From NCBI GenBank assembly GCA_041662295.1, contig JBAZSR010000003.1:13470-57726 (forward strand): a stretch of 44,257 nt of DNA. Reading direction: 5' to 3'. This DNA is from Elusimicrobiota bacterium (GTDB lineage Bacteria > Elusimicrobiota > Elusimicrobia > UBA1565 > UBA9628). The notes under the pieces are model-generated. The model ran no database searches. It was given only the letters and a program-made list of their open reading frames with translations, and was not told the origin of the DNA. Both the position numbers and the translations under genes were made by a program. This document shows, one piece after another, positions 1 to 44,257 of the stretch. Position 1 is the first letter of the stretch. Each line of letters begins with the position of its first letter.

Positions 1-1654
1 CGTCGATCTTCGGGGTCGCGGACCAGGCCAGGCCGTCGTCCCGCTTAAACTCCAGCGGTTCTCCGACGCGCAGTGAGAGCCCGCGCTCGAGCTCCCGATT
101 GACAGGCATGGGGGAAAGCCGGTCGCCCTGTCGGGGCACTCCGTGGAAGCGGACGACTCCGTCCATGACGAAGTTGACGAGGTGGAAGGGCAGGCTCGCC
201 GCTCCGGGCGCGGGGGTCGCCTGGACCTGGAGATGGAGGTGGGGCTCCAGCGAATACCCGGAATTGCCGCATTCGCCGAGCTTGCGGCCTGCCAGTACGT
301 AGTCTCCGACCGCGACGAGGACGGAGTCCTTGCGCAGGTGGGCGAGGATGGCGCAGACGCCGGAGAGGGAGCGCACGACCACGTAGTTGCCCCAGTTCTT
401 CTGGATCTCGGCCCTGCCGACAGGATTGTCCGGCAGGATCGAACAGACCGCGGCCACGTGGCCGTCGAACGGGGACAGCACGGGGCGGCCGAACGCGTGG
501 TGAGGCTCGAGGCTGCCGCCGTCTCCAGAGAAGGTCTTGCCGTCCTCTCCGAGGACCACGAAGTCGAGGCCGTGCCGCCATTGGCCGGTGTGCGTCAGCG
601 GGCCGTCGAAGCCCTGCTGGACCGCCCAAGTCCCCTCGAAGGGGCAGAACACGCCGACCTCGCTGCCGCCGTGCCGCAGCCGCAGCAGGCGCAGGCGGTC
701 GATGGTCTCCTCGGGCGTGCCGCCGTAGTCCGCGGCCAGGCGTGAGGGCTGGGTGCTGCGCACGCTGCGCAGGGCCAGCAGGACCGTGACGTTGAAGGGC
801 AGGGCCGTGATCGGGATGCGGAAGATCTCCCAGAAGGCCAAGCCCCCGGCCGTGACGAGACCGCCCATCAGGGTGCACGCGGCGGCCAGTCCCGTGGACG
901 AGGCCGACGGCACGAGGAAGACCGCGGCGATGGCGGGGAAGATGAGCGAGTAGTTGAAGAAATGGGGGTCGCTGGTGTTGAGCGGCGTCAGCTGGGTCAG
1001 GCTCTCCGCGAGGCACCCCAGGGAGAAGCCGATGACGGAGAAGGCGGCCATCAGCGGGGAGCGGCACGCGATGGCGGCGAGCAGGATGGCGCCGAAGAGG
1101 GGGTCCGGCATGCACAGGCAGGCGCCGAGCGAGCGCAGGAAATGCGATACGCCGGCCGGCAGGCCAGCGAAGACCGCGGGAGCCAGGTCCGTGAAGTACC
1201 AGGTGGCGTCGGTCAGGTTGGAGAACCGGCGGCCGGCCAGGGCCAGCAGCATGGCGGCCAAGGTGAACGGCACGGAGAGCACGGGCAGGCCCAGCAGGCT
1301 CAAGGCGGACTCGAGGAACAGGGTCAGCAGCAGGGTCAGCCCCGCCGTCAGGCAGATGAGGAGGCCGACCCCCGGCTCGAGCTTGAACAGGTAGCCGGCG
1401 AAGAGGCCGATGAGCAGTGAGTTGTAGAGCACGAACCCGCGGTAGGCCAGTGCCGGCCGGGAGCCCAGCAGCTGGAGCACGACGAAGCCGCTCAGCAGTC
1501 CGAGGAGTCCGGCCGCGCCGACATTCGGGTGGAGGAAGGTCGCGGCGGCCATGACCGCCCCGACCCAGGGGCTGTCGATGAAGAAGATCGCCGAGTAGGC
1601 GCCCGCGAGCGACCGGGCATGGCGGGACCAGGAGCCGTCAGGAGTCGTGTCCAT
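1..1654 (-). CDS. Fusion protein: N-terminal urea-transporter (UT)-like polytopic membrane domain + C-terminal M23 (LytM-type) metallopeptidase domain; C-terminus runs off the window (partial)
   Basis: Absent from the ORF track because no stop lies in the window. Hand translation of the minus strand from ATG 1654 gives MDTTPDGSWSRHARSLAGAYSAIFFIDSPWVGAVMAAATFLHPNVGAAGLLGLLSGFVV...RGFVLYNSLLIGLFAGY..., with UT-like motifs and multiple hydrophobic segments down to ~nt 790. This is followed by ...GPLTHTGQWRHGLDFVV...GNYVVVRS...GECGNSGYSLEPHLHLQVQ (M23 HxxxD and GxSGxSxxPHLH zinc motifs). An in-frame TGA at 1682-1684 makes ATG 1654 the first possible start; it overlaps the upstream gene by 17 nt. 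Listed ORF 45..1115 is the Pro/Arg-rich wrong frame. Confidence 0.8.
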   Translation of the reverse strand, partial: MDTTPDGSWSRHARSLAGAYSAIFFIDSPWVGAVMAAATFLHPNVGAAGLLGLLSGFVVLQLLGSRPALAYRGFVLYNSLLIGLFAGYLFKLEPGVGLLICLTAGLTLLLTLFLESALSLLGLPVLSVPFTLAAMLLALAGRRFSNLTDATWYFTDLAPAVFAGLPAGVSHFLRSLGACLCMPDPLFGAILLAAIACRSPLMAAFSVIGFSLGCLAESLTQLTPLNTSDPHFFNYSLIFPAIAAVFLVPSASSTGLAAACTLMGGLVTAGGLAFWEIFRIPITALPFNVTVLLALRSVRSTQPSRLAADYGGTPEETIDRLRLLRLRHGGSEVGVFCPFEGTWAVQQGFDGPLTHTGQWRHGLDFVVLGEDGKTFSGDGGSLEPHHAFGRPVLSPFDGHVAAVCSILPDNPVGRAEIQKNWGNYVVVRSLSGVCAILAHLRKDSVLVAVGDYVLAGRKLGECGNSGYSLEPHLHLQVQATPAPGAASLPFHLVNFVMDGVVRFHGVPRQGDRLSPMPVNRELERGLSLRVGEPLEFKRDDGLAWSATPKID

Positions 1655-2966
1655 GGCGGGGGAGGTCGGACTCGAGGGCCGTCACGTCCGAGAGGGTCTC
1701 GGCGCGGCGGATGACGAAAGGCTTGCCGGACTCGCGGATCATGACCACCGCGGGCCGGTACTGGATGAACTGCATCCACTGCGCGACGTTGTAGGCTCCG
1801 ACCGGGGAGAGGATCAGGGACTGCCCGCGGGAGAGCCGCGGCAGGAGGATCGCCTCGTCGACCACGTCGATGTTCATGCAGAGGGGCCCGAGCAGGATGG
1901 AGGGCTCCATGACGCCGCCCGTCTCGCGGTCGAGCTCGATCTTGAACTTGTACCAGGTCGCGGTGTAGAGGAGGTTGACCCCGGCGTCGAGGATGTAGGC
2001 CCTGCGGCCGTCCGGCAGCAGCTTGTCTGCGCAGACTGAGGTGATGAGGAAGCCCGCCTCGTCGACCAGGTGGCGCCCGTTCTCCAGGTAGAGCCGCGGG
2101 GGCGACTTGCGCGAGAGGAGCCACTTGAGCTGGCTGCCCATGGCCGCGGCGTAGGCCTCGACGCCAGGCACCGCGATCTCGGGGGGCTGGTAGACTCCCT
2201 TCAAGTGGCTGCGGCTCGGGATCCCGCCGCCCAGGTCGAGGTACTCGATGGGCTTGCCGGTCAGGCTCTCGGCCGTCCGGATGAAGGCGCTGAGCTTGGC
2301 CGCTGCGCGGCCGTAGGCCGAGGGATCCAGGATGAAGGTGCCGAGGTGGCAGTGAACGCCGGCCAGCTTGAGCGCCTTGCTGTTGATGATCCAGCGCACC
2401 GCGGCCGCGGCCTGGCCGCTCTCCAGGTTGAAGCCGAAGCGCGACCAGACGGGGTAGATGCCCGCGTCAAGGTTGACCCGGATGCCGACCTTGACGCGGA
2501 CCTTGAGCGCCTTGCCCGCGGCTTCGAGGTCCTCGAGCTCGTTGAAGTGGTCGACGTTGATGAGGGCCCCGTCGCGCACCGCGCGCTTCAGCGCCGCCAT
2601 GGGCTTGCAGGGGCCGTTGAAGATGATCTGGTCGCCTGGCACGCCGAGGCCGCGCGCCTTGTCGTATTCGAACGGGCTGACGACCTCGGCCAGGGCGCCC
2701 TCCTGGTGGAAGACGCGGCAGACCGCGGAGAGGTAGTTCGTCTTGTAGCTCCAGCCGAAGCGCACGTTGGGATAGACGCCATGGACCGCGGCGTAGGCCT
2801 GGCGGTACTTCTCTCGCATGACGCGCTCGGAGAAGACGAACAGGGGCGAGCCGAAATCCTTGACGAGGTCCTTCACCGCGGCTCCCTCGACGGACTCGCG
2901 GATGAGCGGATAGCTCTGCGCCGATGAGCCGTGCTTGGCGTAGAGGGGGTTGCCGACGCGCACCAT
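1638..2966 (-). CDS. PLP-dependent decarboxylase, Orn/DAP/Arg decarboxylase family (fold-type III)
   Basis: Distal 442 codons of listed ORF 1638..3263. Start moved to ATG 2966 (MVRVGNPLYAKHG...) because the upstream part is Pro/Arg-rich read-through overlapping the next gene. Family motifs: FGWSYKTNY (PLP-lysine region), LDLGGGIPS (Gly-rich loop), ENGRHLV, GPLCMNIDV. Confidence 0.85.
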   Translation of the reverse strand: MVRVGNPLYAKHGSSAQSYPLIRESVEGAAVKDLVKDFGSPLFVFSERVMREKYRQAYAAVHGVYPNVRFGWSYKTNYLSAVCRVFHQEGALAEVVSPFEYDKARGLGVPGDQIIFNGPCKPMAALKRAVRDGALINVDHFNELEDLEAAGKALKVRVKVGIRVNLDAGIYPVWSRFGFNLESGQAAAAVRWIINSKALKLAGVHCHLGTFILDPSAYGRAAAKLSAFIRTAESLTGKPIEYLDLGGGIPSRSHLKGVYQPPEIAVPGVEAYAAAMGSQLKWLLSRKSPPRLYLENGRHLVDEAGFLITSVCADKLLPDGRRAYILDAGVNLLYTATWYKFKIELDRETGGVMEPSILLGPLCMNIDVVDEAILLPRLSRGQSLILSPVGAYNVAQWMQFIQYRPAVVMIRESGKPFVIRRAETLSDVTALESDLPRHGHDS

Positions 2967-2989
2967 GCTGGGCCTGCTGTAGCGTTCGC

Positions 2990-4036
2990 TCACGCGCCCT
3001 CCCGGTTCCCTTTGGACAGGAGATTCTCGAAGGCCGACAGGTCCGTCACGAACTCCGAGGTCTGCCGCACGCAGAACCTGCCGGCCGCGTACTCGTCCTG
3101 GGCCGAGCAGCGCCCCCCCGCGACGAGCTCGAGGAGCTGGCGGGGGAGGTTCACGCCCGCGCCCGTGGCGAAGTGGACCCAGGCCGGGAAGCGAGGGTTG
3201 ATCTCGATGAGGTAGAGCCCGTCCTTGGCGCGGATGCACTCGAGTTCGAAAGGGCCGCGCCACTTGGTGGCGCGGCAGAAGCGCTCACTGAGGCGCTCGA
3301 GTTCGGGGTCGTGCACCGTGACCGCGGTCCAGACCTTGCCTAGGTGGGTCGTGAGCTGTTTCTTGATGACCACGCGGCCGCGGAGCTTCCCCTTGGCGTC
3401 CGAGAGGCCGATGAGGTTGAGCTCCGGCCCGTGCACGGGTTCCTGGAGCAGGAGCGGGTAGCCCCACTCCGCCGCGATCTCCGTGCCCTTCATGGCCGCG
3501 GCGTCGAGGTTGTGCACGAAGTAGGCCTTGTAGTACTTGCCCTTCACGATGGCCGGCAGGGGGAAGTCGGTCCGGAGCCTGCCGATCAGCTCGTCGATGC
3601 CGTGGACCACCGCGGTCCTCGGGTAGCGGCAGCCGGTCTTCTTCGCGAGGGCCGCCAGGCGATCCTTGCTGCGCAGGTCGAACTGCGCTTCCGTGGGGAG
3701 CAGGGTGCGGATGCCGGCCTTGGCGAGCTCAGCCTGGTGGCGGATGAGCAACGGCAGCTCGACGTCGAGGCAGGGGATCAGCACGTTCATCCCGGTCTTG
3801 GACCGGACCTTGTCGAGGCCGCTGGACAACTCGCTCCAGCCGCGCGTCGGGTAGGGCATGAGGAAGCTGTTCTCGAAGAGGTCGGTCAGATAGTTGCCGG
3901 GGTCGTGAACATCGTAGCTCAAGCCGATGAGCCTGATTCCGGGGAACGCGGCGGCCAGGCCCCGCGCCACGGCCACCCCAGGGCCGGGGTTGTCCGTGGC
4001 ATTGATGCCCGAGACTCCGACGCAGAGGTCCTTCAT
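2990..4036 (-). CDS. ATP-grasp fold carboxylate-amine ligase, substrate unknown
   Basis: Listed ORF 2990..4255 trimmed to ATG 4036 (MKDLCVGVSGINATDNPGPG...), which forms an ATGA overlap with the stop of the PqqD-like gene. PAIVKGKYYKAYFVHN...WGYPLLLQEPVHGPELNLIGL...LYLIEINPRFPAWVHFATGAGVNLP is a typical ATP-grasp signature. Confidence 0.8.
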   Translation of the reverse strand: MKDLCVGVSGINATDNPGPGVAVARGLAAAFPGIRLIGLSYDVHDPGNYLTDLFENSFLMPYPTRGWSELSSGLDKVRSKTGMNVLIPCLDVELPLLIRHQAELAKAGIRTLLPTEAQFDLRSKDRLAALAKKTGCRYPRTAVVHGIDELIGRLRTDFPLPAIVKGKYYKAYFVHNLDAAAMKGTEIAAEWGYPLLLQEPVHGPELNLIGLSDAKGKLRGRVVIKKQLTTHLGKVWTAVTVHDPELERLSERFCRATKWRGPFELECIRAKDGLYLIEINPRFPAWVHFATGAGVNLPRQLLELVAGGRCSAQDEYAAGRFCVRQTSEFVTDLSAFENLLSKGNREGA

Positions 4037-4272
4037 GAATTCGAGCGGATGATGTCGATCTCGGCCTTGAAGACCAGCAGGTCCGTCATGGCGCGGTCCT
4101 GGTCGATGCCGAACTTCTTCGCGACCTCGGCCGCGATCTGCTCGTCCGTCAAACCGCGGCGCAGACGCTCGATGATGGCCTTGGCCGCGGGGTTGAGCTG
4201 GAAGCTCTCCCCGGTCTGCGGGTCGAACGCCATGCCTGTCGCACTGAGGTTCCAATGCTTGATGTCGGCCAT
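4033..4272 (-). CDS. PqqD-like small protein (RiPP-recognition-element type peptide-binding domain), 79 aa
   Basis: C-terminal 79 codons of listed ORF 4033..5013: MADIKHWNLSATGMAFDPQTGESFQLNPAAKAIIERLRRGLTDEQIAAEVAKKFGIDQDRAMTDLLVFKAEIDIIRSNS. The pattern (beta strands, then LN-x-aa-x-i-x-x-L, then a three-helix segment with ...D-x-x-x-F...) matches PqqD family proteins. G-rich SD (GAGGGGGGGAGA) lies 6-7 nt upstream of ATG 4272. Confidence 0.75.
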   Translation of the reverse strand: MADIKHWNLSATGMAFDPQTGESFQLNPAAKAIIERLRRGLTDEQIAAEVAKKFGIDQDRAMTDLLVFKAEIDIIRSNS

Positions 4273-4303
4273 GTCCGGTCTCCCCCCCTCTCGGGGCGGC
4301 CCG

Positions 4304-5065
4304 TCAGCGCCGGCCCCTGCCGCCCCCGCCTCCGCGGCTGTTGCGGGAGCCGGCTCCGCGATTGCCCACTCCCTGGCCGGAATTGCCGCCGCCCCGGTGG
4401 TGGCCGCTGTTCCCCGCCTTTTCCCTCTGGGTGGACCTGTTCTCGGCGCGGTCGCGGACATCCTCCCTGCGGTCGGCCCTGTTCTCAGCGCGGTCTCGGA
4501 CATCCTCTTGCCGGTCCTTCCTGTCCTCTTTCCGGTCGCGGACATCTTCCCTGGCGTCGCGCACGTCCTCGCGCTTGTCGCGGAGCCCGCCGTTGTGCCT
4601 GGCGTCACGGACATCCTCCCGCCTGTCGCGGACGTCTTCCCTGCGGTCGACCTTGTTTTCCGCGCGGTCTCGGACATTTTCGCGGCGGTCGGCCCTGTTC
4701 TCGGCGCGGTCGCGGCGGTCCTCTTTGCGGTCGCGGACGTCCTCCCGCTGGTCGCGGCGCTCCTCTTTCCTGTCGCGGACCCGCTCTCCCGTCCCCTGGG
4801 CGTCGTTCGCCGCGCCCGGTTGGTTGTTGCCGCGGTCCTTGTCGTGGCCGTAGGCGTTGCCGCCGGTCGGGACCGCTGGGGTGGCGCCGCTGCCAGGGAG
4901 GCCCGGGTCAGCCGGGACCGTGCCGGAGCCTGTCTGCTTGTCGGACCCCGCGGCCTTGTCGCTGGCGTTGTCCGACTGCGCTTGTAAAGGAAGGGCCGCG
5001 AATGCCGCCCCAAGAGCGACGATCAAGGCCAGGCCCAGCCAGTTCAGCGCGCGATGATTCTTCAT
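4304..5065 (-). CDS. Secreted, extremely charged heptad-repeat protein (253 aa) with Gly/Arg-rich C-terminus
   Basis: Listed ORF 4304..5152 trimmed to ATG 5065, preceded by GGAGGAGA 8 nt upstream. Sec-type signal peptide MKNHRALNWLGLALIVALGAAFAALPLQAQ|S. Residues 93-213 are ~17 consecutive x-E-(D/N)-(V/R)-(R/A)-D-R heptads (REDVRDR, KEDRRDR, AENRADR...). Tail is ...GHHRGGGNSGQGVGNRGAGSRNSRGGGGGRGRR. Confidence 0.8.
   Translation of the reverse strand: MKNHRALNWLGLALIVALGAAFAALPLQAQSDNASDKAAGSDKQTGSGTVPADPGLPGSGATPAVPTGGNAYGHDKDRGNNQPGAANDAQGTGERVRDRKEERRDQREDVRDRKEDRRDRAENRADRRENVRDRAENKVDRREDVRDRREDVRDARHNGGLRDKREDVRDAREDVRDRKEDRKDRQEDVRDRAENRADRREDVRDRAENRSTQREKAGNSGHHRGGGNSGQGVGNRGAGSRNSRGGGGGRGRR
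4427..4789 (-). repeat. ~17 tandem 21-bp (heptad-coding) repeats inside the secreted-protein gene
   Basis: Periodicity is visible in all translated frames of this stretch (e.g. + strand SRTSSLRS... repeats). One unit is irregular (RHNGGLRDK, 9 residues). Confidence 0.85.
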
Positions 5066-5135
5066 ATTCAGTGTCTCCTCCATCGAGATGTCGTTTGTCA
5101 GGGGCCGGAGCAGCCTCAGTCCCCCTCCACGATAT

Positions 5136-5161
5136 AGACGTAAAGGCCGCATTTTGGTTTA
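5136..5161 (-). promoter_or_regulatory. Putative ECF-type promoter of the repeat-protein/PqqD/ATP-grasp/decarboxylase/M23 operon (TAAACC-N15-CGTCTA)
   Basis: Minus strand reads gTAAACCaaaatgcggctttaCGTCTAta, ~70 nt upstream of ATG 5065. It has the same -35/-10-like words and identical spacing as the motif upstream of the divergent ECF sigma gene. AAC-N16-CGT is the generic ECF promoter architecture. Confidence 0.45.
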
Positions 5162-5231
5162 CTTGGAAAATTGCTTAAAACTGCAATCGATTTTATAGCA
5201 TACGAAAATCGTCCCCGCCAGCGGCATCCAC

Positions 5232-5257
5232 TAAACCTCCGGCATGTCTTCGCGTCT
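5232..5257 (+). promoter_or_regulatory. Putative autoregulated ECF-type promoter of the sigma/anti-sigma pair (TAAACC-N15-CGTCTT)
   Basis: cTAAACCtccggcatgtcttcgCGTCTTaa ends 18 nt before the GTG start at 5276, within the only AT-rich stretch of the region. Confidence 0.45.
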
Positions 5258-5275
5258 TAATGACAGGCAGGCAAC

Positions 5276-5842
5276 GTGAGCGACCACGACTTCGACGCTG
5301 AGATCGTTGAGCGCAGCCGCAAAGGCGATGCCGAGGCTTTTGGGACCCTGGTCGCCCATTATCAGCGCCTGCTGACAGGCGTCGCGTTCGGGGTGGTGGG
5401 AGACCCGGCAATGACTGAGGATCTGGTGCAGGAGGCGTTCATCGCGGCATGGAAGGCCCTTCCAAAATATAGGGGGGACGCCAGCTTCAAGAACTGGCTC
5501 TGCCGCATCCTTCTCAACAAGGCTTATTCCGCGCTGCGGTGGGGCCGCTTGCGCAAGTGGGTCAGCCTTGACGGGCCTGCTGAGACGCCCTGGGCCGAGA
5601 CTCTTCCGGACACGGCCCCGGACGCAAGCCCGGAGGGAGTCCTTCTCAAGGAAGAGCGCTCAGCAGCCGTGCGCAAGGCTGTTGAGGTCCTCCCGCTCCA
5701 GCAGAGGACAGCAGTGGTCCTGCGCGCCAACGGTCTGGACGTGGCCGAGGTGGCGGCGGCAATGGGCGTGGCAGAGGGAACGGTCAAGGCGCACCTGCAT
5801 CACGCGCGCGCCAAGCTCTCTCCGCTGGTGGAAGGGACATGA
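5276..5842 (+). CDS. ECF (group 4) sigma-70 family RNA polymerase sigma factor
   Basis: 188 aa, GTG start. Region 2 (DLVQEAFIAAWKAL...F.NWLCRILLN) and region 4 HTH (LPLQQRTAVVLRANGLDVAEVAAAMGVAEGTVKAHLHHARAKL). Confidence 0.9.
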   Translation: MSDHDFDAEIVERSRKGDAEAFGTLVAHYQRLLTGVAFGVVGDPAMTEDLVQEAFIAAWKALPKYRGDASFKNWLCRILLNKAYSALRWGRLRKWVSLDGPAETPWAETLPDTAPDASPEGVLLKEERSAAVRKAVEVLPLQQRTAVVLRANGLDVAEVAAAMGVAEGTVKAHLHHARAKLSPLVEGT

Positions 5843-7350
5843 ACCAGGATAACGACAACGAGTTCTGGTCCAAAACAGGGGACAGCTTAAAGCCCAGGCT
5901 GAGCGAGGCTCAGTGGACGGCTCAGCGGGCCCGCATCATGGGCCGGCTGGCCCAGGGCTCAGGCGCTGGCCGGCTGGCGGCCTGGGTCGCTGCTGCTGCC
6001 CTCGCGTGCCTGGCCGGCCTGGGCATCCTCCTGCCCTGGGGGAAGTCCAAGCCCGCGCCCGAAGGCCAGACCGTGACCCAGGCTCCGGTCCAGATATCCT
6101 CAGCAGCTCCCGCGGCTGCGGCCGGCGCATGGGACAGCCGCATCACCATGACGCAGGGCACGGTGACGTTCTTCGTCCGCGGCAGCACCGAGGGCGTCCC
6201 CGCGGTCGAGGGCATGCCGCTCGAGGAGGGCGACCGGGTGCGGACCGGCGCAGACGGCCGGGCGGAGCTCGCGCTCTCGGCCGAGAGCATCATCGACCTC
6301 GGGCCCGTGTCCGCGATCACCCTCTCCGACCTCAGGCAGGACCAGACCCTCCTCGGTCTCGACGTGGGCACGCTCGTCGCCAAGCTCAGCTGGAAGCTTC
6401 TTCCGGGCAGGCAGCTCTCGGTCGTGACCCCGACCGCGGTCTGCGCGGTGCGCGGCACCGAGTTCGGCGTGGAGGTCCAGGAGGGCGGCGGGACCGCCAT
6501 CGGCGTCTTCGACGAGGGCAGGGTGGCGGTCCGGACCGCGGGGGATTCCGGCGTCGAAGAGACGATGCTCGAGCCCAGGCAGGAGGTCCGAGTGCCTGCC
6601 GGCGCTGTTCCCGAGACCGAAGCGCGGGACGGTCGTCGCTACCTCCGCGTAGGCGAGCTTTCCAGCCTCAAGCCCCAGCAGGAGCGGATGAATGTCGTGC
6701 GCGAGCGGCCGCAGGCCCTGGCCGGCGCGTGGAAGCCGATGGCTCTATCCGAGCGCGAGCAGGCCCGTGGCCGCGTCATGTCTGAGCACCAGGGCCGCAT
6801 GCAGGCCATGCCTCTTGAACAGCGGCGTTCCATGCAGGAGCGCGTGCGCCAGTCTCAGCCCGGCCAGGCCGGGCCTGGAGACCGCGGTCCTTCCCATGAC
6901 TCCGGGCAGAGGCGGCAGGATGGCGGCCGGAGCCAAGACCGCGGCCGGCCCGGGGAGGAAGGGGCGAGGAAGCCCGAGGAGCCTGGAGGGCCGGCTCAGG
7001 AGCGGGACATGCCTCCGGACAGCCGGCCCCGGCAGGCTGAACCAGGGCAGAGGCTCGTCCCTGAGTCAGGCCAGCGGCCCGGGACCGAGCCAGGCCAGGA
7101 TCGCGAACCCGGGGCCCAAGGGGATCGTTCACCCGGCGGCATGCAGGAACGGCAGGGACCTGAGCGCGGTCAGGCTCCAGGGGCCCGCCAGGGGCCAGAG
7201 CGCCAGCAAGGCGCCGGGCAGAGGCAGGGCCCTGAGCGCAGGCAAGGGCCGGACCGCAGGCCCGGCGGCAACATGCGTCCTCCGGGCGGCCAGCACCGGC
7301 CGCAGGGCGGGGGCCAGAGGCGTCCCGCGCCCGGCGGCCGTAGGCATTGA
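5839..7350 (+). CDS. FecR-domain anti-sigma factor: single TM, periplasmic FecR domain, long Gln/Gly/Pro/Arg low-complexity tail
   Basis: ATGA overlap with the sigma gene. TM is AAWVAAAALACLAGLGILL. FecR-like segments: GDRVRTGADGRAELALSAESIIDLGPVSAITL ... VVTPTAVCAVRGTEFGVEV. The last ~170 aa are repetitive (RQGPERxQG...). Confidence 0.8.
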   Translation: MNQDNDNEFWSKTGDSLKPRLSEAQWTAQRARIMGRLAQGSGAGRLAAWVAAAALACLAGLGILLPWGKSKPAPEGQTVTQAPVQISSAAPAAAAGAWDSRITMTQGTVTFFVRGSTEGVPAVEGMPLEEGDRVRTGADGRAELALSAESIIDLGPVSAITLSDLRQDQTLLGLDVGTLVAKLSWKLLPGRQLSVVTPTAVCAVRGTEFGVEVQEGGGTAIGVFDEGRVAVRTAGDSGVEETMLEPRQEVRVPAGAVPETEARDGRRYLRVGELSSLKPQQERMNVVRERPQALAGAWKPMALSEREQARGRVMSEHQGRMQAMPLEQRRSMQERVRQSQPGQAGPGDRGPSHDSGQRRQDGGRSQDRGRPGEEGARKPEEPGGPAQERDMPPDSRPRQAEPGQRLVPESGQRPGTEPGQDREPGAQGDRSPGGMQERQGPERGQAPGARQGPERQQGAGQRQGPERRQGPDRRPGGNMRPPGGQHRPQGGGQRRPAPGGRRH

Positions 7351-7386
7351 CGCGGGTTTGGGCTTCGGGTCAAGGCCGGCGCGGCG

Positions 7387-7728
7387 TCAGGCTTGGCCTG
7401 ATTCGAGCTTCTTGATGCGGCCTTCGTGGTCCGTGACCTGGACTTTCATCTCGGTCAGGGATTGGCCGTGGAGTGTCGTCGCCCTGTCGTAGTTCTGGGA
7501 CTTCCCCGCGAAGGAGTCGATGGCTCCGAGGATGCGGTTGATGTCTTCCTTTGTGGCAAGGCCGGCCAGGGTCTCTTTGACTTCGTAGAGATCGGACTGG
7601 GTCTTGACGATCTCCAGGGCGAGGCGGTGGACGGAGGTGTCTATCTTCTGGTCGAGTTCCGCCCGCAATGCGCGGAGGTCTCCCTTCGTGGCCGGCTGAT
7701 CCGCGTCAGCGTGGAGCATTGAGTCCAT
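7387..7728 (-). CDS. Small predicted coiled-coil protein, unknown function (paralogue A, 113 aa)
   Basis: Complete ORF with GGAGGAAT SD. N-terminal 15 aa and C-terminal ~60 aa are near-identical to ORF 8393..8713; the centre is divergent. Confidence 0.7.
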   Translation of the reverse strand: MDSMLHADADQPATKGDLRALRAELDQKIDTSVHRLALEIVKTQSDLYEVKETLAGLATKEDINRILGAIDSFAGKSQNYDRATTLHGQSLTEMKVQVTDHEGRIKKLESGQA

Positions 7729-7821
7729 TTTAGCAATTCCTCCGGAACAGGGTAAGAGTCGAAGGCCCTATGCGCTTGTGGGCCCCACTCTATATACGAG
7801 CGACGGCTGAAATAGTTCCCT
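7387..7821. repeat. Direct repeat copy A (435 nt: small-protein gene plus ~95 nt of its upstream region)
   Basis: Aligns end to end with 8393..8806. The flanks are almost identical; the central ~130 nt diverge and carry a 21-nt indel. Confidence 0.9.
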
Positions 7822-7834
7822 GTCTTGTCGTTCC

Positions 7835-8384
7835 ATGAACAGAAACGCCGTGGGGGGAGGCGGCCAGGATGCGGCTGTGGTGGGGGGGGTGGAGGACTAC
7901 GCGTTTGTAGCCGACGTGCCGGGCGCTGAGGCCAATGCCAAGGCGTGGTACGACTACCTTGCCGAGACGCGCGGCGTGCCCGCTGCCAGCATCAAGCTCC
8001 TGACAGGCGTTGATGCCACGCGCGACGAGATGCTCGATCGAGCGCTACAGCCCTCTTGTGGCCGTGACTATGGGAGGTCCCGCTGACCCGAGGATGGCGG
8101 TGCTGACAGCGGCCAAGGCCGACCAGTTCGCGGGCTCCCTGCCCGGGACCAAGAGGCCGGCGTTCAGCTACCTGGTGCTGGGAGGTCTGCGCGGCTGGGC
8201 GGCGGAGGGCAAGAAGGCCGCGCTGACAGCAGGCGACCTCTGGGAGCATCCTACGGGCTCCTTCCGGGTCTTACGCGGCGGGTCCTGGTGCCTCGACGTC
8301 GCCAGGCACTTCCGGGCCGCGTTCCGCATCTACAACGACCCGAGCTGCCGGGACGACGGTATCGGCTTCCGGCCCGCCCGCTGA
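7835..8384 (+). pseudogene. Decayed remnant of a caspase-like (C14) / FGE-sulfatase-modifying-factor domain gene
   Basis: Two frames are needed (ORFs 7835..8086 and 8010..8384). N-terminal piece: ...ADVPGAEANAKAWYDYLAETRGVPAASIKLLTGVDATRDEML (pre-catalytic-His part of caspase-type domains). Then ...PAFSYLVLGGLRGWAAEGKKAALTAGDL (post-Cys segment). It ends with RVLRGGSWCLDVARHFRAAFRIYNDPSCRDDGIGFRPAR (last ~40 aa of an FGE domain). The catalytic cores of both domains are missing. Confidence 0.6.
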
Positions 8385-8392
8385 AGGTAGAC

Positions 8393-8713
8393 TCAGGCTT
8401 GGCCTGATTCGAGCTTCTTGATGCGGACTTCGTGATCCGTGACCTGGACTTTCATCTCGGTCAAGGATTGGCCGTGGAGTGTCGCCGCCCTGTCGTAGTT
8501 CTGGGACTTCCCCGCGAAGGAGTCGATGGCTCCGAGGATGCGGTTGACGTCGTTCTTCGTGGCCATGGTATGCCGGATATCTTGGACGTCAGATTGAAGC
8601 TTGATGATCTCCGTGACAAGGCGGTGGACGGACGCATCCACCTTCTTGTCGAGCAGGTGGAGCTCTCCCTTCGTGGCCGGCTGATCCGCGTCAGCGTGGA
8701 GCATCGGGTCCAT
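8393..8713 (-). CDS. Small predicted coiled-coil protein, unknown function (paralogue B, 106 aa)
   Basis: Complete ORF; see paralogue A. Confidence 0.7.
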   Translation of the reverse strand: MDPMLHADADQPATKGELHLLDKKVDASVHRLVTEIIKLQSDVQDIRHTMATKNDVNRILGAIDSFAGKSQNYDRAATLHGQSLTEMKVQVTDHEVRIKKLESGQA

Positions 8714-8806
8714 TTTAGCAATTCCCCCCTAACAGCGTAAGAGTCCAAGGTCCCATCTGGTCGTGGGCCTCACTCTATATACGAGCGACGGCTGAAATAG
8801 TTCCCT
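8393..8806. repeat. Direct repeat copy B (414 nt)
   Basis: See 7387..7821. Confidence 0.9.
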
Positions 8807-8939
8807 CGACCGGCGGGGACGCGGCCGGGCTTGCGGCCATGTTTGCGTAAAATGTTAATATTACAGGCTCCGGAGCCGTGGAAGCGGCTTTTCCGGATGT
8901 ATCGCTTTGCCGTGAAAGCTGGAAACAACAGGAGATAAC

Positions 8940-11438
<2,499 letters not shown>

Positions 11439-11444
11439 GGTCGC

Positions 11445-12572
11445 ATGGCGGAGAAGGGCGCGCCGCAGGGACGCATCGTCCCCAGCCGGGGGGCTTCGGG
11501 GGGCATGAAGCCCGCCGACGTCCTCGTGGGCGCGGTCCTGCTCGCCGTGGCCTTGGCCTATCCGCTGGGGTTCGGGCTCGACTGGGGGTCGCGCCCCAAG
11601 GACTCCCTCTCCACCGCGGAGCCGGCCGCAAACGAGGCCCCACCCCTGCCCGCCGAGCCTGCCCCGGAGGCTGCGGCCTCGGAGGCGCTCCAGGCCCGGC
11701 CCGCGTCCTGGGCCCCGGACCCGGCCGCCGCGGCCTGGGAGAAGATGACCGAGGACCTCTTCCGCCTCGCCGCCTCCTACCGGGGCCGCGTGGCCATCGT
11801 TCTCAAGGACCTTCAGACCGGCAACGTCTGGCAGTACCACCAGGACGACCTCTTCCCGGCCGCGAGCCTCATCAAGGTCCCCGTGATGCTCTGCGTGTTC
11901 AACGGCATCAACGAGGGGAAGATCTCGCTGAGCGACCGCGTCGTCCTGAGGCGCAAGCACCGGACCGGCGGCTCGGGGTCCATCAAGTGGTTCCCCGACG
12001 GCACCAGGCTCTCCGTGCGCGAGCTCCTCTACCGGATGATCAACGAGTCCGACAACACCGCGACCGCGATGCTCCTCGACACGATCGGCCTCGACTACGT
12101 CCAGGCCCAGCTCCCGAAGTTCGGGCTCTTCTACACCGAGGTCAACGCCGAGGGCCTGAGCATCAAGAGCGGCAGGGTCCCTCGCGAGAACTATACCACC
12201 GCCCGCGAGATGTCCATGCTGATGGAGAGGATCTACCGCGGCGAGCTGGTCAGCCGCGCCTCGAGCGAGCTCATGATGGATATCCTCAAGCACCGGCGGG
12301 CGACGCGCTCGCGGCTGGCCAAGGGCCTGCCCCGAGGCTGGGAGCTGGCGCACAAGACGGGCCTGCTGCGGCAGGCCTGCCACGACGTGGCCGTCGTGCT
12401 CACCCCGTACGGTGACTACCAGCTGACCGTGCTGACCGGGCACAACCGGTCCTACGGCACGGCCAAGGACTTCATCTCCCGGCTGGGGAAGGTCACTTTC
12501 AAGTACTATGACGCCCGCGGCCACCTCGTGGCCGGGTCCCCCTCGCGGCGCGGGCCGCTGGTCGTCCGCTAG
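11445..12572 (+). CDS. Class A beta-lactamase-like serine hydrolase, membrane-anchored or secreted
   Basis: SxxK (ASLIK), SDN (ESDNTA) and KTG (HKTG) motifs in the canonical order and spacing, plus an N-terminal hydrophobic anchor. Start uncertain (ATG 11445 or ATG 11505). Confidence 0.75.
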   Translation: MAEKGAPQGRIVPSRGASGGMKPADVLVGAVLLAVALAYPLGFGLDWGSRPKDSLSTAEPAANEAPPLPAEPAPEAAASEALQARPASWAPDPAAAAWEKMTEDLFRLAASYRGRVAIVLKDLQTGNVWQYHQDDLFPAASLIKVPVMLCVFNGINEGKISLSDRVVLRRKHRTGGSGSIKWFPDGTRLSVRELLYRMINESDNTATAMLLDTIGLDYVQAQLPKFGLFYTEVNAEGLSIKSGRVPRENYTTAREMSMLMERIYRGELVSRASSELMMDILKHRRATRSRLAKGLPRGWELAHKTGLLRQACHDVAVVLTPYGDYQLTVLTGHNRSYGTAKDFISRLGKVTFKYYDARGHLVAGSPSRRGPLVVR

Positions 12573-13163
12573 GTGCCAGGTTTGGCCGAGACATCGCGGC
12601 TTCGCTCGAAACCTGGCGCCTGGGCCACAGCGGCCGCGGCGGTGCTGGCGGCGGTCCTTTTCTGGAGCCACCTGCCCCCCGCCTCCGCCGATGACGAGGA
12701 ACCGGTCGTCATCCAAAAATACCTAGCCCACCTCTATCTCAACGACAGCCTCGAGACCGTCAAGAGAATCTACCCTCCGACCCGGGAATGGCCGTCGTAC
12801 AGGGAACCAAAAGGGGGGGTCACTCGTATAAAGGTTCAGGGGGTTTCCGCGAAGAACTTCCCGGGAGAGGTGGATCTCCTGTGGGTCGGGATGAGGGACG
12901 ACCGCGTGGTGGAGATCCAACTCGTCTACGGGGCGGACTACACGGGAGAGACCTCGCCGGACAGCCTGGCCAGGGAGCTGGCGCTGATCTACGGGGAGTC
13001 GAAGATGTCGGAGACGGGAAAGTTCTATTGGAACGACGGGGAGCGGGTCCTGCGCGTCTTCTACGCGCAGGTGCCGGTGCTGCGGGGCAAGAGGAAGGTG
13101 ACGGAGATGCGCACCTCCCTGCAGCTGATGGCCGCGGACCTGGTCCGGCGCAAAGGGGAGTAA
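12573..13163 (+). CDS. Hypothetical secreted protein
   Basis: GTG start immediately after the preceding stop. Signal-like [24 protein letters not shown]. No recognisable family. Confidence 0.55.
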
Positions 13164-13249
13164 GAGAAGGAATATTTGATAAAATGACGGGGAGAGCTCC
13201 GAACGGCGTCCTTCGGAGATCCTTCCCGAGAATCTTCGAAGGAGGAAGC

Positions 13250-14354
<1,105 letters not shown>

Positions 14355-14374
<20 letters not shown>

Positions 14375-15251
14375 CCTCCTTTCGGACTACCTGAAGTCCC
14401 TCTCGCTGGAGAGGGGGTTGTCCCGCAACACGGTCGCGGGATACGCCTCGGACCTGCGCCAGTGGCTCGCCTTCCTCGCGAAGGCGGGTCGGGACCCCTT
14501 GGCCGCGAGCCAAGACGACGTCTCGGACTTCCTCTGGAAGCTCAAGACCAAGGGGCTCTCTGCGGCCTCGCTCTTCCGCAAGACCGAGTCCCTGCGCTCC
14601 TTCTACGCGTTCCAGGCCGCGGAGGGCCGCGTGGCGGCCAGCCCCTTGGCCGTCATGCGCTCGCCCAAGCTCCCGGAGCGGCTTCCCGAGTGCCTGAGCG
14701 AGGCCGAGGTCGAGTCCTTGTTCCGGGTCCCGGTCTCCGACGACTTCGCTTCGGCCCGCACCCGGGCCATGCTCGAGCTCCTCTACGCCACGGGAATGAG
14801 GGTGACGGAGCTGGTCTCCCTCAAGGGCGAGTACCTCAACCTCCAGGACGGCTGGGTGCGCGTGCTGGGCAAGGGCGCCAAGGAGCGCCTCGTGCCCGTG
14901 CACGACCGGGCCAGGAAGACGCTCTCCTCCTACCTCGCCCTGCGCGAGAAGCGCTTCGCAGGCAAATCCCCGGCAGCCGAGATCTTCGTGGGCCGGACCG
15001 GCAGGAAGCTCTCGCGCGTCCAGTTCTGGAGGGACCTTTCGGCCCTGGGCCGCAAGGCGGGCATCAAGGCCCCCCTGCACCCGCACGCGCTGCGCCACAG
15101 CTTCGCGACCCACCTGCTGGCCCATGGCGCGGACCTGCGCGCCGTGCAGGAGCTTCTCGGACACTCCAGCCTCTCCACGACGCAGATCTACACGCACGTG
15201 GAGCGCTCGGCCTTGAAGAAGGCGCACGAGAAGGCCCACCCCAGGGGCTGA
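14355..15251 (+). CDS. xerD: Tyrosine site-specific recombinase XerD-like
   Basis: [24 protein letters not shown]-domain; catalytic R...KGAKERLVP...[12 protein letters not shown]...[15 protein letters not shown]. There is no ATG after recA, so the in-frame TTG 14355 is proposed. This overlaps the recA 3' end by 20 nt; the start is uncertain. Confidence 0.75.
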
Positions 15252-15275
15252 CTGCGGCTGTGGGATTGTTACGGC

Positions 15276-15304
15276 TTGGAATCCTGATGGCAAAGTCTTA
15301 AAAT
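15276..15304 (+). promoter_or_regulatory. Putative sigma70 promoter of the OmpA-family gene
   Basis: TTGGAA - 17 nt - TAAAAT, 43 nt upstream of ATG 15347. Confidence 0.35.
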
Positions 15305-15346
15305 GCCGCTGTGGTCCTGTTCCAACACGGACCCTGGAGGCTTCAC

Positions 15347-16534
15347 ATGAGATCTTTTCTGGTCGCAGCGGTCCTTCTCCTCTCCGCGTCCTCGGCCCGC
15401 GCCGAGGACCTGGCGGGAAGGTTCGGGGTGGGAGGCACGGTGGGAGGCGGCATCTCCATGGGCAGCACGTGGGTCAGGGACAACTCGACCTTCGCTCCCC
15501 TCTACGGAGGCTCGCTCCGCTACGGCATCTGCGAGCACCTGAGCGCCGGGCTCTCGCTGGATTACGTCAGCTTCAACGACAAGCACATCACGGCCATGCC
15601 GATCCTCGCCAACGCCTTCTACAACCTGGCCCCGGGCTCGAGCTGGAACCCGAACGTGCACGCCGGTCTGGGCCTTGCCCGTCTGGGCAACATCGAGCCG
15701 GGAACGAAGGACCACGAGGTCTTCTCCCTCAGGTACGGCGTGGGCATGGACAAGTTCATCCATGAGAACATCTCGGTCGGCGCGTACATGGACCACCTGT
15801 GGGCCGACAAAGGCGGGGTCAGCATGCACGACCTCTCGACCCTGAACATGGGCGGCAACATCCAGTACTGGTTCGGCGGCAAGCGGGAGCCCGCCCCGCC
15901 GCCGCCGCCCAAGGACTCTGACAAGGACGGGGTCTACGACGACTCCGACAAGTGCCCCGGCACACCGCAGGGCTCGCCGGTGGACAAGGACGGCTGCCCG
16001 CTCGACGCGGACAAGGACGGCGTCTACGACCATCTCGACAAGTGCCCCACGACCCCGCAGGGCATGACGGTCAATGCGGCGGGCTGTCACGACTCGGACA
16101 AGGACGGGGTCTATGACGACTCTGACAAGTGCCCGGAAACGCCTCTGGGCAAGAAGGTCGACCCTGTGGGCTGCCCGATCAAGGAGAAGGTGTCCATCGA
16201 GCTCCTCATCAAGTTCGACACCGCCAAGTCCATCGTGAAGCCCGAGTACGATCCCGAGCTCCAGCGCGTGGCCGACTTCCTCAAGGCGCATCCGGACGCC
16301 ACGGCCGAGATCGAGGGCCACACGGACAGCATGGGCAACCACGACTACAACATGAACCTGTCGCAGGAGCGCGCCGGCGCGGTGCGCCAGGCCCTGCTCG
16401 ACCGGTTCGGCGTCGCGGCGGACAGGCTGACCTCCAAGGGCTACGGGCCGGACAAGCCGGTCGCTGACAACGACACGCCGGAAAGCCGGGCCAAGAACCG
16501 CCGCGTCATGGCGACGTTCTCCTCGGTCGAATAA
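15347..16534 (+). CDS. Outer-membrane protein: N-terminal beta-barrel, thrombospondin type-3 Ca-binding repeats, C-terminal OmpA peptidoglycan-binding domain
   Basis: Signal peptide MRSFLVAAVLLLSASSARA|E. Three DKDGVYDxxDKCPxTPQG repeats. OmpA_C: ATAEIEGHTDSMGNHDYNMNLSQERAGAVRQAL...NRRV. Confidence 0.88.
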   Translation: MRSFLVAAVLLLSASSARAEDLAGRFGVGGTVGGGISMGSTWVRDNSTFAPLYGGSLRYGICEHLSAGLSLDYVSFNDKHITAMPILANAFYNLAPGSSWNPNVHAGLGLARLGNIEPGTKDHEVFSLRYGVGMDKFIHENISVGAYMDHLWADKGGVSMHDLSTLNMGGNIQYWFGGKREPAPPPPPKDSDKDGVYDDSDKCPGTPQGSPVDKDGCPLDADKDGVYDHLDKCPTTPQGMTVNAAGCHDSDKDGVYDDSDKCPETPLGKKVDPVGCPIKEKVSIELLIKFDTAKSIVKPEYDPELQRVADFLKAHPDATAEIEGHTDSMGNHDYNMNLSQERAGAVRQALLDRFGVAADRLTSKGYGPDKPVADNDTPESRAKNRRVMATFSSVE

Positions 16535-16556
16535 GTCCGTCGGACGGATCAAAGAG

Positions 16557-16585
16557 GCCCTCCCGCAAGGGAGGGCTTCTTCTTT
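16557..16585 (+). terminator. Rho-independent terminator
   Basis: GCCCTCCC-GCAA-GGGAGGGC followed by TTCTTCTTT, 23 nt after the stop. Confidence 0.75.
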
Positions 16586-16671
16586 CCCACCCGCAAGCCT
16601 GATAATAAGCGATAATGACGAGAACCCACCCACTTTCGTTCTGGCGGTCGAGCGGGATTCGAGGAGGCCTT

Positions 16672-17067
16672 TTGGCCAAGAAACTTTACGTAGGAGGACT
16701 GCCGTTCGATGTGACGGAGGACCAGCTGCACGGGATGTTCACGGCGTGCGGCGCGGTGACAAGCACCAAGCTCATCATGGATAAGTTCAGCGGCCAGTCC
16801 CGCGGGTTCGGCTTCGTGGAGATGACCAATGACGACGAGGCCCTCGCGGCCATCAAGAAGCTCCACGGCAGTCCGCTCGGCAACCGTACGCTCACTGTCA
16901 ACGAGGCCAAGCCCATGGAGCCCCGGGCTCCTGGCGGCGGGTTCGGCGGGGGCGGGGGCGGCGGCGGACGCGGCGGGTTCGGCGGTCGCGGTGGTCATGG
17001 CGGGCACGGCGGACATGGCGGCCGGGGCGGAGGCGGACACGGCGGCGGACGCGGCGGGCGCTTTTAA
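16672..17067 (+). CDS. RRM-type RNA-binding protein with Gly/Arg/His-rich tail
   Basis: RNP2 KLYVGGLPF, RNP1 SRGFGFVEM. Tail GGGFGGGGGGGGRGGFGGRGGHGGHGGHGGRGGGGHGGGRGGRF. TTG 16672 proposed as start (GAGGAGG 4 nt upstream); ORF track starts at 16615. Confidence 0.8.
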   Translation: MAKKLYVGGLPFDVTEDQLHGMFTACGAVTSTKLIMDKFSGQSRGFGFVEMTNDDEALAAIKKLHGSPLGNRTLTVNEAKPMEPRAPGGGFGGGGGGGGRGGFGGRGGHGGHGGHGGRGGGGHGGGRGGRF

Positions 17068-17088
17068 GTAGAACGGATCGTCAGAAAC

Positions 17089-17118
17089 GCGGGCCGGGCG
17101 CTTCGGCGCCCGGCCCGC
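17089..17118. terminator. Bidirectional GC hairpin between convergent genes
   Basis: GCGGGCCGGGCGC-TTCG-GCGCCCGGCCCGC (13-bp perfect stem, UUCG loop). Flanked by GAAAC / GCTGTTT. Confidence 0.6.
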
Positions 17119-17123
17119 GCTGT

Positions 17124-18479
17124 TTAGGGAGCGCGCTTCTCGAGCACCATGGCGCCGCCCATGCCGCCGCCGGCGCAGGCCGCGATCATGCCGTAGCGGG
17201 CTTTGGGGTCGGCTTTGAGCGCGGCGAGGAGGTTGAGCAGGAGGCGGGCTCCGGTGGCGCCCAGGGGGTGGCCGAGCGCGATGGAGCCGCCGTTGCGGTT
17301 GAGCTTGCCTTCGCGGAACTTGGTCTCCCAGTCGCAGGCGAAGCGCTCCTTGCCGACCTTGAAGATGCCCAGGACCGTGGCCGCGAAGGGCTCGTGGAGC
17401 TCCACGCAGTCGAGCTGGTCGAAGCCGACTCCGGCGCGTCCGAGGGCCAGGGGCGCGGCGAGAGCGGGGGAGAGGCCCATGTAGGCCGGGTTGTTGCCGT
17501 GGAAGCCCCAACCCTTGATCTCGGCCAGGATCGGGAGCTTGAGGGCCGCGGCCTTCTCCTCCGTGGCCACGACGAGGCAGGCGGCGCCGTCGGAGCGGCC
17601 GCAGGAGTTGAAGAGCGTGACCGAGCCCTTGGTGACGCCTTCCTGGAAGGACGCGCCCTCGATGAGGCTTCCGAAGTCCTCGTAGAACTTCTTGATGGGG
17701 TAGGAGGAGTTGTCGAACAGGGCCGGAGCCTTGGCGAACATCTGCGGCTTGGCGATGAGGTCTTCCCGGAGGAAGGGGTATTCGTCCTTGTCGAGGACAG
17801 CGCCGCCTTCGAGCGTGAAGGGCACGACGTGCTCGGCGTAGAACCCGGCGCTCCAGGCCTCCACGGAGCGGCGGAAGCTCTCGTGCGCGTACTTGTCCTG
17901 CTCGATGCGGCCGATGCCGAGCATCTGGGCGCAGACCTCGGCCGTGGCGGCCATGTTGATCTTCTTGACCGGGTCGGTGAGGCCTTCCTCCATGGAGTCC
18001 ACCACGCGGACCTGGGAGCTCTCCAGCAGGCCGGCCCACTTGGCCTTGACCACGTCGAGACTGCGCAGTTCCTTGGCGCTCCGGCTGCCCTCGATGGTGA
18101 AGGGCATCCGGGACATGCACTCCGTGCCGCCCGCGAGGTAGAGCTCCCCCTCGCCCGCGAGGATGGCGCGGCAGGCCGCGGCCACGGCCTCGATGGAGGA
18201 GACGCAGTTGTTCTGCACCGTGACGGCCTGGACTTTGTCAGGCAGTCCGGTCCGCAGGGCCGTCACGCGCGCGAGGTTGGGCGCGGAGAAGGATTGGCCG
18301 ACCCAGCCCGCGATGAGGCCGTCGACGGCTTCCTTGGCCAATCCCGCGGCTTTGACCGCGGACTCCACGGCCGCGGCCATGAGGTCCTCGGGCTTGACCC
18401 CGGAGAGGGACCTGGAGATGTGGCCGATGGGGGTGCGGCGGCCTCCGCACAGCACGATCTTCCTGGCTTGGGCGAACAT
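17124..18479 (-). CDS. Thiolase-family acetyl-CoA acyltransferase (long form, ~451 aa)
   Basis: VQNNCVSSIEAV (nucleophile Cys), LHEPFAA, GHPLGATGARLL, AACAGGGMGGAMVLE. ATG 18479 preferred over TTG 18494. Confidence 0.85.
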   Translation of the reverse strand: MFAQARKIVLCGGRRTPIGHISRSLSGVKPEDLMAAAVESAVKAAGLAKEAVDGLIAGWVGQSFSAPNLARVTALRTGLPDKVQAVTVQNNCVSSIEAVAAACRAILAGEGELYLAGGTECMSRMPFTIEGSRSAKELRSLDVVKAKWAGLLESSQVRVVDSMEEGLTDPVKKINMAATAEVCAQMLGIGRIEQDKYAHESFRRSVEAWSAGFYAEHVVPFTLEGGAVLDKDEYPFLREDLIAKPQMFAKAPALFDNSSYPIKKFYEDFGSLIEGASFQEGVTKGSVTLFNSCGRSDGAACLVVATEEKAAALKLPILAEIKGWGFHGNNPAYMGLSPALAAPLALGRAGVGFDQLDCVELHEPFAATVLGIFKVGKERFACDWETKFREGKLNRNGGSIALGHPLGATGARLLLNLLAALKADPKARYGMIAACAGGGMGGAMVLEKRAP

Positions 18480-18496
18480 GGCGATATTATACAATG

Positions 18497-18561
18497 GGTG
18501 TCACACCTCAACTTACGGAACTTATTCTTAGAATAAGTTCCGTAAGTTGAGGTGTGACACC
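18497..18561. repeat. 65-nt perfect palindrome (32-nt arms, 1-nt centre), copy 1
   Basis: GGTGTCACACCTCAACTTACGGAACTTATTCT-t-AGAATAAGTTCCGTAAGTTGAGGTGTGACACC. Lies between the divergent starts of the thiolase (18479) and the hypothetical gene (18562). Confidence 0.95.
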
Positions 18562-19356
18562 ATGCGTTACAGCGTTCTCCTGCGCGGTCCCGAACTCCCG
18601 GAACCGGCTCAGTTGGCCCCGGTCCTGGCCAAACAGCGCAAGCTCCCTCTCTATGAGGCGGCCAAGCTGGGTCGGGATGCTTGGGGCATCATTGCCGAGG
18701 ATCTCGAGGAGGAGTCTGCCAAGGCCCTGGTTGCGGGGCTCGAGGCAGGGGGCTTCCCGGGCGTGGTCCTTCCCGGCAATCTGGTCGAAGAACTGCCTGC
18801 CCCCGTGCCTGTCGCGGCCATGGAGTTCGAGGCGGACGGGTTGGGCCTGGTCGACAAGGCAGGGGGGCGGACCTTGGTGCTGTGGAGCCGCCTGGCCATC
18901 CTGGCCGCGGCCTGCTTCAAGGAGGTCACCGCCAAGAGGATCAAGACATCGTCCGGTCCGAGCCTCATCCAGAAAGCCGCGACCTTGGGCCTCATGGCGG
19001 CCGGCATCCCCTTCCGCGTCGGCGGCAAGAAGGCAGAGACCGAGAAGGTCGTGGAGACCTCGGAGCTCGTCTATCATCTCGACCTCTACGAGCGCAAGCC
19101 GTGCCGCCGCTTCCGGGTGGACGCCCAGGAGTTCAACTACGCCTGCCTGGGCGTGCGCATGACCTACGCTGCCACGGACAACTTCCGCTCCCTGGTGGAG
19201 ATGATCTTCTCCAACGCGGGCAGGGCCGCGCTCAACCGGGGCAGCCGGGTCCTGCTCAAGAACGCGCCTGTTTCCGCCATGGGCTACGACAGCCTGGCAA
19301 ACCTCGATAGGGAGGGGCGCTGGCTCCTCACCCTGGGAGCGCTCCGCGACCCATGA
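18562..19356 (+). CDS. Hypothetical protein (264 aa), translationally coupled to the following membrane protein
   Basis: ATG 18562 (MRYSVLLRG...). GAGGTG SD lies inside the right arm of the palindrome. Stop overlaps the next start (ATGA). Confidence 0.6.
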   Translation: MRYSVLLRGPELPEPAQLAPVLAKQRKLPLYEAAKLGRDAWGIIAEDLEEESAKALVAGLEAGGFPGVVLPGNLVEELPAPVPVAAMEFEADGLGLVDKAGGRTLVLWSRLAILAAACFKEVTAKRIKTSSGPSLIQKAATLGLMAAGIPFRVGGKKAETEKVVETSELVYHLDLYERKPCRRFRVDAQEFNYACLGVRMTYAATDNFRSLVEMIFSNAGRAALNRGSRVLLKNAPVSAMGYDSLANLDREGRWLLTLGALRDP

Positions 19357-20846
19357 AGGGCCGTTGGGCTCTCTGGGGGCCTGCTCTGGTCCTGGCGCTC
19401 CTGAACCTGGTCTCGTTCGGCCTGGACGCGGGGGGCATGGGCTTCTACCTCGACGACTGGTCCCTGGCCGAGCCTGGTTGGCGCGCGGCCGACCAGAGCC
19501 TCTGGGGCATGATGAAGGAGTTCTACAACGCCGGGCTCGCCTTCAACACCTCCTGGCTCCTGCGGCCCATGGACATCGTCTACCACCCCGGGCTGTACTG
19601 GCTGGCCGGGCTCTCCTTCTGGAAGTACCAGCTCGCCTACCGCGTCATGGAGACCGCCTCCAGCGTGTTCCTTTTCCTGGCGTTCCTCAAGGCCACGGGC
19701 CGGCCCGGTCTGGCCTTCCTGACCGCGGCCCTGTTCACCGTGTTCCCGAACCACGGCGCGACCCGGCACTGGTTCACGGCCGCGGTCACTCCTGCCATGG
19801 CGTTGGCTTCAGCCGGGTTGTGGTGCTGGGTTTGCTGGCTGGACAAGGGGCGCGCGGCGTTCCTGGCCGCAAGCCTGATTCTGCTGGCGGCCGGGTCGCT
19901 CACGTACGAGGCCGTCCTGCCGGCGGCCGTGCTCATGCCTTTTTTAAGCTACTGGCACGGGCTGAGGCAGGGGTTGAGCTCGGAGGGGGCCCGGGCCAAG
20001 GCGGTCCGAGACAGCCTGTGGCCGGGACTCTGCGTCGCTGCCCTGGCCGCCTACCACGTGGGCATCCAGCATCTGGGGCCAGCCACCATCTCGCGCAAGA
20101 TGTCCTTCGATCCGGGCTTCAGCCTCAAGGCCCTGGGCCGGGGCTTCGAGTGCAACACCACCGCCGTCCTCCACCTGTGCTGGGTCTTCACGCTCAGCGG
20201 GCTCAAGGAGCTCGAATGGTGGCGCTGGCCCCTGGCCGCTCTTGTCGGCGCGCTCCTGGCCCGGTGGATGAGCAGGGCGTACCCGGACGAACCCGGGCCT
20301 GTGGGCAGCCGCTCCTGGCTCGTCGCCAGCGGCGTCCTGTTCGTCGGAGCGTACGCGCCTTATGCGCTCTCCGCCGACCGGTACATCCCGCACATCTTCG
20401 ACCCGCAGAACAGGCTCAATGTCCCGCCTTCGTTGGCCGCTGTCATGGCCCTGGGCTTTGGTCTGACGGCGCTCCCGGGCCGGGCCAGGACCTGGGTCCT
20501 GGCAGGGCTCGTCGCGGTCTTCACGGTCGTCAACTGGGAGAACGCCCGTCAGTGGAAGGAGGCGTATCGGCTGCAGGTCTCGGTCCTGACCGGCCTCAAG
20601 AGAAACGTTGATGCCCTTCCGCCGGGTCCGGCAGCCATCTTCTTGGAAGGCGCCCCTGCGGAGTATAAGACCGTGCCTGTGTTCAACGAGACCTTCACTT
20701 TCGACTCCGCCCTGAGGCTGTTCACGGGAAGGCGCGACCTCAAGGGGAGCATCATGGTCGGAGGCCGGGCCGAGCGGTCCTACCCGGAGATCAAGGCGCG
20801 ATACCGATACCGGCATCCCGAGGGCGTTTTTACTGCCGAGCCTTGA
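19353..20846 (+). CDS. Polytopic membrane protein, possible GT-C-fold glycosyltransferase
   Basis: 497 aa with many hydrophobic helices. Acidic YLDDW motif in the first predicted loop, as in GT-C enzymes. Family assignment is tentative. Confidence 0.55.
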   Translation: MKGRWALWGPALVLALLNLVSFGLDAGGMGFYLDDWSLAEPGWRAADQSLWGMMKEFYNAGLAFNTSWLLRPMDIVYHPGLYWLAGLSFWKYQLAYRVMETASSVFLFLAFLKATGRPGLAFLTAALFTVFPNHGATRHWFTAAVTPAMALASAGLWCWVCWLDKGRAAFLAASLILLAAGSLTYEAVLPAAVLMPFLSYWHGLRQGLSSEGARAKAVRDSLWPGLCVAALAAYHVGIQHLGPATISRKMSFDPGFSLKALGRGFECNTTAVLHLCWVFTLSGLKELEWWRWPLAALVGALLARWMSRAYPDEPGPVGSRSWLVASGVLFVGAYAPYALSADRYIPHIFDPQNRLNVPPSLAAVMALGFGLTALPGRARTWVLAGLVAVFTVVNWENARQWKEAYRLQVSVLTGLKRNVDALPPGPAAIFLEGAPAEYKTVPVFNETFTFDSALRLFTGRRDLKGSIMVGGRAERSYPEIKARYRYRHPEGVFTAEP

Positions 20847-22398
20847 CCGCGTCACTGCCCGCGCCCGCTGTTGCTGGTGCGGGCGTGCCGCTTCCGTTCG
20901 GAATGGGGAGCGGCCCTGGCTTGGCGCCCGGCGTGACCCGGAAGATAAGCATGCCGTCCTTGTCGTAGACCACCGGGTACCTGGAGTAGAAATACTTGTG
21001 GAAGAAGTTCCCCGGGTCCAGATATTCCTGGTTCTTGTCCGTCATGTAGAACTTGGCGCCGCGCTGGATCCTGTCCTCCACCTCGTTGATGCGGCCCTCG
21101 CCGGCCATGGACACGGACCAGGCCCAGCCGCGTCGGTTCAGGAAATACAGGTAGACCGAAGGTCCCCAGCTGTTGCAGAAGAAAAGGTCTTCGCGGCCGC
21201 TCACGCTGTCAGCTGCCTGTTCCGCGGCGGCCAGGAAGGGAAAGTCCAGTTTGTACCAGTGCTTGATCCTGAAGGCCGCGTGCAGGGGGACCGACAGGAC
21301 CAGAAGGCAGATGCCGGCCCGCGCCCAGGCCTTGGCCGTCCCGGTCAGCATCTCGGTCTTGAGCCTGAGGAACGCTAGGCCCAGGCCCATGAACGCCGCG
21401 TTGACAGGCGCGAAGGGCAGCGAGGTGTACTCGTGCTGGAAGGTGTAGTAGCCGCCCAAGGCCAGGTGCACGGCTACGGCCAGCCACCACAGGGGCAGGA
21501 GCAGGCCGGAGCCTGAGCGGCACCATTCTCGGGCGCCCAGGGCCATGAGCGCGAGCCCGCCGTAGGTGGCGGCGAGCTCCGGGAAGCGCGACAGGAACTG
21601 GCGCTTGAGGTAGAGGGGCATCCCCTGGTAGTCCAGCAAGGCCAGGAAGTCCCTGCTGCTCGTGGGCACCACGTAGGCGCCTGTGCTCGCGTGCTTGTAC
21701 CAGGCCCAGACAAGGCCGCACGCCAGGCCAGCTGCGCCGAAACCCCTCCAGTCCCAAAGGGCCTTGCGGCCGAGCCTCTCCCAGCTCAGGACCAGGAGCA
21801 CGCCCAGGATGTAGGCGTACGGGAGCTTGGAGCCCACGGCGACCACGGTCCAGGCGGCCGCGGCCAGCCAGTGCCCCCAGGGCCTGCCCTCATCGAGCGA
21901 GCGGTCCCAGTGGAAGAGGGCTCCGATCGTGGCCAGGAGGGCTAGGGCCTCGGGCTGGACCGAGCGGCCGAAGTAGACTTCCAGGGGGATGAACGAGAAC
22001 AAGACCCCTGAATAGAACGCCGGCTCGAACCCCAGTCTCCGTTCGAGGAAGCGGAACAGGTAGACCGCGGTCAGGGCCGAGAACGCCGCGGCCAGGACCC
22101 TGCCCCAGATCTCCCCCAGGCCGGCCAGGGACCAGAAAAGGCCCACGAGCCACATATAGAGGGGGAACTCCGTGGCGGCGCAGCCCTGGTCGTCTCCCTC
22201 CCAGTCGATCTGCGGGCAGGAGAACCGCAGGCCGTTCTCGTGGTAGTTCCTGGCGATGGAGATGGTGTTGCTCTGTCGGTGGGAGTGGAAATCCCGTGTC
22301 GGGGCCGTGATGCCCTTGAGGTGGACGAGGCACGACGCAAGCAAGATGGCCGCAAGGGCCAGCCGGCGGGGCGGGAGGGTCTCCATGGGAGCCGGCAT
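20830..22398 (-). CDS. ArnT/PMT-like (GT39/GT83-type) GT-C membrane glycosyltransferase
   Basis: ORF 20830..23592 trimmed to ATG 22398 (MPAPMETLPPRRLALAAILLASCL...). Polytopic N-terminal ~400 aa plus a soluble C-terminal domain. 3' end overlaps the convergent gene by 17 nt. Confidence 0.65.
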   Translation of the reverse strand: MPAPMETLPPRRLALAAILLASCLVHLKGITAPTRDFHSHRQSNTISIARNYHENGLRFSCPQIDWEGDDQGCAATEFPLYMWLVGLFWSLAGLGEIWGRVLAAAFSALTAVYLFRFLERRLGFEPAFYSGVLFSFIPLEVYFGRSVQPEALALLATIGALFHWDRSLDEGRPWGHWLAAAAWTVVAVGSKLPYAYILGVLLVLSWERLGRKALWDWRGFGAAGLACGLVWAWYKHASTGAYVVPTSSRDFLALLDYQGMPLYLKRQFLSRFPELAATYGGLALMALGAREWCRSGSGLLLPLWWLAVAVHLALGGYYTFQHEYTSLPFAPVNAAFMGLGLAFLRLKTEMLTGTAKAWARAGICLLVLSVPLHAAFRIKHWYKLDFPFLAAAEQAADSVSGREDLFFCNSWGPSVYLYFLNRRGWAWSVSMAGEGRINEVEDRIQRGAKFYMTDKNQEYLDPGNFFHKYFYSRYPVVYDKDGMLIFRVTPGAKPGPLPIPNGSGTPAPATAGAGSDAVKARQ

Positions 22399-22431
22399 TA
22401 TACCAAGTCGTGTATAATAGGTTCCCCGACC

Positions 22432-23772
22432 ATGAAGAATCTCGTGTTCATCGCCGCCCACCTCGGCTACCCCATGGAGAAAACACCCTTGGGCGGAGGC
22501 GCCATGGTCGGGCTTCAGCTGGTCAGGCACTGGCCGCAAGATGGGAGCTTCAAGCTCGTGGTCCTTGGCTCCGGCCCCGAGGCCCCTGTGGGGGGCGTGG
22601 AATACGTCCAGCTCCCGGCGCCCGGGCCCCAGGCCGCGCCCATCAAGCTTTCGGAGATGGAATACGCGGCCTTCAGCCGGGACTTCGAGAGGAGCGCCAC
22701 GGAGTGGCTCCTTTCCCAGAAGGACCGCCTGCCCCCGGACCGGACCTGCGTCATGGTCAACGACGTGGCCGAGGGCCCGGATGTGGAGCGCATCAAGACT
22801 GCGGGCTACCCGCTGGCGTCCCTCTGGCATGTGGACGTGGTGGACTACTTCAACAAGCTCTACCTGCGCAGCATCGTCCGGCCCGAGCGGCTCACCATGC
22901 TCTACGAGCGCTCGCGCAGGCTCGGGATGCGCTGGGTCATCCCGGACATGCTCCAGATCGTGTTCGAGAAGCAGCGCAACACCGTGCACTTCTCCGACCT
23001 CATGATCATGCCCTCGAGCACCATGGCCGCGACCGTGGCCCGGTGCTACGGCTACCTTGGCAAAGACGAGGACGAGGTCAGGTCCCGCATCGCGGTCATA
23101 CCTTGGGGCATGTGGGAGCACGGGGTGCCGGAGTCGGCCTCGGATGAGGCTGCGGCAGCCTTGAGGAAGCACTACCAGGTCAAGCCCGAGACCGCGGTGC
23201 TCATGACCTTGAGCCGCATCGCGCCGGAGAAAGGCCTGCACCACCTCCTGAGGGCGCTCAAGGTGCTCGAGGACGACGGCCGCATCGCGGGCAGGGACGT
23301 CTGCCTCATCATGGCCGGCGAGCCCGCCTTCATGCAGGGCGCGGCCTATATGCGCCAGGTCCAGGCCGACGCCGCGGCCCTGAGGTCCGTGCGTGTCTTT
23401 TTCCCAGGGTATCTGGCGGCGCCCGAGAAGGCCGCCTTCTTCAAGATCGCGGACATCTTCGTCTCCCCGTCCGTGCACGAGAGCTACGGCTTGAACGTGG
23501 TCGAGGCCATGCAGGCCGGCATGGCCATCCTGGCCAGCGACCACTATGGCGTGCGCGACGTGGTGGACCCCTCGTTCGGCCGGGTCGTGCACTACCCCTC
23601 CCCGGCCAAGGCCCCGGAGCGGCTGGCCGGGGCGCTCATGGAGCTTCTCGAAGACCCGGAGCGCCTCCGCGAGATGGGACGCCAGGCCGCGGAAGCGGCC
23701 TCGCGCATGCCCTTCAAGGACGCGGCGGTCAAAGTCCTCGAGGCCGGCTTAGCCCTCGTCCGGGGGGGCTGA
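22432..23772 (+). CDS. GT4-family (GT-B fold) glycosyltransferase
   Basis: ORF 22240..23772 trimmed to ATG 22432 (MKNLVFIAAHLGY...). E-x7-E motif HESYGLNVVEAM; SRIAPEKG. Confidence 0.8.
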   Translation: MKNLVFIAAHLGYPMEKTPLGGGAMVGLQLVRHWPQDGSFKLVVLGSGPEAPVGGVEYVQLPAPGPQAAPIKLSEMEYAAFSRDFERSATEWLLSQKDRLPPDRTCVMVNDVAEGPDVERIKTAGYPLASLWHVDVVDYFNKLYLRSIVRPERLTMLYERSRRLGMRWVIPDMLQIVFEKQRNTVHFSDLMIMPSSTMAATVARCYGYLGKDEDEVRSRIAVIPWGMWEHGVPESASDEAAAALRKHYQVKPETAVLMTLSRIAPEKGLHHLLRALKVLEDDGRIAGRDVCLIMAGEPAFMQGAAYMRQVQADAAALRSVRVFFPGYLAAPEKAAFFKIADIFVSPSVHESYGLNVVEAMQAGMAILASDHYGVRDVVDPSFGRVVHYPSPAKAPERLAGALMELLEDPERLREMGRQAAEAASRMPFKDAAVKVLEAGLALVRGG

Positions 23773-24326
23773 TGGCGTTCTCGGTCCCCAAGGCGCTCAA
23801 AGCCGGAGCCTTGAGGCTCCGCTGTCTCGAGGCCCAGGATACACCCGCGCTCTTCGAAGCCGTCGCGTGCTCGCGGCCAGAGCTTCGGCGCCGCCTGCGA
23901 TGGGTGGATTCCGTCCAGACCCCGGAGGATTGCGCTGGTTTCATCGCCCGGAGCCGGCCCGCGCCTGAGATGACTGAGTTCGTGGTCGGCGTGTTCGAGG
24001 GGAAAGGACGGCTCGCCGGGGTCGCCGCGCTCCAGAACCCGGCCGAGGACGGGGCGGTGGCCGAGTTCTCGGTCTGGATCCGGGCTGACAAGCGGCGGCG
24101 CGGCAAGGCCTTTGCCGCTGGCAAGGCCTTCATCACCCATTTCTTCAGGAAGGCGGGAGTGCGCCGGCTCTACGTCAGGCTCGAACCCGCCAACCCCGAG
24201 GCCCGGGGCCTTGTGCGCAAGCTCGGCTTCAAGTACGAGGGCCGCCTGAGGCGCGAGAAGCGCTTGAACGGGCGGTGGGTGGACCAAGAATGCTGGGGAT
24301 TGCTGCGTGAAGAGTGGCGGGGGTAG
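23772..24326 (+). CDS. GNAT-family N-acetyltransferase (RimJ/RimL-like)
   Basis: 184 aa. Acetyl-CoA loop RRRGKAFAAGKA; ...LGFKYEGRLRRE.. tail typical of RimJ/L-type GNATs. Start overlaps the previous stop by 1 nt. Confidence 0.75.
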   Translation: MAFSVPKALKAGALRLRCLEAQDTPALFEAVACSRPELRRRLRWVDSVQTPEDCAGFIARSRPAPEMTEFVVGVFEGKGRLAGVAALQNPAEDGAVAEFSVWIRADKRRRGKAFAAGKAFITHFFRKAGVRRLYVRLEPANPEARGLVRKLGFKYEGRLRREKRLNGRWVDQECWGLLREEWRG

Positions 24327-24345
24327 CCTGCCGGGAGGATCGGTG

Positions 24346-27300
24346 ATGCGGACCGTGGTTTTCGCGCTCCTTTGGCCGCTGCTCTGCGCAGCTGCTCCGC
24401 TCGCTGGCGCAGCCTCTCCCAGGGATCAGGTCCTCGGCAGGCTCGCAGAGGCCGAAGCAGTCTCCAAGCTGCCCAGGGCCGACCGGGAGAGGCTCGCCAA
24501 GGAGCGGGGCGCCAGCCTCGCCGAGGTCGACCTCGACCTTCAGCGCAAATCCGTGCGTCTTTGCGAGGAGGCGGCGGCCCTGGCTCGCAAGACAGGCGAC
24601 CGCGGGCTCCTGGGCCGGGCCTTGGAGAAGCTGGGCCTGCGCACCTACTGGGACGCGACCCAGCCGGCCAAGGCTGCGGCTCTGGCCGAAGAGGCGCTGG
24701 ACTCCTATCGCGTGGCCAAGGACACGGAAGGCGCCCAGCGGGTGCTGATGAGCCTTCCGAAGATCCTGATGATCACCAGGGATTTCCGCAAGGCCGTCCG
24801 ATACGGCGAGGAGGCCTACGCCAGCGACGCGGCGGCCGCGAAGGAGGGCGCCAGGACGGCCCTCCACCTCGACCTCGGGAACGCCTATCTCGGCCAGGGC
24901 GACCTGCCCAAGGCCCAGGAGCACTTCGAGCGTCTGCTGGCGGACCTCAGGGAGCGCGGCTGGTGGAAGGGGTCCATTCCGGACATCCTCAAGCAGCTCG
25001 CCGACATCCGTCTTCGGTCGGGGGACCTGCGCGGTGCCGCCGGCTTCCTGGAGCAGGTCCGTTACGACACGGACGGCAAGAATGAGAAGGCCAGGATCCA
25101 GAGCCGCTACAACCAGGGCCTTGTCGACAGCAGGTTGGGGGAGCTCTACCTCGACCTCCGGGATTACCGCAAGGCCCTGGAATACGCGGAAAAGTTCGAC
25201 AAGTACACGAAGCCCTTGAAGCTGGCCCGCGTCTATTCCCGCCTTGGCGAATACGGGAAGGCCGTCGCCTCGGTGACGGAGTTCGACTCCTGGATACGGG
25301 ACCAGTTCAAGCTCTTCGGCGAAGCCAAGGCCAAGGAGATGTTCGACGCCAAGTATCTGGTCGAGAACTCCCTGAGCCTCGGCCAGCTCTTCGCCGAGCT
25401 CGGCGACTACCAGAAGGCCGCCGCCTACCATGAGGAGGCTGTCCGCTTCGCCCGGGGGAGCCAATGGGCCGGAGAGGGCATGACCAAGGCGTACCGCGGC
25501 CTCGGGAGCATCCATTACGAGGCCGGCGCTTTCGACAAGGCGCGCGAGTTCCTCGGGAAGGCGCTCAAGGCCGAGGGACTGCTGGGACTGCCGACGAGGG
25601 AGACCGAGCTGCGCATCGCCGACGCCATGCTCGCCCAGGGCCGGCTTCCTGCCGCTGAAGCGGCCTACAGGAAGTTCGACGATTCCCTCGGCCTGGGCAG
25701 GCTCCTGCTGGAGAAGAGGGACTTCGCCGCGGCACGCGCGGCCTTCGAGCGGGCCCTTCGGTCCGCGGAGGGCACGCGCGAGGCCCGTGCCCTCTTCGCC
25801 GCGAACGTGGGCCTGGGCCACGCTGTAGCGGGCCTCAAGGACTTCCCTGCGGCCGCGGCGAGCTATCGCAAAGCGCTCGAGCTCAGCGAGACCCAGCGCG
25901 AGGGCCTTGGTCCAGCGGAGCGGGCGCTCTTCTTCTCCGCCAAGGTCTCGGGATTCGGCCGGACCGAGCCATACGAGGGCCTGGCGCGCTGTCTCGCGGC
26001 GCAGGGAGACGCAGCCGGGGCCTTCTACTGGTCGGAGAGCCTCAAGGGGAGACTGCTGGCCGAGGCCATCGCCCAGGCAGGGAAGGGCTCCGGCTTCTCC
26101 CTTCCCGCCGAGCTGGCGGCGCAGCAGGAGTCCCTGGAGTCGAGGATCCGCGGCCTGCGCACCGAGATGGAGGCGCTTTTCCGCGGCGGCCAGATGGAGC
26201 TCCATGGCCTGCGCGAGTCCGAGCTCAGGGAGGCGAAGGGGGAACTTGATCGGTTCGTCTCCGGCCTGCGGAAGACCCACCCCGAGTACGCCGCCATCCG
26301 CTACCCCGCGCCGCTGCGGCCCGGGGAGGTCAAGCTCTCGAACCGCGAGGTCCTGCTCGCCTTTGAGATGACGGACGACAAGTCCTTCCTGTTCGTCCTG
26401 GAGGGCGCCAGCATGACCTTGCGGGCGCGGGAGCTCCCCCTGCCGGGCCGGGAGGTCGAGCGCCTGGTGCTCCGCTACCGGGACTCCTTCGAGGGTGTGG
26501 CTTCAGCGGCAGACCTCCTGCGGTTCAAGGCCAAGGAAGGGCAGCGGCTCCATGAGATCCTCTTTGGAGACGTCCTTAAGAGCCTTCCCCGGGACGCCTC
26601 GGTCATCATCGTCCCGGACGAGACGCTCGGCCTGCTCCCCTTCGAGTCGCTCCCCGTCACCCTGCCGGAGGTGGAGAAGGCGGGCGACGGCGAGCATGGA
26701 CCCTTCCCGATCGGGATCAGCTACGTCGGCGACCTCTTCCCGGTGAGCTACGCCCAATCGGCCGCGTCGTTGACCTTCCTGCGCTCTTTGGCCAAGGCCG
26801 TTCCGGCCGGCTCCGGGGCTCTGGCCGTGGTCGATCCGGTGTTCTCTCTTGCGGATGCCAGGGCCGCGTCCGCGCCGAAGGCCGAAAATGAGCCGATGCG
26901 CTTGATGGGAGTCATACGCGGTTGGGAGCGCATGGGCGCGGCCGGCACGCGTCAACGGGGTGCTGCTCGTCCTGCGGGGTCAGCGCCGGAACCGGCAGGG
27001 GAGGAAGTCTTCCCGCGTCTTGCCAAGACAGCGGAGATCGGCGCGGAGTTCCGCAGGCTCTTCGGCGGCGCAGCCACCGTGCTCGAGGGTGCTGAGGCGG
27101 CCGAGGACCGCGTCGCGTCCTTCCCGTTCTCGGACCAGAGGTACGTCGTCTTCGGCACGCACGGCATCCTCGACAACGACATCCCCTACATCAGGGAACC
27201 TGCCCTCGTGCTCGCCCAGGCCGGGAACCCGGCCGGCAAGGACGGGTTCCTGACCATGTCCGAGGTGATGGGGCTCAAGATCCCCGCGGAGGTCGTGGCC

Positions 27301-27576
27301 CTGACCGCCTGCCGCACGGGCGTGGGGCGCAGGCTCAGCGGCGAGGGCGTGCTCGGCATGGGGCGGGCCTTCCAGCATGCGGGCGCGGCCAATGTGCTGA
27401 TGAGCCTGTGGTCCGTGGAGGAGGGCGCCACCGTGGCCCTGACAGGCGCCTTCTTCAGGCACGTGAAAGACGGGAAGCCCTCCGGCGAGGCCCTGCGCCT
27501 TGCTCGCGCCGACATCCGGCGCCAGGGCTACGAGCATCCGTTCTATTGGTCGGCCTTCGTTCTGGTGAGCAGGTGA
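24346..27576 (+). CDS. Secreted TPR-repeat / CHAT-domain (caspase-fold) protein
   Basis: ATG 24346 after GGAGGA. Signal peptide MRTVVFALLWPLLCAAAPLAGAAS. Multiple TPR-like repeats. C-terminal CHAT with FGTHG (His) and LTACRTG (Cys) dyad and the terminal HPFYWSAFVL motif. Confidence 0.85.
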   Translation: MRTVVFALLWPLLCAAAPLAGAASPRDQVLGRLAEAEAVSKLPRADRERLAKERGASLAEVDLDLQRKSVRLCEEAAALARKTGDRGLLGRALEKLGLRTYWDATQPAKAAALAEEALDSYRVAKDTEGAQRVLMSLPKILMITRDFRKAVRYGEEAYASDAAAAKEGARTALHLDLGNAYLGQGDLPKAQEHFERLLADLRERGWWKGSIPDILKQLADIRLRSGDLRGAAGFLEQVRYDTDGKNEKARIQSRYNQGLVDSRLGELYLDLRDYRKALEYAEKFDKYTKPLKLARVYSRLGEYGKAVASVTEFDSWIRDQFKLFGEAKAKEMFDAKYLVENSLSLGQLFAELGDYQKAAAYHEEAVRFARGSQWAGEGMTKAYRGLGSIHYEAGAFDKAREFLGKALKAEGLLGLPTRETELRIADAMLAQGRLPAAEAAYRKFDDSLGLGRLLLEKRDFAAARAAFERALRSAEGTREARALFAANVGLGHAVAGLKDFPAAAASYRKALELSETQREGLGPAERALFFSAKVSGFGRTEPYEGLARCLAAQGDAAGAFYWSESLKGRLLAEAIAQAGKGSGFSLPAELAAQQESLESRIRGLRTEMEALFRGGQMELHGLRESELREAKGELDRFVSGLRKTHPEYAAIRYPAPLRPGEVKLSNREVLLAFEMTDDKSFLFVLEGASMTLRARELPLPGREVERLVLRYRDSFEGVASAADLLRFKAKEGQRLHEILFGDVLKSLPRDASVIIVPDETLGLLPFESLPVTLPEVEKAGDGEHGPFPIGISYVGDLFPVSYAQSAASLTFLRSLAKAVPAGSGALAVVDPVFSLADARAASAPKAENEPMRLMGVIRGWERMGAAGTRQRGAARPAGSAPEPAGEEVFPRLAKTAEIGAEFRRLFGGAATVLEGAEAAEDRVASFPFSDQRYVVFGTHGILDNDIPYIREPALVLAQAGNPAGKDGFLTMSEVMGLKIPAEVVALTACRTGVGRRLSGEGVLGMGRAFQHAGAANVLMSLWSVEEGATVALTGAFFRHVKDGKPSGEALRLARADIRRQGYEHPFYWSAFVLVSR

Positions 27577-27595
27577 CCATAAGGAGCGTTCCATC

Positions 27596-28177
27596 ATGAC
27601 CCGACTCTCCCCCGTCCCCATCCTGGTCCTGGGCTTGGCTGCGCTGGCGGGCTGCGGAAAGACCGAGCCCAAGGCAGGCCCCGCGGCCGCGCCGCCTTCC
27701 TCCTCGGCCGCTGGAGCGGCCCAGGCAGCCTCTTCGACGGGGCAGGCCGCTCCTCCTTTCGCCCCTGTCCAGCCGGAGGCCCAGGCCGGGAAGGTCCCTT
27801 CAGGAGGCGTGGAGGCGGGCCGCAAGGTCGCGGCCGCGGCTGAGCCCGCCATGAAGGAGATCATCGACATCGACGACCCCAAGGTGTCCGCCGGGGGCAA
27901 GCCCGCGATCGTGTACTATTATCTCAACCGGACCCCGCCGGACAGGTTCTTCATGGCTGACATGGAGAGCATCGCGGCCGAATACAGGGGCCGCGTCCTG
28001 TTCTTCAGGATCAATGTCACGGCAGCGGAGTCAGCAGGCAAGCGGCCCAAAGAGGTCTCCGCGGTCCCCATGCTCGCCCTCATCAGGGGCAAGGAACGCT
28101 CGTGGAAGAAGGGCGCTCCTGGAGACAACGCCAAGGGCGAGCTCCGGTTCCTCATCGAGGATTGGCTGTCTCAATGA
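27596..28177 (+). CDS. Lipoprotein with thioredoxin-like fold lacking the CxxC active site
   Basis: Lipobox LAGC, Ala/Pro/Ser linker, then a Trx-like pattern: AIVYYYLNRTPPDRFFMADMESIAAEYRGRVLFFRINV...VPMLALIRG (WCGPC position is NRTPPD). Confidence 0.65.
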   Translation: MTRLSPVPILVLGLAALAGCGKTEPKAGPAAAPPSSSAAGAAQAASSTGQAAPPFAPVQPEAQAGKVPSGGVEAGRKVAAAAEPAMKEIIDIDDPKVSAGGKPAIVYYYLNRTPPDRFFMADMESIAAEYRGRVLFFRINVTAAESAGKRPKEVSAVPMLALIRGKERSWKKGAPGDNAKGELRFLIEDWLSQ

Positions 28178-28250
28178 CCCTGAGTTCCCTTCAGCCTCGC
28201 GAATTGGGTATGCTTCAGTGAATTTTTCATCGGACTAGGGAGGAGCGTGA

Positions 28251-29450
28251 ATGGCGAATCGTGAAGCGGTGGCGGTGGCGGCGGTGCGTTCTCCGGTGGG
28301 ACGGCTCGGCGGGGCCCTGGCCATGGTGCGGCCGGACGACCTGGCGGCCGCGGTCATCTCCGCGCTCTTGAAAAAGGCGCCGGGACTGGACCCGGCTTCC
28401 GTCGCGGACGTCTACTTCGGCTGCGCCAACGGCGCTGGTGAGGACAACCGCAATGTGGCGCGCATGGCTCTGCTCCTGGCGGGTCTGCCCCAGTCCGTGC
28501 CCGGGTGCACGGTCAACCGGCTCTGCGCTTCGGGCCTTGAGGCTGTCAATGCCGCGGCCCGCGCCATCCTGGCCGGGGAAGGGGACGTCTATGTCGCGGG
28601 AGGGGTCGAGAGCATGAGCCGCGCGCCCTGGTCCCTGCCCAAGTCCGAGACGGCGTTTCCCTTCGGCAACCTCACGGCCTACGACACGGCCTTGGGCTGG
28701 CGGTATCCCAACCCGAAGCTGTCCAAGCTCTTCCCTCTGCTGAGCATGGGCGAGACTGCCGAGAACCTGGCGCAGAAGCATGGCATCCTCCGGGAGGAAC
28801 AGGACGCTTTCGCCCTGGAGAGCCACCAGAAGGCCGCGGCCAGCCGCGAGAAGTTCAGGGAGGAGATCGTGCCGATCCCGACGCCCTCCAAGGAGGGCGG
28901 GCATGAGGTGACGGCCGATGAGACCATCCGGGAGGACTCGACCCTGGAGCGCCTGGCCAAGCTCAAGCCTGCCTTCCGCAAGGACGGGGGCACGGTGACT
29001 GCCGGGAACAGCTCGACCTTGAACGACGGGGCGTCCGCGGTCCTCATGATGGAGGCCTCGGCCGCGCAGAAGGCGGGCTTGAAGCCCCTGGCCCGCTGGG
29101 CCGGGTCCGCGTCAGCCGGCGTGGACCCCAGCCAGATGGGTATCGGGCCGGTGCCGGCCGTGCAGAAGCTCCTCAAGAGGCTGGGAGTGGACCTCAAGGA
29201 CGTGGACCTGGTGGAGATCAACGAGGCGTTCGCGGCCCAGACCCTGGCCTGCGTCAGGGAACTGGGGCTCGACCGCGCCAAGCTCAACGTCAACGGCGGG
29301 GCCATCGCGCTGGGACACCCGCTCGGCTCGAGCGGCGCGCGCATCACGGTCACGCTCCTGCACGAGATGGGCAGGCGCGGGGCCAAGAAGGGCTTAGCCA
29401 GCCTCTGCGTTGGCGTGGGCCAGGGATTGGCCACCCTCTGGGCAGAATAA
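28251..29450 (+). CDS. Acetyl-CoA C-acyltransferase (thiolase II/I type, 399 aa)
   Basis: [52 protein letters not shown]. Confidence 0.9.
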
Positions 29451-29453
29451 AAC

Positions 29454-29520
29454 GGGTGTCACACCTGAACTTTCGGAACTTATTCCAGGAATAAGTTCCG
29501 AAAGTTCAGGTGTGACACCC
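29454..29520. repeat. 67-nt perfect palindrome (33-nt arms), copy 2
   Basis: GGGTGTCACACCTGAACTTTCGGAACTTATTCC-a-GGAATAAGTTCCGAAAGTTCAGGTGTGACACCC. Fills the 73-nt gap between convergent stops 29450 and 29524. Confidence 0.95.
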
Positions 29521-29523
29521 TGA

Positions 29524-30474
29524 TTAATCGTGGCGGCGGTCGATCACGTAGGCGCTGCCCTCGCGCGCTTTGGCGTGCTTCTTGAGCTCGGCGCCGTACT
29601 GGGAGATCTGCGCGTAGGAGGTCAGCTTCTTGCCGCTGTTGTGGCAGATCCCGATGGCGATGGAGAGTAGGGGATACTCCTTGGTCATCCCGCGCCGGTC
29701 GGTCGAGACGATGCGGCGCTTCTCGCGGTCGGTCTCGTTGTAGAACGAGAGCGACATCGCGTCGAACTCCCGGATGATGCGCTGGGCCAGGGGCTCCATC
29801 TGTTCGGGCGTGGCGATGACGATGAAGTCGTCGCCGCCGATGTGTCCCACGAAGCATGGCGGCACGGCCTCGGTCGCGACCTTGATCAGCAGGCGGCTGG
29901 TGGCCTTGATGACATGGTCGCCGGAGTCGTAGCCGTAGGCGTCGTTATAGGCCTTGAACTGATTGATGTCCACGTAGAGGACGGCCAGGGGCCGCTCCGA
30001 GGCCACGGCTTCCTCGATGTGGCGCTCGATGGAGACGTTGCCCGGCAGGTGGGAAAGGGGGTTGGCGTCGAGGCCCTGCCGGGTGCGGCGGATGATCATC
30101 TTGACGCGGGCGAGGAGCTCGCTCATGTCCGTCAGGGGCTTGGAGATGAAGTCGTCGGCGCCTAGGTTCAGGCCCTCCACCTTGGTCGGGCCGCCGCTCT
30201 GGGCCGACAGGATGATGATGGGCAGGTGCTCGAGCAGGGGGTCCTTGCGGAGCGCGGTGCAGACCTCGAAGCCCGTCATGATGGGCATGTTGAGGTCGAG
30301 CACCGCGAGGTCGGGAGGGTTGGAGCGGATGGCGTCGAGGGCCTCCTTGCCGTTGCAGACGGCCTCCACCGAGAATCCCTGTTCGGCCAGGGCTGTCGCG
30401 AGCAGGGACAGGAGGTCCGGCTCGTCGTCGGCCACGACGATGCGCGTCTTCTGCTGGCCGGAGGCCTCTGTCAT
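29524..30474 (-). CDS. Response regulator (REC) - GGDEF diguanylate cyclase, motif variant GGDDF
   Basis: REC: RIVVADDEPDLL...LAVLDLNMP...ILSA...ISKP. GGDEF domain: LAVLYVDINQFKAYNDAYGYDSGDHVI...FVGHIGGDDFIVIA. No RxxD I-site five residues upstream of the motif. Confidence 0.88.
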   Translation of the reverse strand: MTEASGQQKTRIVVADDEPDLLSLLATALAEQGFSVEAVCNGKEALDAIRSNPPDLAVLDLNMPIMTGFEVCTALRKDPLLEHLPIIILSAQSGGPTKVEGLNLGADDFISKPLTDMSELLARVKMIIRRTRQGLDANPLSHLPGNVSIERHIEEAVASERPLAVLYVDINQFKAYNDAYGYDSGDHVIKATSRLLIKVATEAVPPCFVGHIGGDDFIVIATPEQMEPLAQRIIREFDAMSLSFYNETDREKRRIVSTDRRGMTKEYPLLSIAIGICHNSGKKLTSYAQISQYGAELKKHAKAREGSAYVIDRRHD

Positions 30475-30545
30475 GGAGGGTGAAGATACCTCATTGGGCG
30501 GGACATGTCCAGTATCCTTGCGGCCGGAGGAAGCGGTTTGCTAAG

Positions 30546-30818
30546 ATGGCGTGCTTCCGCAAAATGGCGTTTTTTGCCTTTGCGGAACAAGCGCTTTTGG
30601 ACAAGCCTCCGGATCGCGTCAAGCCGCCCGCGCGGCCTTTCGGCCGCATGCACGGGCTGCACTACGGGCTGCAGTTCGGCCTCACGGCCATCGTGGGGCT
30701 GGCCGTCGGACACTGGCTCGACGGCAGGGTTCTGCCCGCGCCCGTGGGCACGCTGGGCGGGCTGTTCGGAGGAGCGGTGGTCGGCATGGTCGTTCTCGTG
30801 AGGGAACTGAAGAAATGA
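30546..30818 (+). CDS. AtpZ/AtpR-like small membrane protein (ATPase_gene1 family)
   Basis: Two TM helices: GLHYGLQFGLTAIVGLAVGHWLD ... LGGLFGGAVVGMVVLV. First gene of the atp operon. Start uncertain (30480/30546/30564). Confidence 0.55.
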   Translation: MACFRKMAFFAFAEQALLDKPPDRVKPPARPFGRMHGLHYGLQFGLTAIVGLAVGHWLDGRVLPAPVGTLGGLFGGAVVGMVVLVRELKK

Positions 30819-31111
30819 GGGCCTTGATGCTCGCGTCCGCGGTGGCGGCCGCCAATGTCCTGCTCGGCCGCTGGCTGGGGCTGGGAGCGTTCGTCAAGCC
30901 CAGCCTCGCCGAAGGCGCTGCCCAGGGCTTGGGCTTCCTCGTCCGGGCCGGGGTCCTCTTCGGCACGGCGCATCTACTCTGGCTCGCCGGCCGCGACCCC
31001 CGCGAGGTCGCGGGCTACATCCTTGTGGCAGGGATCCTGCAACTCGTCGGCCAGCTCTGGCTCGGAGAAGCTCCCCTGCGCCGGCGCTCCGGACGGGAGA
31101 CGGCGGCATGA
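30815..31111 (+). CDS. atpI: ATP synthase protein I-like small membrane protein
   Basis: ATGA overlaps at both ends. 98 aa, hydrophobic, in the canonical position before atpB. Confidence 0.5.
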   Translation: MRALMLASAVAAANVLLGRWLGLGAFVKPSLAEGAAQGLGFLVRAGVLFGTAHLLWLAGRDPREVAGYILVAGILQLVGQLWLGEAPLRRRSGRETAA

Positions 31112-31878
31112 CTGAGGGGGGGCACGGCGGGGCCCTGGACTTCTCCGAGATCCTGGCCCATCACCTGACGGACCACCGGATCTTCTCCATCAGCGACCGC
31201 TTCGGGTTCACCAAGCACGCGATGATGATCCTCGTCGCGGCCGTCCTGGCGGCCGCGGTGGTCATCGCCGCGGCCCGCGCCACGGGCCGCCTGCGGACCG
31301 CGGTGGAGGCCCTCATCCTCTTCATCCGCAAGGACATCGTGGCGCCCGCCATGGGCGACGACGCGGACCGCTACCTTCCCTACCTGCTGACGCTCTTCGT
31401 CTTCATCCTGATGATGAACCTGCTGGGCCTCATCCCGGGCGGCTCCTCTCCGACGGGCAACCTCTCCGTGACCGCGACTCTGAGCCTGACCACCTTCATC
31501 CTCATCCACGCCGCCGGGATGTTCCGGCACGGCCCCGTCAAGCACCTTAAGAACTTCGTTCCGCACGGGGTGCCCTGGGCGGTGTGGCCCCTGGTCTGGT
31601 GCATCGAGGCCATGGGTTTCCTGACCAAGGGCATCGCGCTCTGCATCCGTCTCTTCGCGAACATGACCGCCGGGCACATGGTCATCCTGCTCTTCCTGGG
31701 CCTCATCCTGCTCGCCGGGCAGACGCACCTGGCCGCGGGCGCGCTGGTGGCCCCCGTCACCGTGGCTCTGGCCGTGGGTCTCTACGCGCTCGAGCTCATT
31801 GTCGCTTTGATTCAGGCGTACGTCTTCACGATGTTGACCGCCATCTTCGTGGGCGGGGCTTTGCATCCGGAACATTGA
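31108..31878 (+). CDS. atpB: F0 ATP synthase subunit a
   Basis: LCIRLFANMTAGHMVILL (essential Arg), MMNLLGLIPGG. Confidence 0.92.
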   Translation: MTEGGHGGALDFSEILAHHLTDHRIFSISDRFGFTKHAMMILVAAVLAAAVVIAAARATGRLRTAVEALILFIRKDIVAPAMGDDADRYLPYLLTLFVFILMMNLLGLIPGGSSPTGNLSVTATLSLTTFILIHAAGMFRHGPVKHLKNFVPHGVPWAVWPLVWCIEAMGFLTKGIALCIRLFANMTAGHMVILLFLGLILLAGQTHLAAGALVAPVTVALAVGLYALELIVALIQAYVFTMLTAIFVGGALHPEH

Positions 31879-31891
31879 GAGAGGAGGAATC

Positions 31892-32152
31892 ATGGGAGAA
31901 CATCTGTATCTGGGACTCGGGTACATCGGGGCGGGCCTTGGCGCGGGCCTGTCCGTGATCGGAGCATCCCTGGGGATCGGCAAGGTGGTTGCCGCGGCCG
32001 TGGAGGGCATCGCCCGCCAGCCCGAGGCGGACGAGAAGATCAGGAACAACATGCAGCTCTTCATCTTCCTGATCGAGGGACTCGGCATCATCGGCCTGGG
32101 CGCGGCGTACGTCATCGCCCTCAACCTCGGCCTGAAGGTCCTGCCCCACTGA
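31892..32152 (+). CDS. atpE: F0 ATP synthase subunit c
   Basis: GIARQPE loop and FLIEGLG carboxylate helix. AGGAGGAA SD. Confidence 0.92.
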   Translation: MGEHLYLGLGYIGAGLGAGLSVIGASLGIGKVVAAAVEGIARQPEADEKIRNNMQLFIFLIEGLGIIGLGAAYVIALNLGLKVLPH

Positions 32153-32157
32153 CCTAG

Positions 32158-32658
32158 ATGGACAAGCTGTTCAGCGTCGATTTCGGGCTGATGGCCTGGA
32201 CGGTGACCACCTTCCTGCTGCTGGTGGCCATCCTTGGGAAATACGGCTGGGGGCCGCTCATCGCGGCGCTCGATGAGCGCGACGCGCGGGTGAAGGCCGA
32301 CGCCGACGCCGCCCGGGAGGCCCGGGAGGCGGCGGAGAGGGTCAAGGCCGAGTTCGACGCGCAGCTTTCGCGCGCGGGCGCCCAGGGCCGGGAGCTCCTG
32401 GCACAGGCGGCCAAGGACGCCGAGGCCGCGGCCGCCAGGATCCGGGCCGAGGCCCAGGCCCAGGCGCAGAAGGCCAAGGAGGCGGCCCTGACGGAGCTGG
32501 CCGAGGAGAAGAGGCGGCTCATTGGCGAGCTCCGCGGCGAGGTGGCCGAGCTCTCGGTGCTGGCGGCGGAGAAGCTGCTGCGCCGCTCGGTCGATCCCGG
32601 GGTGGAGAAGGCGGTTCTGGACTCCTTCCTTGCGGACATGGACAAGAGGAAGTCCTGA
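32158..32658 (+). CDS. atpF: F0 ATP synthase subunit b
   Basis: N-terminal TM, then a long Ala/Glu/Arg-rich helix; operon position. Confidence 0.85.
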   Translation: MDKLFSVDFGLMAWTVTTFLLLVAILGKYGWGPLIAALDERDARVKADADAAREAREAAERVKAEFDAQLSRAGAQGRELLAQAAKDAEAAAARIRAEAQAQAQKAKEAALTELAEEKRRLIGELRGEVAELSVLAAEKLLRRSVDPGVEKAVLDSFLADMDKRKS

Positions 32659-33194
32659 TGCGCTCCTCCGACCAGATCCTGGCTTCCCGGTACGCGCGGG
32701 CGCTCTTCGAGGCGGCATCCGCCTCGAAGACGGCCGACGCCGTCATGGGAGAGCTTGAGCTGGCGCGGGAGGTGGCGGAGCATCCGGACGGAGCCGCGGC
32801 GTTCAGGACGCCGAGGCTCGGGACGGCGCAGAAGAAGAAGCTCTTTCGGGACATCCTCGGGGGGCGGGCCTTGGCCCTGACCCTGCGCTTCACGGACCTG
32901 CTCCTGGAAAGGAAGCGGCTCGACCTCATCGGGTCCGCCGCGAAGGCGTACGCGGCGCTCCTATCCCGAGGGCGCGGGGTCGCCCGCGCCGCGATGGCTG
33001 CCGCGCGCCGGCCGTCCGAGGAGGACCTGGCGTGTGTCCGTAGGCGCTTGGAGGCGTTTGTCGGGCTCAAGGTGGAGCTGGCGGTGCGCGAGGACCCTGC
33101 CCTGCTCGCCGGGGCCGTCGTGCGGCTGGGCGACTGGGTGCTGGACTCGAGCCTTCGAGGCGAGCTTGATAGGCTGAAGAGGAGAATTTCATAG
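32658..33194 (+). CDS. atpH: F1 ATP synthase subunit delta (OSCP)
   Basis: ASRYARALFEAA start, GGAVVRLGDWVLDSSLRGELDRL end; operon position. Confidence 0.85.
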   Translation: MRSSDQILASRYARALFEAASASKTADAVMGELELAREVAEHPDGAAAFRTPRLGTAQKKKLFRDILGGRALALTLRFTDLLLERKRLDLIGSAAKAYAALLSRGRGVARAAMAAARRPSEEDLACVRRRLEAFVGLKVELAVREDPALLAGAVVRLGDWVLDSSLRGELDRLKRRIS

Positions 33195-34729
<1,535 letters not shown>

Positions 34730-34733
<4 letters not shown>

Positions 34734-35158
34734 TGCGGGTCTTGGCCGTCGCTCTGGTCCTGGCCGCGGCGCCGGCGGTCCGGGCGCAGGATCCTTCCGG
34801 CGGCGGGGTGCTCAACCTCAGCTGCATGGAGGCCCTCAAGGCCGTGGACGTGGTCTGGCTCACCGGCGTCTTCTCGTTCGTGCCCGAGTCCGACAGCGCG
34901 CTCGCCTTCGCGGACATGATGGCGCGGCACAAGGCCATGCGGCGCAAGTACGTGGCCAAGCTCATGAAGGACCATGCCCAGGCCGACGGCATCGCGACCT
35001 GGGACCACGCAGTGGTCCTGCACATCCTGGGCATCCACGCCTCTCCTCTGGCCGCGATGCTCGAAAAGCTCGACCCCACGACCCGGGACCGCCTCAACAC
35101 GCTGGGCCTGGCGCCGACCCTGACCCTGGCCGAGTTGAACGCACGGAGGAAGCGATGA
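34730..35158 (+). CDS. Hypothetical secreted protein (142 aa) embedded in the atp operon
   Basis: Tail of listed ORF 33410..35158 from ATG 34730 (ATGA overlap with the atpA stop). Signal peptide [19 protein letters not shown]|Q. Stop overlaps the next start (ATGA). Confidence 0.6.
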
Positions 35159-36078
35159 GGATCCTGGTCACCGGAGCGGCGGGCTTCATCGGGTCGAACA
35201 TCGCGGCGGCGCTGGCCAAGGCGGGCCATGCCGTGGTGGGACTCGACGACTTCTCCGTCGGGAATTTCGAGAATCTGGCGGGGTTTTCCGGCGACATGGT
35301 CGCCGCGGACGTCAGCCGGCCCGAGGACTGGGGCCGCCGCGCGGGCCCGGTGGAGGCCGTCTTCCACGAGGCCGCGATCACGGACACGACCGTGTCCGAC
35401 CAGATGAGGATGATGCGGGTCAACGTCGAGGCCTTCCGCGATCTTCTCGAGTGGGCCGCACAGAGCCGGGTCAAGACCGTGGTCTACGCCACGAGCGCCG
35501 CGACCTACGGCGACGGCCCGACCCCCATGAGGGAGGATGCCCAGCCCAAGCCCCTCAACATATACGCCTATTCGAAGGTCGTCATGGAGGCCGTGGCCGC
35601 GGGGGCTCAGAAGAGGCACCCGGAAATGCGGATCGTCGGCCTGCGCTACTTCAACGTTTACGGGCCGCGGGAGCGGTTCAAGGGCGCCGCGGCGAGCATG
35701 ACCTGGCAGTTGGCCCAGCAGATGCTCGCGGGCAAGAACCCCCGCGTCTTCGAATCCGGCGAGCAGAGCCGCGACTTCATCTACGTCAAGGACGTGGTGG
35801 CCGCCAACCTCAAGGCGCTCGAGTCCGCGCCCAGCGGGGTCTACAACGCGTGCACAGGCCGCAGGACCACGTTCAACGAGATCATCGCCGCGCTCAATTC
35901 CGTCCTCGGGACGGCATTGAAGACGGAGTATTTCAAGAACCCCTACTCGTTCTATCAGAACGAGACCCTGGGCGACCCCTCCGCCGCCGAAAAAGCCTTC
36001 GGCTTCAAGGCGGCGTTCTCGTCGAGCGCCGGGATCGGGGACTACATGAAGGAGGTCGGGCTCGCGAAGCGGGCGTGA
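35155..36078 (+). CDS. hldD: NAD(P)-dependent SDR epimerase, ADP-L-glycero-D-manno-heptose 6-epimerase (HldD/RfaD)-like
   Basis: TGAAGFIGSN, FHEAAITDTT, TSAATYG, NIYAYSK, GLRYFNVYGPRERFKGAAASM, RDFIYVKDV. This string of motifs follows E. coli HldD closely. Confidence 0.65.
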   Translation: MRILVTGAAGFIGSNIAAALAKAGHAVVGLDDFSVGNFENLAGFSGDMVAADVSRPEDWGRRAGPVEAVFHEAAITDTTVSDQMRMMRVNVEAFRDLLEWAAQSRVKTVVYATSAATYGDGPTPMREDAQPKPLNIYAYSKVVMEAVAAGAQKRHPEMRIVGLRYFNVYGPRERFKGAAASMTWQLAQQMLAGKNPRVFESGEQSRDFIYVKDVVAANLKALESAPSGVYNACTGRRTTFNEIIAALNSVLGTALKTEYFKNPYSFYQNETLGDPSAAEKAFGFKAAFSSSAGIGDYMKEVGLAKRA

Positions 36079-36082
36079 TCCC

Positions 36083-38789
<2,707 letters not shown>

Positions 38790-38798
38790 CCGCGGACC

Positions 38799-39242
38799 AT
38801 GAAGAAGCTACGTCTCGAGATGGTCTCGCCGGAACACCCCGTGCTCTCCTGCGAGGCGGAGTTCGTGGTTCTGCCCGGCCTCGAGGGCGAGATGGGAGTG
38901 CTTCCGGGGCACGCTCCTTTCCTCGTGCAATTGACGACCGGCGGGGTCCGCGCGACCATCAACGGCGACGTCGTGTTCTTCGCCGTGTCCGGCGGCTTCG
39001 CCGAGGTCGAGCCGGACCGCGTCTCCCTGTTCGTCGAGACAGCGGAGATGGCCGACGCCATCGACACTGAGCGCGCCCGGCAGGCCTTGGAGCGTGCCCG
39101 GGCCGCGGCGCATTCCCGGCAGCAAGGGGGCGATCTCCTGACGCTCGCCGAAGCCGAGTCCGCCATGAGGCGCGCCCAAGTGCGGCTCCAGGTCGCCGGC
39201 CTGCGCCGTCCCGGCGGCCAGCGCGGCCGCAAGGAAGTCTGA
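38799..39242 (+). CDS. atpC: F1 ATP synthase subunit epsilon
   Basis: LEMVSPEHPVLSCEAEFVVLPGLEGEMGVLPGHAP...; C-terminal helical hairpin with an extended basic tail. Confidence 0.9.
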   Translation: MKKLRLEMVSPEHPVLSCEAEFVVLPGLEGEMGVLPGHAPFLVQLTTGGVRATINGDVVFFAVSGGFAEVEPDRVSLFVETAEMADAIDTERARQALERARAAAHSRQQGGDLLTLAEAESAMRRAQVRLQVAGLRRPGGQRGRKEV

Positions 39243-39259
39243 CGGCCGCGGATCGTTTT

Positions 39260-39425
39260 CCTCGACGAGAGGACGGGGCGGGAGCCTCTGGAGACGCGCG
39301 CATCTCGACGAGAATCGAGGCTGATGCCGCGCGAGCGCGAAAAACCACGAGCCGGGATTCTGTCGGCAAATCGCTGTTTTCGCGCGCGGTGTCCGCGCGG
39401 AGAAATACGCGATTTCTCGACGAGA
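39260..39425. promoter_or_regulatory. Three copies of the palindromic word (T/C)CTCGACGAGA upstream of the rRNA promoter
   Basis: Copies at 39260-39270, 39303-39313 and 39415-39425. The last ends 13 nt before the -35 hexamer. Confidence 0.35.
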
Positions 39426-39438
39426 AAAAATTATTTGC

Positions 39439-39467
39439 TTGACAAAAAAACAGGGTTGTGATATGAT
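39439..39467 (+). promoter_or_regulatory. rRNA operon sigma70 promoter with A/T-rich UP-like element
   Basis: TTGACA (39439-44) - 17 nt - TATGAT (39462-67), with TG at -15/-14. Preceded by AAAAAATTATTT; the only strongly AT-rich stretch nearby. Confidence 0.7.
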
Positions 39468-39550
39468 GTACTGGTCAGGCTGAAAAGCCTGCGGAAACAA
39501 CAAGTTGTCCGCTTACTTCCGGCGGATGCGGGAAGTGAGAGGGGAACTTT

Positions 39551-39563
39551 CGTTCTTTGACAA
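39551..39563 (+). promoter_or_regulatory. boxA-like antitermination element in the 16S leader
   Basis: CGTTCTTTGACAA versus the boxA consensus TGCTCTTTAACAA. Confidence 0.55.
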
Positions 39564-39748
39564 GCGTTGCGTGCGAACGGGCATCCTGCCCAAGTGAATC
39601 GGACCGCGCAAGCGGAAAGAGGATCTCGGAGAGGGTGCTTAAGGACATCGGTGTGATGTCGAAGTAAAGTTCGAGTAGAATCAATTCATCCATTTGGGAG
39701 CAAATCGGAAGTACCTGCTTCCTTAGGCAGGGAAAACGACCAAACCCT

Positions 39749-41277
<1,529 letters not shown>

Positions 41278-41442
41278 AACACTTCCTTAGTCTCACGACT
41301 AGGGGAGCCTGTCGACCCCGCTTAGCGGGATGCCTGTTGGCACGCAAATGCTACGGAAGAGTCAAGGCTCTTCCAATCATCGTCCGCTCCTCATTATATG
41401 AGGAAGGTCCCTTTTCCGCCCTGCAGTCCTGGGCGAGACCTA

Positions 41443-41514
41443 GGGCTCGTAGCTCAGGGGTAGAGCACACGCTTGATAAGCGTGGGGTCGGAGGTTCGAG
41501 ACCTCCCGGGCCCA
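41443..41514 (+). tRNA. tRNA-Ile (anticodon GAT)
   Basis: Cloverleaf folds by hand: acceptor GGGCTCG/CGGGCCC, anticodon loop CTTGATAAG, T-arm GGAGGTTCGAGACCTCC. CCA not encoded. Confidence 0.93.
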
Positions 41515-41553
41515 TGTTTTTCAGCGGTTCCGGAGGCTGGGCAGCCGATTTCA

Positions 41554-41626
41554 GGGCTCATAGCTCAGCTGGGAGAGCGCCTGCTTTGCAAGCAGGAGGT
41601 CGCCGGTTCGAATCCGGCTGGGTCCA
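41554..41626 (+). tRNA. tRNA-Ala (anticodon TGC)
   Basis: Acceptor stem with G3:U70 identity pair, anticodon loop CTTTGCAAG, T-arm GCCGGTTCGAATCCGGC. CCA not encoded. Confidence 0.93.
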
Positions 41627-41647
41627 CGGAGCGGCACGACAGATTTT

Positions 41648-41660
41648 CGTTCATTGACAA
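41648..41660 (+). promoter_or_regulatory. Second boxA-like element in the tRNA-23S spacer
   Basis: CGTTCATTGACAA; same core as the leader copy. Confidence 0.45.
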
Positions 41661-41795
41661 TCGGCGTTCCAACACCTCGATGCACCGTATCCTGTAAAGA
41701 CCCCGAAAGGGGGCGGGGAGCGGCGAGCGGAGGGAAGGAGAACATAGAAGCGTCTCACTGCCGTATTCTGCATTGCAGAGTGCGATGGAAGAATA

Positions 41796-44257
<2,462 letters not shown>

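Follow-up and report, generated by a model that had tools for sequence, protein, structure and literature searches.

An uncharacterised envelope cassette, widespread across phyla and seen here in Elusimicrobia, comprising a PqqD-type RRE, an ATP-grasp ligase, a PLP decarboxylase and a urea-channel/M23 fusion

What would bring a PqqD-type domain, an ATP-grasp ligase, a decarboxylase and a peptidase joined to a urea-channel fold together in one operon is the question raised by the left end of a 44,257-nucleotide stretch of Elusimicrobiota DNA, the whole of which is referred to here as the window. The initial annotation did not recognise this combination as a described system, a judgement that is borne out: no NCBIfam model covers any part of the cassette, and a literature search found no paper describing it.

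The operon and its conserved core

The operon was described as five closely spaced minus-strand genes, and all five are present. The first (4304-5065) encodes a repeat protein of 253 aa with no Pfam family. It is followed by a stand-alone PqqD-type RRE of 79 aa (4033-4272; PF05402, PqqD, 34.8 bits, cut-off 23.4, 2.1e-8), a CPS-like or PRK12767-like carboxylate-amine ligase of the ATP-grasp type (348 aa; 2990-4036; ATPgrasp_Ter 35.9 bits, 7.3e-9), a PLP-type decarboxylase of the alanine-racemase fold (442 aa; 1638-2966; Orn_Arg_deC_N 100.5 bits, 1.3e-28; Orn_DAP_Arg_deC 38.2) and a fusion of a UT-family domain to an M23 peptidase (<1-1654, thus 2..1654 within the window; PF03253, UT, 130.1 bits, 1.2e-37; Peptidase_M23 45.5 bits, 8.9e-12). 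The 3' end of this last gene is lost at the window edge, where 551 aa are visible compared to 675-790 aa in full-length relatives, and approximately 140 aa of a C-terminal β domain are missing. Every domain call (PqqD, ATPgrasp_Ter, Orn_Arg_deC_N, Orn_DAP_Arg_deC, UT, Peptidase_M23, and the Sigma70_r2/r4_2 and FecR calls discussed below) lies above its Pfam cut-off, and the identities first assigned to these genes are each correct by that measure. Along the minus strand the junctions are, in order, a 31-nt gap, an ATGA overlap between the PqqD-like stop codon and the ATP-grasp start, a 23-nt gap and a 17-nt overlap, exactly as initially reported. With no terminator-like or sigma-70-like site found on the minus strand within the operon, these junctions bear out the reading of the genes as a tight single unit.

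The left end of the window carries the Elusimicrobia version of an envelope cassette that is widespread yet uncharacterised. The PqqD-like, ATP-grasp, decarboxylase and UT/M23 genes, whose co-occurrence in other genomes had been left to a neighbourhood search, keep one collinear arrangement across 80 species-level loci representing more than 12 phyla, and metagenome contigs show it as well. Among the fetched loci with enough sequence, the order holds for PqqD in 76/76, for the decarboxylase in 72/72 and for UT/M23 in 60/63. Two further genes usually come after UT/M23, namely a putative outer-membrane β-barrel family present in 44 of the 80 loci and a periplasmic TPR protein present in 48, and the cassette core is comprised of six genes: RRE, ATP-grasp, decarboxylase, UT/M23, barrel and TPR protein, the last two lying beyond the window's left edge. 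The barrel (about 270 aa) bears a signal peptide and an aromatic C-terminus and matches no Pfam or NCBIfam family; the TPR protein, also with a signal peptide, finds weak matches in the models for PgaA and BcsC. Fusions of barrel and TPR protein recur among the loci, and in a single locus, L053, the pair lies inserted within the cassette. The conserved set holds no inner-membrane glycosyltransferase synthase.

The cassette also has variants. A sister form carries SIR2 in place of M23 together with a duplicated ATP-grasp, and in one locus of this type (L095) it is adjoined by an NAD synthase. In another variant the ATP-grasp is fused to the decarboxylase, and the existence of this fusion protein places both enzymes in one pathway. 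Clustering of flanking ORFs of at least 35 aa across the 80 loci revealed none that is conserved and could serve as a precursor or scaffold, whether within the cassette or next to it, and the insertions inside it likewise contain no conserved small ORF, which leaves room for shorter or unlinked precursors. No riboswitch linked to the cassette was found.

Divergent from the operon are an ECF sigma factor (5276..5842, plus strand; Sigma70_r2 9e-19, Sigma70_r4_2 1.4e-14; TIGR02937 92.6 bits against a cut-off of 42.9) and a FecR-domain anti-sigma factor (5839..7350, plus strand; FecR 1.5e-10) with a Pro/Gly/Gln/Arg-rich tail, the start of which overlaps the sigma factor stop. An ECF-type promoter-like motif, TAAACC-N15-CGTCT, faces the cassette (5136-5161, minus strand) and again the sigma factor gene (5232-5257, plus strand), the latter likely reflecting autoregulation. 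That both directions carry this motif had been claimed and is confirmed: it occurs exactly twice in 44 kb, with 0 occurrences expected from 100 shuffles. A related motif, GTAAACCAAAAT...AGTCTAT, lies 5' of PqqD in one close relative (L001) and 5' of the repeat gene in another (L008), such that an ECF-type promoter also precedes the cassette in these two relatives, and counterparts precede the sigma gene in both. The pair displays the features of an ECF sigma/anti-sigma system, namely Sigma70 regions 2 and 4, an adjoining anti-sigma factor and a motif at both the target and its own gene, and probably drives the cassette from the common promoter motif in the Elusimicrobia lineage.

Neither the pair nor the repeat protein travels with the cassette at large. 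The ECF/FecR pair is found only in L001, L007 and L008, the closest Elusimicrobia relatives, and both it and the repeat protein are absent from L089 (Elusimicrobia, 81%-identical) and from all other phyla. The repeat protein displays a signal-peptide-like N-terminus, approximately 9 EDVRDRx heptads and a Gly/Arg-rich tail, and its core of 123 aa is a polyampholyte with 46 K+R and 43 D+E. Its only homologue is in L008 (61% identity), and it is missing from 78/79 other species loci, including L001, the enzymes of which are 87% identical, and L089. The conserved machinery includes neither the sigma/FecR pair nor the repeat protein, which were added locally in the Elusimicrobia lineage, and the five-gene set first taken as the unit gives way to a conserved core of PqqD, ATP-grasp, decarboxylase and UT/M23.

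Properties of the cassette proteins

The PqqD-like gene lies directly upstream of the ATP-grasp gene in 76/76 loci having room for it. The nearest NCBIfam models of its 79-aa product are lasso-peptide and other PqqD chaperones, and its C-terminus is not conserved and bears no conserved attachment residue. The ATP-grasp protein has more than 1869 homologues and is 43-87% identical across phyla, and its NCBIfam matches are all sub-threshold. Its AF2 model (pLDDT 90.5) has generic fold neighbours, namely 2PN1, biotin carboxylase, GAR synthetase, L-amino-acid ligase and PylC, which give no clue to the substrate. Assignment as a graspetide (microviridin-type) maturase was rejected, as only the CPS-like PRK12767, ATPgrasp_Ter and PylC models match, with neither a maturase model nor a precursor gene. 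The features of a RiPP cluster are found in part: the RRE is present in all 76 loci, and no precursor gene was found in or beside the cluster among ORFs of 35 aa or more.

The decarboxylase finds its best PDB match in N-citrylornithine decarboxylase (7KH2; 2.1e-56), with the best diaminopimelate (DAP) decarboxylase at 9e-36 and the BtrK structures at about 1e-18, much weaker than FigC. Its catalytic loop, GPLCMNID, has a Cys-Met in common with FigC in place of the Cys-Glu of DAP decarboxylase (DAPDC), and the position of DAPDC Arg343 (M. jannaschii numbering) is Tyr-Thr in the window and Tyr/Phe-Thr among orthologues; both replacements are seen in 72/74 orthologues. In DAPDC, Arg343 and the acidic residue after the catalytic Cys bind the distal DAP centre (PMC7857480). 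Two assignments were accordingly tried and rejected: that of LysA, with TIGR01048 at 191.1 against a cut-off of 297.9 and the specificity residues replaced, and that of the FslC/FigC equivalog, with NF041039 at 215.9 against a cut-off of 500 and His357 of the FigC Cys-Met-x-His loop replaced by Ile. Because the enzyme falls this far below the FslC cut-off, its substrate should differ from N-citrylornithine. No IucA/IucC-type NIS synthetase is found in any neighbourhood read. The decarboxylase is best described as FigC/FslC-like and is predicted to act, like that type, on conjugated amino acids.

The UT/M23 protein, the inner-membrane component of the cassette, was modelled through a full-length relative (P0122; 687 aa, 81%-identical; pLDDT 90.9). 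Its UT part resembles the urea channel of D. vulgaris (dvUT; Foldseek E 4e-13, TM-score 0.84 on target), and its M23 part resembles LytM domains by structure match. Both LPxxxLPF pore motifs of the UT domain are kept, and 30 homologues show no variation at the M23 zinc and catalytic residues (His348, Asp357, His432, His465 and His467), which are represented in the window by the motifs THTG...LDF, AHL and PHLHLQ. Databases label this protein 'urea transporter'. Although the UT fold and pore motifs are present, the urea transporter equivalog was rejected (TIGR03441 33.7 against a cut-off of 274.6), and the loci read contain no conserved urease, amidase or allophanate genes.

SIR2 enzymes require NAD+. 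Since the UT/M23 N-terminus and post-UT linker are K/R-rich and the outer loops acidic, a charge pattern that fits an N-in/C-in topology, since the model shows no transmembrane helix past the 10-helix UT domain, and since M23 can be replaced by SIR2, a cytoplasmic location is predicted for the M23 domain; the protein also lacks a signal peptide. The zinc ligands and catalytic histidines of an M23 endopeptidase are in place, and the predicted location is not the periplasmic or extracellular one of such enzymes, which gives access to the sacculus. M23 DD-endopeptidases and sirtuins both deacylate side-chain amines, an activity that would fit an Nω-acylated diamino-acid intermediate. Known UT members have a narrow pore, which would admit nothing but a small or thread-like product.

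Proposed function and its alternatives

The cassette appears to assemble, in the cytoplasm, an amine in amide linkage that is then moved across the envelope. The RRE, co-made with the ligase, would hold a peptide-like substrate. The ATP-grasp enzyme would couple a carboxylate to the side chain of an amino acid, leaving the α-amino-acid end free. The decarboxylase would take off that α-carboxylate, and a primary amine in amide linkage would result, by the two steps that FslA/FslC and BtrJ/BtrK also follow. Fixed where the channel opens to the cytoplasm, the M23 domain may cleave an amide bond and so free the product or trim it, whereupon the UT pore, TPR protein and barrel would move it through the envelope. 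This RRE-guided ligate-then-decarboxylate module, in which an amidase attached to the channel would cut the product for outward delivery, is the reading preferred here, held tentatively at a probability of roughly 0.4. Counting against it are the lack of a precursor ORF in the 80 loci, an ATP-grasp fold that is uninformative about the substrate, the narrowness of known UT pores and the low FslC score.

A more daring proposal, given only a slim chance, is that the cassette makes and secretes a side-chain-free polyamide, like poly-4-aminobutyrate or poly-β-alanine, on an RRE-held primer. If so, the ATP-grasp enzyme would add Glu via its γ-carboxyl (or Asp via its β-carboxyl) to a terminal amine, loss of the α-carboxylate would regenerate that amine, and repeated cycles would yield a chain. 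The M23 family prefers residues without side chains, such as glycine. A chain of planar amides would thread a pore of the urea-channel type, M23 would free it from the primer, and the TPR protein and barrel would export it over the outer membrane, much as polysaccharides are exported by pairs of the PgaA/BcsC type. A related polymer would then come from the sister cassettes, which carry two ATP-grasp domains and SIR2.

The amide-linked-amine module has to be weighed against a peptide-free small-molecule pathway (siderophore-like, osmolyte or polyamine conjugate), in which the ATP-grasp enzyme would join two metabolites, the decarboxylase would finish the product, the UT domain and barrel would export or re-import it, the PqqD-like protein would do no more than support the ligase structurally, and M23 would be regulatory or trim a by-product. 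The lack of a precursor ORF in 80 loci, the cross-phylum identity of the enzymes, which suggests an invariant substrate, and a UT pore suited to small molecules all speak for such a pathway, as does a decarboxylase that is closest to a siderophore enzyme and belongs to a clade mostly serving specialised metabolites (PMC7857480). It is nonetheless judged unlikely: PqqD is never missing where there is room for it and is coupled to the ligase, known PqqD-family proteins are, by their NCBIfam names, peptide chaperones, the invariant M23 active site and SIR2 swap point to a peptide- or protein-linked amide, and the neighbourhoods read contain no conserved NIS synthetase or TonB receptor. The envelope-stress module offered by the initial annotation can be read as altering or recycling the peptidoglycan stem peptide, whereby the ligase would add a residue to the stem peptide or meso-DAP, the decarboxylase would act on a free DAP centre and M23 would cut cross-links. 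M23 is indeed a peptidoglycan endopeptidase family and its catalytic residues are intact, the decarboxylase falls in a DAPDC-related clade, ECF/FecR adjoins the cassette in the Elusimicrobia lineage, and the cassette appears largely limited to diderm phyla, with outer-membrane and periplasmic partners. The proposal is weakened to the point of being improbable by the replaced DAPDC specificity residues and sub-threshold LysA score, by an M23 domain that has no signal peptide, is predicted to be cytoplasmic and is interchangeable with NAD-dependent SIR2, and by an ECF pair that is not conserved with the cassette.

Its other suggestion was a RiPP cluster with the secreted Asp/Arg/Glu repeat protein as precursor, recruited by PqqD, modified by ligation and decarboxylation and then exported. 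An RRE is present, the repeat protein is the first gene of the operon in both the window and L008, and it is rich in Asp/Glu carboxylates that an ATP-grasp enzyme could activate. However, the enzymes are conserved regardless of its near-universal absence, a Sec-type signal peptide sends it out of their compartment, and, because it and the ECF pair do not travel with the cassette, its role as substrate is very improbable. Import of urea or a small amide through a porin-like barrel and the UT channel, with cytoplasmic enzymes that assimilate the compound, would account for the conserved UT fold and pore motifs, the database name and the dedicated outer-membrane barrel. Urea use calls for no ATP-grasp enzyme, decarboxylase or RRE, and with no conserved urea- or amide-degrading genes in the loci read and so low an equivalog score this explanation, too, has hardly any probability.

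Comparison with known systems

The rhizoferrin route of Francisella (FslA/FigA and FslC/FigC; PDB 7KH2; PMC7857480) likewise places ligation first and decarboxylation second: a carboxylate is joined to a side-chain amine, and a PLP enzyme of the alanine-racemase fold then removes the α-carboxylate. The ligase of that route is an NIS synthetase, in place of which the cassette has an ATP-grasp enzyme, and the cassette adds the RRE, UT/M23, barrel and TPR protein and has no siderophore receptor. The butirosin system (BtrI/BtrJ/BtrK) has a comparable pairing of ATP-grasp and alanine-racemase-fold decarboxylase, two enzymes that are fused in one cassette variant. In butirosin biosynthesis, the ATP-grasp ligase and then the decarboxylase act on a tethered substrate, the tether being an acyl carrier protein, whereas the cassette has no such carrier and pairs its enzymes with a small RRE of the PqqD type.

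RRE-dependent RiPP and scaffold-peptide pathways, typified by lasso B1/B2/C, combine a PqqD-type RRE with an ATP-dependent amide-forming enzyme, a peptidase and export, as does the cassette, and small molecules such as fosfazinomycin are also built on scaffold peptides (PMC13622209). The cassette differs in having no precursor or scaffold gene across the 80 loci, unusually conserved enzymes, a peptidase of the M23 type mounted on a urea-channel fold, and outer-membrane and TPR partners that are not features of RiPP systems. With the urea channels themselves (dvUT, UT-A/UT-B) the cassette UT domain has in common the 10-helix fold and both pore motifs, but it scores far below the urea-transporter equivalog and has no linked urea-metabolism genes. 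A 2026 survey records bacterial UT domains with M23 joined at their C-terminal side, treating the architecture only, without operon, partners or function (PMC12998343). Finally, the periplasmic TPR protein and putative barrel, separate or fused, recall the exopolymer export pairs PgaA, BcsC, PelB and AlgK/AlgE; where those systems rely on a glycosyltransferase synthase, the cassette has none, and its cytoplasmic enzymes would make amides rather than glycans.

Organization and distribution of the cassette

The five-gene unit in the window begins, on the minus strand, with a gene for a repeat protein (4304-5065), followed by genes for a 79-aa PqqD-like protein (4033-4272), an ATP-grasp enzyme (2990-4036), a decarboxylase (1638-2966) and a UT/M23 fusion protein that runs from 1654 past the left edge of the window. 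The first and third junctions are gaps of 31 and 23 nt, the second is an ATGA overlap and the fourth an overlap of 17 nt, and a scan of the minus strand within this unit returned neither terminator-like nor sigma-70-like sites. Family searches identify the divergent genes as those of an ECF sigma factor and a FecR-domain protein. The initial annotation had placed the five genes and their tight spacing in the same way, and each of the domains that it named (PqqD, ATP-grasp, decarboxylase, UT, M23, ECF sigma and FecR) scores above Pfam's own threshold, as do all domain calls on the window genes. The nearest relatives of every cassette protein belong to Elusimicrobia MAGs.

The remainder of the window is ordinary chromosome, with ClpC, RecA, an OmpA-like protein and an rRNA operon. 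Two paralogous small proteins of 113 and 106 aa without a Pfam family are encoded on the minus strand (7387-7728 and 8393-8713), their C-terminal halves nearly identical (…NRILGAIDSFAGKSQNYDRA.TLHGQSLTEMKVQVTDHE.RIKKLESGQA). Between them lie short, broken-looking ORFs (7835-8384), one of which ends in GSW…GFRP, like the C-terminus of formylglycine-generating-enzyme domains. The longest recA ORF (12788-14374, plus strand) encodes 528 aa with the RecA domain beginning only at residue 166, reflecting either a long N-terminal extension or an internal true start. A 1089-aa protein (24307-27576, plus strand) carries TPR repeats and a C-terminal CHAT (caspase-like) domain. The rRNA operon (39749-44257, plus strand) comprises the 16S gene, two spacer tRNAs (41443-41514 and 41554-41626) and a 23S gene cut by the window end, and GC content there falls from ~0.68 to ~0.55.

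More than 1869 homologues of the ATP-grasp enzyme were found, and a profile scan of one genome per species returned at least 570 stretches related to it; the counts that follow refer to the best 80 of these. These 80 loci are drawn from Elusimicrobiota, Bdellovibrionota, Pelagibacterales, Campylobacterota, Aquificota, Planctomycetota, Verrucomicrobiota, Myxococcota, Ignavibacteriota, Cyanobacteria, Thermodesulfobacteriota, Leptospirales and several other groups. Where a locus extends far enough on the side in question, the ATP-grasp start is met by the end of a PqqD-like gene in 76 of 76 cases, ATP-grasp is followed by the decarboxylase in 72 of 72, and the decarboxylase by UT/M23 in 60 of 63; metagenome contigs display the identical order. 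Culturable carriers include Melioribacter roseus, Thermodesulfatator autotrophicus, Desulfurobacterium thermolithotrophum and Thermovibrio ammonificans, as well as members of Sulfurimonas and Bdellovibrio. From Aquificota to SAR11 relatives and Elusimicrobiota, the enzymes are 43-87% identical and gene order is kept, so that the conservation of order in relatives, proposed initially as a check, extends far beyond Elusimicrobia. Three loci (L063, L066 and L083) contain the first three genes and have room downstream, yet UT/M23 was undetected; two of these (L063 and L066) bear barrel and TPR genes upstream instead. Insertions within the cassette comprise a GIY-YIG element (L041), barrel and TPR genes (L053) and a duplicated fragment in one Pseudomonadota MAG (L021:4709-5857), where PqqD and ATP-grasp are separated by an extra PqqD copy and a truncated piece of ATP-grasp, either a local duplication or an assembly artefact. 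What the window carries is a local version, plausibly ECF-controlled, of an envelope cassette that is unnamed yet widespread, more general than had initially been thought.

Two further genes usually come after this core. One, present at 44 of the best 80 loci, encodes a barrel-like protein of ~270-300 aa in its shortest forms; it belongs to no family in Pfam or NCBIfam, and its signal peptide and aromatic C-terminal residue, as found in outer-membrane barrels, make it a putative member of that class. A 200-aa TPR protein, also with a signal peptide, is found at 48 of these loci. The two are considered part of the system because several lineages, among them the Elusimicrobia relatives L001 and L008, encode them as one fused protein, and because both genes lie inside the cassette of L053, between ATP-grasp and decarboxylase. 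In the organism studied here they would sit past coordinate 1, judging from the flanks of L008 and of L001, whose enzymes are 87% identical to those of the window.

Features of the cassette proteins

The 79-aa protein, for which comparison with PqqD/RRE profiles had been proposed, matches PqqD above the Pfam threshold and displays the usual sequence pattern of an RRE, its closest curated models in NCBIfam being the peptide chaperones of lasso and other RiPP systems. A LysW-like carrier role was considered and rejected, as the C-termini are not conserved. The ATP-grasp enzyme was modelled with a pLDDT of 90.5, and its fold neighbours are generic: the uncharacterised CPS-like 2PN1, biotin carboxylases, GAR synthetase, L-amino-acid ligases and PylC. 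A precursor was sought by all-against-all clustering of 3932 flanking ORFs of at least 35 aa from the 80 loci, which returned only the TPR, barrel and PqqD families; small clusters proved to be antisense shadows of conserved genes, and a 47-aa ORF in L090, a related locus discussed below, was not a convincing candidate. A riboswitch search over 8 loci found none. The high conservation of the enzymes suggests that the substrate is invariant; candidates are a metabolite, part of a partner protein, or a conserved peptide encoded away from the cassette.

The decarboxylase is the most informative part of the cassette. Its best solved relative is the N-citrylornithine decarboxylase FigC/FslC (2.1e-56), ahead of the best diaminopimelate decarboxylase (DAPDC; 9e-36), and it falls below the NCBIfam cut-offs of both lysA and FslC. 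The catalytic loop reads GP(L/M)CMNID in 72 of 74 orthologues, and its Met, common to FigC and the cassette enzymes, stands where DAPDC and ODC have an acidic residue. The position of the DAPDC arginine is occupied by Tyr/Phe-Thr; the roles of the loop residues have been described, along with that of this arginine in binding the distal carboxylate (PMC7857480). With its FigC-type loop, lost arginine and sub-cut-off scores, the enzyme is neither LysA nor FslC, and these residue patterns place it with enzymes that decarboxylate side-chain-conjugated amino acids. All orthologues, including the window protein, begin with a conserved 25-aa segment, (Y)(E/S)KPxIxK(L/V)…NK(F/H)G, which precedes the point where the fold normally begins. 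This segment may be structural or may serve as a docking peptide for the RRE; the latter is offered as speculation because the N-terminus of the alanine-racemase-type decarboxylase fold normally contributes a strand to the C-terminal domain.

The UT/M23 protein was modelled through P0122, a full-length (687 aa) relative 81% identical to the window protein (pLDDT 90.9), and comprises a UT domain, a LytM-type M23 domain and an extra β-domain. The UT domain superposes on the urea channels of D. vulgaris and mammals in a fold search and retains both LPxxxLPF pore motifs, while an alignment of homologues displays invariant zinc ligands and catalytic histidines in M23. None of the 50 matches listed by the fold search was assignable to the C-terminal β-domain. 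Hydropathy alone was indecisive as to topology, and loop charges were instead counted on the helices of the AF2 model: the N-terminus and the linker following UT are rich in Lys/Arg, whereas acidic residues mark the loop that joins the two halves and one of the later loops. Mammalian UTs have both termini inside the cell. Given this topology, the charge pattern and the absence of any helix between UT and M23 in the P0122 model, the M23 domain is predicted to be cytoplasmic.

Variant cassettes and local additions

A HMMER pass over 1.84 billion representative proteins returned 285 matches at E <= 1e-30, many of them 710-aa proteins with two tandem ATP-grasp copies. These belong to sister cassettes from other phyla (L090:8366-15217, L094:2814-9716 and L095:784-9635) ordered as TPR protein, PqqD, double ATP-grasp, decarboxylase and a UT domain fused to SIR2, with no M23. 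Their sources are a soil metagenome contig, a MAG from Nitrospinota and a contig on which the UT-SIR2 protein bears the name Betaproteobacteria; in L095, NAD synthase and a GNAT acetyltransferase follow the cassette. UT-SIR2 fusions form more than 60 clusters (90% identity) among matches at E <= 1e-10. A third form, an 871-aa ATP-grasp-decarboxylase fusion preceded by PqqD, occurs in L092 (8681-13583) and L093. Upstream of it in L092 are a giant TPR protein, a TonB_C-like protein and a HEAT-repeat protein, and downstream is a 637-aa protein without a family, rejected as an equivalent of UT/M23 for want of similarity. Taken together, these variants suggest that the ligase and decarboxylase share one pathway, that UT is probably central to the system, and that the domain attached to it is likely an amide-cleaving enzyme, placed in the cytoplasm because SIR2 needs NAD+. 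M23 DD-endopeptidases and sirtuins both strip acyl groups from side-chain amines, chemistry that would fit the N-ω-acylated diamino-acid intermediate of a FigC-like decarboxylase.

The five-gene operon and its ECF pair had been presented as one unit; the genes are real, but ECF/FecR and the repeat protein are local additions, both absent from L089, an Elusimicrobia locus with an 81%-identical ATP-grasp enzyme and an unlike zinc-ribbon membrane protein upstream of the cassette. Among the relatives compared, ECF/FecR adjoins the cassette only in L001/L007 and L008, all from Elusimicrobia, and a homologue of the repeat protein (61% identity) is found only in L008. The repeat protein has a signal-peptide-like N-terminus, about nine EDVRDRx heptads (a 21-nt period in the DNA) and nearly equal counts of basic and acidic residues. 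The TAAACC-N15-CGTCT motif noted in both directions was confirmed, with 2 copies in 44 kb, one per direction and both within the 210-nt divergent region, against 0 expected by chance. An element, GTAAACCAAAAT...AGTCTAT, lies immediately upstream of PqqD in L001, which has no repeat gene, and precedes the repeat gene in L008 and the window; the gene for the repeat protein has been inserted downstream of the promoter, ahead of the cassette. The presence of this promoter element upstream of the cassette in all three makes its control by the ECF factor plausible, on the motif, for this small clade.

Proposed pathway and comparison with known systems

The gene linkage, fusions and residue patterns are observed; the pathway proposed from them is inferred, in its chemistry at each step as well as in its topology and in the way its product is transported. 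The RRE would hold a peptide-like substrate for the ligase, which would form an amide to an amino acid whose α-amino-acid end is left free, and the decarboxylase would convert this end to a primary amine. The M23 (or SIR2) domain tethered to the channel would then cleave an amide, with the product released or trimmed and moved outward via the UT pore, TPR protein and barrel. The main weakness of this mechanism is the lack of a substrate gene, no conserved small ORF having been found in or beside the cassette at the 80 loci.

The cassette is kept across many phyla, yet it has no name, curated model or paper that we could find, and it joins parts not known to cooperate: a RiPP-type recognition protein, a ligate-then-decarboxylate pair, and a urea-channel fold with a predicted cytoplasmic peptidase (or sirtuin). 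Database labels for its proteins include "urea transporter", "diaminopimelate decarboxylase" and "carbamoyl-phosphate synthase large subunit", of which at least the latter two are wrong. Its product, once worked out, would define a new envelope pathway of diderm bacteria, assign a function for the first time to UT-M23 and UT-SIR2 fusions, and reveal the role of an RRE with no precursor gene nearby.

The initial view that this combination is not a described system is borne out by NCBIfam release 20, which holds no model for any of the six cassette parts, and by a literature search, in which no paper on the system was found and the sole prior mention was a 2026 survey listing M23, with no context, among domains fused to bacterial UT modules (PMC12998343). 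The cassette differs from a RiPP cluster in that no precursor gene was found among ORFs of at least 35 aa at the 80 loci, and from exopolysaccharide secretion systems in having no synthase; it falls outside graspetide systems and urea transporter operons, as its decarboxylase does LysA and FslC, and its M23 domain is predicted to lie in the wrong location for a peptidoglycan hydrolase. In its proposed working it most resembles the "ligate then decarboxylate" pairs FslA/FslC and BtrJ/BtrK, and also RRE-dependent peptide and scaffold-peptide pathways, of which a recent example is available (PMC13622209). The cassette appears new in kind, though it may yet prove an atypical representative of the scaffold-peptide or specialised-metabolite pathways.

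Follow-up and report, generated by a model that had tools for sequence, protein, structure and literature searches.

In the rhizoferrin pathway of Francisella, an NIS synthetase (FslA) carries out a ligation and FslC/FigC, the N-citrylornithine decarboxylase, then decarboxylates the amide-linked amino acid. The butirosin side-chain pathway likewise couples an ATP-grasp enzyme (BtrJ) with a fold-III PLP-dependent decarboxylase (BtrK) acting on a conjugated amino acid, BtrI being the carrier. PylC, the 3-methylornithine–lysine ligase, yields an Nε-acyl-lysine with a free α-amino acid group. RiPP recognition elements (RREs), in turn, are otherwise known to bind peptides. In those of the lasso-peptide B1 proteins, a hydrophobic cleft receives the YxxP motif together with a conserved Leu (PMC6784204). 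The locus described here belongs to a widespread ligase–decarboxylase–channel cassette with a function so far unassigned; a literature search found no paper on the cassette, nor on an RRE with this enzyme pair, in keeping with the original prediction that such a combination was undescribed.

Gene organization and distribution

The window, the whole 44,257-nucleotide stretch of Elusimicrobiota DNA that was analysed, contains three co-directional minus-strand open reading frames that occupy exactly positions 1638–4272. These frames and their Pfam matches, with scores far in excess of chance matches, bear out the trio of PqqD-like protein, ATP-grasp enzyme and PLP-dependent decarboxylase that had been proposed. 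The first cassette gene (4033–4272, minus strand) encodes a PqqD-type RRE of 79 residues (PF05402, 34.8 bits; gathering threshold 23.4). It is followed by the gene for an ATP-grasp carboxylate–amine ligase-like enzyme of 348 residues (2990–4036, minus strand; PF15632, 35.9 bits; threshold 29.1) and that for an FslC-like fold-III PLP-dependent decarboxylase of 451 residues (1638–2993, minus strand; PF02784, 100 bits; PF00278, 38 bits). The most probable start of the decarboxylase is GTG 2993 rather than ATG 2966: it keeps the N-terminal motif conserved in relatives, and GGGAGGG precedes it. The trio is incomplete: the fourth gene of the operon encodes a fusion of a urea-transporter (UT) domain with an M23 metallopeptidase domain (UT::M23), which starts at position 1654 and exits the window at its left end (1–1654, minus strand), so that more than 551 residues lie in the window; its relatives have 675–720. 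Successive start and stop codons overlap, as ATGA (PqqD/ATP-grasp), GTGA (ATP-grasp/decarboxylase) and over 17 nucleotides (decarboxylase/UT::M23). The UT::M23 gene, the wide distribution of the cassette and the leader-like tail of the decarboxylase were absent from the original prediction.

The cassette gave at least 570 matches among genomes representing 185,579 species. Synteny was counted in 80 fetched loci from species genomes of more than 12 phyla, and the order RRE, ATP-grasp, decarboxylase, UT::M23 is kept in these wherever the contigs allow. Hosts include Elusimicrobia, Bdellovibrionota, Pelagibacterales, Campylobacterota, Aquificota, Planctomycetota, Verrucomicrobiota, Cyanobacteria, Thermodesulfobacteriota, Myxococcota and Ignavibacteria, among others, and the complete genome of an isolate, Thermovibrio ammonificans HB-1, carries the cassette. 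The cassette comprises four to six genes with the trio as its core: the PqqD gene immediately precedes the ATP-grasp gene in 75 of 76 loci, the decarboxylase gene adjoins the latter in all 72 loci and UT::M23 is present in 58 of the 61 with room for it. Genes for an outer-membrane-like protein and TPR proteins often come after UT::M23, and the cassette is nearly confined to diderm bacteria. Natural fusions join PqqD to the ATP-grasp enzyme (P0464) and the ATP-grasp enzyme to the decarboxylase (P0432). The latter fusion and the invariant adjacency uphold the earlier view that ligase and decarboxylase form a functional pair. The repeat protein encoded upstream, which had been put forward as a candidate substrate, occurs in one of the 80 loci, that of a close relative, which argues against this role.

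The encoded proteins and the decarboxylase tail

The profile of the RRE family matches the lasso B1 proteins TfuB1 (PDB 6JX3) and TbiB1 (5V1U) best (each with an E value of about 3e-11), ahead of PqqD (3G2B; 5e-4). Its C-terminus is variable, and no invariant acidic, nucleophilic or attachment residue was found in the family comparison. The protein is a canonical RRE, and the suggestion that it serves as a carrier of the BtrI or LysW type is not supported.

The AlphaFold2 model of the ATP-grasp enzyme (pLDDT 89) has a complete three-domain ATP-grasp fold. Among the Foldseek matches listed, 2PN1 ranks first, ahead of biotin carboxylase, CPS, PurD and L-amino-acid ligases; the sequence profile matches 2PN1, CPS and PylC. 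Invariant features of the family are the 'IEINPRF' motif (Glu278, Asn280 and Arg282) and an N-terminal 'SGINATDNPGPG' motif. The LysX and RimK families, to which the original prediction had related the enzyme, are absent both from the profile matches and from the 50 listed Foldseek matches, and with such neighbours that assignment is not supported. CPS and biotin carboxylase are bicarbonate-activating enzymes, and their presence among the structural neighbours leaves room for an enzyme that might carboxylate instead of ligating. Public annotations name it 'carbamoyl-phosphate synthase large subunit'.

By sequence, the decarboxylase scores 195 bits against FslC/FigC (7KH2), 127 against the best LysA and 70 against BtrK; 7KH2 is also the closest solved structure, on which it superimposes with an r.m.s.d. 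of 2.2 Å (Foldseek E value 1.5e-36, 31% identity). It lies below both curated family cut-offs (FslC, 216 against 500; LysA, 191 against 297.9). The catalytic Lys, the His, the GGG loop and the Arg are retained, and a Cys–Met pair and a Thr/Trp/Tyr set on the specificity helix are invariant across the family and across phyla. The Asp or Arg employed by ODC and DAPDC for free substrates (residue roles from PMC7857480) is missing from the enzyme, as are the DAP-binding Arg and Glu. This FslC-like pocket points to a substrate of about the size of an amino-acid conjugate. The earlier proposal that a conjugated amino acid is decarboxylated is likewise favoured by FslC, the nearest characterized relative, which takes an amide-linked amino acid. 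Identity with LysA, which the original prediction had singled out for checking, was rejected on the score, on the differing specificity residues and on the closer match to FslC; public annotations name the protein 'diaminopimelate decarboxylase' or 'alanine racemase'.

The decarboxylase carries an N-terminal extension (about residues 1–27; positions 2913–2993, minus strand) that is missing from FslC and LysA in the alignments. It contains the leader-like motif Y-S-R-P-S-M (2964–2981), which conforms to Y-x-x-P-x-[ILMVF] in all 67 decarboxylases compared and to Y-x-x-P-x-[LIMV] at a single aligned column in 69 of 70; in a type II tail (L084) the motif is displaced by one residue. Its spacing is that of the lasso leader motif YxxPxL, and it was found in none of the other cassette proteins. 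Residues 1–25 are predicted with a pLDDT of 44–50 and without secondary structure, yet they are conserved; the low values could arise simply because the monomer was predicted without its dimer partner. The P0432 linker retains the motif, and therefore pure co-localization cannot be its whole purpose there. No conserved small open reading frame lies upstream of, within or downstream of the cassette in the 80 loci, which are flanked by unrelated housekeeping genes, and flanking small frames with YxxPxL (69) were no more numerous than expected from shuffling (74). The RRE appears to grip the tail of the decarboxylase itself rather than a separate peptide.

In the fourth protein, the UT domain (PF03253, 130 bits, residues 19–295) matches dvUT (3K3F) from end to end and has the conserved pore motifs. 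The M23 domain (PF01551, 45 bits, residues 389–479) matches the NCBIfam families MepM, ShyA and Pgp3; His356, Asp365, His440, His473 and His475 (numbering of locus L001) are conserved across the family and are taken to be the catalytic set. In L034 a hydrophobic segment lies between the post-M23 region and a fused TPR domain, which places the M23 domain in the cytoplasm. Variant (type II) cassettes have a full Sir2 domain in place of M23, with or without a GNAT domain. Sirtuins are an Nε-acyl-lysine deacylase family. Characterized UT pores are narrow, admitting amides about the size of urea, and an N-acyl diamine may be too bulky for such a pore.

Proposed role and alternative readings

We tentatively favour, as a reading with somewhat less than an even chance of being correct, the view that the trio forms the cytoplasmic core of a biosynthetic or processing cassette, widespread but uncharacterized, in which an RRE seated on the ATP-grasp enzyme clamps the decarboxylase tail. 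The gene order would then represent, with the same reservation, an RRE, an ATP-grasp enzyme, an FslC-like decarboxylase and a UT channel fused to an amide-cleaving domain. The ATP-grasp enzyme would couple a carboxylate and an amine at the expense of ATP, giving an amino acid with a side-chain amide and free α-amino and α-carboxyl groups, for example an N-acylated diamino acid. Homology and pocket residues suggest that the decarboxylase would strip the α-carboxylate from this conjugate to leave an N-acyl amine, as FslC does with N-citrylornithine. The PqqD-like protein would not serve as a carrier and would not bind a separate precursor; by holding the disordered YxxPx[ILM] tail it would assemble a ligase–RRE–decarboxylase complex, as suggested by the motif, the subtype of the RRE, the disorder predicted for the tail and the natural fusions. 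The UT-fused cytoplasmic domain (M23, or sirtuin with or without GNAT in the variant) would trim or deacylate the amide product, and a small neutral amide or amine would probably leave, or a substrate enter, through the UT pore and the outer-membrane and TPR components.

An unlikely possibility is that the tail is itself the substrate, shown by the RRE to the ATP-grasp enzyme. An amino acid such as Glu or Asp would be attached by its side-chain carboxyl to an amine of the tail (Lys16, or Gly18 after cleavage by M23). It would then lose its carboxylate in cis, in the manner of BtrI/BtrJ/BtrK, before M23 or the sirtuin released it. This scheme resembles the original prediction with a different carrier. 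Counted from the invariant Tyr, the tail has Lys at position 16 in 60 of 68 sequences, Phe, Tyr or His at 17 and Gly at 18 in 56 of 68; the lasso YxxPxL spans −17 to −12, which aligns tail position 16 with Thr(−2) of lasso precursors and tail position 18 with their core residue +1. The cassette moreover combines three lasso-type activities (B1-like RRE, peptidase and ATP-dependent amide ligase), the motif is kept in the P0432 linker, where docking alone would be redundant, and a sirtuin can stand in for M23. However, Lys16 has exceptions (Pro in L076; no Lys anywhere in the P0432 tail), Gly18 is confined to the 56 sequences and we know of no enzyme that carries its own RiPP-like substrate. Rather improbable is a genuine RiPP pathway, or one built on a scaffold peptide (pearlin-like or LysW-like), in which the RRE would bind the terminus of a peptide or protein whose gene lies elsewhere in the genome, the ATP-grasp enzyme would add an amino acid to it, the decarboxylase would alter the added residue and M23 or the sirtuin would free the product. 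A canonical RRE of an otherwise peptide-binding class does head the operon, the peptidase or deacylase domain is conserved, and scaffold-peptide pathways with an unrelated ligase are known (10.1101/2024.03.12.584671). Against it stand the lack of a conserved small open reading frame near or inside the 80 loci, the expectation that a cassette moved over more than 12 phyla would bring its substrate gene along, and an ATP-grasp enzyme outside the RimK/LysX and graspetide types.

Two further readings have a slight chance each. A role in urea, amide or nitrogen handling, in which UT imports urea or a small amide, the ATP-grasp enzyme carboxylates or ligates it and the decarboxylase and amidase domains supply the last steps of salvage or catabolism, would suit the conventional, full-length urea-channel homologue and the CPS and biotin carboxylase neighbours. 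One type II locus also adjoins Amt and GlnK, but at a single genomic place (L088), the shorter contigs L089 and L090 stopping before it; biotin carrier, urease, allophanate hydrolase and amidotransferase are not conserved in the cassette, and the pocket points to a conjugate-sized substrate. It is similarly improbable that M23 and a DAP-decarboxylase-like enzyme process meso-DAP muropeptides that the ATP-grasp enzyme re-ligates, with the outer-membrane and TPR proteins providing the envelope connection. Peptidoglycan endopeptidase is the classical role of M23 peptidases, the decarboxylase belongs to a clade containing DAPDC and the hosts are almost all diderm with frequent outer-membrane and TPR genes; yet the prediction puts the M23 domain in the cytoplasm, a sirtuin can replace it, the DAP-binding residues are missing and the conserved neighbours include no Mur or Ldc-type genes. 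Finally, the public labels would fit chance-neighbour housekeeping genes (LysA or ornithine decarboxylase with an unrelated ligase), but the LysA score and specificity residues disagree, and the four-gene order invariant across phyla, the overlapping codons and the natural fusions effectively refute this reading, which we consider barely credible.

Comparison with described systems

The likeness to the lasso B1 proteins lies in the RRE profile, in a nearly invariant YxxPx[ILM] of identical spacing and in the accompanying peptidase and ATP-dependent amide-forming enzyme. The cassette motif, however, is on the N-terminus of a 450-residue enzyme and not on a short precursor peptide; a B2 transglutaminase-like protease and an Asn-synthetase-like cyclase are absent, and a PLP-dependent decarboxylase and a membrane channel are added. 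LysW/LysX also pairs a small-protein gene with an ATP-grasp gene, and the cassette has a metallopeptidase that could perform the release step, but an acidic C-terminus is not conserved in the PqqD-like protein and the ligase is not LysX/RimK-like. PylC is the sole characterized single-module carboxylate–amine ligase among the stronger profile matches (E value 2.5e-4), and a product of its type could, by analogy, be of the kind that an FslC-like decarboxylase takes; the similarity is very weak (23 bits) and other pyl genes are absent. In the butirosin pathway the small partner is an acyl carrier protein, whereas the cassette has an RRE and no phosphopantetheinyl carrier, and BtrK, although a detectable homologue, is much more distant than FslC or LysA (Foldseek rank 35).

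Francisella rhizoferrin biosynthesis differs in its ligase, an NIS synthetase instead of an ATP-grasp enzyme, and in its MFS exporter, and FslC has no RRE partner, N-terminal tail or UT-fused amidase. The window decarboxylase scores far below the FslC family cut-off and has Gln for Arg387 and Trp for Thr330 of FslC, Arg387 having been treated as flexible when the citryl ligand was docked. The two enzymes nevertheless have in common the Cys–Met pair and the specificity-helix Thr and Tyr (PMC7857480) and, with FslC as the nearest relative, this pocket signature supports a scheme of ligation followed by decarboxylation.

Gene organization in the window

Three co-directional genes on the minus strand fill the interval 1638–4272 and encode a PqqD-type protein, an ATP-grasp protein and a PLP-dependent decarboxylase, which bears out the gene assignments of the original prediction. 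The trio that it described is nevertheless incomplete, as a fusion of a urea-transporter (UT) domain to an M23 metallopeptidase domain (UT::M23) forms a fourth gene. The PqqD-type protein (4033–4272, minus strand) consists of 79 residues and matches PF05402 with 34.8 bits against a gathering threshold of 23.4. The ATP-grasp protein (2990–4036, minus strand; 348 residues) scores above the threshold of PF15632 and its AF2 model has a pLDDT of 89. The decarboxylase (1638–2993, minus strand) belongs to fold type III, matches PF02784 and PF00278 and contains 451 residues when translated from the GTG codon at 2993. This codon, rather than the annotated ATG at 2966, is most likely to be the start, since it alone retains the N-terminal motif common to all relatives and is preceded by GGGAGGG. 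The UT::M23 gene starts at 1654 on the minus strand and runs off the window edge; six-frame translation of positions 1–1700 gave 130 bits for the UT domain (PF03253) and 45.5 bits for M23 (PF01551). Stop and start codons overlap along the operon (ATGA, GTGA and 17 nt).

The gene at 4304–5065 (minus strand), which encodes a secreted protein of 253 residues with a signal peptide and a long Arg/Glu/Asp-rich repeat run (EDVRDRKEDRRDR...), stops 31 nt 5′ of the PqqD start codon. This protein had been considered as a substrate; a homologue was found only in the close relative L002 and is absent even from L001, a locus 87% identical to the window, which places the gene outside the conserved cassette and led us to drop the proposal. 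Divergent from the cassette are genes for an ECF sigma factor (5276–5842, plus strand) and a FecR-type anti-sigma factor whose long tail is rich in Pro, Gly, Arg and Gln (5839–7350, plus strand). The same pair adjoins the cassette in L001 and L002, and the regulators near the cassette elsewhere vary, including two-component systems, sigma-54 activators and Ser/Thr kinases. Two paralogues of 106–113 residues (7387–7728 and 8393–8713, both minus strand) have near-identical C-terminal halves (...NRILGAIDSFAGKSQNYDRA.TLHGQSLTEMKVQVTDHE.RIKKLESGQA); between them lies an ORF (8010–8384) whose C-terminus resembles, by eye, a fragment of formylglycine-generating enzyme. The fall in G+C from ∼0.68 to ∼0.55 is owing to an rRNA operon (39749–44257, plus strand) comprising 16S, tRNA-Ile GAT, tRNA-Ala TGC and a 23S gene cut by the window end.

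Distribution and variants of the cassette

A scan with the ATP-grasp alignment gave at least 570 matches in genomes standing for 185,579 species. The best 80 of these were analysed as loci, with each gene counted only where the contig leaves room. They span Elusimicrobia (the relatives of the window, with 85–87% identity), Bdellovibrionota, Pelagibacterales, Campylobacterota, Aquificota, Planctomycetota, Verrucomicrobiota, Cyanobacteria, Thermodesulfobacteriota, Myxococcota, Ignavibacteria and others. Among these 80, a PqqD ORF lies immediately 5′ of the ATP-grasp gene in 75 of 76 loci, and the decarboxylase and UT–M23 genes are present in 72 of 72 and 58 of 61, respectively. Downstream follow an outer-membrane-like protein of ∼290 residues with a signal peptide and a C-terminal Phe (36 of 54 loci), for which Pfam and NCBIfam scans gave no match, and TPR proteins (43 of 54). 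Genes past the cassette borders are unrelated (ClpP/Def, flagellar genes, regulators and others), and all six cassette genes stand together in the complete genome of Thermovibrio ammonificans HB-1. Other isolates with complete or draft genomes also carry the cassette, for example Thermodesulfatator autotrophicus. In an exhaustive HMMER search covering 1.84 billion cluster representatives (50% identity), 287 proteins matched at E ≤ 1e-30 and 1,521 at E ≤ 1e-10. At L015, a tandem duplication spans the PqqD gene and the initial third of the ATP-grasp gene (4709–5343 and 5606–6879); it is either real or an assembly artefact.

The public names of the cassette proteins are generic (‘carbamoyl-phosphate synthase large subunit’, ‘alanine racemase’, ‘diaminopimelate decarboxylase’ and ‘PqqD family protein’). 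Scans of all cassette proteins against Pfam and NCBIfam revealed only PqqD, ATP-grasp, Orn/DAP/Arg decarboxylase, UT, M23 and TPR domains, and no curated NCBIfam model attains its cut-off for any member. Some members are named ‘HPr-rel-A system PqqD family peptide chaperone’ at NCBI; we treat this as an over-call because the locus contains no HprK-related kinase and the window protein falls under the cut-off of the model. A full-text literature search found no description of the cassette, in agreement with the earlier statement that an RRE coupled to this enzyme pair is undescribed; a 2026 paper gives UT and M23 merely as a newly seen domain combination. Six cassette proteins gave no PADLOC match, and a role in anti-phage defence was rejected. 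Plasmid carriage was likewise rejected, the sole match being a distant homologue (32% identity) in an unrelated Streptomyces context. The sole support for Slam-like outer-membrane export is a faint TPR_Slam match (E of 0.014). The cassette is real, wider than first described and uncharacterised.

Natural fusions join PqqD to ATP-grasp (P0464) and ATP-grasp to the decarboxylase (P0432, with a linker that retains YVRPSI), thereby linking the RRE with the ligase and the latter with the decarboxylase. In a type II cassette (L084, L088, L089 and L091, from metagenome and MAG contigs) the order is PqqD, tandem double ATP-grasp, decarboxylase and UT::Sir2, with two ATP-grasps or one intact and one degenerate copy; the decarboxylase tails read YEPPRI or YQPPLI. 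At L091, UT::Sir2::GNAT acetyltransferase takes the place of UT::M23. The L088 cassette adjoins Amt and GlnK genes. The Sir2 domains are full length (121–136 bits) and carry, by eye, the GAGxS, TQNVDGLH, His and CxxC motifs that are typical of sirtuins. In L085–L087, which have the ATP-grasp::decarboxylase fusion, a 637-residue protein without a Pfam match takes the place of the UT fusion; its C-terminus resembles, by eye, a class III nucleotide cyclase, and a large PAS/histidine-kinase hybrid gene lies downstream of it.

The UT–M23 proteins have 675–720 residues, including an extra conserved C-terminal stretch of ∼200 residues. The UT domain aligns end to end with dvUT (3K3F) with conserved LPVLSxPF and IPxxTLPF pore motifs, and a transport function is predicted from this homology. 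M23 residues H356, D365, H440, H473 and H475 (L001 numbering), which are at least 90% conserved in 62 sequences, are taken to be zinc ligands and catalytic residues. In L034 the post-M23 region is set apart from a fused TPR domain by a hydrophobic segment, from which a cytoplasmic location of M23 and a periplasmic one of the TPR proteins are predicted. As judged from sequence, the UT pore invariably carries a cytoplasmic enzyme domain that processes amides or acyl amines.

The enzymes, the RRE and the decarboxylase tail

The closest solved structure to the window decarboxylase is the N-citrylornithine decarboxylase FslC (also called FigC; Foldseek E of 1.5e-36, r.m.s.d. of 2.2 Å, 31% identity). 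Sequence comparison gave 195 bits for FslC, 127 for the best LysA, 97 for D-ornithine/lysine decarboxylase and 70 for BtrK (Foldseek rank 35). The protein scores below the cut-offs of both the LysA model TIGR01048 (191.1 versus 297.9 bits) and the FslC model NF041039 (215.9 versus 500 bits). The catalytic Lys, His, GGG loop and Arg all align. In the GPLCMN segment a Met follows the catalytic Cys as in FigC, where lysine/ornithine decarboxylase, ADC and DAPDC have Asp (PMC7857480). The specificity helix carries T335/W338/Y339 at the positions of FigC T327/T330/Y331; the Asp for a free basic side chain and the Arg for the DAP carboxylate are both absent (PMC7857480). These signature residues are invariant in 35 family members from many phyla. 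The enzyme is not LysA, given its score under the cut-off, the missing Arg and the Met. Cys-Met together with Thr/Tyr rather than Asp/Arg forms the FslC-type signature for an N-acylated substrate, which suggests an amino acid with its side chain already amide-linked; ligation would then precede decarboxylation. An internal Y-Q-P-P-E-I (residues ∼267–272; about 2177–2194, minus strand) also fits YxxPx[LIMV]; it sits in a lower-confidence loop of the AF2 model, and the pattern occurs in 71% of the family.

An IEINPRF Mg/ATP motif and an N-terminal SGINATDNPGPG loop are invariant in the ATP-grasp family. Its sequence profile matches the uncharacterised 2PN1 (59 bits), CPS (25 bits) and PylC (23 bits), and Foldseek puts 2PN1 first, with biotin carboxylase, CPS, PurD and L-amino-acid ligases next. 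Neither RimK nor LysX occurs among the profile matches or the 50 Foldseek matches listed, which does not support the LysX/RimK type considered earlier, and D-Ala-D-Ala ligases reach a profile E of only ∼0.2 and are absent among the same 50. Given these neighbours and the missing RimK/LysX, the enzyme looks like a small-molecule ligase, and neither a LysX-type protein-tail ligase nor a housekeeping enzyme.

The PqqD-like family profile matches the lasso B1 RREs TfuB1 and TbiB1 (E of ∼3e-11) ahead of PqqD (5e-4), and among NCBIfam models the lasso PqqD chaperone scores best. Aligned, 70 members have the features of a canonical RRE, with conservation limited to the Gly of ‘TGxSF’, the Asn of ‘LN’ and the D...F of the final helix. 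Their C-termini are variable with no invariant acidic residue, and the protein is therefore not a LysW-like carrier. Four members (P0130, P0143, P0160 and P0164) have 138 residues, with an N-terminal extension of ∼60 residues echoing the RRE β-sheet and first helix (KLAVKDESFVLNQTT.NDFQVNRTNLLVFNEL), which may have arisen by duplication of part of the domain or may represent an in-frame ORF upstream.

A precursor was sought among small ORFs 5′ of PqqD, in gene maps of seven loci, among the nearest upstream genes in 70 loci and in 9,722 small ORFs. No conserved small ORF lies upstream, downstream or inside the cassette in the 80 loci, and the separate precursor gene that marks an RRE-dependent RiPP cluster was not found there. 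YxxPx[LIMV] occurs in the 9,722 small ORFs of the flanks at chance level (69 observed, 74 expected), and with nothing conserved in any of these scans a linked precursor peptide was rejected. In the T. ammonificans HB-1 locus (L081; CP002444), a 44-residue ORF (11287–11421) between the ATP-grasp and decarboxylase genes encodes a lipoprotein-type signal peptide and, after it, a Cys-rich peptide (CCPCTKRCFNPCKPCKPCKCLRR); occurring in this locus only, it was discarded as a general precursor.

The decarboxylases of the cassette all begin with an extension of ∼33 residues that is specific to the family and not in the FslC and LysA alignments (MSERYSRPSMVRVGNPLYAKHGSS in the window). Numbered from its invariant Tyr, this tail has Tyr at position 1 (68/68), Lys or Arg at 3 (64/68), Pro at 4 (68/68), Ile, Leu or Met at 6 (67/68), Lys at 16 (60/68) and Gly at 18 (56/68). 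The motif falls at a single aligned column in 69 of 70 decarboxylases and is conserved in no other cassette protein. Tail residues 1–25 have no secondary structure in the AF2 model, with pLDDT values of 44–50 against >90 for most remaining residues; as the model is of a monomer, this apparent disorder could stem from the absent dimer partner. Conservation without packing typifies linear docking motifs. In lasso leaders YxxPxL lies at −17 to −12 (PMC10368454), and their YxxP motif and Leu enter a hydrophobic cleft of the B1 RRE (PMC6784204). In the lasso register, tail positions 16 and 18 match Thr(−2) and core residue +1.

Proposed pathway and comparison with known systems

We tentatively favour a pathway in which a ligase–decarboxylase complex, held together by the RRE, would convert an amide-linked amino acid to an N-acyl amine; the UT-fused hydrolase would then process this product, which would pass the UT-type pore and the components of the outer membrane. 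The product, probably a small N-acyl amine or amide, is inferred, as are the substrates and the binding of the tail by the RRE. Of the original prediction of carrier-tethered ligation followed by decarboxylation, the order of steps agrees with the FslC-like pocket and its presumed amide-linked substrate, whereas the PqqD-like protein as the carrier finds no support. A possible, somewhat less probable proposal is that the RRE has been repurposed for a lasso-leader-like peptide borne by an enzyme, in the decarboxylase tail or the fusion linker and in the lasso register, with a small amine/amide product either built by the cassette on the tail or made by a channelling complex that the tail helps to assemble. 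This would make the cassette a lasso-like trio (B1-type RRE, peptidase/deacylase and ATP-dependent amide ligase) with an added PLP decarboxylase and urea-channel-type pore.

In the main rival reading, the tail would serve as a built-in carrier comparable to BtrI or LysW. This would rescue the tethered chemistry with another carrier, but neither L076 nor the tail of the P0432 fusion has Lys16, and we regard the reading as rather unlikely. An unlinked scaffold peptide as the RRE ligand is more doubtful still. Urea or nitrogen handling and muropeptide processing both appear improbable. That these are housekeeping genes is hardly credible.

In the favoured pathway of an RRE-assembled complex, the use of the RRE is mechanistically unusual. 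RRE domains serve as class-independent beacons in RiPP genome mining; a large RRE family without a precursor peptide, seemingly binding an enzyme's own tail, would alter how RRE matches are read and widen the known roles of the domain. If the repurposing is true, it would represent a new class of RRE-dependent, precursor-less pathway in more than 12 phyla. The cassette, among the more widespread uncharacterised operons documented here, couples ATP-dependent ligation and PLP decarboxylation with an amide-cleaving domain joined to a urea-channel homologue, and its product could be a new class of metabolite in chemolithoautotrophs, planctomycetes, cyanobacteria, predatory bacteria and freshwater oligotrophs.

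Ligate-then-decarboxylate chemistry is already known in another form; an enzyme-borne leader would be new. Compared with butirosin BtrI/BtrJ/BtrK, the cassette has no phosphopantetheinyl carrier domain, and its decarboxylase, with 70 bits against 195 for FslC, is not orthologous to BtrK. The LysW/LysX system needs a carrier with a conserved acidic C-terminus and an ATP-grasp of the LysX/RimK clade; the C-termini of the PqqD-like proteins vary, and neither LysX nor RimK is among the profile matches or the 50 Foldseek matches listed. It differs from graspetide maturases in the lack of a precursor and in an ATP-grasp nearest to 2PN1, CPS, biotin carboxylase, PurD and PylC; a graspetide survey mentions no such neighbourhood (PMC8939145). 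Against the lasso A/B1/B2/C set, Pfam and NCBIfam scans of all cassette proteins revealed neither a B2 transglutaminase-like leader peptidase nor an Asn-synthetase-like cyclase. With FslC/FigC, the decarboxylase shares Cys-Met and the helix Thr and Tyr and differs in Trp338, where FigC has Thr330. The lasso YxxPxL spacing recurs in 69 of 70 sequences, yet at the N-terminus of the decarboxylase rather than on a precursor peptide; this decarboxylase motif may be what the RRE binds.

Follow-up and report, generated by a model that had tools for sequence, protein, structure and literature searches.

A predicted charged-heptad hairpin protein under putative ECF sigma factor control in an Elusimicrobiota bacterium

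The REP gene and its product

The window, i.e. the whole stretch of 44,257 nt of Elusimicrobiota bacterium DNA that was analysed, carries at its left end a minus-strand operon whose first gene, here called REP, encodes a protein dominated by charged heptad repeats (Table 1). Four further genes lie behind REP, and a gene pair encoding an ECF sigma factor and a FecR-domain anti-sigma factor is oriented divergently from it. The anti-sigma protein ends in a long Arg/Gly/Gln/Pro-rich tail. The first-pass annotation had correctly placed REP at 4304-5065, at the head of its operon and 31 nt (4273-4303) away from the PqqD-like gene; the gene lies on the minus strand. No terminator-like site was found on the minus strand in this gap. 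The 44-kb window holds no further copy of REP, and an Rfam search over its whole length returned the rRNA operon only.

The open reading frame of REP runs from an ATG at 5065 to a stop codon at 4304-4306 and encodes 253 amino acids, with a Shine-Dalgarno sequence (GGAGGAG) located ~10 nt 5' of the ATG. A longer open reading frame begins at 5152, a start that would fall upstream of the putative promoter. The GC3 of 0.82, compared with a GC2 of 0.52, together with hundreds of homologues found at the protein level, indicates that the frame claimed earlier is the right one and rules out that a wrong frame was read.

The protein begins with MKNHR, a 21-residue hydrophobic stretch and LQA/QS, which by eye is a signal peptide of the Sec/SPase-I type. 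A G/P/T/A-rich linker, the heptads and a Gly-rich tail ending in GGGGGRGRR follow. Residues 93-213 comprise 39 R, 25 D, 17 E, 10 V, 8 A, 6 K and 6 N, and the mature protein is roughly balanced in charge, with 58 basic versus 50 acidic residues. Its 7-residue periodicity is far above chance: the residue autocorrelation reaches 0.46 for a lag of 7 and 0.50 for a lag of 14, against 0.05-0.24 for the remaining lags. In line with these values, the signal peptide recognised by eye and the homologues described below, the earlier description of a Sec-signal-bearing, alternating-charge repeat protein is borne out. The ~17 heptads counted at that time can also be found (~9 and ~8), but they do not form an uninterrupted tract, as a single 9-residue break, RHNGGLRDK, shifts the register between the two runs. 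On the DNA level, Tandem Repeats Finder detects periods of 21 and 42 bp with matches of only 62-73%, which suggests that the repeats are old and diverged and not the product of recent slippage.

The possibility that the tract is an assembly artefact had been raised with the first description. A Logan contig from one groundwater metagenome run reproduces 1.5 kb of this sequence without a single difference or gap, at a word depth of ~6x, which counters an artefact at the level of contigs rather than reads; as far as can be tested, the REP tract is not an assembly artefact. Three runs carry the REP sequence, all of them DNA runs from groundwater that are kept as contigs, and no RNA run does. Moreover, an orthologue in an Elusimicrobia MAG (locus L009) has the same layout and 61% identity over 195 aligned residues, with a well-kept linker that reads SDKQTGSGT(V/I)PADPG.PG.GATPAVP.GGNAYG.

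Table 1. Features at the REP locus (positions counted from the first nucleotide of the window)
Feature	Position	Strand	Basis or remark
REP coding sequence including stop	4304..5065	-	translation; GC3 0.82; identical gene in a separate assembly; homologues
Signal peptide, residues 1-28	4982..5065	-	read from the sequence: MKNHR + hydrophobic core + LQA/Q
Gly/Pro/Thr/Ala-rich linker, residues 29-92, predicted disordered	4790..4981	-	pLDDT 42-54
Predicted N-terminal hairpin arm, ~9 heptads, residues 93-156	4598..4789	-	AlphaFold helix 89-156; heptad layout
Turn H157-N-G-G160, family signature	4586..4597	-	conserved; non-helical in both models
Predicted C-terminal hairpin arm, ~8 heptads, residues 161-214	4424..4585	-	AlphaFold helix 161-223; arm symmetry
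Gly-rich tail to GGGGGRGRR, residues 215-253, predicted disordered	4307..4423	-	pLDDT <50
Putative ECF-type promoter of REP, TAAACC-N16-GTCT	5136..5161	-	70 nt before ATG
Second motif copy, putative autoregulated sigma promoter	5232..5257	+	18 nt before sigma gene
ECF sigma factor gene, divergent from REP	5276..5842	+	Sigma70_r2 9e-19, r4_2 1.4e-14
FecR-domain anti-sigma gene, 503 aa	5839..7350	+	PF04773 FecR 1.5e-10; start overlaps sigma end by 4 nt
Genes probably co-transcribed behind REP, outside the REP family	1..4272	-	
PqqD-like gene	4033-4272	-	31 nt after REP
ATP-grasp gene	2990-4036	-	ATG overlaps PqqD stop
Fold-III PLP decarboxylase gene	1638-2960	-	
Urea-transporter/M23-peptidase fusion	from ~1681 off the left window end	-	

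Family signature and predicted structure

A search for homologues had been proposed with the first-pass annotation. A word-indexed search yielded 260 proteins, and a profile run against 1.84 billion cluster representatives (clusters at 50% identity) returned 678, 306 and 69 matches at E ≤ 1e-3, 1e-10 and 1e-30, respectively; the biased composition of the family inflates these scores, and the matches nevertheless share a specific anatomy. By a crude test, 97 of 120 homologues have a signal-peptide-like hydrophobic N-terminus. The homologues contain runs of R-E-D-[V/I]-R-D-R and, in the middle of the protein, a single copy of the signature E-D-V-[R/W]-D-A-x-H-[D/N/E]-G-G-x-x-D-[K/R]-x-E-D. Some relatives possess two to four hairpins in tandem. 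The sources of the homologues are labelled Elusimicrobia, Omnitrophota (also Omnitrophica), Gemmatimonadota (Gemmatimonadetes), Chloroflexota (Chloroflexi), Spirochaetota, Victivallales and Micavibrio.

Two alignments, with 49 and 58 sequences, have as invariant columns the Glu and both Asp of every heptad near the turn, and the G-G of the turn itself. The turn His is invariant in one alignment and conserved above 90% in the other; H157, G159 and G160 of REP are invariant among the 49 aligned homologues. Over 78 domain instances, the turn reads H (74%), then D/N/E, G (100%) and G (100%). The seven heptad positions in the same instances are occupied by E (96-99%), D/N (96-99%), V/I/R, R/W/L, D (97-99%), R/A/K and R/K/Q; R reaches 55-79% at the basic positions, compared with 96-99% for the acidic residues of positions 1, 2 and 5; these frequencies are partly circular, as the acidic positions were used to define the arms, and the 49- and 58-sequence alignments are independent of that definition. 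Outside the hairpin, a G-rich tail with a basic end is found in 28 of 120 homologues, and 12 homologues have the tail motif G[VI][RK]D[HR]GxG[VI]xxGKGQG in common, of which the tail of the window REP looks like a diverged version. The modules fused to the hairpin in homologues are EF-hand/Excalibur domains, RcnB, His/Cys-rich tails and an LTxxQ-like region; no others were recognisable.

Searching REP against Pfam and NCBIfam at E ≤ 0.01 returned no family, bar one irrelevant weak match. The PDB sequences gave no match at E ≤ 1, nor did plasmids in a tblastn search with the low-complexity filter on. Literature searches on the repeat strings, charge-zipper or hairpin proteins, the downstream cassette and DUF3106 retrieved nothing relevant. 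With no Pfam or NCBIfam entry, no solved relative and no paper found, the family appears to be new, and the homologues with their common anatomy identify REP, in silico, as a member of a previously undescribed family of putatively exported proteins.

AlphaFold2, supplied with the family alignment, predicts one helix from residue 89 to 156, a break at HNGG (157-160) and a second helix from 161 to 223. The pLDDT exceeds 90 in the helices, everything outside of them is predicted to be disordered, and the core modelled alone has a pLDDT of 89. The models were judged by their scores, and as their pTM values are low (0.35 and 0.45), it is chiefly the symmetry of the arms that speaks for packing of the helices against each other. 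Each arm comprises 3-10 heptads; in 81 domain instances, both arms are equal in 58 and differ by at most one heptad in 71, with a correlation of r = 0.72. Such equal and co-varying arms are expected from antiparallel pairing and unexpected for one long helix. Placed on a helical wheel at 100 degrees per residue, E1 (0 degrees), D5 (40 degrees) and D2 (100 degrees) form one continuous acidic face, and V3, R7 and R4 fall at 200-300 degrees. Sequence and model thus indicate that the repeats would form an antiparallel hairpin with acidic ridges, and not the single alpha-helix that had been suggested at first, which fits neither the conserved G-G turn nor the equal arms.

The predicted hairpin would consist of two antiparallel alpha-helices built from E-D-[V/I/R]-[R/W]-D-[R/K/A]-[R/K] heptads, with an H-[D/N]-G-G turn between them and a length of ~100 Å (residue count x 1.5 Å). 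The near-invariant E1, D2 and D5 on one face would create continuous carboxylate ridges. Arg and the single hydrophobic heptad position would occupy the remaining faces, where V/I and the Arg side chains would provide a thin core. In mature REP, the hairpin would be flanked by the disordered linker and by the flexible Gly/Arg tail. A Foldseek search of the PDB with the full-length and core models returned no match; long plain helices probably carry too little information for such a comparison. The fold may interest protein engineers as a natural hairpin that is tunable from 3 to 10 heptads per arm and that would be held together almost wholly by charged residues.

Promoter motif, sigma genes and downstream cassette

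The 44-kb window contains exactly two copies of the motif TAAACC-N15-17-GTCT, against an expectation of 0.08, and these precede REP and the divergent sigma gene, one each. TAAACC-N16-GTCT has the AAC ... GTC character that is typical of ECF promoters. A scan of 3900-5400 for sigma-70 promoters returned none. The intergenic region between REP and sigma is kept in L008 and L009 around AAGTAAACC-N16-GTCTATA. In 20 of 75 other loci, the exact motif (N15-17) lies 17-68 nt, mostly ~40 nt, before the REP ATG; only 2 further matches are found elsewhere in those 75 loci, which corresponds to a 123-fold enrichment before REP. Allowing one mismatch raises the number of loci to 24. All 20 motif-bearing loci encode a similar signal-like N-terminal peptide, and in 12 of them the available flank lacks a sigma gene. 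In one locus (L100), the motif stands ahead of both the sigma operon and REP. Most ECF sigma factors transcribe their own gene from the promoter they recognise, which is the standard route to ECF motifs (PMC3817407). At the sequence level, the shared motif in the window is the pattern expected if an ECF sigma factor that regulates its own gene also acted directly on REP.

The REP family is also linked to sigma genes themselves. A sigma gene on the same strand is present in 16 of 80 metagenome REP loci (13 directly downstream, 3 upstream), and of the 52 loci with enough flank, 13 carry an ECF sigma gene no more than 1.5 kb downstream of REP and in the same orientation. The downstream sigma gene is usually followed by a small ORF resembling an anti-sigma factor. 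Three loci have the order sigma / anti-sigma / DUF3106 / REP, with an anti-sigma of the zf-HC2 type in L071, and in the Micavibrio locus REP is followed by sigma, a small ORF (putative anti-sigma) and two Metal_resist genes. The anti-sigma types differ, from FecR in the window to zf-HC2 or small unclassified candidates in other operons. The sigma matches are co-oriented with REP in 17 of 17 cases and fall into 11 clusters at 60% identity, which suggests that many of them are independent. In 248 kb of control loci no sigma genes were found, and under a generous background the association has a binomial P of ~7e-13. In approximately 70% of REP-family loci, an adjacent sigma gene and the exact motif are both absent. 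The best NCBIfam match of the window sigma is PRK11922; like the PRK11922 or SigW-like best matches of several other REP-linked sigma factors, it stays below the cut-off.

Genome neighbourhoods thus recurrently tie the REP family to both sigma genes and the promoter motif, and among the alternatives put forward in the first-pass annotation it is the connection to the FecR/ECF pair that is favoured, by the family's presence in ECF operons and by the shared putative promoter. We conclude at the sequence level that one ECF sigma group probably controls REP directly, as a conserved target, and that in this organism the same sigma factor probably also drives the downstream cassette. The divergent ECF sigma factor, restrained by the FecR-type anti-sigma, would recognise TAAACC-N16-GTCT before REP, and upon an envelope signal REP would be made together with the products of the PqqD/ATP-grasp/decarboxylase/M23 genes behind it. 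This would provide one ECF group with three things: a conserved promoter motif, a direct target that is recognisable by sequence, and an idea of a ligand.

The cassette behind REP has a distribution of its own. A genome scan by ATP-grasp identified 27 loci besides the window, most of which hold PqqD, ATP-grasp and decarboxylase genes together; they are labelled Elusimicrobia, Bdellovibrionota/Oligoflexia, Campylobacterota and Gammaproteobacteria, and frequently include a TPR gene as well. The ATP-grasp protein of the window is 81-87% identical to its counterparts in Elusimicrobia groundwater MAGs. At least 24 other loci, from at least four phyla, conserve the cassette without REP, and among the 27 related loci and the window REP stands ahead of it in the window and L009 alone. 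REP is missing at this position in L008, a close relative, where the sigma gene is followed by ~235 nt with the same promoter block and then directly by PqqD. No conserved small precursor ORF was detected upstream of PqqD in 16 cassette loci. Of the 89 other REP-family loci, none contains homologues of PqqD, ATP-grasp, decarboxylase or FecR.

Possible function and known systems

REP most likely functions in the periplasm as a stress-response protein, rather than as a precursor for the adjacent peptide-modifying genes. We infer export, helix packing and sigma dependence, and consider it highly probable that REP is exported, forms a helical hairpin and is controlled by an ECF sigma factor. In the periplasm, it would act by multivalent electrostatic binding via its acidic ridges, with divalent cations or metals as the most likely ligand. 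To this explanation as a whole, an exported, ECF-controlled hairpin family that binds electrostatically in the periplasm, most likely to a cation, we assign a probability of roughly 0.6. A role in periplasmic cation or metal handling is suggested by the fused modules, by the better conservation of the acidic positions and by the Metal_resist neighbours in the Micavibrio locus; the near charge balance of REP argues against a simple high-capacity cation buffer. The window REP has no profile match to EF-hand or Excalibur domains, which occur in the family only as fused modules. That REP binds cations in particular is speculative, and we consider it somewhat less likely than not. A feedback of REP on its anti-sigma factor, comparable to CpxP, ZraP and CnrX in their own systems, may also be speculated upon.

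The position of REP would suit a RiPP precursor or another substrate of the PqqD-like/ATP-grasp/decarboxylase enzymes, with, for example, extension and decarboxylation of its C-terminus ahead of export: a gap of 31 nt separates it from the PqqD-like gene downstream, the two probably share a transcript, and PqqD-like proteins often bind precursor peptides, judging by NCBIfam names. We find this scarcely credible, as the cassette occurs in at least 24 loci without REP and without a conserved small ORF upstream, the same promoter directly precedes PqqD in L008, and 0 of 89 other REP-family loci carry cassette homologues. Nor is REP a short peptide without a Sec signal, having 253 amino acids and, by eye, a Sec-type N-terminus. 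Since the cassette and REP occur independently, their adjacency is best read as shared regulation and not as a substrate-enzyme pair; the doubt about a RiPP role that was voiced from the outset was justified. This removes a false lead, as the PqqD/ATP-grasp/decarboxylase/M23 cassette emerges as an independent conserved unit whose substrate would lie elsewhere. An extended single alpha-helix of the ER/K type, acting as a spacer or ruler, would agree with the alternating-charge heptads, the very high helix confidence and the low pTM, by which AlphaFold appears unsure of the relative placement of the helices. It is nonetheless very unlikely given the invariant central G-G break, the near-invariant His and the co-varying arms; moreover, like charges recur at i/i+4 (E1-D5, D5-D9), a misfit to the i to i+4 Glu-Lys/Arg bridges of such helices.

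Other readings accept a stress-regulated hairpin and differ in what it would do. REP might serve solely as a feedback ligand that binds the periplasmic part of the anti-sigma factor and tunes sigma release without any role for ions, by analogy with CpxP for CpxA or RseB for RseA. In line with this, REP heads REP / sigma / anti-sigma operons in 13 loci and is divergent from sigma-FecR in the window, a layout like that of cpxP versus cpxRA, and Gly-rich stretches with Arg-rich ends close both REP and the FecR protein. The absence of a sigma or anti-sigma gene from the available flank of 12 of the 20 motif-bearing loci, and the unrelated anti-sigma types (FecR, zf-HC2, small ORFs), which make a single conserved partner improbable, render this reading rather unlikely. 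REP may instead be a protective polyampholyte or chaperone, Spy-like or LEA/hydrophilin-like, that shields envelope proteins or polymers in the periplasm by non-specific electrostatics during stress. Although the putative stress-sigma control, the extreme hydrophilicity, the disordered flanks, one homologue with an LTxxQ-like, DUF4890-type N-terminal region and one neighbourhood with Metal_resist proteins are compatible with such a function, a fixed turn together with three invariant positions in each heptad is rare in non-specific protectants, and the window REP has no LTXXQ or Metal_resist match; we regard it as clearly unlikely.

A further possibility, which extends the preferred reading of a cation-binding stress hairpin and which we consider doubtful though conceivable, is that the hairpin family represents the signature periplasmic part of an unrecognised, phylum-spanning ECF module. 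Its ridges would sense a cationic signal, be it a metal, Ca2+/Mg2+ or a polycation, and REP would relay this signal to the anti-sigma factor or buffer it on the latter's behalf. If true, this would constitute a new sensor fold for ECF signalling.

Among known systems, precursors recognised by PqqD resemble REP in its location directly upstream of a PqqD-like gene; REP differs by the lack of co-occurrence, its Sec signal, its large repetitive body and the distribution of its own family. ER/K helices and designed charge-zipper hairpins share with REP the dense alternating charges, a heptad-like period and high helicity. However, REP has a conserved central turn, equal arms and acidic residues on one face, and it is a bacterial protein that is probably exported and under putative sigma control.

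CnrX of the CnrYXH system is a membrane-anchored, periplasmic helical metal sensor for an ECF sigma/anti-sigma pair, and binds Ni/Co via His/Met/Glu ligands in a helical bundle. REP-family proteins are similarly predicted to be helical and are encoded in operons with ECF sigma and anti-sigma genes, and a coupling of cation binding to sigma release is proposed here. In contrast to CnrX, REP has a cleavable-looking signal peptide, lacks such a ligand set and any detectable homology, and is often located away from any sigma gene.

In overall design, REP also resembles CpxP, Spy and ZraP, which are small periplasmic proteins with a signal peptide and a long alpha-helical hairpin, and are among the direct targets of envelope-stress regulators. 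The cpxP gene is transcribed divergently from its regulator genes, and ZraP and Spy are linked to metal stress. REP has no profile match to LTXXQ/Metal_resist (PF13801), or to any other Pfam or NCBIfam family, and no LTXXQ motif in its sequence; its helices consist of charged heptads with one hydrophobic position per seven, and its putative regulator is an ECF sigma factor, whereas theirs are two-component systems. A helix-turn-helix is predicted for REP, the symmetry of its arms favours pairing, and its putative promoter is of the ECF type; REP may on these grounds be an envelope-stress-induced hairpin, and the parallel to CpxP, Spy and ZraP would be one of function only. REP thus appears to belong to a known general kind, the periplasmic accessory proteins of stress regulons, in which it combines an unusual architecture with a clear regulatory signature.

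Variants of the hairpin family

Among homologues of the charged-heptad hairpin protein, there is one subfamily (P0001, P0013, P0028, P0036, P0065 and others; loci L064, L065 and L073) in which the tail motif G[VI][RK]D[HR]GxG[VI]xxGKGQG is well conserved. This motif is often followed by HR and then by a poly-Gly stretch with a K/R end, and in many members of the subfamily (K/R)EENPEKF motifs recur within a helical region at the N-terminus. No Pfam family matched either the tail motif or the (K/R)EENPEKF region. The hairpin architecture itself varies: one relative contains four tandem hairpins (L106:4395-5822), and in two others (L100:2059-2841 and L077:4467-5525) a helical connector of ~35 residues (…DDAIKA…L…) stands in place of the HxGG turn, flanked by equally long arms.

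Three hairpin-family loci (L071, L077 and L100) share the operon order ECF sigma, anti-sigma, small ORF, DUF3106 protein and hairpin protein; the anti-sigma factor of L071 was confirmed as zf-HC2. DUF3106 may represent a further member of the hairpin protein's regulon.

The PqqD/ATP-grasp/decarboxylase cassette

The four core cassette genes occur together in >20 genomes from at least four phyla, in many loci accompanied by a TPR gene. The ATP-grasp protein is PRK12767-like, the PLP decarboxylase LysA- or FslC-like, and the fusion protein measures ~700 aa. No conserved precursor ORF was found upstream of PqqD in the 16 cassette loci searched, and we found no paper on the cassette. Its role is possibly related to the envelope or peptidoglycan.

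Other features of the window

Features of the window
Feature	Position	Strand	Remark
PqqD-like / ATP-grasp / PLP decarboxylase / urea-transporter + M23-peptidase fusion	1-4272	minus	conserved; also loci L008-L034
FecR-domain anti-sigma factor, Arg/Gln/Gly/Pro/Glu-rich tail	6766-7347	plus	~190 residues
Paralogous ORFs	7387-7728 and 8393-8713	both minus	106-113 aa
rRNA operon	39749-44257		
16S	39749-41277		
Two tRNAs	41443-41626		
23S	from 41797		cut by window end

The C-terminal halves of the two paralogous ORFs are nearly identical (…GAIDSFAGKSQNYDRA.TLHGQSLTEMKVQVTDHE.RIKKLESGQA), and neither ORF matched Pfam. Short ORFs lying between them look, by eye, like fragments of larger genes. The drop in G+C from ~0.68 to ~0.55 is explained by the rRNA operon.

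The tail of the FecR-domain anti-sigma factor contains QGPER-like repeats and ends in ...GGQRRPAPGGRRH, similar to the hairpin protein's Gly/Arg terminus. A C-terminal recognition signal common to both proteins is conceivable.
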